Positions 1-64,000 of a stretch of DNA of 64,000 nucleotides are shown piece after piece. Positions within the stretch are counted from its first letter, which is position 1. Each line of letters starts with the position of its first letter. This stretch comes from Paragordius varius (taxonomy: Eukaryota; Animalia; Nematomorpha), in the NCBI GenBank assembly GCA_964247055.1, contig OZ176052.1, positions 11,780,001 through 11,844,000 of the forward strand. Reading direction: 5' to 3'. Below the pieces are notes generated by a model. It had not been told where the DNA came from. It did not search any database and worked only from the letters and a program-made list of their open reading frames with translations. The position numbers were made by a program, and so were the translations under genes.

Positions 1-3000
1 TATTGAAAACCATGATACCTTGGATAAACGAATGAAGAAATCTCGGATAATTTCATGCATATTTAAAAGGATACCTTGGATAAACGCGCGAAGATATGTG
101 GGATAATTTTAAGGATACTGAAAACCATGATACCTTGGATAAACGGGTGAATATATCTCGGAGGGTATTTAGGATATTGAGAGCCATGGTACCTTGGATA
201 AACAGATGATGATATCTCGGAGGGTATTAAGGATATTGAAAACCGTGGTAGGTTGGATAAATGCGTTAAGATATCTCGGACAATTCAAAGGATACTGAAA
301 ATCATGATATCTTAGACAAACGGGTGAAATATCTCGGGGGATTTTAAGGATACTGAAAACCATGATACCTTGGATCGGGTGAAGATATCTCGGGGGATTT
401 TAGGATACTGAAAACCATGATACTTTAGATAAACGGGTGAATATATCTCGGAGGGTATTAAGGATATTGAAAACCGTGGTACCTTGGATAAACGCGTGAA
501 GATATATCAAATAATTTTAAGGATACAGGAAACCATGGTACCTTGGATAAACGGGTGAAGATATCTCGGGGGATTTTAGGATACTGAAAACCATGATACC
601 TTGGATCGGGTGAAGATATCTCGGAGGATTTTAAGGATATTGAAAACCATGATACCTTGGATAAACGGGTGAAGATATCTCGGGGGATTTTAAGGATACT
701 AAAAACCATGATACCTTGGATCGGGTGAAGATATCTCGAGGGATTTTAAGGATATTGAAAACCATGGTACCTTGGATAAACGGGTGAAGATATCTCGGGG
801 GATTTTAGGATACTGAAAACCATGATACCTTGGATAAACGGGTGAAGATATCTCGGGGGATTTTAGGATACTGAAAACCATGATACCTTGGATCGGGTGA
901 AGATATCTCGGGGGATTTTAAGGATATTGAAAACCATGGTACCTTGGATAAACGGGTGAAGATATATCGGGGGATTTTAGGATACTGAAAACCATGATAC
1001 CTTGGATAAACGGGTGAAGATATCTCGGGGGATTTTAGGATACTGAAAACCATGATACCTTAGATCGGGTGAAGACATCTCGGGGGATTTTAGGATACTG
1101 AAAACCATGATACCTTGGATCGGGTGAAGATATGTCGGGGGATTTTAGGATACTGAAAACCATGATACCTTGGATCGGGTGAAGATATCTCGGGGGATTT
1201 TAAGGATATTGAAAACCATGGTACCTTGGATAAACGGGTGAAGATATCTCGGGGGATTTTAGGATACTGAAAACCATGATACCTTGGATCGGGTGAAGAT
1301 ATCTCGGGGGATTTTAGGATACTGAAAACCATGATACCTTGGATCGGGTGAAGATATCTCGGGGGATTTTAGGATACTGAAAACCATGATACCTTGGATC
1401 GGGTGAAGATATCTCGGGGGATTTTAAGGATATTGAAAACCATGGTACCTTGGATAAACGGGTGAAGATATCTCGGGGGATTTTAGGATACTGAAAACCA
1501 TGATACCTTGGATCGGGTGAAGATATCTCGGGGGATTTTAAGGATATTGAAAACCATGATACCTTGGATCGGGTGAAGATATCTCGGGGGATTTTAGGAT
1601 ACTAAAAACCATGATACCTTGGATCGGGTGAAGATATCTCGGGGGATTTTAAGGATATTGAAAACCATGGTACCTTGGATAAACGGGTGAAGATATCTCG
1701 GGGGATTTTAGGATACTGAAAACCATGATACCTTGGATCGGGTGAAGATATCTCGGGGGATTTTAGGATACTGAAAACCATGATACCTTGAATCGGGTGA
1801 AGACATCTCGGGGGATTTTAGGATACTGAAAACCATGATACCTTGGATCGGGTGAAGATATCTCGGGGGATTTTAAGGATATTGAAAACCATGATACCTT
1901 GGATCGGGTGAAGATATCTCGGGGGATTTTAGGATACTGAAAACCATGATACCTTGGATCGGGTGAAGATATCTCGGGGGATTTTAGGATACTGAAAACC
2001 ATGATACCTTGGATCGGGTGAAGATATCTCGGGGGATTTTAAGGATATTGAAAACCATGATACCTTGGATCGGGTGAAGATATCTCGGGGGATTTCAAGG
2101 ATACTGAAAACCATGATACCTTGGATAAACGGGTGAAGATATCTCGGGGGATTTTAAGGATATTGAAAACCATGGTACCTTGGATAAACGGGTGAAGATA
2201 TCTCGGGGGATTTTAGGATACTGAAAACCATGATACCTTGGATAGGGTGAAGATATCTCGGGGGATTTTAAGGATACTGAAAACCATGATACCTTGGATC
2301 GGGTGAAGATATCCCGGGGGATTTTAAGGATACTGAAAACCATGATACCTTGGATAAACGGGTGAAGATATCTCGGGGGATTTTAAGGATATTGAAAACC
2401 ATGGTACCTTGGATAAACGGGTGAAGATATCTCGGGGGATTTTAGGATACTGAAAACCATGATACCTTGGATCGGGTGAAGATATCTCGGGGGATTTCAA
2501 GGATACTGAAAACCATGATACCTTGGATAAACGGGTGAAGATATCTCGGGGGATTTTAAGGATATTGAAAACCATGGTACCTTGGATAAACGGGTGAAGA
2601 TATCTCGGGGGATTTTAGGATACTGAAAACCATGATACCTTGGATAGGGTGAAGATATCTCGGGGGATTTTAAGGATACTGAAAACCATGATACCTTGGA
2701 TAAACGGGTGAAGATATCTCGGGGGATTTCAAGGATACTGAAAACCATGATACCTTGGATAAACGGGTGAAGATATCTCGGGGGATTTTAAGGATATTGA
2801 AAACCATGGTACCTTGGATAAACGGGTGAAGATATCTCGGGGGATTTTAAGGATACTGAAAACCATGATACCTTGGATCGGGTGAAGATATCTCGGGGGA
2901 TTTCAAGAATACTGAAAACCATGATACCTTGGATAAACGGGTGAAGATATCTCGGGGGATTTTAAGGATATTGAAAACCATGGTACCTTGGATAAACGGG

Positions 3001-6000
3001 TGAAGATATCTCGGGGGATTTCAAGGATACTGAAAACCATGATACCTTGGATAAACGGGTGAAGATATCTCGGGGGATTTTAAGGATATTGAAAACCATG
3101 GTACCTTGGATAAACGGGTGAAGATATCTCGGGGGATTTTAGGATACTGAAAACCATGATACCTTGGATCGGGTGAAGATATCTCGGGGGATTTTAGGAT
3201 ACTGAAAACCATGATACCTTGGATCGGGTGAAGATATCTCGGGGGATTTTAGAATACTGAAAACCATGATACCTTGGATCGGGTGAAGATATCTCGGGGG
3301 ATTTTAAGGATATTGAAAACCATGATCCCTTGGATCGGGTGAAGATATCTCGGGGGATTTTAAGGATACTAAAAACCATGATACCTTGGATAAACGGGTG
3401 AAGATATCTCGGGGGATTTTAAGGATATTGAAAACCATGATACCTTGGATCGGGTGAAGATATCTCGGGGGATTTTAAGGATATTGAAAACCATGATACC
3501 TTGGATCGGGTGAAGATATCTCGGGGGATTTTAAGGATATTGAAAACCATGATACCTTGGATCGGGTGAAGATATCTCGGGGGATTTTAAGGATACTAAA
3601 AACCATGATACCTTGGATAAACGGGTGAAGATATCTCGGGGGATTTTAAGGATATTGAAAACCATGATACCTTGGATCGGGTGAAGATATCTCGGGAGAT
3701 TTTAGGATACTGAAAACCATGATACCTTGGATCGGGTGAAGATATCTCGGGGGATTTTAGGATATTGAAAACCATGATACCTTGGATCGGGTGAAGATAT
3801 CTCGGGGGATTTTAAGGATACTAAAAACCATGATACCTTGGATCGGGTGAAGATATCTCGGGGGATTTTAGGATACTGAAAACCATGATACCTTAGATCG
3901 GGTGAAGATATCTCGGGGGATTTTAGGATACTGAAAACCATGATACCTTGGATCGGGTGAAGATATCTCGGGGATTTTAAGGATATTGAAAACCATGATA
4001 CCTTGGATCGGGTGAAGATATCTCGGGGGATTTTAGGATACTGAAAACCATGATACCTTGGATCGGGTGAAGATATCTCGGGGGATTTTAGGATACTGAA
4101 AACCATGATACCTAGGATCGGGTGAAGATATCTCGGGGGATTTTAAGGATATTGAAAACCATGATACCTTGGATCGGGTGAAGATATCTCGGGGGATTTT
4201 AGGATATTGAAAACCATGATACCTTGGATCGGGTGAAGATATCTCGGGGGATTTTAAGGATACTAAAAACCATGATACCTTGGATAAACGGGTGAAGATA
4301 TCTCGGGGGATTTTAAGGATACTAAAAACCATGATACCTTGGATAAACGGGTGAAGATATCTCGGGGGATTTTAAGGATATTGAAAACCATGATACCTTG
4401 GATCGGGTGAAGATATCTCGGGGGATTTTAGGATACTGAAAACCATGATACCTTGGATCGGGTGAAGATATCTCGGGGGATTTTAGGATACTGAAAACCA
4501 TGATACCTTGGATCGGGTGAAGATATCTCGGGGATTTTAAGGATATTGAAAACCATGATACCTTGGATCGGGTGAAGATATCTCGGGGGATTTTAGGATA
4601 CTGAAAACCATGATACCTTGGATCGGGTGAAGATATCTCGGGGGATTTTAGGATACTGAAAACCATGATACCTAGGATCGGGTGAAGATATCTCGGGGGA
4701 TTTTAAGGATATTGAAAACCATGATACCTTGGATCGGGTGAAGATATCTCGGGGGATTTTAGGATATTGAAAACCATGATACCTTGGATCGGGTGAAGAT
4801 ATCTCGGGGGATTTTAAGGATACTAAAAACCATGATACCTTGGATAAACGGGTGAAGATATCTCGGGGGATTTTAAGGATACTAAAAACCATGATACCTT
4901 GGATAAACGGGTGAAGATATCTCGGGGGATTTTAAGGATATTGAAAACCATGATACCTTGGATCGGGTGAAGATATCTCGGGGGATTTTAGGATACTGAA
5001 AACCATGATACCTTGGATCGGGTGAAGATATCTCGGGGGATTTTAAGGATATTGAAAACCATGATACCTTGGATCGGGTGAAGATATCTCGGGGGATTTT
5101 AGGATACTGAAAACCATGATACCTTGGATCGGGTGAAGATATCTCGGGGGATTTTAAGGATACTAAAAACCATGATACCTTGGATAAACGGGTGAAGATA
5201 TCTCGGGGGATTTTAGGATACTGAAAACCATGATACCTTGGATCGGGTGAAGATATCTCGGGGGATTTTAGGATACTGAAAACCATGATACCTTGGATCG
5301 GGTGAAGATATCTCGGGGGATTTTAAGGATATTGAAAACCATGATACCTTGGATCGGGTGAAGATATCTCGGGGGATTTTAGGATACTGAAAACCATGAT
5401 ACCTTGGATCGGGTGAAGATATCTCGGGGGATTTTAGGATACTGAAAACCATGATACCTTGGATCGGGTGAAGATATCTCGGGGGATTTTAAGGATATTG
5501 AAAACCATGATACCTTGGATCGGGTGAAGATATCTCGGGGGATTTTAGGATATTGAAAACCATGATACCTTGGATCGGGTGAAGATATCTCGGGGGATTT
5601 TAGGATACTGAAAACCATGATACCTTGGATCGGGTGAAGATATCTCGGGGGATTTTAAGGATACTAAAAACCATGATACCTTGGATAAACGGGTGAAGAT
5701 ATCTCGGGGGATTTTAGGATACTGAAAACCATGATACCTTGGATCGGGTGAAGATATCTCGGGGGATTTTAGGATACTGAAAACCATGATACCTTGGATC
5801 GGGTGAAGATATCTCGGGGGATTTTAGGATACTGAAAACCATGATACCTTGGATCGGGTGAAGATATCTCGGGGGATTTTAAGGATACTAAAAACCATGA
5901 TACCTTGGATAAACGGGTGAAGATATCTCGGGGGATTTTAAGGATATTGAAAACCATGATACCTTGGATCGGGTGAAGATATCTCGGGGGATTTTAGGAT

Positions 6001-6530
6001 ACTGAAAACCATGATACCTTGGATCGGGTGAAGATATCTCGGGGGATTTTAGGATACTGAAAACCATGATACCTTGGATCGGGTGAAGATATCTCGGGGG
6101 ATTTTAAGGATATTGAAAACCATGATACCTTGGATCGGGTGAAGATATCTCGGGGGATTTTAAGGATATTGAAAACCATGGTACCTTGGATAAACGGGTG
6201 AAGATATCTCGGGGGATTTTAAGGATACTGAAAACCATGATACTTTGGATAAACGGGTGAAGATATATCGGATAATTTTAGAGAAATTGAAAACTGGTAC
6301 TCGGATAAGATGAAGATATCTCGGAGGATATTAAAGATATTGAAAACCGTGGTACCTTAGATAAACGGATGAAGATATCTCGGAGGATTTCACATAAATT
6401 AAAAACTGTGGTACCTTGGCTAAACGGGTGATTATATTGCGGATAGAATCAGGGATATTCAAAACCCTGATACCTCGGATAATAGGGAGAAGATTTGGAG
6501 GATTTAAAAGATATTGAAAACCCAGAGAAT
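1..6530. repeat. Tandem satellite array, ~55-59 bp monomer (consensus ttttaggatactgaaaaccatgataccttggatcgggtgaagatatctcggggga), well over 100 copies
   Basis: Monomer read directly. Length variants: tttta/ttttaa (+1) and ggatcggg/ggataaacggg (+3). The consensus is 24/55 G+C, well above the flanks, and G-rich on the + strand. The core is homogeneous; copies are diverged at ~1-560 and ~6240-6530. Confidence 0.98.
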
Positions 6531-7637
6531 ATTATTTAACATGACGAGATTAAATATAAAAACTAAAATTAAATAAAATAAACACATAAATAACTCGACT
6601 AAATAAGATTATCCAACACTAATATAATCAAACTCATAAAAACATAACATAACTGAAAAACGCACACGCTTTTTTATGGATTGCATATCTCTTTACAACG
6701 CATTAAAAGACTCATAAAATCTAAAAAACTGTCCTATCAATCGTTAATGGATGTTAATGACAATAAACCACCATTCGGACCTAATAAATTGCGATATCTA
6801 AAAATGTTTTGATATTATGTTGATTTTATATGGATTTGATGATATATTTTTGTTATATTTTTTGGATTTACCAAAAAAATTTTTTTGCCATTTATTAATA
6901 AGAACCACTTCCCGCAAAAGTGTAAATAACTCTGTTAATAAACACTTAAGGGTCAAAACCAAAGGCACCATGAAAATTCTGATCATTCTCTCAGAATCTA
7001 TATATTGTATCATTCCCCGATCTCAGACACTAAGTAATTGTATCATCATATAATATCCTTTTTACCTTTAATCTCAAGTTCTAAATTGTGATACGACCAA
7101 CAAACGTTACGACATTTTAATTTTAAGATCAATAAGTGCCCAAAATAAGCTAGTAAAATACATGAATATTAAGTAAATCATTTACATATTTATACCATAA
7201 TATGCCTTTATTTGCTAAATATTAATCTAAAAGATCCAAAAAAACGACAACGAAGAAGTTTAAGATGATTGTTTTTAACGTTCATTGTTTTTTGAAGTGT
7301 GCGTTGAAAGGCTAAACATATTATATTTTTAAGTTAATTTTTTCGACTTATGGTATTCGAATTTCAGATCTGGTGCATTATATCCCAAAAAAGTGATACT
7401 TTAACATTTTATATCCCTATTCAAAGTATCAGGCCCAAATTAATATGTTTACCGTTTTCGACGCATGCTACTAAAAAAAATTTGAATGAATGTAAAACTT
7501 TTAAATTCTCATCTCAAACTTTTTGGCCGCCATATTTTTTATTTTTTTTTAAATCGTTGATACTACCGGCAAATAAACATATATTACACAGTGCAAAACA
7601 AGAAATTATGGATATATTCTGATAGGAAAATGTATCA

Positions 7638-8521
7638 AAATTATCATGGTTCTTTTGATTTTGGCCCTTGCTCCATATGAGAAAATGGCGAAATTTGAGC
7701 TTATTTTTTTGATTTTTTTGGTGAAAGCTAGAGGCTTCATTCCAAAAAATATCAATAAAATAAATAATTAATTACATATAAAAAGCAAAACAATATTTTG
7801 TAAAAATTTAATTTATAGATGTGGGCTCTGAAAGTCTTCCCAAATGCATACGTTGAAAAATTTCATTTTTACCAAATTTTAGTCATGCTGGAAACGGTTT
7901 AAAATATTAAAAAATAACTTTTTTATATAATTTTATAATGCTGATATTTCTTGCAAATATGAATATAAAGGTCCAATTTGCAAATTTAGTGAATTTTGTA
8001 AAAAAACACATTACGCTTTAATATAAATGTTAAGACAAACGAATATACTGAATTCTGAAATTAAAATGATCAGCACATCGAATTAGGCAAAAAAAGTGTT
8101 TTTATATTTTATAGTGGCTTTTAACCCGTTTACATCATAACTCAAGAGAGTACGAAGTATGCCAAAATCTTGCTAAAAGCTAGTTGATATCAAAAATATA
8201 TTTAGAAATTTATCAAGCATTCCCGACTTAACGTTATTTTAAGAGGACTAGCTCATTTTAGAAGAGCGAAAAAAATTGGGCTAGAGGAGCCCATATCTAA
8301 AAATTAAATTTTTTGTGAAGAGATTGTTTTACTTTTTATATGTAGTTTATAATATAATTAATGATATTTTATGGAATAAAGCCTCTAGCTTTTACAAAAA
8401 AAATTATATAAAAAAAATGTGCGCAAATTTTGTCACTTTCTGATATGGAGCACCTACCACAAAAGTGCAAATAACTTGATTGACACACTCGAAACCAAAA
8501 CCAAAAGCACCGTGATAATCC
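7638..8521. mobile_element. Degenerate non-autonomous element with long imperfect terminal inverted repeats (MITE-like)
   Basis: ~7640-7830 (catggttcttttgattttggccc...aaagctagaggcttcattcc...tagatgtgggctc) is the inverted complement of ~8287-8521 (gagcccatatcta...ggaataaagcctctagcttt...ccaaaaccaaaagcaccgtg). Related arm fragments lie at ~6900-6985, ~18290-18440 and ~19130-19170. Confidence 0.65.
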
Positions 8522-8650
8522 AGATACATTTTCCTATCAGAATATATTTCACAAGGTTCCCCCGATTTTAGGGAATTATTATGGGCAAAAAAGGACATAA
8601 TTAACACGTCATTATGTTAAGGAATAGTTTTATATCTAAGAACGACTTTT

Positions 8651-9380
8651 GAATATCTTAAAAGGTTTTTAAGGTATTCAGCCGAAATGAAAAATATGCT
8701 ATCTTTAGCCTTTTAAGCGCATTATGCAAAAAAAATTAAAATGAAAAATAAAACTACTCATCACTCTATAATGTTTTTAAATCGCTAATGTAAATAGGTA
8801 AATAAAAGTATAATATGAAAATGTAATTTAACTTTAAGATTTCAGGCCACACACGCAAAATCTTAATATCTTTCAAATTTAATATCAGCTGTTTGTTTCA
8901 ATCGTGTTTGAGAGCTATTCCAATTTTAGACTCCAGTTGTCACAAAACTATAAAAATTATAAGCTTTTTATGAATTAAATAAGAATAATATTTTATAATA
9001 CAATTTCAATTAACACCCCATCTTATGGATTAGTTTCATATCCCAAAGTGTTTTAGAAATTTTAATATCTTAAAAGGTATTTAAGCTATTCAGCCGAATT
9101 GAAAAATATGCTATCTTTAGCCTTTTAGGCGCATTATGCAAAAAAATTTTATAATAAAAAATTGTAAAAAATTTCTCATCTCTAACTTTTTGCCGCCATT
9201 TTTTCTATAATTTTTTTTTAAATCGCTAATGCAAACAGGTAAATAAAATTATAATATAATTAAAAATGTAAATAATTAACTTTAAGCTTTCAAGTAACAC
9301 GAGCGAAAACTTGATATTAATTTTAATATCATCTGTTCCTTTCAATCGTCTTTGGAAGCTGTCCAAATTTTGACTCTATA
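8651..9380. repeat. Two diverged tandem copies (~412 bp period) of a dispersed repeat family
   Basis: aatatcttaaaagg...cagccgaa...gaaaaatatgctatctttagcctttta..gcgcattatgcaaaaa occurs at ~8652 and ~9064. Related pieces are at ~7480-7570, ~9680-9890, ~41290-41980, ~47340-47410 and ~58760-58870. Confidence 0.7.
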
Positions 9381-9984
9381 TATATATATATATACAAGAG
9401 AATATTGTTCGATAAATAAATTATAACTAAAATTACTTTCATAACTGTTGTTTAATTACATGGGCTCAGGGATATAAAACTACCCCAAAATGTAAATTAC
9501 TTTAAAGTGAAAAGGTAATGAAGTGTTAAAATAACATTCCAAACTGTAGTTTGTTCATAATTAAACTCTGGACTAAAAGCACATGCATAAAAATGTAAAA
9601 TGTAATGAAGTGTTAACTTTAAATAGCGTTTAGATATTTTATATACTTAACATATGGATTTTTACCAGTTGTTAAATTAAATTTTGATTTGGAGCTGTCC
9701 TAATTTTGCTTAGAGAAGTAATTAAACTGAAAAAATATATGCTTTTTTGTTTTATAATAAAAATGCGTGATTAAATTTTCACCAAAAAACTTTTAAAAAA
9801 GCAGTCTATTTACAAAATTAAGCTCTAAGATACAAAACTTCTCCGTCATCATGGACAAAAAAAATGATGAAGTATTACTAAGCATTTTGTATATAGATGT
9901 TCTCAATAACACACGTTTTTTCTATATACATGGGTTAATTTAAACTTTTTCAATGGATTTCAATTAGTTTCCAGGACTTTAGAA

Positions 9985-10032
<48 letters not shown>

Positions 10033-10291
10033 CTACATCTACCGTGATGTGATTGATGAATCTAATAAGACAAAATTCGCGCTACTATCACAAATAATTC
10101 AAAAAATGTTTTTTTAACGGTTTTAACTAAGATCTACCGAATTAATTGTCTCAACTATATATTAATTATATATTTATATTTAAAAATTTTAGGGTCCAAC
10201 AAAATTTTTTATTCATAAATATTTTCCTGATCCTTTACATGCTAACATGTGGATAGAGCCGCGTTCATAAAACCATATATTGCACGTGGAG

Positions 10292-13200
10292 ATGCTCTTG
10301 CTGCTCCTAATATTATTTAATATCCTCTTCAGGTGGATGATTTCGCTTAATTCCTACTCAGGTAATTATTTATCAACTTTAAGGTTATAACAATCCACCA
10401 ATGTTTGGTGATTACGAGGCACAAAGACATTGGATGGAAATAACATTTAATATACCCATAAAAGAATGGTATCCATATAAATGATAAAATATAGGTATTT
10501 AAACACAACTTCAAACGATTTGCTTTATTGGGGCCTAGATTATCCTCCTTTAACAGCTTATCATAGTTATATGATGGGGAAAATGTATAATTTATTATAT
10601 TTTAGAGTTAACATTATAAAGCCACAATGGAATTTGTTATATACTTCTCGAGGCTTAACTGATCCTAATCACAAACTGTTTATGCGATCGACAGGTAAAT
10701 ATATAAACCTGATATCAGTGTTAATATCCGATCTGTTTATATTTTTTAGCGCTATTTGGTTTTATTGGAAAAAATGCAGCTTTCAAAGCCAATGGGTTAC
10801 ATCACTCTTTAATATTTAGAAAATGTATATGTTACTTTCTTTAATGTATCCCGGCCTAGTTTTGATCGATCATGGCCATTTTCAGTAAGTGAAAAATTTT
10901 ATTTTTATTTAGTATTTTGTCGATTACCAAACCGGATAACGTTATATTATTTATGGAATATTTTCAAGTTAAAATAAATGATAGTTTTTTGTGCATATAC
11001 ATGTATGTTCTTGTATCAAAACCTTAGTAAATTTTCTCAAATAATTTTTTTAACCGGGCCGCGTTTAAAAACAGTTAATAGATTTTTGTTAATAATGCAA
11101 TATCATCACAACGTCCTGTATTATTTTATTGAAATTTACGAAATTTTTAAACTTTATTCAAAAATTTAATATAATTAAGGTTATATTTATGGGTTTACAA
11201 TTTATCCCACAAAAGTCATTTAAGTTATATAATTAAAGCTATATACATATAATTTATGGATAGGTATAATTGTGTTAGCCTTGGTTTATTTGTTTGGTGC
11301 TTTGCAATGATAAGCCAAAAAAGCTATGTTACCTCAGCAATATGTTTTGTCTTAGCGCTTAATTACAAACAAATGGAACTTTATCACGCTTTACCCATTT
11401 TTGCTTATTTGTTGGGTCAATGTTTTTACAAGCCCAGCGAATCTCCTAAGTAAGATTTATAGATAAATATTAGTAATTTTTTTATATAATTCACTTTAAA
11501 AACATTTAGTTTTTTCAAAAAAAACTATGGTTTTTGTTGTGTTTTTTTAAAACTAATTTTATTATTTTATATTAAGCGATTACAATGGAGACAGGAAAAG
11601 GGGAATCAAGTATGCCATTAGACATATTATTTATCCAATATTTATTATTACTTTACTTTTGTTATTATAACTCTTTAAAAAGTTATTTTAATGATTAGTC
11701 ATCTTTCAGATTATTTTAATTATATATATATATATATATATATGTTTTGGGTATATATGGAAATTTTTATAAAAATATTTTTATTTATCATTTTAATTAA
11801 TTCTAACTACTTTGTGGTTATTTTTGTAAGAATAAATATAATTTTAATTTGTTAAATTTAATTTTTTTTCAAAAATACATCATACTTTTAAATTCAATAA
11901 TATTATACATTAAATTTAAATACAGCCTATTATTGTTTATGCGTATTTCGATTGCGACAATTGTTGCATTCATTGTATGTTGGTATCCTTTTATTTGGCA
12001 AAAAGATGTGTTTTATGCCGTCTTACAGCGCCTTTTCCCGTTCAATCGTGGCCTTTATGAAGTATTTTGCACTTATTTATCATATTAAATCTTGATTTTT
12101 TAATTTTTTTAAAATAAATTAAATGAGTTAAAATACTTGTAAAAATTTACTTACTATAATATAGGATAAAGTTTCAAATTTTTGGTGCTCCCTATCTCCT
12201 TTCATCAAATTCAAAGCTATTTTTGATCAACAAACACTGATATACTTAAGGTATTTATTTTTCTAATATACAGTCTAAGATTTAAAGAAAAGCTTTTTAC
12301 GGCTATTAATTTTGTTAATTAAGTTTGATCATAATATAATTATTTACTTTGAAACATAATTGGTTATATTTTTTCGCAATCAATTAGTTCCGGATTGACG
12401 TTATGTGGCTCCCTACCATCCTTTTTGTTGTGTCTTAAAAAACCGCAAATGCATACACTAAAATTGGCATTGGTAAACATTGGAATATTTTGATATAAGC
12501 TTTGTTTTTTTTCTAAAAAAACTGTAATTTTTTACTTTATTAATATTTAATGATTTATTAAATTTAGATCAATGTCTCACTATCCTTCTTCCTATTCAGT
12601 TTTCAGGTCCATGAAAAAAGCATTTTACTAGTCGCTATGTAAGTTATTAATAAAATTCAACGATTTTTAATTCAAAATTATATATATTCACCGAATCTAA
12701 AATATCGATTGCTCTTATATTTGTGTACCGAATTTTTCAATACGATAATAAACTAAATTAAGTTTTTATTGGATTGATATTTATTTTGTTTGATTATGAT
12801 TTAATATTATGTTTAAACCCTTTTTATTTTAATAAGTAACTCAATATATCTTAAATTTACAGTTTATATTGTATTATGATAATATATAAAATACGCTCAT
12901 TAAAATTTGAAAATATGGTGAATAAAAGAATTAAAAATAAAGAAATTCAGTTCTTTACTATTAATTAAATTTAATTTGCGTAATTTTTAAGATACTTCTT
13001 GCGATTATATAAAGAAACTGAATTAAGATAGGTTATATGAGATATAAATATTAATTTATATTTTTTAAATTTATATTATTATTTTAAAAAGTCAGAATGT
13101 TTTAATGTATGTTTGTTTAAAATTATTTAAATTAATAATCAACTTATTCTGTTTTTATTAAACTATTTGTGGTAGTCTTTAAAAAGGGAACATTACACAA

Positions 13201-14330
13201 ACATAGAACTTTAAATCTATCGTTGTACTCTGACAAAAGTATTTTTAATAATGATTATGTAATGAATAGGTTCATCTACTAAATAATATTACGACTCATT
13301 CAAAAATTTTGGTATCATTCTTATTGATAATACCATTTTGTTAATATACCATTTAATATTGTAATGCTATCTTTTAGGTTTGGTGGGTTTTTAATAAAGC
13401 ATATAAATCGTATTTTACTTTTTGTTAGTATGTTTAAATTCCAAATAAAATTTATTTTTAGACCAATGCTCTTATTGTTGCCAGACTATCCATTTGCCAG
13501 TATCAATTTTCTTATGATATCTGGATTGAGGTAATAATATTAAATGTTTATACGCCTTTCATAATAAATTTACGTTTTATTGAATTAATATATATATTTA
13601 TCATTTCTATGTATTATATAGCATGTATCCTCTGTTTGTCAAGGATGGTTTAGTTATCCCATATTACGCAACATTTGTAATGTACTTTTTGTTATTTTGT
13701 CAAGAACTCATAATCAATCCGATATGTTCAACTTTCAAAATACCGACCAAAATAAATATGGTTTGTTAATTTATTTTTATAAACCTTATATGCCAGTTTG
13801 TTCTTTTACACTATATCAGAACCGGTTATATGGAACCGGAATCATTATCTTTTTACGTATTAATATTTTTGAGATTTTTAGATGATAGTCACAAACATAT
13901 AAATATAATTTTAAAATGCAATATATTACATGTGGAATGCAAAGCCAAAATTTTAGACAATTTTATATCATACTTGTACGAAGTAATATTTTTAATGCCT
14001 TAAAAAATTTGTACATAAAATAATTACATTATATCGTATTTTATATAGTATCGCATCTCTATGATAGCTTCATTAGTGTTAAGCGTTTCATTCCATTGGA
14101 TTAAGATTGGGGATCGTTACCATTTGCCAGACCTCATGACACTCCTTATATGTCAATTCTGTTTTATTCACTTTTTCTTTTACTTACTTTACTTCAATAC
14201 GCAAACACTATTTATGAACAACACTCTCAATGGAAAATTTGGAAGATGTTTAAGCCCTGTGAAACAAAGTAAATTAAATACGGAAATTATAAACAATCCA
14301 ACCGTGGCACAAATAAAAAAAGTTTTTTAG
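10292..14330 (+). CDS. ALG6: Dolichyl pyrophosphate Man9GlcNAc2 alpha-1,3-glucosyltransferase, 509 aa, 14 coding exons: 10292-10361, 10384-10468, 10495-10584, 10606-10694, 10719-10795, 10820-10884, 11264-11449, 11926-12061, 12165-12250, 12388-12472, 12568-12638, 13462-13530, 13622-13760, 14049-14330
   Basis: Manual GT-AG splicing gives one 1530 nt frame. It contains the ALG6/ALG8 family motifs [80 protein letters not shown] and [16 protein letters not shown]. The N-terminus and NYKQM motif are ALG6-type. Confidence 0.96.
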
Positions 14331-14662
14331 ATGCCCCAAGGGGAATTGTTATACAAAAAATTTTTGATTAAAAAATATAATGGGATTTATTGCAGTGAAA
14401 AAAAATTTGGTGATTAATTTATTTATGTTAGCCATAATATATTAGTGCGCATGATGCAAAAAAATGAATTATATTATTCAGTGATCTCAATAATCATATC
14501 AAAATAATAAATTAATATATATGATTAATGTTTTGGTGTTAAAAATATGTTAATTTATAGCAATGAATAAATATTGTCCTATGTTAGCTATACAAATGCT
14601 AGATGTAAAATAAATGCACTACTATATTAACACAGATGAGATTTATATCAAGGGAGCTCTTT

Positions 14663-17640
14663 TCATTTTTCGCCAATTTTCATTTTCATTTTTTCCAACA
14701 TTTCTTGCATTTGTTTCAGCTAAAAAATATTTTTTTTCAAGAAAATTATTGAAAGTATTAGTGTAGTAAAGTTAATAAATTTTTCTATCCACTTAGCTCT
14801 GTGCACCATTAATAATATCTTCATTGCATTATAAAACCATAAAAATTATTAAATACGTATACCTCTGCTTCTTTTTGCCTTAGAATACGGTCTTTTTCAT
14901 CCTCATCATCGGGGGTTTCTTTTGGTTTATCCCTAAACAAAAATGGGAAATATTGCGTATCTTATGTAACCTTTCATAATCTAAAAACTGGTTTCTCTGA
15001 CTTTTAAAAATTTGTATACTAATTACCATTCAATAAAATAAATAAATAATGATTTTCATTGTCTATTAGTGTCAAATTAAGCTCTATTCAATTTTTATAC
15101 AATGAAAACAATAATACCCTTTTCCTTGTTTAAGTTTAAGAGACCGGAAATTTTCGTAATGTAAATCATGAGTAACTTCTTGCAGATCTTGCATATGAGT
15201 ACTACATAAGCCAATAAATAAAATTTTACATTACCAAAAACACAAATTAAATTATAAACTAATTCTTTAAGTCAATACGATATAAATTGGTTTTAAACCA
15301 TAACAAAAAATAATTACTAACATTAGCATATTCCTTAATTTAAGGAAATCGCAATGGGAAACGTTCTCGACTTCAACCGTACCCCAAGGGTAAATGCGAC
15401 CCCTGGAATTCTTTTTATTTCCTTTGTTATCAATTAGCTCCATAGATCCACAAACAGCAAACGGTATCGAATTCTAAATTTTTATCATAATTATATATAT
15501 ATTTTTTTAAAAAGAATATATTTGATAAGATATAATACTAATTTGACTTAAATATCAATTATTAATTAGTAACATAAGTTTATGATATTTATAAGTAAAA
15601 ATTAATGCAAAATCACTAAATAAATTTAAAAGTGTTATTTATTAAAAACAATGCTCCAAAAGATATGTAGCAAATATTTATGTATGTTTTATTGAAATTT
15701 AATTTACCTTTAAACTGCGAACTTGTTGTTTAAAATCTTCATCTTCGTCACTTTCACAGTCTGGCATTTGATAAATATGAATATTATTCTCTGCGATTTC
15801 GCGCAAAACCTAAAATAATTAAATAAAATTAAAATATCAATAAAATTATTATGGTAAAAGATTTTTTTCCGTTTTACTATGCACATCTTGGCAAAAATTA
15901 AAATCTGTTTAAGGTTTATATTATTACATTTATCCATCATTTTTAATAATAGATTATATTATTAAAAAATAATAATTTAGGTAATCAACTCGCATCATGA
16001 TAAAGATATTAATAAAATTTTATTTTTTTTAAAAAAATTGGAATTGCATTACTTTCAACTAATTTATAAATATATATATACACTAAATTATTTGGAATTA
16101 AACAGTTAAGATTGCCCGTTCCATTCACTATATAGAAAAAAGGTAGGAATATTATATTTATGTATTTTACTAAATACCAAAGCATTTACATAATTATATA
16201 ATAACTTTTACGTGTAAATTTTGTCCAACAAAGTCTGCTATTTTACGTTACTTTGTTTTTAATTATATGGACTTAGATTAAATTTTGTTAAATGTGTAAA
16301 CCTTTTAAAACCCATATTTTTAAGTTAAAAGAATACTTTGTTTAATTATTTAAAAAACAATAATAAAATAGCATAATGGGTATTAGAATATATTTTGCAT
16401 TATTTTTCAAAAAAGGGGAAATTACCAACAACTATTTTCTTTCTACTCTTTTAAGATTAAAATCAGATAATTTTATCATAATTACTAACAGCCGCATGTG
16501 GTCTGCATTGAAAGGCGAATATTGCATAAATTTTATTAAAATTACAGCATAGTGTCAAACTAAGATATATTATATATATAAACTTAATTTAAATATTGAT
16601 CCTAATATCAATACACAAATAAAAAGATTAGATACTGATTAATATCGTGAAACATAAAAACTAAGGTTAATTATCTCAGAATAAACAACCAAATTAAATA
16701 TAATTTATATAAAATAATTTTTTACAGCAAAGCTTAGCATGATAGATTAATTACGGCGGAAAGGTTTAATTTAATTAACTAACTAACATTACAGATTTTC
16801 ACAAATAATGCATAAACTTTAAAATAAATTAAAATGAAGTAATAAAATGCAATAAATGACAAACCCTTTCTTTCAATGTTTTACATTCTTTTACAGTCAA
16901 TGTATCAGCTTTCGCAATCACAGGAACAATATTGACTTTATTGTGCAATTGTTTCATAAATTCAACGTCTAATGGTTTCAATCTTAAAATAATCAAATTT
17001 TGTTGTACTTTAGAATATAAATTTTGGTTTCAAAAAACTGAAAAACTTCAAAAAATTGTACCCATGTCCAATAGGATTTATGAAATAAAAACAGCAATGA
17101 ACTCGCGTGTCTACAATATGACGTCGGTTTAGGCCACTTTCATCGCACAAATAATGTTCAAACTGATCATTAATGTAATTTAGGATAGGTTCATAACTAA
17201 ATTTAACATTAAAAAATTAAAAACCAATTAGAATTATCAATTGCATCCCCGTATCCAGGTGTATCGACCACAGTTAAACGCAATTTTACACCTCGTTCTT
17301 CAATCTCGACGGAAGATGCCTCAATTTTTAACGTTTGATTAAGCTGATCTGAAAAGATATAAAGTTAAAATTACCTTCAGCATTAGGTAAAACCCTATCA
17401 GGGTATAGATCAGTTAAAAACAGACTATTAATCAATGTACTTTTTCCTAAGCCAGATTCACCTAAAATTATTATAAATTTATTCTGTACCTACAACCATA
17501 AGTGTAAATTCAAATCCCTTTTTAACTGACTTTCTATGAACTTGGTTAGGAAGATTGGCAAATCCAACATAATTAGCGCCGTCAAGAGGGCTCTAAACAA
17601 TAAATAATGACACAAAAACTTTTATATCGGTTAAAGACAT
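14663..17640 (-). CDS. SEPT2: Septin, SEPT2 group (SEPT1/2/4/5-like), 350 aa, 11 coding exons: 17640-17620, 17592-17490, 17461-17375, 17348-17225, 17196-17062, 16982-16865, 15809-15708, 15473-15322, 15201-15118, 14932-14863, 14719-14663
   Basis: Manual splicing gives a 1053 nt frame: [42 protein letters not shown] (G1), VVDTPGYGD (G3), IAKADTLT (G4), [35 protein letters not shown] and a C-terminal coiled coil. The symbol denotes the subgroup, not proven 1:1 orthology. Confidence 0.95.
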
Positions 17641-20369
17641 TGGCTTGCTGGAGCTAACTGTTAAAAATTAACGTATGTAATTTACAGTAAAACGTACCAA
17701 GAAAGAGAAAAGATTATAAAAAACAACAAACGCTGTAAGAAAAATTATTTTTACTGTGCTTATTTAAGGAATTATTATATATCTCTCCGTTATTTATTTT
17801 AATAATTACCATAGGTTAAGTACTAAATTTATACTGACTTTTATTCCAAAAATTGAATTTTCGGATTTGTGTACACATTTATTATTTATTTGAAAATTAA
17901 ATATTATTAAGTTCTGTTTCACACCATTGTTTTAAATTAGAAAAAAATTATTGATATAGAGCTAATCACACTTTTATATCCCACCAATTTTTGAATTTTT
18001 TTTTCCAAATCAATTGACCCCATAACAAATTTTGATATTAAAAAACTGAAAAGAGCGGTGCCAATTCAAATATATGCCTACCTTAACACTTCGATACGAA
18101 ATGGAAGGTAATATTTAAATTGGTATTAATTAAGGCTGACCAGTTTATAAATACACTGAGTCCAAAATCGGGAGGTATATTAAACAACCTGTTATATATA
18201 TCTTCTGAATGATAATTCAGATCATGGTGCTTTTTGTTTTGGCGCTTACGAATGATAAACGAAAGTTTTAGAGATCTTTTTGTAGTAAGTGCCCTTATCA
18301 GAAAAAGCAAAATTTGCGCACATTTTTTTAAAAAAATTGTTTTGGTGCTTCATTCTAAAAATTACTAAAATATATCATAAAATCCCAATAAAGAGCAAAT
18401 CAATATTTTTAAAATATTACAATTTTTAGATGTGTGCTTCGAATGTCCAATATTTTTAACTCTTCGATAGGGTATTTCTTTAAAATGAGTGCAAAATGCC
18501 GTAGATATTATAAAAACACTTTTTCATTCTATGATGAGCTAAATATTTCAGTCGCTTCAAAATTTTAATTTGAAAGCTGGTTTACCTTTGAATTTTGGTT
18601 ATTGATAACAAAATACAATTTATATTTGACATAAATTTAAGTATTACGAATTTTATTAAAAATATTAAATGGTTTAAATACATTCCATATTTTGAAATAT
18701 TTAATTTTAAAAATTCATCATGATATCTATTCCTATGGACTGTAGAGCTGGTTTGTATTCACGTGTTTGTAAAAATAAAATAAATTAGCAGAAATATATT
18801 TTAGCTTTGATAGTTTATCAAACTTTTCGACGGCATTTATGTTTTACAACTATCTATCAAATATCGTCTTTTATAACTAAAATTTAATACTATACTAAAA
18901 TCACCTTATTATATATAAATAACGATAAATTTCGCATTTTTAAAATATTAACTAACGTGATGTTGCCTAAATTTTTCCTTCGGGTTTATTCATAAAATGT
19001 AATCGTTTAAAATTTTTCTATGCACCAATATTTTGTGTAACTTAGTGTAAATCGAGGAATATGTAAAATAATTTAACGATATATATATATATATATATAT
19101 ATATATTCTGATAGATAAACGCAACAGGTCAATGGTCCTTTTGGTTTTGGGCCTTAAATTCAAGAAGTTATTATCACTTTTCTCGATCCATATCGAAATA
19201 TCACGAAACGCACTTTATGCTGATTAATATTTTTTGGTATAAATGTTTCATTCCGAAAAATATTTTAAAATATATCATATGCTATAATCAAAATGCTATA
19301 CAATCTATAAATTTATAAAAATGGAAAATGCTGCTATTTTTGTTAAACTTTAATTAGGTGTGCAGACCCTCAAATCGGCTGATCTTATAAATGCCGAGAT
19401 ACACAAGTTATTATGTAAAAAAGAATACTTTGCTTAATAAATTCTTTTAGCAAGATTTTTTGCGTATTTTATGGTGAAACATGATATAAACCATGCTGTA
19501 TACTCGCTCTTCTGATATATTTTAATCGGCGCACCAAAAATTTGGAAAACCAATTAAATATATATAATTTCATAATTTGCAAAAATGCTATTCATCACTC
19601 TTGATAATTTTGATATTTATTAAACAATTGCTCCATTAACAATAAATTTTAACTTAAAAAGATCATTGCTCTAAGCACTATATATCAAATATCTTTTTAT
19701 TGATCATTGTAAAAATTTTGATAATCAATTATCAAAAATTGGTAAAATAAGTTTTTATATTGTGTTCGTATATTTTTTACAGTTTTTATGTCGTAATCTA
19801 TAATGTATTTATTAATTTGGTCAGCCACGCGAAGCCATTTGTGTGGGCCACCACTGGTGTAAACGATATTAAATAAACTTGTTGATAATATTAAAATAAT
19901 CTTTCCGATACAAATTCTGATTTACTTATCTTTAACCTCAAATTTTGAATATTTTGTATTTATTTATAAAGGCGCCTATCAAAATATGCGCTTTTATTAG
20001 CTCCTGTCATCCCTAAAATTGGCAAAATTTAAATGAAAATCGTGCCTATAAGTTATCTTTTAGGAAACATATAGGTTCATTTGAAACAATTTTTTTGTCA
20101 TATTTTTAAATTAGCTCGTGTGTTCAGTTCCTTTAGACTGTTTCGCATTATAATAAAGTGTTTACGAAATCAATCAAAAAATAATAGAAAAAGTATACCT
20201 CTTGAAAGATAATGCCTAAAAATCTTATTAATTTCAACACATTCTTATTCTCAACAAATTAAAATCTTTTGGGTGTGTCTTATTTCCATTACCTAATATA
20301 TATATATATATATATATATATAATCATATGAAGCAATTTTACAGAGAGCCCAAAGGCGAATTCGGTATA

Positions 20370-20622
20370 TACTATTTACAATTCAAATTTACCCTTGAAT
20401 TTGAATTCACCCTAAAAATAATTTATTATTTTCAAAAAATGAAATTTTGTGTAAAATTAATATTATACTTAAACTATGCTATAAAGATATATTACATATG
20501 AATGATATAGCCCGAAATAAAAAATATAGGTAATTTTTAATTTTAAAAATTGCAAAATACATTTTTAGGATGAATTTGAATTGTTCAACGGTGAATTAAG
20601 GGTGAATTTGAAGTGTAAATGG

Positions 20623-20624
<2 letters not shown>
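20370..20624. mobile_element. ~255 bp MITE with 27 bp TIRs
   Basis: Left TACTATTTACAATTCAAATTTACCCTT versus reverse complement of the right end TACCATTTACACTTCAAATTCACCCTT (3 mismatches). Both ends are in TA context, and the right end runs into a (TA)n. Confidence 0.75.
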
Positions 20625-20654
<30 letters not shown>

Positions 20655-23600
20655 GGATTATTTCTTTCAAAAATGAGCATATCATACTGAGCTCGAATCG
20701 ACTCCTATTTTCGGTAAAATTAGTGTTTTTCGCAAAAAATCATTATCTTTAAATAGTTTTCTAGCCATAAGAAGACAATTATGGCCATTTATTTTATATG
20801 TTCGCCTTTCATAGTCGTACCACATTTTGAAAAACAGAGTTAGCAACATAAAAGAATAAGGGTCATGAAATGAGCCTAAAGAAATTTCTGGGTATTCATT
20901 TTAAAAGCTAAGAAGAGATTTTAAGCCACCATTTTTGAGAGTCAAAAATTTCAAAACTCATAATTCAAGCAAGATGTAAATTTGGATCAATAAAGTTTAG
21001 TTTAAACTGCACATTCACTTGATCAATTTTGAGTCGGCTCAATATCTCCTTTATATGGCCCAAGTCTCTCTGTAAGGACTCTACATATATTTATCATAAA
21101 TTGGAAGGACCATATTTATAAAATGGTCAAACAGGGTTTTAACCAAATTTATTTAATTGAAATCGAGTTCCATATCTTTCGAAAGATTAACACCGTAGGG
21201 TTAAAACGCCTTATTTTTTGCTTAAATAAATACTATTTGGGTTTAATTGGCATTTATAAAACAAACCTTTATTTTGTTATCAATATTATGCCCAATGCTC
21301 TGGAACATATTTGTTATAAAATTCATAGAATATGTAAGAAAATTCATAACATATTCTAGTATTAATATGCACACTCACATACTTTAATATGATGATAAAT
21401 TGATTTTTAACCAGATAAAATATTTATTTATTTATGTTGCGCAATGTTTTGTTTCATAAAAAAATTATGTAATAAGATTACATATGTCCCGTTTGATTTA
21501 TTTATTTATATAATATTGATAATATTCTAAGATATACACTCATAGATTTTTACATTGTTGTATTTGTGCAACATAGTTGCATGATTAAAAATAATAAGAA
21601 AATATACCATAAAAATTTACAATTGGCTTCTTAAATGTCCAGTTTAACACAATGAAATAATAATTAATGTAATATTATCACATTATACAATAATTATTGA
21701 TATTATCTAATAATAACAAAACAGCAAAATCAACCAAATGTTTTTTATCAAAAGAAAGTAAAACCAGAATAAATAATCAAGGAGTGCTGAAAAGATCAAA
21801 TTACTTCACAATATATGATTCGGTACACAACAAACACACCTTTAATCAGTATTATCTTTATTATATGATTTAGAAATTCTGTTACAAAAATAAATCACTT
21901 TGTATATGGTGACTTCCACCACTTTTAATAAAAATAACAATCAAACGATAAAATTAGCATACACACAATGGATACAGACAGGTAGTAAAAATTAACAACT
22001 GTCGCAAAAACATGTTTTCAAGACGGCATTTGTCTCCAAGCAACATAATATAATATATCTCCTATTTTCTATCCTAAAGCAATAGCCTTGCCATATTACA
22101 TAATTTTGATTTTACATGAATTCTCTGTTTCTTACTTAGTTTTTACAAGTCATTTCTTTCACAAAATCTTGCAAAACTGTTATATCTTTCCATGAAAAAA
22201 TTCTTATTATGTAAATTTATTTTACCATTTTTTGGACACCTATTAAAATCAATTTACAATTGAAACTTTTTTGATTCAGCTACGATTCTAGCGTATGCAA
22301 ATTTTTTAGACCTAGCCATATATCTTTATAAAGATTTTTATGATTTCATTCAAGTAGTTTGCTTTTTACGCGAAATTAAAATATCAAAAAAAAAACCGCA
22401 GTCACCGTTTAATTATCCATTTTTATGCAAATTATCATTTGACAAAGCAGACGATTCTTTTCTATCATCTCTTATTCTCGTATTATTATTATTGATTGGA
22501 GAACTCGTCCATTAATCGAGGTAAATGACTTATTTTAAAACAATGAATTTAAAGATTTTTTTCTAAATATTGCCCAATGACAATGTATTTTAATTTTAAT
22601 ACAATGTAACGCCATTTCCCATTTTATTTTATGTGATGTTGGGATTTTAATTCCCTCAAGTCTCATCATTTTACAATCACAATATTTGATGTCAACATCA
22701 AAATTATGAAATTTTTGGAGAGATAAAGAATTTTAACATAATTATGTATCTCTATTGTAGATCACATAAAGATTATTTATCCTGTTTTTTTGGGTTTATG
22801 TTGCGACAAATATTTTTTATAGTTTCTAAAGTTTATAACAAGTATCCACATTACTCTTATTATATATGATAAAATTTGTAATATTTTATTTAACACATTT
22901 AATCCATCAAAGAGTTGCGATGTTTAAGTTTTTAATATTAATGTGGTCATTAACCGTTTTATTACATATGTAATTCAGCCAAAAAAGTTCGTTACCCACC
23001 CAATATATAAATTAACGTATATCAATCAAACTAACACGTAGTTTAATTAAATTAAATATTGGTGGTGCTCAAAAACAACACTTTTGCCAAGAATATTTAC
23101 ATAATATTATACAAGTGACAAATTATTATATATGTAATTTATTTTTTGAATATACAAGTAGATTGTTCCTTCTTCTTTAAAACTTAAATCTTTAGAATAC
23201 AAGAGATTCTGAAACACGACAATGATTAGTTTTTTTACTTAGAAAAAACATATATGTGTGTGAATTAGTATGCATAAATTTTGTAATTTTAAAATATGAC
23301 CAATCAATTGAAAACTATTATTTGTACAAAAAATAAAAAAAACATAATTTTAGATAAGTACGTTTTACATAATGAAAAAGGTTGATTAAATTTTACTTTT
23401 AATTATCTAAAATTCAACAATTCTCCAATTTCACAGTATATACTATCATAATAAAATAAACATATCAAAAATATGGGAAAAAAGTTTAATTACTACCATT
23501 TGTGCTTTTTTTGTCATACACTACTGTATTAAATTTCTCGTTATGTAATGTGGAAAAAGGTCATAACTATTTTGTTGAAGACCTAACATAAGTTTTAATT

Positions 23601-26059
23601 TACTGAATTGTCAAGAGTTTATAGTTGTGTTTTAATATCTTTTGCAACTTATCTCCTATATTTTTAATATGTAAAGATTTTTTGGCTTTTAAACCGTTTA
23701 AATGTCAGCAAAATACTTACGGATTACGAGAATTAAAATTCTACTTAACGATTCTTCTTTACTAAAGTTCCCATGACTAACAAGTATTAATGTAAAATGT
23801 ACTATGTTTTACAATGTTGCAAATACATCTAAATACTTAATCAGTGATGACTACTCTTAAAATATTATTGTCTTTTTATAAAAACATGGAGATCTATAAA
23901 TAAGGGATTCATGGTTTTTATTGTTACTCATTAACTATATAAGTAATGTGCTGAGTTTAAAGCCATTCCCATAGTCTCCACACAAAATTCTATTAATAAT
24001 AATATTTCCCATCATTCTTTAACATTAAAAAAACGACGTAAAAGTAAAAAATAAAGACTTCTTCTTGATATTCAATATTTAGTATGGAATTTAGCAATTT
24101 TTTATACTATGCGCCATAAAATATAAATGAATATGTATACTTATATAATAATGTATTCATTCCTGTCCACATATAACCAACCAAAACGCATATATTATAT
24201 AATAATTATGTTGTAACTGTTTAAAAATATGTATGATGTTTTAATGTTTCTGAGTTATACAAAGTTACATATATATGGATATCTATCAATACATCAATAC
24301 TACCTTTTATTACTTACGTATAATTAGCATTATTACATATCCCATATTGAATAAAACAAATTGTACGTATACACAAAATTATTTAGCATTTAAATTCCGA
24401 CTTCCGTTAATTTTCTTACAAATAAATATTTTACCACATAAATTAGTTATATGTTACTTAACCTTAAAACAATGCGATTCTAGGATTAGTATTTTATTGC
24501 ATCAATAATCTCTCTCATTCCCTAAAATATAAAACCACACACACACACACACCAATTGTTTTTAATCAATAAACAAAGTAAAAGTATTTTCTCGATTGTG
24601 CTCTATCCTCATTAACATGTAAATAGTTTTTTTTGGTTTATATTATATAAGGAAAAATCATTGATTACAACTTTTTTTCCCTATATATATCACCAACGTA
24701 AGATCAAAGAAATTGTGTTACAATGAAAAAGCCAAAGTGTTTTGTGACCAAAAAACGTCTTTAATATTAATAAATGCCAACAGGTTCCTTTTCAAAAATC
24801 TTATCTTGTACATTTATTCTTTTATTTATTTTATTGTTTGGTAATATCCATTGAGGTGTATAACTTTTACACACGTTTGATTAATAAATATAAGATTGGT
24901 TTTTTGTTGCATTTTTTTAAAGAAAGAGCATATCATCTCATACTACTCAATGCAATGCACATCGAATCCCCTCTTCTTATACATAACATTACTTAGGCAC
25001 TACTTAAATTTTTAACTGTAAAAAACGAAAAAAATAAATTTTTTATTTATATAAATTGGAAAACAATAACCTCCTCTTTACTACATGTTAAACAAGAACA
25101 ATAATAATGGTTTTTTTTTCTAGAAGAATCATAAAAATCATGCGTATTAATTTATCAATCAAATCTATGATGTAATAGTATCGAAAACTTTTTTCCAATT
25201 CAAAATGGATAAAATAATAGAATATCCTATATTATATATTTGTTCATGAACGGGAAAGTTCATACTGTTTAAATTTTTCATAAAGTTAGATTTTCTGTTT
25301 ATAATCAAAAAGGCATATGATAAAAGGCAATAAATTTTTTTAGTATCTGTAATAAAATTTAATATTGATATCAAATGCAAATAGTAATTGAGCTCTTTCG
25401 CTCAAACCTGATTTAAATTCTGCCCTTTGTAATATTTCCTTTCAATGTATAATTGGATTTGGTTAATTTGGATTATTTTGACAAATATAGACCAAATTAA
25501 GGTTTCGTTGAAATTTTTTATATTAACCTAACATTCTTAAGTTTGGGTAAAATTTAAATGATTTGAACGACATCATTTAAAAGAAACGTAACTTTACAAT
25601 GTTTAACATTTTTCATTAAACTATTAGTTAATTTATATTTTTATTAACTGGTATCAAACGAATTAAACTGGATATAATAAATTACGATTTGGATATTACT
25701 CTTAATTTACTACTCTCAGGAACGAATTTAATTTATTTTTTATTAGGCTTAATATTTAATTATTTTTTGATACAGTTCTCAAATCCTACAAACAGAATAC
25801 TAAAGAACGTTAGTTTTACCAAAAAAATAAAATTTAATATGTATACTGTAAAACAATTATGGTTACAGATTGTAATTTAAACAATTAAATTAATTCTTTT
25901 ATATTTTTAACTTTTATCCTACCTATAATGGCACTTTTTTTGATTATATTTTAATCATTTATTTTTATCAAAAGGGTGTTCTAATTTCCACTTAGACATA
26001 AACTTAACCGCAAACTTAAATAAAAAATTTGAGTTCTTGCACACACCACAAATGTTTTA

Positions 26060-26285
26060 CGACAAAAATCCGACGGGCCGCATATGTGAAATATATGAGT
26101 ATAAATAATTTTTTTATTTATAAATAAAACTGAAAAAAAATATTTTTAATATTTTGGGTAGTTCTTTGCCAAAATTTGAAAAGAGGCATCCAGAAAATTA
26201 CTTAAAAAATATCAATTTAACCTAGTATTTTTTAAAATTTGTCACGGCCTGCAGAAATATTTTGGAAGGCCGCCGTGGTTAAAAT
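26060..26285. mobile_element. Fragment resembling a hAT/Charlie-type non-autonomous element
   Basis: cgggccgcat and gtcacggcctgcagaaatattttgga resemble the interior of the 49094-49519 element. No intact TIRs were found. Confidence 0.3.
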
Positions 26286-26444
26286 TTCTACATTCTACCA
26301 TTATCTGTTATTTTTTTAGATAGATATTACATAACAATATCCTACTTTGGGGTGTTGATGAGTTATAAAAAAATAAATATTTGAATCAAATTAAATAGCA
26401 CATGAACTTAGCGTATACAAAAAACTATAGTAATCCAGGATTCC

Positions 26445-26477
<33 letters not shown>

Positions 26478-27759
26478 TGATTGTTGATAAAGGTAAGATA
26501 AGGGAAAGGTGGTTAGTACAGTTAAGTAGACCAACATCCTTTTAAAAAAACCAATTAAAATCAATCAAAACCTAAGATGATATGAAAAATAGGGTATTAA
26601 TATTATAAAATATTTTTGACATAAATGATAGCTCCAAAAATGATTAGCTAATTTATTATTTATTGTTCATATATTGATTATATAATTGGGTACACTCTGT
26701 TATAATTTTAATTATTACATTTCAGGTTAAAATTTCAATCTGACAATGGATATTTTTAGCATTTTTAATTAGAGAAATGTATATTGGCATGTTCTCTCAA
26801 ACTCTATTAAACGGATTATAAAATCTATATAGATTTATTACGATTATATTACATATAGTTATAAAAAGCTTAGTTTTACAATAAAATATCATGTTGAACG
26901 AAATTAATAGCAAAAAGGAGCAGAGAGTAGGAATTTTTTAACAAAGTTTTTTAACCGGATTAACTAAAACCTTTATCTGTTATTTATAGATAGTTTTGTT
27001 AATACTTATATCATAATAATATATACGATAGTATATTACAATAATACCATGTGTTTACAGTACATTCACCAGCCATAATAATGGGTTTTAAGAGTTGAGT
27101 AATATTTAATTTTTTTTATCAAATTTAACTTTTCATTATACAAATTTATCCAAAATGTTAAAATCTATTGTCGCAAAATATAGTGTGTTGTAATTTCTGT
27201 GATAATTTATGGATACCGCTTAAGCTCTCCCCTCAAACACACGATAAATTTCGTTAAATAGTATTATTGTTATTAAATAATGGCATTTATCTTTAATATA
27301 CCGTTATTTATGACATTTTATTTTGAAACGTAATAATTTAACTGGTATTTTATATTTTCGAACAAATTAATTGAAAAATTAGCCATTTATTATTGTAATA
27401 AAGAGTAAAACAAAGGCTTTGCTTAGTTACATTGATAGGATAGAAATTTAATCAAAAACTTCATATTGATTTTAGTATCTTGTCATAACTGTACTAATGT
27501 CACAACACAACTATAACTAAAAAACAAATAAATAACTGAGTTAATTGAAAAGGTTTGTATAAATAGAATAAAAGGCTGACCATCCTATTGTAAGCTGTAA
27601 AAAAGGAAAAATGAGCTTTTATTTTCTAAAGCCCTGGCTTACACTCATAAATTTATAGTGCAACTAAATTCTTGCCACCTCTTTATCCTACTAATTTATA
27701 CTCTTGTCTGAAATAAATAAATTTTACACATGAGAACCGCTTTCAAAGATACTTATTGC

Positions 27760-27790
<31 letters not shown>

Positions 27791-28829
27791 AATTTTTAAT
27801 TATGTTTTAGAATCAATAAGTATATAAATTTAACTTTTTTGTCATTTTCATGTGTTGTGTCAAAAAACGGAGGATATAATCTTTATAGGATAAATATTCT
27901 ATCGCAGCACTATTTTGATTATATGTGGTCTTTTATAAATGATTCAATAATTTATTAAAACTTGTCTCTAAAATGATAAGCTGTAACTAGAGGTTTAACA
28001 TTAATTTATTTTAACAAATATGCTTACATACACACAAGATTGGTCATTCATTTTATAATTCATATTATTCTTTTCATTATTTATATTTTGTAGATGATGT
28101 AAGTATTTTTGACATGAACAAGCACCAAATTTGAAATATTAATAATCTATATATATATATTTGAATAACATTATCTTTATTATTCATCCCCTTCTCCTCC
28201 TCCTTTTTTGCTATCCAATTGTCATCTCTTAACAGTTACTTATCATTAATAATATTGCTATGTTAAACGTTTTATTTCCAACATTTTATTCAAATTAACT
28301 GCCTGACTTACTTATATATAAAACCTAAACCAGAAAAAATCATTTTTTCTTACTATTATTATTACCATTTCGGAACGTGATAAATATTACGAGTTTTATT
28401 ATCTAGCCATCATTATAAGACATATTTTCCAAATATTATTATAGATATGATTGTTATCATGAATATGGTTGGCGAAAATGATGGCATGTAACCACAAGAG
28501 ATTCTTCTATTTCCGCAATGCTTTACGGTAAACAGTTTACATAAAATATATCAATATGCACTTTTTATATTAGTATATGTACTAAAGGTGATTGGATTAT
28601 CATAAAAATTTATCGGTTCGAAACATTTATCAATAGCTTAACTAAATATACGATTAGTTAGATCACATTTTATTTGGGAGTTTTACTTGTGATTTATTTG
28701 TATGAATAAAAATTCAAAAAAATTATTCATCTCTCTCATTTGGTTAGCGAATATTCTTTGGATTACGTATATCTACAAGGGACTATTTTACATGTGTTGC
28801 GTCTTACTAAATATTTTCATCCTTGATTT

Positions 28830-29082
28830 ACTACACCTTAATTCACCCTTAAACACTTCAAATTCACGCAGAACATTATAAATTTACCCTAAAATATATT
28901 ATGTATTTTGGAATAAAATTTACCTATATTTTTAAAAAATGCAATTTCGTTTAATTACATAATACAGAAAAAACATGCCACAAAGAATTATTTTATATTA
29001 AAAAGGACCTAAATTAGCCCAAAAACACATAATTTATTTTTAGGATAAAATGTTCAGGGGTGAATTTGTAATGTAAATGGTA
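28830..29082. mobile_element. Second, more decayed copy of the 20370-20624 MITE family
   Basis: It has the same right end (gggtgaatttg.a.tgtaaatggta) and the same aattcaccctt/ttcaaattcac sub-repeats at the left. Confidence 0.6.
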
Positions 29083-29879
29083 TCCTATTGAATAGTACAT
29101 CGGAACTTTATCAATATCATCATTAGGCATTAATCCAAACAATCCTATTAAAGAAAGTTCTATATTTTCCCAATATTTTTTCTGTGTTATATAAGGTGTT
29201 TCAATATTTAACAAGCTAGTTTTCTTTATATAAAGATATTTGCTAGTATGAAAATTGTCAAATAGCCTGAACTCTGCCGTCATGCATCCAGAGGATTTAA
29301 TCTGACTAATTATAAATGCATTTAGACCTTTGAAAATAAGTCAAAAACTTGCAGACACGTGTTTATCACGATATTAGATTCGATATAAAAAAAACTTAGA
29401 GTTAGAAATCCCCTATACTAAATTTTTAAATTTGCATCAATTGCTATATATATATTATGAAAACTATAAAGTCCGATTTTTATGGTTCAAGATAAATATT
29501 TTGTCGTACTAATGAGCACTTATTTTATGACTGCATTAATCAATACCGGTTAATATTAGTGATTTTGTAATTAATTTAAGCATGTATATCCACCTAATTT
29601 TAGATTGACCTCTTTTGCGGGTTTCCTCAAAACCTAATGATGGTTTTTTCCCAATCGTATCGTATCATATTAGATATTTTAATTGTTCACAAGATATATT
29701 GTAGAGCAGTTATTGTTCATGGATAAACAGATTTATGAATTGGAGATGTAAGCTTTTAAACCCAAGATTTTTCGGAAGAAACACATTAATTAGTTTATAT
29801 GAGATTATTATTTGGTAACCATGATTAAGATCTATCATCAACGAGAGGATACATTCTAGTATAAGCGGAATATTAAAAA

Positions 29880-30260
29880 TTTTTGGCCGTTAGTTTGCCC
29901 GTAATACGCCCTAAAGCCAAGCAGGCAGGATGTCAGATTTCAAATTACCACCTGACGCAATATGGAATCTAGGTATTTGGGCTGCTTTATCTCTTTAATT
30001 TTGGAATTACGATTGCCATGAATCTAACATCAGTCCCATTAATTTTGCCTCCATTAAGTTTATTGAGTTAATCATTCATGGGAAAAAATGATTTTGCATT
30101 GAGAACAGGTCCGTCGGCTTAGGGGATTAAAAAGTAATTTTACGAAACCCACTCCAACATATCAGGAAAAAATTACTGTAATATCAATTTTTAACTATAT
30201 AAGTAGGCCATGTTGATTGAGCTAAAAACAGCGCTAGACACCAATTAAATAATCAAAAAT
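29880..30260 (-). mobile_element. Decayed non-LTR retrotransposon reverse transcriptase fragment (catalytic to thumb region, RTE-like)
   Basis: Minus-strand translation across stops and frameshifts gives IP*ADGPVLNAKS (YADD-like), EAKLMGLML, KEIKQPKYLDSI and SGGNLKSDI. Order and spacing fit LINE RT motifs YADD..., GLxIN and KYLGSxIxxDG. Recognised by eye only. Confidence 0.45.
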
Positions 30261-31230
30261 CCCTGATTTTCAAATATGGTTTAAATAATTTATAGCACAG
30301 AGTATTTCGAATACATTATAAAATACCAATAATGCTTAAAGCAAGGCTAAAACAAAACCGTAACCACGTGGAACCAGTTCTTCACAAAAATTTAGAAACC
30401 ACATCGTTTTTTAGAATTTAGGGGCCTACCCGGTTCCGGGCTTAACTTCCTGGACCAATCTACCTCTGACAGTCCAAACAAGTCTATTTTATACGTCTTT
30501 TCATCAAAAATGATTTCAGGGAAAAAAATATTTTTACTTTTATTTTAATCTGTTATTTTTGCCAGTTTATTTTGAGAAAAATCCTGTATCTAGACGCGCA
30601 ATATAATAGTGAACGAAGTTTTAAGGTAAAGAATATTTTATTATTCTACAAACGCATTTAAGATGTAATAATATATTTTTTCAAAAGACAACCATTTTTT
30701 AACTTAATTTTTCTTATATAAATTATGATAACAATTGTTTCATACTTTGCCATTTTAAACAATGTATTATATTTAAAAAAATCTATATTTGAAAAGCATG
30801 GTTATTTAGAATGGAATATTTGTCTTTATAATTTTACGTTTGGGTCTGTATAATTTCAGCTTTTACTGTAAGTAGTGACTATTTTAAAATTCATTTCCGT
30901 CAAAATATAAAAACGATAGTATTGGTATCATTTAAGGCATCACTTAAAAATTTGACAAACGTTTCTGTAATACTCATCCTGTTTTAACATTAATGGCCGT
31001 ACAAATCATTCAATTTTTTTTATCGATTGGTTGTATGTCGAACAAAGCTTTTCTAAGTATTTACATAATAAAAGTAGTTTGACCACAAAATTACTTAGTT
31101 GTTTATTTAAAACTAAACAAAGATTTTTAAATTACACCTAATTAGAGTACTTTTTCATCATGCATTTGGCTATTATATTTCTTCCAATATTATTAATTGA
31201 ATTTATAATTTTTCATATATTGTTTATACA

Positions 31231-32522
31231 TACCATTTTTCATGCAAAAACATCATTTTTTCAACCAAACGCACCATTTTTTCAAACAAACGCAACATTT
31301 TTTCAAGCAAACGCAACATTTTTTCAAGCAAACGCAACATTTTTTTATCCAAACGCAACATTTTTTCAACCAAAGACAACATTTTTTCAAGCAAAAACAA
31401 CAATTTTTTAAAAATTAAAAACCATTTTTTTTATTTTAAGACATATTAAATTTAAAGTTAATGGAAATTAATTTTAGTGTAGAATTATGATTTTTATTAT
31501 TTTATCATAAATATGTGATGGTATGATTGATTTTCAAACAAAATTTTGCCCATAATTGCATTATTTATATTATTTTTCTTTTACAACAGTTTCACTAAAT
31601 CAATAAATACAACTTGCGCTTTAAGAGTGTCTTGTTTAAAGTTTCTTTCATTTTTTTGCAAACAACCGTTATTTTCGTATGTAATTATCTATTTTTTTAA
31701 TTTAAACTAATATCTTTATTTATTAGTATTTAAATCAAAAATAATATTTTTATAGTAAAAACATCTTTATTTGTTTCGAACTAATTTTCTTTAAATCAAT
31801 ATTATTAACTTATTGATGTTTTAAACTAAATATTACGATTCATAACCCACGAATCATAGATGTTTAATAATGTTTAATTTTTTTTATAAAAAATAATATT
31901 GATATACGGTTCTTATGAAAGAAATGGTATTCCCTTAAAAGTTTAGGAAATAAAGAAAATAGGTTAATGATAGGATAGATGAATATAATATTGCTTGATT
32001 AATAAAAGTTAGAATCAAAATTAAAATATTGAAGGACCAAATTGAAGTGTTCTAGGACCAACTTTAAATTTTCAAGGACAATTTTGAAGCGCAAAATGTA
32101 TGGACTGATAAGGTTAAACTAAAGTTGTAAAAGAATAAAATAATATAAATAATGCAATTATGGGCAAAATTTTGTTTGAAAATCAATCATACCATCACTT
32201 ATTTATGATAAAATAATAAAAATCATAATTCTACGCTAAAATTAATTTCCATTAACTTTAAATTTAATATGTCTTAAAATAAAAAAAATGGTTTTTAATT
32301 TTTAAAAAATTGTTGTTTTGCTTGAAAAAATGTTGTCTTTGGTTGAAAAATGTTGCGTTTGCTTGAAAAAATGTTGCGTTTGCTTGAAAAAATGTTGCGT
32401 TTGCTTGAAAAAATGATGTCTTTGCTTGAAAAAATGTTGCGTTTGCTTGAAAAAATGTTGCGTTTGGTTGAAAAAATGTTGCATTAGGTTGAAAAAATGA
32501 TGTTTTTGCATGAAAAATGGTA
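31231..32522. mobile_element. Foldback-like element: ~355/397 bp inverted arms with 21 bp tandem sub-repeats and a ~535 bp spacer
   Basis: 31233-31587 is the near-perfect reverse complement of 32124-32520. The arms carry 8 versus 10 copies of cattttttcaagcaaacgcaa. Ends are TA-CCATTTTTC...GAAAAATGG-TA. Confidence 0.88.
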
Positions 32523-33659
32523 TATATTAATAATGAAAATGTTCCATTAAAATCATTATATGAAAACCAACTTAGGAGGAGGTTTCAATCAAGAACCGGT
32601 CCGTAATCACAAATGGATTCAAGAAACCAATCTGGTTTGATTTTTAAATTTTAGTCGGTTTCAGTTTTAACCGTCCAAGAACCATTCATTTCCGGTTCTA
32701 CTTTTTCGGTCTGAGAAGCCCTGCTTTTGAGTAGGTCCCGACTCCCTCATAAAAACCCAATAATAATAATATTTTTTTTACCTGTGTGGGCTTTATATAT
32801 TAGTTTAATAAGATTTGCACGGTAGTAGGTTGTTTTCGACGGCCAAAAATAACCGGCCTGACTGCCTTTAAATGGAGTCTATAATACTTATAATTAGTTT
32901 TAAAATATCTGAATTTGAAACATCTTAAAAAAAAATCAATCCGCCTTTATAAGTAAGGTTATTAAATGACAAACATAAAAAAGGTAGAAAAGGTGTAGGA
33001 AACCATTGTTTTATACGCATATACATAAAAAAATTACGGTAAACATATGTTTAAATTTTTATTGTCATTTTTAGCGGTCACGTAACGGTAATAAATACAA
33101 CCATAGCCGGTTAAATTTAAAAATATCCAATATTTTATATATTGATGTCTTTTAGAATATTACATTAATTATCCTTTAAGGAAAAAAATACTTTTTGTGG
33201 TGATTTCGGAAACAATAGTGATAAATATTAAAACATGTAGAAATTTTGTGTAAATTAGTGTAATTATGACATATTTTATTTAATAATAATTAATTTTTGA
33301 TTAATTGCTTGAATTAACATAAGTTTACAATCATTTATTCTGCATCACCTTAATCGACCCTATTAAAAATCTCAGGTAAATCAAAACAATTTGTGCCAAA
33401 AAGCACACATAACTTTAGGAAAATTGGACTAAAATTTTAAGTTGATTATTATCATAGGTAGGTTAATATATTATTGATATAAAACTACGTTTCTAGTAGC
33501 CAGTATAAAAACTTTCCATATACACTATATTTCATGATAATTAAGTTAAGTTAAATATTCTCTGCCTTAACTCTAAACAATATAACGCAGTTAAAAAGGT
33601 AATTCTTTTTTGGACATTAACTGATAATTAAATCTGTCACATTTCAAATAGTACTTCTT

Positions 33660-33960
33660 TTCATCCATTTTACTTGTTATTTTCCACAATTACTGGTAAA
33701 GTGAGTTTTAAAGCCGGTCAAATCCTGCCTTCTTTAAATGTTAATAAAATTAAAATTTACATCCCCAACTAAATCAAAGCTGACACTGGTCTCAGTTTAC
33801 AACACAAATAGGTTCTGACTTCATCAATTTTTAATACTGCCATTGCCAACCAGGTATTATTCATTCAGTTTTCAACTATAATACCATAACACTTTGAGTT
33901 CATCCCGCATCGATTCAGGTGCATTTTGAATTTCAAATTTAAAAGAAAGGATTGGAAGTT
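33660..33960 (-). mobile_element. Decayed non-LTR retrotransposon RT fragment (N-terminal RT domains, RTE-like)
   Basis: Frameshifted translation gives IQNAPESMRDELK, IIPGW, CCKLRPVSAL, KAGFDR and LTLPVIVE, matching the order IPxxW / NxRPISLL / QxGFR / IFTLxQIIE. Recognised by eye only. Confidence 0.45.
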
Positions 33961-36900
33961 TGAAATGACTAACTTTTCTTAGAGTATTTTAAAATGCATA
34001 TATGTTCTCCCTGTTTGTTTCGAGCTAATTTTGTGGTTTGTACTTTGTCTTCGCCCTTTTGTTACGAAGGTTTGAGTACGCATAGCATATTTGAGATGAA
34101 GTTATTTAAATTTTCAAACATAGATTTTAAAAAGTCACTTTTTTATTTTGGTTTATTTGCATGACGAATATCATAAATTAATTATCGGATATATAAGCAT
34201 TTCATAATTTTTCCGAATGTAATTATAAAATGTTGAAAAATTCTCATTAATTTCCCATTTTAAAAATTGGTTGTTTATGTTTTATCCTTATTGTCAATGA
34301 AAATTGTATAGCTGGGATAACCAGCTTGCCCAGACAGTAATGTTTTAATTGAACCATTACATACTCACATGATAGCTCTACTATACATACACTTTAAAAA
34401 TTGATATAGAAACCTTTATTATTGGTCGAAATATAAAATATTGTTAATAAATTATACGTTATCCAATAATTTTTACTTTTAATTTTCATTTGTTTAATTA
34501 GATAAATTAGATAACATAGTTTAGTAGATTAATTAGCAATCAAGTTTTAAACAAAATCGTAACATACCATGTTGAAAATATAGAAAACCATCGATTAACT
34601 ATTTTCATTTATCAAGTTAAAGGACATAGCATATAATACATAAATGTTTTTGGGTTTAATTCTTCGATAAATATTTTCTGAATATATTATTATTTTCAGG
34701 TAACAACCGAAAGAAAAATAAATACACTATTCAAACATGATGAGGCAAATGGTAATTTTTAATTATACAATATGTTAAATATTTATTTAAATTTTGACGA
34801 ATATTGCATTACCCATACAATTTTATTGAAAGAATAGATGTGGGGCTTACTTTACCCCGATTTCATTGAGTGTAAAATTTATTTATACTCGTTTTTTCTG
34901 AATAAAATTATAAATCCTAATACTTAAATTAAAAAGAGAAAGTATCCTTTTTATATTTTTAAACCTCTTTCAAAATTTCACAAGCTAAAATCCAAGAAAA
35001 TTGATCATTAAATATTCTTTTGGATTTAATTGACTTTAATTATTTTCAATGTGTTTATAAATATAATTTTCTGATTTTAAGGTCGTATCTTTGGCAATTT
35101 TTGTACCATTTTTTGAATAGATTTTAATAAATAATTCAAAATTTATCAGCATTTACATATAAACATAAATAGTGTTCAAATTAAAATGAATTATCTTATC
35201 ATATTGAAAAGTTGCACAAATAATCACACAATATTTAAAGTGGAGCTCATAACTAATATTCCATTGAAATCTAAGAACGTAAAGCTAACTAAATAAAGAT
35301 GATGGGCTTGGCTTCTATATGGCTCACCCTTTTATAATAAATTACCACATTCATTTTTAATCGCCCTTTTTTAAATTATTATTTTTCAAATAGAAGCTCC
35401 TTTTTATTTTACCTAATTAATCCACCGCAATCATAGGTTTCATTCGCACAAACAATCATACATATACATTTTAATTGTTATTGTCCACCTTTTTTATATA
35501 TAAACATCACCTCCTACATATATATATATAGCGGTTGTAGCTAATTTTTAATGATAATGGAAGGCTTAATCAGATTTGAAATATAAAAATTGGTTTTAAT
35601 TTTTTTGTATGGTTTCACATTTTTTATCACAAGTAATTATTAGAATTATCATAGGTTTTAATAGTTTTTATATGGCAAAAGCTCAGCCCAGACGGGAATT
35701 TTTAATATGTAAATGATTAGTAAGTATTGTATACAAGGTTTTAAAGTTATCCGACTATTGATTAATCAGCAGGCCAACTTAATAAACGTATGAGTTACAT
35801 AGTATATAGAAAACTGAGATCCACTGGTGTGTGCACAAAGATAGTATATTATTAACTCCAATATCTACAAAAGATGCGGTTCCTACCTGATTTTTATTAA
35901 TTTTAAATTTTAGGAAAATCTAAAAATTTCATTTTTTTTTCAAAAAAGGGTGTCAAGATTCTTGCGCATTAATAGCGAAATTATTATCGTTCGTAGTCCT
36001 CTGTCAGAAGCAAAGGGGAATAAATAAACAACCAATTTGAGTAGAAAAAATGACCTGGTAATATCTGAGAACGTTTAGGCTTAAAAGAATGCTATTCTAT
36101 AAAAATGGTCGACGATAGGGTCTGGAAAGCCTTTTGGGCTGCTAAAACCGCTTATTGATCGTGATTGCTAGTTGGATTAATGTTATATACCATAAGTGCC
36201 AAACTATCTTCTATTCTAATGTCGTTTAAACATGATTATTATTGTGTTCATGAAATAAGTCTGATTTGATGGGGAATATTTGTTATCGTGTTCGACAAAG
36301 TGTTTCAATAGTTAGCATTGTTTTTGGTTACGTATGGATTGTGCCTGTTCAAACCCATGAAGCTGAATTACTCTCCATGCTTATCTAGATGCCATCATTA
36401 AGTTTAAAGTATTTAAAAAAAGTGTCATTAAATTATAGAAGCATGTTTTGGTAGATTTCTTTATGACTTAAGAAGTTTATATTTTTTTTCTGGATTGGGA
36501 TTGATCTTTTGGCATATTTTTTTCAATATTTCAGTTAAGCAATATTTTTAATGATTGTATTTTTTTATCACATGATTTCCCTATGTAAATCAACTAAATG
36601 TTTTATGAGGAGTAAAGTTATCTGGAATATAAAAATTTTGTCTTCTTTTTTATGTATGGTATAAACTGTACAATTAACCCCGGATAAATATATACCCAAA
36701 AGTTATATCGTTTAATTGTATTTTAAAATGTATGTAGTGTACTATGTCAGTCTAAGCTACCCACCCTCTAATTTATGTATTAAAATAGGTTTGATTTCAG
36801 TTTTATAATTTAAAGTAATTGTTGAACAATCATATTTCAAGTTTTGATGATTTAGCATAATTTTGATGATTTGTACATTGTTACATATAATAATTATTTA

Positions 36901-37183
36901 TAGGTATCATTAATATCAAATAATAGGTATTATTAGTTAAAAATTGGAAACTATTGGGAAGAAAAGTTTGTGGTATTTGTAAAATAGTTTGACATAGTCG
37001 ACGTGTTTATAATGTTTTTAGGTCTCAGGGGTAATTTATTTTATGGGGACACAGTAAATCCCGCATATTGACGAACAACCAAAGTCTTTCCTAGCTTTGT
37101 AACTGGGATCTAAACTGGCCTGTATAGCTGTATAACAGATATTGGACATTAAAATAAAGGGCTGATTAAAGTTTATTAAAAAT

Positions 37184-38085
37184 TAGAGCTTCCCAGAACC
37201 CGGTTCCTGACATGTCAGCAGGAGCAGGTTTGGGTTGAAATCAGCCTGGTTTCGGTTTGATTCAACCCTCAGGAACCAGTTCGGTTCCGCTACCTCCAAA
37301 ATGGTAGTTTGTTAAAAAAATTAAATTTATTGGTTTTTATAATTAAATATTGATTGCATAATAATATTTTTTACAGTTTTCCATCAAAATAGACAATACT
37401 GTTTAAATATTATTTTTTTAAAAAAAATATAACATTTTTTCCCGTATCCGATTGAAATAAAATTACCATGTTGACAAATTTTTAAATATCACCAACAAAT
37501 GAAGAGAACAAACAATTATTTACGTATTTTTTTAATCCTAGATTAAAAAAATTTTAAATTGATTAATCTTGTAAAAAACCATTAACTATATCGTCCGACA
37601 AAAAAATGAACCACATACACAAACAGCCCACCGGCACATGAGGCCCTTTAGAATTTTTTGGCCACGGATTTAAAAATATTAATATTTTATCATATAAGGT
37701 TACATTACCGGTACTTATTATAACTGCTGCATATAAAAAAACTTTTCCACGCTAAGTTAATATCAGATCAGACAAGTAGTCTGACGACCGAGCTACAATC
37801 ATTTATCAAAGTAAATTTCCTACATGGATGTGAAATTTAATACAAATACAGTTATTAATTACCTTTGCACTTATACATTTGTTTTAAATTTTTATAATGG
37901 ATTATGTTTTGATTAACGATTGTTGATATTTTGGTTTCTATTTTAGTAAAATGTTGTATAAAACATTTAATTAATGGTCAAAAATCAAAATGGAACCTGT
38001 TCCAAATAAAGAAACGATTCCGCAACCGGTAAATTTTTAATGACCCAACCCGGTTCCTCTTTCACTAAACCGGTTTGAGGCTCTG
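37184..38085. mobile_element. Candidate hAT-like non-autonomous element with subterminal AACCGGTT/GGTTCC motifs
   Basis: Ends TAGAGCTTCCCAGAACCCGGTT and AACCGGTTTGAGGCTCTG are imperfect inverted repeats, with motif clusters at both ends. Similar clusters occur at ~30350-30450, ~32590-32720 and ~55140-55375. No TSD was found. Confidence 0.35.
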
Positions 38086-38519
38086 ATATAATTTCATATT
38101 TTACGCATGATAAAATAAACACGATAAATTTTTTAAACAATCATCTATATTATGATTGTTGTTAAACACACATAACAATTATAAGAAATTAATATCATTT
38201 TATATTATAAATTTGTATATTTTAAACCATTTTGAACGTGATATAAACATTTTTGTAAAAAAAGGAGTGTTCTCTTTGGTTTTGCCTTTTTGTAAAAAAA
38301 TAGTTTTTTTATAAAAGACAACTAAAGGATTTGATTTAAGCTTTAAATAATTTAAAAAAATGGTAAACCCACCCTTTCATAAATTTGCTTTTTTCTCCTC
38401 TCATGACATAAAGATCACAGAAGACTTGCAGTTAGATATATTGTTACTTTTGAGATTATATCACAATTTCACCCGTTTAACAAGTCTGAACAAGACACTG
38501 AAATTGATGAAACACTCTA

Positions 38520-38960
38520 AATTGTGATTTATTATGCAAATGACACGGGGATCTTGCAGATCTATTTTTTAATTAAAACAATTACGCAAACCCTAGAAGA
38601 ATGATAATTAAAAACTTAAGATGGTACGATTGCCAAATCGAATTTGCAACTAATACTCTTTGACTGACATAAAACAATCCAATAAGTCAAACAATCGTTC
38701 CCATGCTATGTAAAAGCCACGGGTTAGTTATTTTTGAATAAAAAAATTGACGGAAGATCCCCTACAATATTTGACAAAAATATTCCAAAATTCATTCATA
38801 AGCCACAAGTTATTAACCTTTATCACAAGTGAAACAATTCATTGTGAATGTGTTAAGACAGTAATAAATTTTAAGGGGGCATGGAAGAGAAAAATGTAAA
38901 TGGATTATATTTAAAAATATTAAAACTCCTGCCAGAATATAATGCAAATCTCAAACACGA
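38520..38960 (+). mobile_element. Possible highly decayed LINE RT fragment
   Basis: IYYANDTGIL resembles YADDTAIL and is followed by weak LEE*/KKLT remnants, with many stops. Confidence 0.25.
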
Positions 38961-41290
38961 ATGTTTAACAATTTATGATATTGTAAATGTCAGAGTCGTC
39001 CTTAGTTTTTATTTAGTACATTTATAATGTAAAAGTAGGATCAAGAAAATTATACAGAAAAAACCTAAAATATATCACTTATTAGGGTGTAATTCAGATA
39101 AATGAAAAATTCAAAGATCTCAAATTTCACCCTATATATCAGTCATATGAGAAGAACATGTAGCTTGTCTTAGTATTAGGAAATATTTTTGAGACGGTCT
39201 TTTAAAATAAAATAGACACTTTTATCATTGTATTATTTAATTTTAATGGCCAAAAGCAGCTATTGTATAGAAATCTAGATTTGGATTTATGGCAAATTTT
39301 AAGGATTCTTATTCAAATAACTTTGCCGTCTCTCTAAGTGTTCTTGATTAACATTTGTAGCGCTAATGATTCTAAATTATCATAATTACGACCATTATTA
39401 TATATTGGCAATAACGTAACGTTTGTTATAAAAAATATTTAACAAGATTATTAATACGCTTTTTACTTTAGTGATTGGATCTTATTATAAGGGTTAATAA
39501 CTAATTTATGCAATGCTGCCAAATGGACTTAATAAGTCTCAGAATCTTGCATTAATGCCGAGATAATGTTTCATAGTTTCTTATTATGAGTAACATCATT
39601 TTCCGTATTTCGCTGAATTTTAATGTTTTTCTGCTAAAGAATTTTTTTTCAAATAAGATTTAGTCAAATATTTAATGATAAATGTATAAAAACGATACAT
39701 AATTAAAAATTAATGAGCTTTTGAAAACAACCTTGACGCATATTTTTTCAACATTTTTGCACATTATTATCACATTTAGTCAATATAAAACATAACATTT
39801 AAGTCGCCAAAAGATTTGCAAAATTATATTTAATTGTCCCAACTTTATCAAAAAAATGTATAATGTTGACTATTCGAATAGTTTGAAATTTATTGTTTTC
39901 ACATTTTTATGTTAATAAATGTAGTAAGGATTTTTAGTTTTTTATGCATTTTTTTTGCAATAATATAAAATAAAATTTGGGAAAATAAATAAAATAAATA
40001 TTTATTATAAAATTAATAAATAAATTTATATCATTATCGGTAACTATGAGAAAATCACCTTTATCCTTACATATTAAAAAATACACTATACTTAATTATA
40101 TTTTTACGGATTTCGAAATATGCAAATAATATAGATAGGCATTAAAATAATTTTTTTTGTGCGAAAAAATCCGCTCATGTATTATCATTATAACATTTTA
40201 TATGTTGGCGAAAACGGCTTTTTTGACAATCAAAACGTGTTGTACTTGTCGTTATAAAGATTAAAAATTTAAGGTAATATCTGATTTTAAAATGATGCAG
40301 GTATTAACCGGATATATTTTATTCTTAAAAGCGGTTAAAAGAATAGTATCAAAATTCTAGCCTTACGGGAGTAACAATAATTTTAATAATTATTAATGTG
40401 AAAATATTTATTTAATAATCGATCAAAGTAATACTTAGGTTATATAAAAATTAAACCATATATTGTTTAAGAAATATGCAATTAAATAAACCACCATTAA
40501 TTTTACCTCCCTTGGGGAATTTTTATAGTTTAAAAAAATTTAGCGAGTCTAAAAATTGCTAAATTTTTACTGACCTTGAGAATTTAGATGACTATTTATA
40601 ACTCGTAGTGCCTTGTTTTAACTATATAGTTAAATAATTCAAATAATCAAACATTTTATATTAGAGATACAGTATATATTTGATTAAAACATGGTGCGAT
40701 CAATATTTCATAAGTCAAAATGAAAATCATACTGGGATAAATGTAACATTTTTTTACTCATTCAACAATTTTAATATAATTAGTAGATTTAAATGGCGAC
40801 CTACTGAATCAGATTGGATATAAAAGTATATCCTAATTGCAAATGAATAACCATAGAAAACCAAAATTTTTAAACAATGCTCCCACTTGTTACACTGTGA
40901 GGTGCGTTTAGTCCTTGTTATGAACTAAATGATTTTGTACTAAATAGAGTTGGTGAAGTAAAACATAGAACTTTAGAGTTGAACGTGGACAGCCAACAAT
41001 ATCTAATCAAATATTATATATCTCTATAAATCCTTTTGCTATATTTAGCTTTTTATCATTAGAAAATCATAATTTTTTACCGGAGAGCGCCCTCTTTATT
41101 TAAGACAAGAGATATTTCCTTTCGATGTTTTTGTTCCATAATTAAATTTTTTAAATTAGTTTAATTCGGAATTTAAGCACACAAAAACCACAATAATATA
41201 TTTTGTCTTTTTTAAAACGAAAAGAATATTATTGTTTTAACACTCCATTACCTTTTGGGGTAGTTTAATATTCCAGAGCGATTTGAAATT

Positions 41291-41694
41291 AGAATATTTT
41301 AAAAGCATTTAAGGTAATTAAGCCTACCTTTTACTCACATTGTAAAAAAGGTTTTTTAAAAATTTAAAATAAAAAAATCCTTATAATAAACTTTTTCGCC
41401 GCCTTTTTGTCTTTAAATTTTTTTACAGCCCTTAGGCAATAAACAAATAAATATATATTATAGTAAAATGTAAATAATTAACTCTAGAATCAGAATATTT
41501 TAAAAGCATTTAAGGTAATTAAGCCTACCTTTTACTCACATTGTAAAAAAGGTTTTTTAAAAATTTAAAATAAAAAATCCTTATAATAAACTTTTTCGCC
41601 GCCTTTTTGTCTTTAAATTTTTTTACAGCCCTTAGGCAATAAACAAATAAATATATATTATAGTTATAAAATGTAAATAATTAACTCTAGAATC
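41291..41694. repeat. Near-identical direct tandem duplication, 201 bp period
   Basis: agaatattttaaaagcatttaaggtaattaagcctacc...taactctagaat starts at both 41291 and 41492. The copies differ only by small indels. Confidence 0.92.
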
Positions 41695-43019
41695 CTTCGG
41701 GTTACATTTTATCAGCAAAAATTTGATGTATTTTGATTATTATCAGCTGTTTTAATCGTGTTTGGGAGCTGTCCCAATTTTATACTTTAGAAGTCACATA
41801 ATTGAAAAAATATAAGCTTTTTTTATCCAATCCATGAAAATATTGTTTGATAATTAAATTTTAACCAAAATAAATAACTTTCAAAACAGTGGTTTATTTA
41901 CAAAATTGAATTCTGGAATATAAAACTACCCAAATATGTCATCGCGGACAAAAAGTGAAAAGGTTATGAAGTGTTAAACGACGTTTTCCCTATTAAAATA
42001 TGTTAAATTTAAAAGATAAATTTATATAATTTTGTATACGTTGCGCAAGCGGACAAATCATATCAAATTTTTTACTGTACAAATATTAAATTAACTGTGA
42101 AAGAAAATGGGTAAATATATAGTTGAGTTCCATGTTATGAAGTTATTTTTTGATACATGGAAATATCTATAGATATTTGTTTAGGTAAAATGAATGATCC
42201 GATCTATTTTAAACATGCGCTCTTATGCATATTTCTAATAAATCAACCATAATATCACTTCCATGTGAATTTATTTATTAAGTTTTTTGAGCTATAATTT
42301 TTTATAGCTATAATATTAAAAATAAAAATTAGATACTATAGCTCTACAGCTAGCCTGATTAAAAATCCCGTAAATATTTTTTAAATGTTATATTAGCCAT
42401 ATATACACTTCGTTTTGGGTTAATGAGATTATTTATAAATTAAAGCCATATTTATCGATATAATTTTTTATTTAAATTAAAATATTGCGTGTTCCAAAAA
42501 ATGATACTGATAATCTCTTAATTTATTCGTAAGAAAGATATTGTTATTAAAATTTAATGAACGCTTAATATAATTATTTCTTTGTTTTCATCAAACAGAA
42601 TCATTGGTTTGTCGGAGCTTTTACCATTTCGACCATTATTATCGTATTTATAATGAAAATTTATGAGAAGCTAAAGCGTTAGGCCACAGAAAACATTAAA
42701 TTTACCGTCCTACTTCCTTTGTCCTAATTTCATCTCTTTATTAATATATATTTTATTGTTTTGGAATTGGTTTTAAGTTTTAAGTCCTCACACATTTTAT
42801 TGTTAAAATATTTATAGCGAATTTTGCCCATGAATAAAACATAAGTTTGGTTTGATCGCGTTTTATTTTCAAGACCTGACCGTTATTGTCAATTTTAATA
42901 TTACAAAAAAATAATGTTGCAAAAAATACATCTAATTTAAAATTTAGTTAGCGAGTAACATATAAAAATTGTTTCCATTCCGAAATTTCATTTCATCTTG
43001 AAACGATAATAACCTGAGA

Positions 43020-43170
43020 CCTAATTTAAAAACCGGGAAAGTGCATTATGATCAGTATATCCTAATTATGTTTTGGGCGCTGTTTATTTCAAAAAAGCTT
43101 ATTCTAAAAAAGGTGGGTCCTTATAGAGGGCGTCTGCACTCATATAACTCCTAAATATTACCAATCTATT
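43020..43170 (-). mobile_element. Possible LINE (CR1/L2-like) RT thumb remnant
   Basis: The minus strand reads *YLGVI*VQTPSIRTHL, similar to KYLGVIFDxKLSFxxHI. This is a single motif only. Confidence 0.25.
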
Positions 43171-45433
43171 GACAGATTAGACTATCTAATCTTCTGAAAA
43201 GCCAAAGCCAAAATTTTATAAAATTGAATCATAAAAATGGGTAAAAAGTTATTTTATATCAGTAACAAACAACATTAAATAACGACTAGTTAGTGCTCGT
43301 AAATAACTTATCCAACAAGACATGTATATGGAAGAATTTTGCGAAAACTCTAATTTACAATGGTGTTAGAATATGACTTCATTAATAATTAATATTTTTC
43401 TAAAAACACTGATTCAGCTTGCACACATTATTGTGGCAATAATGTAGAGAATAATTACGATTGTTTCTACTGTCTTTTTTAGAAATTTATCTGCAAAATT
43501 TTGTCCTACACCAAAGAGAGAAAGGGGAAAACGACTACTTTTTTTAAAAAAATAGCTGCTCAAAATTAATTCATATCATAGTAGTAGGCGCGCACACATT
43601 AGAGAAAGTAACGGTTGTAAGCCACATTTTTTAATCTTTTGATTTTTTTCATTAAGGAAACGAGCCTTTTTCTTCTGCAAAAATAAATTAAAGGATTGTA
43701 TGTATTGTGATGAAAACAAACACACATATTTTAAAAATGCCAGCCAGCTTATATAATCTAGGTGCGCGGATTGGTTGAAAAAGAATGGATGACCATGTAT
43801 TGTGTTGGATAACCAGAGAATTTTTTTCTATAAAATATTGGTAGCTAGCTAAGTATGGATTATACCTATTTGTTTGTTTGTTAGACACTGGGTATTTGGC
43901 CTAGATTATAAATTATTAAGTAGCATAGCGTTATTACAAAGTATGTGTGGAGATTAATTGTAGATTCCATGTTTCACAGCATATATTCGTTAAATTTTAT
44001 TGTAGCAAAATTTTTTTCGCTATTTTACCTTTTGATGAAAGAGTATGAGTGACTTCATTTTATTTCTCGTTTACTGCCATTTTTTGGAGTGTGTGTGTGT
44101 CCAATTAATAATTTTTTGCCTTTCAAAGCTTTTATCCAATATAAGTTAGTAAGTTGGCTGACATGCCATCATTGCAAAAATATTATTTAGCTAAAATCAA
44201 ACGCAGCAGCACTACAGCAAAAATAATTGTGACCTTTTCCCGTTTTTATTGATATACACATTTCAATCCATTTGTCATTTTTTGCATTTTCGATAAATAT
44301 AGTGTGTTAATGAATATATAGAGAGATAAAAACTGTATACCACCACATACTAACGTAATTTCTTTTTTTATTAAACTTCCGTTTCGGACCGTTATTATAC
44401 TACCTTTTAAGTTTTTTTGAAAATGCCTTTTTTGTACCAGTTCAATGAATTTTGGCGAAATTAAAACATTGTTCTTTTTATTTATTTTATTTAGATTTAT
44501 ACAGGGTAGCTTGCTATTAGAGTTTGACTTGGTCAAAAAATTCCCTTTTTTCTTTATCCTAATATTTTTGCATTAACAACCACATTTTATTTCCTAGTTT
44601 TTTTTTCGCAGAAGCAAAATTAATTCTTGTCTCAATATTAAAAAAATACCATTATCATTCAGAAAAATTCATCTTGAATGATAAAGTGACTTGCAGATAT
44701 ATACCTTATATATATGCATGATTTTGCCTTTTATCTTTTCAAAACTTTGTCCACACACACACACTGTGTTTGATTTTAGATTATAGAATGAAACTTTATA
44801 TCCTATGTGTGCCTTATTTTTCCCAAATTTTCAGATTGTTGGATAAAACAATTTTATGGTGTTGACAAAATCATTATCATATATTTTTATGTTCGTAAAT
44901 TTTACATTATATATATATATATATATAATCCGATTTTTATCATCATATTCCGTATATTTCATGAATATTCCATAATTTATGTTTCATAATTATAAAACCT
45001 TTACTACGAATTATTTAGATTCATCAAACGACAACACACGATATTATTAAAATCCTATAAATCCTTCTAACATGGGCTGTAATATGAAATTTATACTACT
45101 ATTAGCAATCGCTTGTTTTACATTATCGAACGTGTCATCAAAAGAGTTTGACAAACAAGAAGTTGGAACAATTAACCCAAGTATATTATATAAATTTTAT
45201 ATGTACTAATATCGTACAAAGAAGTTATCTACATCATCTATCCGCTTCCTCGTTCAAAATAACCAAAAAATTACAAAATGAATCTCATTAGCACATCATT
45301 AGTCGCAGTATAGAGAGTATCTTTAAGGCAAGCTAAATATGTCTTTAAAACTTTTCATACATTTTCTACTCTAAAATTCATCTTATTTACTTATAATGTT
45401 TTCTTGGAATATACCGCACTCCGTACTTAAAAA

Positions 45434-45435
<2 letters not shown>

Positions 45436-45481
<46 letters not shown>
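45436..45481. repeat. (TA)n microsatellite; others at ~9990-10030, 11720-11742, 19079-19106, 20297-20322, 20623-20652, 26445-26478, 27759-27785, 44908-44927, 54287-54315
   Basis: Read directly from the sequence. Confidence 0.95.
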
Positions 45482-45486
<5 letters not shown>

Positions 45487-46987
45487 AGAGCAAGTATCAT
45501 TAAAATCTAAAAAATCAACCTAATATTTTACCTGAATAAATATATTTCGGAAAAATAATATTTCATTATTTTAAAGTGCTTTTCTTAAGTGACCATTTTT
45601 ATTATTTTATAATTGAAAGTAAAGTATTATTACTAAACGAGGTAATAAAAATAATAATGTAATATCCTTAGTTTAGATTTGAGAAAATGTGTGTTTTTGC
45701 AAAATATTAAAGAAACTTTCGGATGATATGATATATTTATGTTTCTATATTATTTGCACTTTGTCTTGCAAAATCTGATTGCCGATTTAGTTGTCTTTAC
45801 GCTAAATTTTGTTTTTTTCTAAACAAGGACTTGACATTTTGATTATAAATTTTTTGGGAACGCAATAAAGTTATCAAATAGTCTTTGGAAAGTTTGGTGA
45901 TTAATACGAACTAATCTGCCCAACAATATGGAGGTTTAGAAAATTAAAATAATTTTCACTTACTTTAACTGTATGTTTCGGTTACATTATGTTGCAGTAA
46001 TCCGTTAATTTATCATGCAATACCATTTTTTATAATATTTTTGTAGACTAGTGTATTTCTTATTAAATATATATAGAAGATTAATATTTCAGTGCTTAAA
46101 AGTTACACATACATACACAGTCAGTTCATAATACCTAAATTAATGGTATTTTTTCTTCCATATATTTATTTAGACCATTCATGTTTCATAAATCATTTTG
46201 CGTTTATCATCATCACAAAATAATTTAATACTCATAATAAGGACAACACAACCATTCTCATGTTTCATAACAGTTAACTCCTCCTTTTATATTTATCAAT
46301 CAACACTTGTTTTGCGCGCACACGTATAAAAACAAAAATATAATGAATTAAATTTCATCACTACTCTTTTTAGCAGCAACTATAAACTATTTTGATATCT
46401 GATGCTCAAATTTATAATTTTAATAAATTAACTCTGAATTTTTGTATAAGATAAAAGGATCTGGGAATGGTAGTGAAATTTTCCAAAAGGCATGAAAATA
46501 TAAATAAATTGGCTGTATAAATTTAAAGAGTAACCGACTAGAAACAATTTAAATTAAATATGGATTGAAAAGGGAATACATTAATTAAATTTCTTTGGAT
46601 AAGGAATATTTAGGTAATTGTATAAAAAGTATTTAAAATATGACATTATATATTGGGTTAGGTACGCTATTTTGAGTTAAACCACACAACATAAATTAGT
46701 CTTTACAAAAATATTTCATCTTTAAGCGTATTTGCAGTAGGTATGAGCTTTTCTTAGGGAAAACTGAACCTGAAGAGCTAAATTGACTTTTTTGGAACCA
46801 ACTAAAACTGGCAATTACAGTATCACATTATGACTTTAAGGCCATTTTAAATATATAAATTAAAAAAATCTTCATCAAACTTTTTGACTCCTTTTTTCGT
46901 TGTAATAGTTTAAACTGGCAAAGAAAAATATATTATGGCTAAAAAATAGAAATTTTTGAAACGCTTGTGTTTGCATTTTATCAATAA

Positions 46988-47163
46988 ATATACAGTTTAG
47001 AGTCTCCTTTTTACTATTATATTAAAGGGTAAGGACTTAAATTGTATCCGGACATGTGAAGTTTTTATCACTCCCTGCCCAGGGCTGACAGTGCGGGGTT
47101 CAAACTCTGGTACGCAGTGTAAGAGTCCGGCGCCCTACCTATTATACCATCACGCCTTTTTAA
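46988..47163 (-). mobile_element. tRNA-derived SINE, 176 bp, with 17 bp target-site duplication
   Basis: The minus-strand head GGCGTGATGGTATAATAGGTAGGGCGCCGGACTCTTACACTGCGTACCAGAGTTTGAACCCCG has A-box-like (TGGTATAATAGG) and B-box-like (AGTTTGAACCC) motifs. An exact direct repeat TTGCATTTTATCAATAA flanks it at 46971-46987 and 47164-47180. Confidence 0.7.
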
Positions 47164-49093
47164 TTGCATTTTATCAATAATTCTCGATATTTGATTATAA
47201 AATCAACTGTTCGGTTAATATAGATTGGGTGGTATTAGGGGTGTGAAACTTAAAACCTCAAAAAATATAGGTTTTTTATTATACTAATGTTTAAATCTTA
47301 GTTTAGCAAAAACTTCTTTTATATTTTATTTTTATAGATTTAAGCTCTAAGATTTTATATAACTCTATATGTATCTGTTATTTATACATGTGAAAAGGTA
47401 ATGAAGTGCAATAAATATTATTCTCCCTAAATTGTATCGATTACCAAACATATGACCTGTATGCAAATCTTAAGTACATATTATTTACCTAATTATTAAT
47501 TTTATTAGTTAATTTCCAATCTTATTGTTTAATTGTCTTGTTATGAATATGAATGATTGTGGCAGCACCTTATTTTTGTCTGTTTCATTTAAATATATTC
47601 ATATAATTATTTAGATTTTAGACTGCATTATAATTCTAGAATTCTTTTATTCTTCAAATAAAGCAAAATAATATTGTAAGACCTTTTGTTTCCGTTTAAT
47701 AAACAATTTTAGTTTTCCATTTTAGCCTTTAATTATTTTCGCAATACAACAACAAGAGCTATTATCGGCCATTTCGGTTTTCTAATGGCTCAAAGGAATT
47801 TAAATTTACATTTAATGGCTTTGTATGAAATTTTAAATCTGATATTTTTAAATAATAAGAATTCCATAATTTTTTTATTATGGGGTTGAAATATCAGTTT
47901 GGTAAAAAGCCTAGTTTTTGGATACAGACTTCTTTTTTGTTGTATTAAAAACATGTGACCCGTTCAATAGAGATGGAAAAAAAATTATAATATTTACAGC
48001 ATACTGATTTAAATTTTAGTTTCAAAAAAAGCTTCATAATTTAAAATTCATTTTGATTATTTTTTAAAGTATATATATATTTTTATATTTCTTTATATCA
48101 AATAGAGAGAGAGTTTATCACATGTTTTTTATACAAAATGTTTAGTAACCAGCATGTGATAAGCGCTTTTATCCCAAACTTATGATATTTTAACATTCAT
48201 GATTTTTAAAATCAAAACTAATTTTTACAAGATTGTTTGAGACACTTTTGATTTTATAAAACTGTTTTGGACGCTTTATATCAATATCTAAGTTTATTGA
48301 TGCACAAACTTATAAATATTACCATTTACTATTAATTTATAAATAGTCATTTTACATTTAAAAATTTATAATAAAAATTTTCCCAAAAAGCAGGTTACTT
48401 AAAATGATTATTTTATTATCCTCTCATACCCAACATGACTCTAAAATTATTTTGGTTATAAAGCTGGAACTCTTCACGAAATTATTAAATTTAGAAGAAA
48501 TAAATTTTAACCACAAAATTTGGCAAACTATTGATATAAAAATATAAACAAATATAAAATGATGAAAAACTATAATGTTGAGACCTTATCGTGTAAGGTC
48601 AAAACTCCTTTCATAATCATTTTTATCGAAATTCATAATAATTATTTCACCTTTTACATTTTCGGCTTTTAGCACTTAAAGTTTTTTTGTAGATGTTTTT
48701 ACCTTTTTCTTATAAATATTTTTGACTAAGTGTAAAACCTTTTTGATATATGTCAGGCATTTCTAATTACTAAGCCTCAAAAGATCAAAGTATTAAATTT
48801 GTTTTGGTAGAGGTAGAAAGTATTCCCTATATTCTTAAATTTGGCTTAAACAAAATGCAAACAGTTAAAAAACTAACATTTAACTAGCGTCAATGATTTT
48901 TGGGTGTACAAATATATGAAGGGAGCTAAATATAAATTTAAATTATATTTTATTGTTAATTACAATATTTTTACTACTATGTTGCTTTAACGAATTCAAA
49001 TCTTTTATCTGCTGGCAAAATGTTCAAAGGGATTTTTTGATTTTTCATAAATTTTTTGAAAGATGCCCTAAGTTGAGTGTGCTTGTTTTAGCT

Positions 49094-49519
49094 CAGGGAT
49101 GTCCAACACCCTCGGTACGCAAAAGTGCACTAAAAAATGTTAAAAAAATAAAAAAATGGATTTCATGCGATTATTTAGACCAGGAGCGTCCAACACAATT
49201 GGCTTCACGGGCCGCATTCTCAAAATATATGGACATTAACAAATATTTATTAGATTTTGAATATAATACTGTATATTTATTTTAACATTTTTTTCTAGTT
49301 ACGAGATTCAAAGACCAGAAAGTTTGTTTAACAAAATCAATTTTACTTTAATTTCGTAAAAATTTGTAATTGAAATATCTCGTGGTCCGCAGATATATTT
49401 TGGAGTGTCACGTGTTTAACACGGATTTAGAATACTTCATCCGAAATTGGGCTCAAAAAATATAAAAAAACTAAAAATTATTAAAGCAGCCGCGAAGATA
49501 TTTGAGTTGGACTCCCCTG
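49094..49519. mobile_element. hAT/Charlie-like non-autonomous DNA transposon with two candidate left ends
   Basis: CAGGGATGTCCAAC (49094) and CAGGAGCGTCCAAC (49181, followed by ttggcttcacgggccgca) both pair with the right end GTTGGACTCCCCTG (to 49519). TAGCT directly flanks both outer ends. Confidence 0.6.
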
Positions 49520-49874
49520 TAGCTTATTATTTAATCTTTCGTGTAGACGATCGCATTTTGAGGGTAGTTTTGTACACTAGATTTCAAACTTTTTTTGTTT
49601 GAATTTTTATCTAATATAGTGTACTAGATAAAAAAATTTCATATTTTAACAGTTTTAATTTTTAGATTAATAATAATTTGCAAAACCTGATTGAAATGAA
49701 AACTTGCTAACATATAATTTGTAAGTTTTCTAAAGTTAGTTCACATTTATTAACCATAACATAAATTTGACGGTTGTATTAGTGATAAAAAATCAGATAT
49801 GGATTTTTTTACAATCTATATTTTTTTAAATAAATCTTGAATGCAAAACGCTAAGATATGCATATTTTTATTGC

Positions 49875-49876
<2 letters not shown>

Positions 49877-49943
<67 letters not shown>
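49877..49943. repeat. Longest (TA)n microsatellite in the window
   Basis: Read directly from the sequence. Confidence 0.95.
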
Positions 49944-49947
<4 letters not shown>

Positions 49948-51693
49948 GATATATGAATTATAGCTATAGGGTTCAAAACACCTAAAAAGTATGTAGTTAG
50001 TAAATAGATATTTTTATTTTATTTAAATTCCACTCGGCTAAAAAACTGCCCCAAAAGGTAATGAAGTTAACCAAACACCATTATTTCGTATGTTATATCA
50101 CAAGATTAATATTTAACATTATTTACTGGGGTTTTTATGAGTCATTCTAGGGCTCTAACCCCTGACTTTTTAGTATAATTGTCTAAAAATATGGGAATAT
50201 TATCAAAATAAATTTGTTTAAGGAATTTTTCTTCTCTTAAAGTATTTTAGTATAATGTACTAAAATGTTTTGAGTGGGAATATATCCTCTTAAATTACTA
50301 AAACATCTGACACATTTATCTTAATTATATTATGAGATTTATTCCCTAATTTTGCTTGCTGTATTAAATCATGAATATTTAAATATTTAAGGACCATTGT
50401 CTCCATCTTGCCTATTCAACTGTTCATATGTTTTAATTAGCACTCTACTCATATATAATATATATTTTGATTACTCATTTTATTTGGACCAAAATATTTT
50501 AGGCATTAAGTTTATTATAATTCAAATATATTTTTAAATCTTGGGTGATTTATGGTACGTGAGATAAAATTAATTAAAAAGTTTTTAATATAGGATAATA
50601 GTGACATCAAATTTAGAGATTTTAGTTAAAACTTATTGCAGATACTTTGTTAATTAAATTAATGAAACATGTACCTCCAATAGTTTTCCTGTCAAGAAAG
50701 TTAAACGTTACATGATTTATGTTTGACCAAAATATCATATCATATAATAATGATAATTTAATTTTCGTTTTCTTCATTACCTGGTTGAAGTGATATAACT
50801 AACATTGTTGCTATTATTAAATATTTCTTGGAAATTAAAAAATTTTTTCCACACATTTTATTTTAAAAATTTTGTAATTATTGTTCATTGTCTTGGCTCT
50901 TTATTTTGTATAAGTTTTTAAAAATATTTTTGACATTTTTAATCTAATAAAAAACATTTTTTTATTGTGTAAAAAAAGGAAAAATCTGTGTTAATGTTAC
51001 CTTTTTTAATTAAATATGCTCAAAAATATTATGTTGTATAGGATCTATTCAATTTCAGTGGTGCATCAACCAAAAATTTGCATAAATATTTTATAAAAAT
51101 TATTTAAAGCCATTTACATTCCCATCTTCATCAATAACACTAAATAAAAAAATTGATAGTCAAATTATTTTACTAAAGTTATTGGAAAACTTTTTATTAA
51201 CCAAAAATGTTTATTATTTTTTTGTTAGGTTTATCATAAATCTTTCCAAATAATATATTTTAAGAATTTTTGTCATAAAATATATAAATAAATATATAAT
51301 TGGTTTTCGGTTTATTAGTAACCAAAAATCTCCATTTATACAGAAAATTAACATTTAATAAAGTCGCTTCCACAGATCATAGACTTAAAATATATCAAGA
51401 AATTTTCAATATTTTTCCATTTCTGCTCTTGTAAAAACATTTAATTTGTACTCTCCAGGTCCGGATTTACTATCAATTTTTATTTGTAAACTACATATAA
51501 ATATTCATACATTTTTAAATACAAAACAATTTTACGATAAATACATTCATTGACTTTAGTTAGGAACACATCTACCCTTTTAATCTTTTTTCGTGTCATT
51601 TGAATATTAATGAAAAATTTTGATTTTATTTCAGTCAGTCAGTCAGTAAATTATTAAGCTTAGGAGCTTAAAATTCTTTATAAATGATTATAC

Positions 51694-54282
51694 ATGGTTT
51701 TAATCTTATCCCATCTATTCAATTTTCACCTTGTTTGTACTGTACTTGTGAGTTTGCCTTTAGATCTGTCTATGTCTGCTAATGAGATTCTTGGTAATGT
51801 AGAACGGAGACACGCTGCATCACACATCTACTTCGATTTAAATGATCTCATTTTAAAGGATGAGACTGTTAATGCCAGTCTCCTCACACCACCATATACT
51901 AATGTTACAAACCCAAGTAAACAAAATCCCAAAAAAACCAAATTAAACGCCTCTAAAGACGTATTTAATGGCATTTTTTCCACTGTTTCACCCATTCCTA
52001 CAACATTAGCATACAATAATTTGTATCATCGTTATACACATAAAATCTATGATTTTCTTCGTGGATCATTCAATGATTTGTCTACTTTATCACCTACTTT
52101 TTATTATGAAGACGAAAATGTTAATTTGTTTTATTCCTATCGCGACTTTGATTGGGACGAGTCGTTAAGAAGAAAAAATTATAAGCATCAAATTAATTAT
52201 TATAATTATCCCATTTATCCCAATAATTATAGCTATGAGGATATCGATGATTACACTATGCAACATTGTAAGTCCATTTTATGAAAAAAAATGATTCAAA
52301 AATGCAAACCCTATTAAAATGCGTTACTACCACAAAGCACCAACCATACACATCCACATTTTTATCATTTGCTTTTTATTTCTTAATTGCAATTAAAAAA
52401 CTGAAATGTTAATTTATTTTATGCATTTTTTGTGTATATAGTTGGGCCGTTCTTTCTCGATCAAATGAGTAGCGTAACTGTAATGGAACAGAGTCAAGCC
52501 TTGTTTTTTTGTGAGGTGATGGCTAACCCTTATCCCACGTTTCGATGGACCATAAATGGTATGGAAATTCAAGAGAGGCAACGAAGGTTTATACATACTT
52601 GGTTAGAGTATTTATATATTATTGATTTCAATAAATACTCCATCATGACTCACAATGTAGGTGTAGTTAACGACCTATAAAATATTTTATGTCCATTTAT
52701 TATTAGTAATAATTAATAAATAATCAATAATGTTAGCTTAGGCTTGCTGTGTAACATTGGTCATTAGAATGTATTCATAACAGAAAGCATTAAAGAGTAT
52801 ATGATAAAGTCATTCAGAATATAAAAACAAACACACATAAATAATATCTATAATTCATGAGTACAAATCACAATACCAGAAGCTTAATAGTTTTATCATA
52901 CCATAAAGATGTGCCCATATATTTTTTAAATTATTATAGATAATTGTGGTTTTATATTAATTAAATTTAATAATAACCGATATTAGAAATATTAAATGTA
53001 AAATTCTTTCCATTTGCTCTTTGCATAAATATTGTAAGAAAATCGCTCTATGTACGAAACAGATTTCACATTTTACAAATGGAAAAGGGACGTATAGGAT
53101 CTATTTTAAAGATCGCACCTGTTATAAATAAAGACAACGGATCTCTGATTGAATGTTCAGTTACGGACCCACATAGTAAAGATAATACGATTACAACTCA
53201 AGCAAAACTTATAATTCTTTCCGGTAATTATATTTATTCAAATATATATTACATAGATGTATAATTAATTGAGTCCATTTGGCATAGACCGGTAAAAATA
53301 TGTGAGATTCTTCATTTTAAAATTCACAATATCAATTAAATTATGTTGTTATAATGAATATATAGATAATGAAGTTCCATCAGGCTTTCCCCACATAACA
53401 CACGAGCCCCGACGAAAAGTTGTGGAGTTTAAAACTCCGTTTACACTTTCGTGTGAAGCAAAGGGTGAACCTCGTCCCTACATTACGTGGCTTAAGGATT
53501 ATGCACCTATACCCTTTAATACACCACCTGCTGGCTACAGCGATGAAAATAATGATATCATTCATTGGAATAACAGTTTTAATAATGATGATGCTCAACA
53601 ACACATATCAAACCGTTGGAATCGCTATAAATTAATGAGGAATGGTAGGATTAATTGCATATATATCTAGTCTATATTGATTTTTTATTTTATGGTCAAA
53701 TTATCTGTATATAAGATAATAAATATAGGCGTGTTTTTAAATGTTATAGGTAATTTTTGATTAAAATTGTTAAACCTTTTTTAACATAGATCGCAATCGT
53801 ATAAACATGACAATAAAAGTAAATTCACCATTTTGTATGACAGTACGGGTTTTATTTATTTGGCATCCCATTTGTTTCTTATTATTTACACCGTTGATCT
53901 CAAATACCGTAATTAAATTATCATTTTCTCTAGGGTTGCTATTAGTTGAAAACTCCGATTTTTCGGATGAAGGGGAGTATCAATGTATGGCTACAAACAT
54001 ACATGGGTCAGTTTACAGTAAATCGGTGGCAAAAATTGGTGTACGAGGTATATTTAAACACTTAATATTAAAGCAATACCACATTTTTTTCCATTTAAAT
54101 TTTTATTATTTTAATTGCACAAGGAAAATATTATATATTCAGTTTTCTAATTACAATAGAAGTTCAGCTTATTGAAAGTTTAGGGTGGATTAAAAAGTTT
54201 TCATACCATAATATTCATTATAATAAATCGTATCACGCCGACAATTGTATTTCTTTTTTTTTAAAAAAATGAATGTTTTTAA

Positions 54283-54318
<36 letters not shown>

Positions 54319-57300
54319 AAAATACATGAGAATGAGGAAACGATATAGGCATGATTGAATAAAATTTTATCAAGAGAAAGATTAGTCTATAAAATAATTA
54401 ACAATTTTAATAATTAGAACGAAGAGTCCCTCCAAGATTTAGTATAAAACCTCCTGACAAAATGATTATTCCGAAGTCTAATGGTAATAAATCCTATTTA
54501 GTGGATGAACCTAAACAAATTGTATGTGTCGCTATCGGGTCTCCGATGCCCTTGGTCAGATGGAAAGTTGATAAGGGTATTTTAAAATACATCAAATAAA
54601 AACTATATCTTTTTTGAATATCGAATTAATTAATTCCTAATTATGTTATCTAGATCCAGATTCCAATTTCGAAAATGTTATTTTGAATAATGAGCAGGAT
54701 ATTGATGATAATTTACGAGAAAGAGATCTCTTTCAAAATTTCTATCAAACATTCAAAACACAGGATTCAAACGAAACCATTTATGATCCGAAAATGGATT
54801 TATATCGAAAAAAGTAACTTAGCCTTTAAAAAATTACTGCTGAATATAGAAAGATGTCTATCAATGTATAAGATTTTCTATTTAATTTTTTAGTCCCTTC
54901 TTTGGAGCCGTTACTATAGGCAAAAATATTCTCAGGCTTCCATTTGATGGTTTATCTCGGGATGTCAATTTTACGTGTGTAGCCATTTCGAAATTGGGAA
55001 CACTCACTGCTACTACAATGATAATAGTTAAGGGTAAAATGATTATATAAATCAATTACAACATAATGTTTTGTTCTTAAGCCTATTTGTCTTTAGATCC
55101 GTTTCAAAATAATTTTTTTACAATAGCGAGGAAACCAAAAATTCTTTGCAATAAAAATTGTTCCGGAACCGGTATTGTTTTTGGTCGTTTTTTGGTTCAT
55201 ATTTTAAAAAATTCAAATATATCCTATTTTTTAATAGCATGTGGATGAGTTGCCGTATTATTACACAATGGAAAATGTGAGCTTTTAATTTTTAAAAAAC
55301 TTACTCTCGTAATTCAAGATAACGTAAAAACAATATTCAAAATGATATTTTGGACCGTATGGAACCGTGGTTTCTAAAATGTTTTGAAGTGAGTGTTGAA
55401 ACAGACGAAGCGCTTGATTCCTGTCCCAAATCCTTTAGATAATTAATTTAATATATATGACTCTATGTAATTCATATTTATATACAGATTTGCCATCTAG
55501 TCCATCGTATTTGGATGTCATTAATATGTCAAGTAGAAGTATTTCGATTAAATGGGAAAGAGTCATTAACTTGGATGAATCGTTGGATTTTTCCAACATC
55601 ACTTATCATATACAAGTTTATAATTTTTTTCTTTGATATTACTCACAATATAATGCATAGTACGATATGAAGTAATGATATATGCATGAATTATTTTAAC
55701 AGAGAGCAGTTTTATTATGGGACGTGTTGAAATTACAGTCATGTATCCTTTATTTTAAATTTATTTTCTTTTGTTAAATGGGTATAAATATTTGTTAAAG
55801 AATGGAAAAAACAAGGCTCTATGATATTAACAATATCATTTACAATCAAAAAAGTATTACCATAGGGCTCTTGTTTTTTCCATTCCTTACAAATATTTAT
55901 ACCCATTTAACGAAAAATTTTTTTGATAAAATATGATTGTAATATTACCCTTAAAACAGCTGTTCAATCTTTTCAATAATATGTTTTAAAATTATGGAAT
56001 GTTTGTCCTTTATATAATTGCTATATTCAATATTTTTATCGCATAACAATAAGAAAAATAATTAATATGATAACCCAATTAAATAAAAAGAAAATAGGCC
56101 CCTTGTATTTGCTATTTATAAGAATATTAATATTGAAAATTTAGTGAAACCATTTTTAATCATTCGGATCTTTTTGTACTATATTATTACACAATTATTT
56201 CGTTTATTTTATAGTTATTTACTATGCAATGGCTGACAATTTCAACCAATTTCATGGTGCTAAAAATAAAATATATGTTGTAGGTTTTTGAACAAAATTT
56301 AACCCGCGGAGATTGGGCGTCTAATTCGATTGATGATCCTCTTACTAACTTTGTCAAAATCCGTTCTTTGAAAAGTCGATATCCTTCTATAGTAATTAAA
56401 CATCTAAAACCCTTCACAGATTATCAGTTGCGCATACGAACAGTCATCGATTATGGAGCAGGGCCATGGTCAACACCGTTAAATTTCAAAACTTTGGAAG
56501 ATGGTATTAATACATAATTTATAGTTTTAATTTGTTTATTTTTGCGATTGATTTTTTTCATATTTTTCATTTTGGTATGATGTTGCTCAAAAAATCTAAT
56601 ATAATTATTACATAACTAAATAAATTTGTTCATGTATTAGTCCCCGAATCCCCGCCTAGTGAAATTAAGATCCGTCCAATGAGTCTAACCGAGATAAGTA
56701 TAAAATGGGACATTCCATCTAAACCAAATGGTCCTATACTAGTAATTGCATAATTTATCATTTCTTTCATTAAACACTAATAATCATTTACATTAATTGT
56801 TTTATATGGTGGGATTCAAAATATTTCTGTAATGATATATAGACATAAAATTTTACTCTGTTTTACCAAATTAAACGTTAAAGTTTAATGACGTAAAGAT
56901 ATTTCAACTTTTAAAAGTATATTGTATACACGATATCCTAATGATGATTAGGCTTACATAATCTATTACATTGCTGGAGCGACTTTTCAAACCCTTAAAC
57001 CATTTGAAATACCTGGTAAGAGTGCATCCATTTTTACCCATCCTTTACTCAATTATTCGATGGGGGCCGTTCCACTGCTAGATGTATGGACAAAATTAAC
57101 CATAACACATACGGATCAATCGCGATTAATTGTGTTTACTATTAAAGGACTCAAACCTCTTACCCTGTACACAATAAAAATGCAGGCGGTTAATTCCAAG
57201 GGTGTTAGCCCCATGTCGGAATCACTCTCTACTTTCACTTCGGTTTTGGGTGAAGATAATATTAATATCATATAATTAAATGTTTCATTATAACTCTAGT

Positions 57301-58501
57301 CGTAGGCTACGTTTAAATTTATCCGATAAATATGCATAATGCTTGTTTATTTCACACTAGTAGGCCAATTTGCAACACAGGAGTGTATGAAAAAAAGAAA
57401 GGAAATAATTGTTTCAACAATTGGTTGTTTTTTCCATACACCGTGTTGCGAATTGCCCAAGTGTGAAATACGCAAAAATGCATACTGTATATAAATTTGC
57501 TTAGCACGCAAAATGAAAGATTAAAAAATTTTTAAATGTTCATATTACAGAATAAATATTGTATAATAACTTGTAGATTTTATCGTTATAATTATCTTAC
57601 AATTTAGTACCAAGTGAAATACCAAAATTTACCGGTACACCCTTGTCCCCTTCATCCATAACACTAAGTTGGGATAAAAATTTAGATTTCCACATTCTTC
57701 GGTTTTATTATCTGGCCTATCATGGCTATAGCCCTGACCAGGACTCGCAACAAAAATCTATTAAAATAAATCACGTAAATTTTTATTAATTCACGATTTC
57801 TTATGACATATTTAGATTCAAAAAATATTTTTATTTTTTTATTTTTAGCCAGATATTCTCAGTTACACCTTATCTAACTTAACTCCAGATACTATGTATA
57901 CAATTTTTTTGATTCCGGCGAGCGACACTCATTGTGGTATCCCCTCACAACCATTATTATTAAGGACCCCAGTTCAAGGTATTATCTCTTTAGTGTCTGT
58001 CTGTTTTGCATGTGAATTTAATAACATTGTAAATATGTTGAATGTCAATTTATTTTTTTGCTTAAGTGGCTCGCATTACACCCATGTCAAAATCACCTCC
58101 AATAATAAATTTGGCAAACGTTTCATCCTGGTTTAAATTATTTGTGGACACTATCAACAGTCGCACAGTAAAAGTAACTCTTAAGATTGTGAAGCCTATT
58201 TCGTTCGCTCAAATTTCCCAGCTAAATTCATTAACATTACGCTGGGAACCTAGAGATGGTCTACCTGACAACTCATTTTCTCGAATCGTTTATGTTAAAC
58301 CGATTATTGAAAAATTTGCTAATAGTCACAGTTTAATGAATGCCTTACTACTTGATCAAACAATTAATGGATTGAAACCAGGAAATGTTTACATTTTCTC
58401 CTATACTTTTGAACTTTTGAATAATGTTAATAATCGGAATCATGGAACGAATCCGATTGCTGCTCCTTCGGATATGGTTGAATTACAAACGCTCGAAGAC
58501 G
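51694..58501 (+). CDS. Lar: LAR-family (type IIa; PTPRF/PTPRD/PTPRS-like) receptor tyrosine phosphatase, 5' part (~1070 aa: signal-like N-terminus, 3 Ig, 4 FN3). Exons: 51694-52267, 52442-52586, 53063-53223, 53366-53644, 53934-54047, 54418-54576, 54654-54813, 54894-55033, 55488-55615, 56284-56503, 56641-56741, 56952-57249, 57608-57774, 57849-57978, 58067-58501. Later exons not found in the window.
   Basis: All 15 exons join in phase with GT-AG. LAR-diagnostic segments include [77 protein letters not shown] and [18 protein letters not shown], followed by FN3 repeats. The phosphatase domains are not seen, so the family call rests on the ectodomain. Confidence 0.88.
55769..55916. repeat. Near-perfect intronic inverted repeat (55 bp arms, 37 nt loop)
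   Basis: gttaaatgggtataaatatttgttaaagaatggaaaaaacaaggctctatg pairs with catagggctcttgttttttccattccttacaaatatttatacccatttaac. Confidence 0.9.
57348..57470. repeat. Intronic inverted repeat or small MITE (123 bp)
   Basis: tatttcacactagtaggccaatttgcaacacaggagtgtatgaaaaaa pairs with tttttccatacaccgtgttgcgaattgcccaagtgtgaaata. TA is present at both ends. Confidence 0.8.
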
Positions 58502-61500
58502 GTAAATGCTTTTGTTGCTATTCTTTAGTTGAGCACGATTAAAATTGTTGCAAATTATAATGCTATAGTATTGATATTGATTAGTAAGATAAATTGAGTC
58601 ATTAATGTTTTTTATCTAGAATCTTTTCTGATATGTTTATTATTTTTTATACTTAATTTCCTTTTCGTTAGGTCGTTTTCAGATTTAAATTATCTTAATT
58701 GAAGAGGAATGTTTTATTAGCTATATACTCCCAAATATATATGCCTGAATCCAATTTAAAAATATTTATGCTATAGCCTTTTAGGGCATAATGCAAAAAT
58801 CCTTTTTGAAAATGTATAATTGGGAAATAATTATAAACGAAAACTTATAGCCGCCAATTTTTGGTACATTTTGTTGATGGCTTAAACTAAAAAATAAATA
58901 TATATTAAGGTTAAAAAATAAAATTAATTAATTAAAATTGTCATTAATTATTGGCAGCAAATATTTGATATATAGGTTTTAAGATCAGCTGTTATACAAT
59001 CTTTGGATGATAAATAAATATGCATACCTCTGTGAAGCTAATTATAGATGGATGAATTTTTTCGAAAATACAGTGTTAATATACATACTATTTATAATAT
59101 TTTATTTGTGAAAAATTAGAATACAATTGTATATGATTGTTGTAAGATTAAACAATATTGCAACAATCAAAAGTGAATTCAATTATAATTACATTTAAAA
59201 TTTGAACTAACTGTTATAATGAAATTATTATTAACAATCAATCCATTCAAATTTTTCAACAGCAACAATAATCAATTCCAACGATATTTTTTGTTAAAGT
59301 TTGAATTGTGCGATAAACACTAATATTGATTCGTTTTAGTAAAGTTGAGAGTTTATTAATTTAAATTTAATTTGGCATTTTTTATGAATTTTGCAGATTT
59401 AATTATCCATACTTATTTCCACATTAATCATCTTTATAATTTTGCAGCTTATAATTATAAGCCTAACAAGATGTTATTTTTTGTTTTAAATTTTTTAGGA
59501 TCCAAAAACGTTACCAATTTAAAATAGGATAGAAAATGGTCATATTGTAATTTTCAAATAATTTTGATGCTAAAATACTAAAAAGATGGTTAATGTAGTA
59601 ATATAATTAGGAATTTGTATTGACTTGAATTCGGGCACAGCGCTAATTCCAATCATCCAAATTACTTTAAAAGGCACAGTTAAAACTAAGCATAATTATT
59701 GTCAATAAACTAAACTATCTATAAATATCTCTCAATCGTTAATTCATATTCTTTCAGGTAAATTATTTTGAAATCTCCAGATCCCTATCACATAATATAT
59801 AATGTTGACTTTACAATTTTTGTTATCGGATAAGATCATTTAAATGAAACTACATTTCCAGATATTTTACTAAATCAAAATACCTGAGTCATTTTTTATA
59901 ATCATGTCCCTTTATGATATATAGCCTTTTTGGAGTTCAAATCAGCTTAGTGTCTTTGATTCTATTTTTAAAGAAAACGTATGTCACTTTGAATTATATG
60001 TTAAATTTTCCAACTAGGCAGGCGCTAATGAGCAAGAACTTTTTTGTAAGCACTCTATTCACTCAGTCAAAATGGTTTAGTAATAGCCAATGATATTTAA
60101 ATTTTCAGCTCAACTTATATAAAATTATAATCAAAATTGGAAAATCTTTTCATTCGGAAGAGAAGCCAACAATAATTTTATTCCCAAACGGAATAACTTT
60201 TTATTTGCAGATAAGTACCCCTTAACAGAATTTTTGAATAATTTACGCTTAGAAAGCAGTATATTAATTGAGTTAAACATTCGACTTTTTTTATCTAACA
60301 ATTGTTTGGCTTATGGTCATATTGGAATTACTTTTCCATGTATATAATTTTAACCAATTATTTATATCAATGGTTTAAACCAGGGATGTTATACACGCAG
60401 CCCTAGAACCTTGTTGTCCTACGAGATAGTGTGTTCGGCCAACAAAAATTTAAAACCACATATAACTAAAAATTCTTAAAATTGATATTTCAACAAATTT
60501 TGGCAACGAAACAGCAAAAATTGGTGAAATAAATAGTAGCTATATTGTCTCTGTAATTTTTACAGGCTTATGTTTGAGATCTAATAAAATATTTTTAAAT
60601 GCCTATATATCTTTTGAATGCAACTCTCCAGATTTCCTAATCAAAAATACGGCCGACGAAGCCACCCTTGATTTAAACTAACCCATCTATAGTGTAAGTT
60701 CATACAAATAACGCCAATAAATTCATTGGTTTTTCATATAAAAAGTATTGTAAATAATACTAAAGTAGCTCATTTAAGATATTCCCTCTATTGAACTGGC
60801 TCGACATTAGACGTTTAATGATGGGTCATAGAAAGTTGTGTCAAATATCTTAATATGGATGATAGTATTTTTATTTACATAAAAATGATTTTAATTGTGC
60901 GCAGCTGTGAACTTCACAATCGTAAATTTTGTGTATACAAAACATAGGTTTATGTTTTCATAAGGGGTGTTTCATGTATACTTTTTATTTTCTTTCTTAA
61001 AAACTTTTTCATTGAATAAATAACCATGTATACCTTTATAAAATACGATACATATTGTTGTTACCTTTGTGTGAATTTCTAATATAAAAAATATATTTAT
61101 ACATAAAATTGTATAAATATCCTTTTTTCTTTTTCCATTTCCAAATGATACCTTTACATTTACGTATTATCCATATTATCGTAATGAGAAATGTAAATAA
61201 GCAAAGTTCCAGCATAAAATTAAAAAATAATTATCATAATAATGAGTGTATGCACACGTAAAATTATAATATCTTCTTGCGATTCGAAGACTGCTGTATT
61301 GTACTAAATCATTCTCATCTATATATTTAATTTTAAAAACCTATTCCAAATTAATCCGCATTGAGCAACATTTACATATACAACGGCGAAATTAACTGTA
61401 CTAGAATAAACTATATTTCCCATCGCACCCTACTTAATATTCATTTGGCTTTAGTTTGGTTTTGGATTTTTCTCGTTTACATTCAAAATTTTCCGTTGTC

Positions 61501-64000
61501 ATACAAGGACAAAATTTTAATCATCGATATTATTTTTTAGTTTGTTGAGTTCAATCACCGCACTGTCCATATCTTTACTAAACCTACCTTTCAAACAATG
61601 TCATTTTTACCCTGTAAGAATACTTATGCCATAAATGCCTTGGAGAAATTAATATAATGCTTCAAAGGATGGTTAAACAAATAAAAATTCCACTATTTTT
61701 TCAATTCTGAGTATCCATATTCAAAATTCAATTTAACCTAAAATATTACATTTTAAAAAAGAAAAATCGCCATATTCCTTTTTGGATACAATATAACATA
61801 ACGTATCTAATTTAATGTATTAAAAATCGATATAATGAACCTTTGTATCATCTAAAATTCATATTTTTGGTGTATGCTGCTACAAACAAGCAATTCATCC
61901 ATCAGAAGAATATGCTATTATCTTTTATATAAATTTATATTTTCTTAAAACATGTAATCAATGTAGTATTATATTAAAATGTGATCCCTTATCTATTTAA
62001 CTACATCTCCTTTTCATTGTTACGCTGCTTGCATTAACCCAGCAGTCCAATTTGGATAATTCATGTTTTGTTTTCATTCATGAGGAGTGAAATGCTATTT
62101 ACTATATTTATGATCTATGTTGCTCTTGAATGGCCAATCCATTCAAATTTCATATCCCACAAAATAAGTCTCGAATCCAATAAACTCCTACAATTTTTGC
62201 AACTTAATTCCCGATTAAATTCGAATTCTGGCGAAAACTTGGGTACATTATAAAAATTTATAAATTTTGATCATTCCGGCAACATTGAGTTTTTTATGCC
62301 TTAAGGTTTTCCTTATAGTTTGCACTCATTAATTATTATAATCCCATTATTTTAAGAAAAAGTTGAGTATAACAGAGTTTAGCTCTTAGCAAGTGCCAAT
62401 TTTTTATATTAGTTTATAAAACCCCCAATAATGGATTTAAAAGCTTGCGAACGTGTGGGCTTATATGAATTGAACATTTTTAATTTAACGTTTACATACC
62501 ATGCGCGAATGTGTTTAATTACAAAAAATAACAAATACATATATATTAATTTTGTAATACAATGGAAAATTATTTTTAACATTGATTCAAATATTAACTA
62601 TCTTTAAAAAAATTTTACATTTTTGCTTGCAATCAGGTTCATTAATGTCATTGGCATCGTTTTCGATTCCATCTTATTGACGCATCACGGGCCACATAAT
62701 TATACATATATAATTATAAAACACAATCAAAAAACATTAACTTTAATATTTTTATGGAATGAATCACAATTATAATTAAAAAAATATTAAAAACACGTAT
62801 ATCTAATAGATAAAAGGTTTTTTAAGTTACACCGCCATGATTGCAAATGGAATAAGTGTGTGTGCTTTATAAAAAAAGGAAGTCACCATTTAAGTGTGTT
62901 TATGATTCAAAGTTAAAATAAAGCATTCTTTATAATTTTTATTTTGGATTTCAATTACTACACCTACTAAATTAGCTTTTATAATAAAATGTTTTACATT
63001 AACGGTTATACACAGTTAAAAAGGTCATTCCTATTTTTTGTATGTAATATAATGACACAAAGCTTTCCGTTATAATTTTTTTTATTTTTTGTTAACATAG
63101 TCTAATAATACATTTACATGTGTGGTAGTCCAATTAATGTAGACTTTTTGTTGCTTTTTTCAGTTATTGATTTTACAATACACTAAAAAAGCAATTTGAT
63201 ATCTGACCAATTTTAGGAAACATATTTTATAAATTCACATTAAATTTTGAGTTTAAGCTTAAGTTTTTGTGTAAAAGCATAGCAATATGAAAGGAAATGT
63301 TTGACCTAGTTTTAGATGCGAACAAATTATTATTACAAAGACAATGCACGGAGATTTTTAGATTTTTATATAGAATTTAACTTTCATATTTTCAGCCCTG
63401 GTAATGAATCACTTAAAATTGTTAAAACAACAATAGAATTCCAATTAAGAGACGTATTAATAAGGAATTATAAAATTAACGTTGTATATATAAATCATTA
63501 GTTCTTTTCCCCTTAATTATCGGAAAAGTTTAATGCACCTAATGTTATTATACTAACAAATATTGTGTAAAAAATAATTTAATTTGTCCACTAACAAACT
63601 TTGAGTTATATTAAAATGTTGTTCGTTTTACGACTCTTGCCTAATCCAATCCATGAAAAAGAAATTAAATTTTAATCTGTAGCTTATTCCGCTAAACTTT
63701 AATTTGTTACAGTTGCATATGGTGTAAAAACCATTAGTTTTTAAAATTAAACAAGTTTTTCCTATGTTATAGCATTGTCTTTTATTTTAGACGCTACTGT
63801 ATAATGATATTATTAATTTTATGACCATATATATTGTAGACAATGTTAAGTATTTTTTGCATAAGCATTTCTTTAATTATTTTTTATATAATATGTGAAT
63901 AAATTTTCTCCCTTTACATCATAATGCTAAAACACAGTCTGACTTTAGTCATTTAACAATATCAAGTTTGTTTTCAGATCGGCATGCTTTTGATCTTTGA

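What the first reader, a model, noticed from the sequence alone, without database searches (positions are those of the whole stretch)
10292..17640. Position-dependent intron size: tiny 21-28 nt introns only in the first ~550 nt of two independent genes
Seen: ALG6 introns in 5' to 3' order are 22, 26, 21, 24, 24, 379, 476, 103, 137, 95, 823, 91, 288 nt. Septin introns (opposite strand) are 27, 28, 26, 28, 79, 1055, 234, 120, 185, 143 nt. No CDS intron falls between 28 and 79 nt, and the tiny class is strictly 5'. The first long intron starts at +594 (ALG6) and +580 (septin) from the ATG. Under random ordering the chance is 1/C(13,5) x 1/C(10,4) = 1/270270. All 14 Lar introns are 74 nt or longer, and the first begins at +575. 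Established: in most animals the first introns tend to be the longest, which is the opposite pattern. Inference: there may be two splicing regimes, or a promoter-proximal zone of about three nucleosomes where introns cannot expand or are actively shrunk. Possible causes include cap-dependent intron definition or exclusion of insertions. I know of no description of this pattern, but I cannot search.
Basis: partly seen in the sequence, partly recalled or inferred. Interest (0 to 1): 0.85.

Follow-up and report, generated by a model that had tools for sequence, protein, structure and literature searches.

The report
Tiny introns confined to gene starts
In this horsehair-worm-like genome, the ancient introns nearest the start of two neighbouring genes have shrunk to 21-28 bases while all later introns are 74 bases or more; this resembles a layout published for parasitic flatworms, but here it is more extreme and in a different animal group.

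Summary
All nine 21-28 nt GT-AG introns lie within 528 and 444 nt of the ATG, and every later intron is 79 nt or longer.

No RNA reads could be obtained. Support comes from reading frame, Pfam and PDB collinearity, and indels in a diverged strain that fall only in non-coding parts.

New here:
- The same convergent ALG6-septin pair exists in Gordionus (Nematomorpha), with introns at identical positions.
- Its start-proximal introns are also its shortest (42-64 nt), but none is under 30 nt.
- The ALG6 intron positions are shared with pufferfish, brachiopod and sea anemone, so the tiny introns are ancient introns that shrank.

Microintrons clustered at gene 5' ends are published for flatworms. 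Introns under 30 nt are published for only two other animal groups. I found neither feature described for nematomorphs.

A fixed 550-nt ruler is not supported: in Gordionus the switch falls at the same intron but at other distances. The mechanism is untested.

Earlier notes of this scan report the same pattern in other windows of this genome.

The parts
10292..14330 (+). ALG6 (Alg6_Alg8 glucosyltransferase) coding region: 14 exons, 13 introns, 510 aa
   Evidence: Unique threading. Pfam PF03155 on four exon pieces. 61% identity to Gordionus ALG6.
10362..10383 (+). ALG6 intron 1, 22 nt, phase 1
   Evidence: GT-AG and needed for the frame. Same position as Gordionus intron 1, which is 316 nt.
10469..10494 (+). 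ALG6 intron 2, 26 nt
   Evidence: Needed for the frame. The 85-nt exon before it is shared with Gordionus, Tetraodon, Lingula and Nematostella.
10585..10605 (+). ALG6 intron 3, 21 nt, a multiple of 3 with no in-frame stop
   Evidence: Appears as a 7-residue gap against yeast Alg6 6SNH. The 90-nt exon before it is conserved in five species.
10695..10718 (+). ALG6 intron 4, 24 nt, a multiple of 3 with no in-frame stop
   Evidence: Appears as an 8-residue gap against 6SNH. The 89-nt exon before it is conserved.
10796..10819 (+). ALG6 intron 5, 24 nt, the last tiny intron (ends at +528)
   Evidence: Carries an in-frame stop if retained. The 65-nt exon after it is conserved.
10885..11263 (+). ALG6 intron 6, 379 nt, the first ordinary intron (starts at +594)
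   Evidence: The Gordionus counterpart is 1893 nt.
14663..17640 (-). Septin coding region: 11 exons, 10 introns, 351 aa. It is convergent with ALG6, with 332 nt between the stop codons.
   Evidence: Threading. Pfam PF00735 on five pieces. 82% identity to the Gordionus septin, which has the same convergent arrangement.
17593..17619 (-). Septin intron 1, 27 nt. This is the weakest of the nine, because it rests on a 7-codon first exon.
   Evidence: GT-AG with an in-frame stop if retained. It is 25 nt in the diverged strain. Gordionus has the same 21-nt first exon followed by a 44-nt intron.
17462..17489 (-). Septin intron 2, 28 nt, splitting the P-loop
   Evidence: Needed for the frame. The Gordionus counterpart is 47 nt.
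17349..17374 (-). Septin intron 3, 26 nt
   Evidence: Pfam profile positions run on exactly across it. The Gordionus counterpart is 64 nt.
17197..17224 (-). Septin intron 4, 28 nt, the last tiny intron (ends at +444)
   Evidence: Pfam collinear across it. A 1-nt deletion is seen in some contigs. The Gordionus counterpart is 107 nt.
16983..17061 (-). Septin intron 5, 79 nt, the first ordinary intron (starts at +580)
   Evidence: The Gordionus counterpart is 104 nt.
51694..58501 (+). The first exon is 574 nt with no intron, the first intron is 52268-52441 (174 nt), and about 15 introns all belong to the ordinary class.
   Evidence: Rough dynamic-programming model. Pfam I-set, Ig_3 and fn3. The model is approximate after 58500.

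Best explanation
Shown: these are ordinary spliceosomal GT-AG introns at intron positions older than bilaterian animals. In horsehair worms the introns nearest the gene start are the shortest of the gene, while those further down have grown to hundreds or thousands of bases. In this species the start-proximal set has fallen to 21-28 nt, and no intron of the three genes measures 29-63 nt (29-73 with the donor I prefer in the third gene).

Inferred: the start-proximal cluster is removed by recognition across the intron (intron definition), probably while the polymerase is still in its early, cap-proximal phase. There is also selection against long, AT-rich, repeat-prone DNA close to the promoter. 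Later introns are recognised across exons and are free to expand. A lineage-specific drop in the minimal spliceable length then let only the already minimal start-proximal introns shrink below 30 nt.
For: Gene models and offsets are confirmed. The introns are supported by Pfam and PDB collinearity and by strain indels.

In Gordionus the introns sit at identical positions, in the same gene pair, with the same polarity:
- ALG6: 316, 42, 50, 45, 47, then 1893 and others.
- Septin: 44, 47, 64, 107, 104, then 1916 and others.
- Spearman rho is 0.66-0.88 in all four nematomorph genes.

Exon lengths 85, 90, 89, 65, 136, 86, 85, 71 and 69 are shared with Tetraodon, Lingula and Nematostella. Nematostella and Lingula show no polarity (rho 0.09 and -0.08).

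The third gene has no intron in its first 574 nt and no tiny intron later.

Flatworm microintrons also cluster at 5' ends, and the authors proposed intron definition as the cause (PMC6530080).
Against: No RNA evidence from this species: all four runs laid were DNA. Transcription start sites are unknown, so all distances are measured from the ATG.

Only three genes could be tested here. Gordionus shares ancestry, so it is not an independent replicate.

Gordionus ALG6 has a 316-nt intron at +74 and a 56-nt intron at position 8. The polarity is therefore a tendency rather than a rule there, and the switch is not at a fixed distance.

Tetraodon ALG6 also has short 5' introns (rho 0.78), so part of the ALG6 pattern could be specific to that gene.

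Nothing here tests coupling to the cap, to polymerase state or to chromatin.
Confidence: 0.55

Rival explanations
1. The cause is purely mutational. Insertions of mobile elements and tandem duplications are excluded or purged near promoters while small deletions act everywhere. Start-proximal introns then drift to the smallest size and no special splicing regime exists.
For: Later introns in both species reach kilobases, and Gordionus is larger at nearly every distal position. Tiny-intron lengths differ by 1-2 nt between strains, so length is not rigid. Tiny and long introns have a similar GC content and similar splice-site ends.
Against: A deletion bias alone should also drive insertion-free distal introns to about 25 nt. 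Yet 13 of the 14 distal introns in ALG6 and the septin are 91-1055 nt, and none in the three genes is below 64 nt. The empty 29-73 nt range is not predicted. Gordionus tolerates a 316-nt intron at +74.
Confidence: 0.25
2. The pattern is historical accident or gene-specific architecture. These two genes inherited short 5' introns, and position has no causal role.
For: Size class follows the homologous intron between the two nematomorphs rather than a fixed distance. Tetraodon ALG6 also has short 5' introns.
Against: Two unrelated genes show it on opposite strands. Nematostella and Lingula ALG6 show no polarity. The third gene fits. Unchecked notes of this scan report the same layout in many other windows of this genome, and I found no counter-example. 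Flatworms show it genome-wide (PMC6530080).
Confidence: 0.12
3. The tiny segments are not spliced introns. They could be coding insertions, assembly errors, or DNA removed at the genome level.
For: No RNA reads were obtained. Two of the segments are multiples of 3 without stops.
Against: Six of the nine would shift the frame if kept. The two stop-free 3n segments are exact gaps against yeast Alg6. All have GT-AG ends. All correspond to canonical introns in Gordionus, and the ALG6 ones also in Tetraodon, Lingula and Nematostella. The same sequence occurs in independent DNA runs.
Confidence: 0.03

Closest known systems
Flatworm microintrons clustered at gene 5' ends (Opisthorchis felineus and other flatworms, Ershov et al. 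2019, PMC6530080; Gyrodactylus salaris, Hahn et al. 2014, PMC4040987)
   Same: There are two short-intron length modes. Microintrons lie next to each other and sit preferentially near the gene start. They coexist with kilobase introns in the same genes and in a genome that is not compact.
   Different: Flatworm modes are about 32-37 nt and about 58-90 nt, and the bias is a tendency. Here the class is 21-28 nt, with an empty range up to 74 nt and no exception in three genes. The lineage is Ecdysozoa, not Spiralia, so the origin is independent.
Ultra-short (<30 bp) animal introns of myxobolid Myxozoa and Dicyema japonicum (Hadjez et al. 2026, PMC13644364)
   Same: Lengths are 20-30 nt, the ends are GT-AG, and the introns sit at conserved ancient positions. 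Short introns neighbour other short introns.
   Different: In those lineages the median of all introns is 22-27 nt in compact genomes. Here only the start-proximal introns are tiny and the rest are ordinary or kilobase-sized. That survey of 51 genomes does not mention nematomorphs.
Gordionus montsenyensis orthologues (GCA_954871325.2, locus L001)
   Same: The gene pair, the intron positions and the 5'-short, 3'-long polarity are all the same.
   Different: The shortest Gordionus introns are 42-64 nt and none is below 30 nt. One 316-nt intron sits at +74 and one 56-nt intron lies distally.
General animal rule that first introns are the longest (cited in PMC4040987)
   Same: Both are a dependence of intron length on ordinal position.
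   Different: The sign is opposite.
Tiny introns of ciliates (my own knowledge; mentioned in PMC6530080 and PMC13644364)
   Same: Similar lengths.
   Different: In ciliates they occur genome-wide and without position dependence. In Paramecium, 3n lengths without stops are depleted (my own knowledge). Here two of the nine are 3n and stop-free.

Membership tests
Spliceosomal GT-AG (U2-type) introns | GT at the 5' end and AG at the 3' end | tested here: met
   All 23 introns, including the nine tiny ones.
Spliceosomal GT-AG (U2-type) introns | Removal restores a collinear, conserved protein | tested here: met
   Pfam collinearity, 6SNH gaps of 7 and 8 residues, and alignment to Gordionus ALG6 and septin.
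Spliceosomal GT-AG (U2-type) introns | Removal from RNA seen in cDNA or RNA-seq | not testable with these tools
   No RNA run held the stretch, and the single read-laying run returned only DNA contigs.
Spliceosomal GT-AG (U2-type) introns | Branch point and pyrimidine tract | tested here: inconclusive
   TNA-like motifs lie 7-13 nt before the AG, and the 3' ends are T-rich. At 80-90% A+T this cannot be told from chance.
5'-clustered microintrons as described for flatworms (PMC6530080) | A separate short length mode beside a second short mode and long introns | tested here: met
   Classes are 21-28 nt and 74 nt or more, with nothing between in about 38 introns of three genes. The sample is small.
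5'-clustered microintrons as described for flatworms (PMC6530080) | Microintrons adjacent to each other within a gene | tested here: met
   Five consecutive in ALG6 and four consecutive in the septin.
5'-clustered microintrons as described for flatworms (PMC6530080) | Preferential location near the transcription start | tested here: met
   All nine lie within 528 nt of the ATG. The start site itself is unknown.
5'-clustered microintrons as described for flatworms (PMC6530080) | Splice sites closer to consensus and loss of the pyrimidine tract relative to other introns | tested here: inconclusive
   No visible difference between the 9 tiny and 14 long introns. The sample is too small and too AT-rich.
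5'-clustered microintrons as described for flatworms (PMC6530080) | Genome-wide occurrence | not testable with these tools
   Only this window and one Gordionus locus were available. Other notes of this scan report it elsewhere in the genome, unchecked.
Ultra-short (<30 bp) animal introns (PMC13644364) | Length below 30 bp at conserved metazoan intron positions | tested here: met
   The exon lengths flanking ALG6 introns 2-5 are identical in Nematostella, Lingula, Tetraodon and Gordionus.
Ultra-short (<30 bp) animal introns (PMC13644364) | Short median length of all introns in a compact genome | tested here: not met
   The median of the 23 introns is about 100 nt. Kilobase introns and a 6.3-kb satellite lie in the same window.

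The most novel reading that the evidence does not exclude
This animal has a distinct splicing regime tied to the start of transcription. That regime can remove introns of 21-28 nt, a length that ordinary splicing further down the same transcripts cannot handle. Distance from the start site, not intron ancestry, would then decide which class an intron can belong to.
Probability: 0.25. Interest if true: 0.85.

Novelty: new variant of a known kind. Interest (0 to 1): 0.62.

Why it matters
Introns under 30 nt are close to the physical limit of the spliceosome. In animals they are published only for two groups of parasites with compact genomes.

Here they sit in the same transcripts as ordinary and kilobase introns, at intron positions shared with vertebrates and cnidarians, and only near the gene start. 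A sister genus has the same introns at 42-64 nt.

This gives a natural within-gene control, and a two-species contrast, for three questions:
- What sets the minimal intron length?
- Does splicing near the cap differ from splicing further along?
- Why have flatworms and horsehair worms independently evolved short start-proximal introns?

It also matters in practice. Gene finders with a default minimal intron length will break the 5' ends of most genes in this genome.

Tried and rejected
- RNA evidence. The look-up of sequencing runs found no RNA holder. Runs X4 and X5, which I hoped were RNA because they hold about 20% of the words, proved to be DNA of a diverged strain.
- A transcript-derived ALG6 protein of this species. 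None turned up in either protein collection; after Gordionus (61% identical to the window's ALG6) the next best hits are below 50% identical to Gordionus.
- The look-up of encoding contigs with P0004 found nothing. The longer isoform P0151 worked.
- Fasciola ALG6 is intronless and Steinernema keeps only four introns, so neither helps with positions.
- Threading the Gordionus septin with this species' exact exon lengths failed, because exon 2 is one codon longer. A tolerant version worked, but it yields 350 rather than the annotated 351 residues, so one 3' junction may be off.
- The Schistosoma (Berriman 2009) and tapeworm (Tsai 2013) genome papers are not held. My recollection that S. mansoni 5' introns are smaller than 3' ones is unverified.
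- Lowering the tiny-intron penalty in my gene model gave only unconvincing extra candidates, for example 58168-58194.
- Reading the tiny segments as coding, as assembly errors or as DNA-level excisions was rejected (see rivals).
Full report
**What is there**

The window is 25% G+C outside a satellite. This gave one solution for ALG6 (10292-14330, + strand, 510 aa). It gave two for the septin (17640-14663, - strand, 351 aa), which differ only in where the 120-nt intron sits. Exon pieces match Pfam Alg6_Alg8 and Septin. All 23 introns are GT-AG.

The nine introns of 21-28 nt are the first five of ALG6 and the first four of the septin. They end at +528 and +444 from the ATG. The next introns start at +594 (379 nt) and +580 (79 nt).

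**Are the tiny introns real?**

- Six of the nine have lengths that are not multiples of 3 and are needed for the frame. A further two carry an in-frame stop.
- Septin Pfam profile positions continue without a break across introns 3, 4 and 5.
- The two that could be read through (21 and 24 nt) appear as gaps of exactly 7 and 8 residues when the read-through ORF is aligned to yeast Alg6, PDB 6SNH.
- No RNA run was available. The four runs I laid were all DNA contigs.
- Two of those runs come from a strain 1-5% diverged. In its 621-base contig over the septin 5' end, all four indels fall in tiny introns 1 and 4 or upstream of the ATG. The chance of that is about 0.006. Intron 1 is 25 nt there instead of 27.
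- Splicing itself is therefore inferred, but strongly.

**Third gene**

From the ATG at 51694, a simple dynamic-programming model trained on the two genes rebuilds an Ig/fn3 receptor gene. Its first exon is 574 nt, its first intron starts at +575, and it has about 15 introns up to 58500. It uses no tiny intron, although these were allowed at the same cost as long ones. The shortest intron is 74 nt, or 64 nt if a less likely donor is used at 58003 instead of 57979. No phosphatase domain lies in the window, so the name Lar is unverified.

**Organism and relative**

The closest ALG6 in 1.8 billion representative proteins is that of Gordionus sp. m RMFG-2023, a horsehair worm. It is 61% identical over the full length. 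This fits earlier notes that call the genome nematomorph. It also fits the 26.9% G+C reported for the Gordionus assembly.

The Gordionus locus L001 carries ALG6 and a 351-aa septin in the same convergent arrangement. Exact threading of the annotated protein gives 13 ALG6 introns at the same positions. Homology-guided threading gives 10 septin introns at the same positions.

| Gene | This window | Gordionus |
|---|---|---|
| ALG6 introns (nt) | 22, 26, 21, 24, 24, 379, 476, 103, 137, 95, 823, 91, 288 | 316, 42, 50, 45, 47, 1893, 448, 56, 930, 1316, 1179, 1795, 1083 |
| Septin introns (nt) | 27, 28, 26, 28, 79, 1055, 234, 120, 185, 143 | 44, 47, 64, 107, 104, 1916, 1209, 411, 584, 2518 |

The polarity is thus shared, but Gordionus has no intron under 30 nt at this locus. 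Its switch to long introns falls at the same homologous ALG6 intron but at +983. It has a 316-nt intron at +74 and a 56-nt intron distally. Its septin shows a gradient rather than a step.

**Age of the introns**

ALG6 exon lengths 85, 90, 89, about 85, 65, about 186, 136, 86, 85, 71 and 69 recur in Tetraodon and Lingula; Nematostella shares them except that its 136-nt exon is split into 63 and 82 nt. The tiny ALG6 introns therefore occupy positions older than bilaterians. They are old introns that shrank, not new insertions.

Intron size rises with position in all four nematomorph genes (Spearman rho 0.66-0.88). It does not in Nematostella (0.09) or Lingula (-0.08). It does, unexpectedly, in Tetraodon ALG6 (0.78).

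**What is known**

- Ershov et al. 2019 (PMC6530080) describe microintrons below 75 bp, with peaks at 37 and 90 bp, in Opisthorchis felineus and other flatworms. These cluster together, lie preferentially near the start of genes, and are suggested to reflect intron definition.
- Hahn et al. 2014 (PMC4040987) find modes of about 32 and 58 bp in Gyrodactylus, with the short mode at ordinal positions 1-2.
- Hadjez et al. 2026 (PMC13644364) report introns under 30 bp in animals only for myxobolid myxozoans and Dicyema, among 51 genomes. They do not mention nematomorphs.
- The Gordionus genome report and a nematomorph comparative preprint do not contain the word intron.
- The kind of pattern is therefore known. 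I found neither its occurrence in Nematomorpha nor its extreme form described.

**How it most likely works**

Shown:
- The introns are ancient and have canonical ends.
- There are two length classes with an empty range between them.
- The short class is strictly start-proximal in three genes.
- The polarity is conserved in a second genus, without a conserved physical distance.

Inferred: the start-proximal cluster is spliced by intron definition, perhaps helped by cap-proximal or early-elongation factors. Long AT-rich or repeat-bearing DNA is selected against near promoters. Distal introns are free to expand. A drop in the minimal spliceable length in this lineage then let only the already minimal introns fall below 30 nt.

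A purely mutational model explains the growth of distal introns. It does not explain why insertion-free distal introns stop at 74-140 nt, nor why 29-73 nt is empty. A gene-specific legacy is hard to square with two unrelated genes and with the many similar, unchecked notes from other windows of this genome, among which I found no counter-example.

**Limits**

- Three genes only.
- Distances are measured from the ATG, not from the start site.
- The Gordionus comparison is not independent in the evolutionary sense.

Noticed in passing
window 106-6390: A satellite of about 111 copies of a 55-nt unit (also read as a 111-nt period). Copies match at 92%. It has 41% G+C and a strong G-over-C skew, against 25% G+C elsewhere. 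It also yields spurious long ORFs on the - strand.
   Followed up: partly
window 10292-17640 and L001 10001-30127: The convergent ALG6-septin gene pair is conserved between this genome and Gordionus. Gordionus has much larger distal introns: the genes span 10.7 and 8.1 kb there, against 4.0 and 3.0 kb here.
   Followed up: yes
L002 (Tetraodon ALG6): Pufferfish ALG6 also has short 5' introns (283, 122, 70, 82, 212, 190) and long 3' introns (836-7822). Spearman rho is 0.78. Nematostella and Lingula show no such trend. This may be coincidence or a gene-specific feature.
   Followed up: partly
L003 (Fasciola hepatica) and L005 (Steinernema carpocapsae): Fasciola ALG6 is a single intronless 1500-nt ORF, which looks like a retrogene. 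Steinernema keeps only four introns of 44-49 nt.
   Followed up: no
window 10585-10605 and 10695-10718: Two tiny introns are multiples of 3 without in-frame stops. Retaining them would add 7 or 8 residues rather than trigger decay. This is unlike the pattern I recall, from my own knowledge, for Paramecium.
   Followed up: partly
window 11760-17759 in runs X4/X5 and X3: Runs X4 and X5 (same species label) differ by 1-5%, with many substitutions and small indels. This suggests a second strain or a cryptic species. Run X3 carries another organism label but holds the same DNA at 99% or more, perhaps because it is an infected host.
   Followed up: no
window 8884, 41742, 55955, 58984: The word AWCAGCTGWT, flagged by other notes on this genome, occurs 4 times against 0.09 expected. 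None of the four lies in ALG6 or the septin.
   Followed up: no
window 7561-7677 and 8407-8616: A repeated ORF fragment with a shared peptide motif (SDRKMY..YHG.F.FG) lies upstream of ALG6 on opposite strands. It is probably an interspersed repeat.
   Followed up: no
L001 10074-10407: Gordionus ALG6 has a second annotated product that starts at an internal Met in exon 2. This hints at an alternative start inside the 316-nt first intron.
   Followed up: no
window 18000-51000: About 33 kb between the septin and the Ig/fn3 gene has no convincing conserved ORF. It holds low-complexity and repeat-like ORFs, for example 32298-32526.
   Followed up: no
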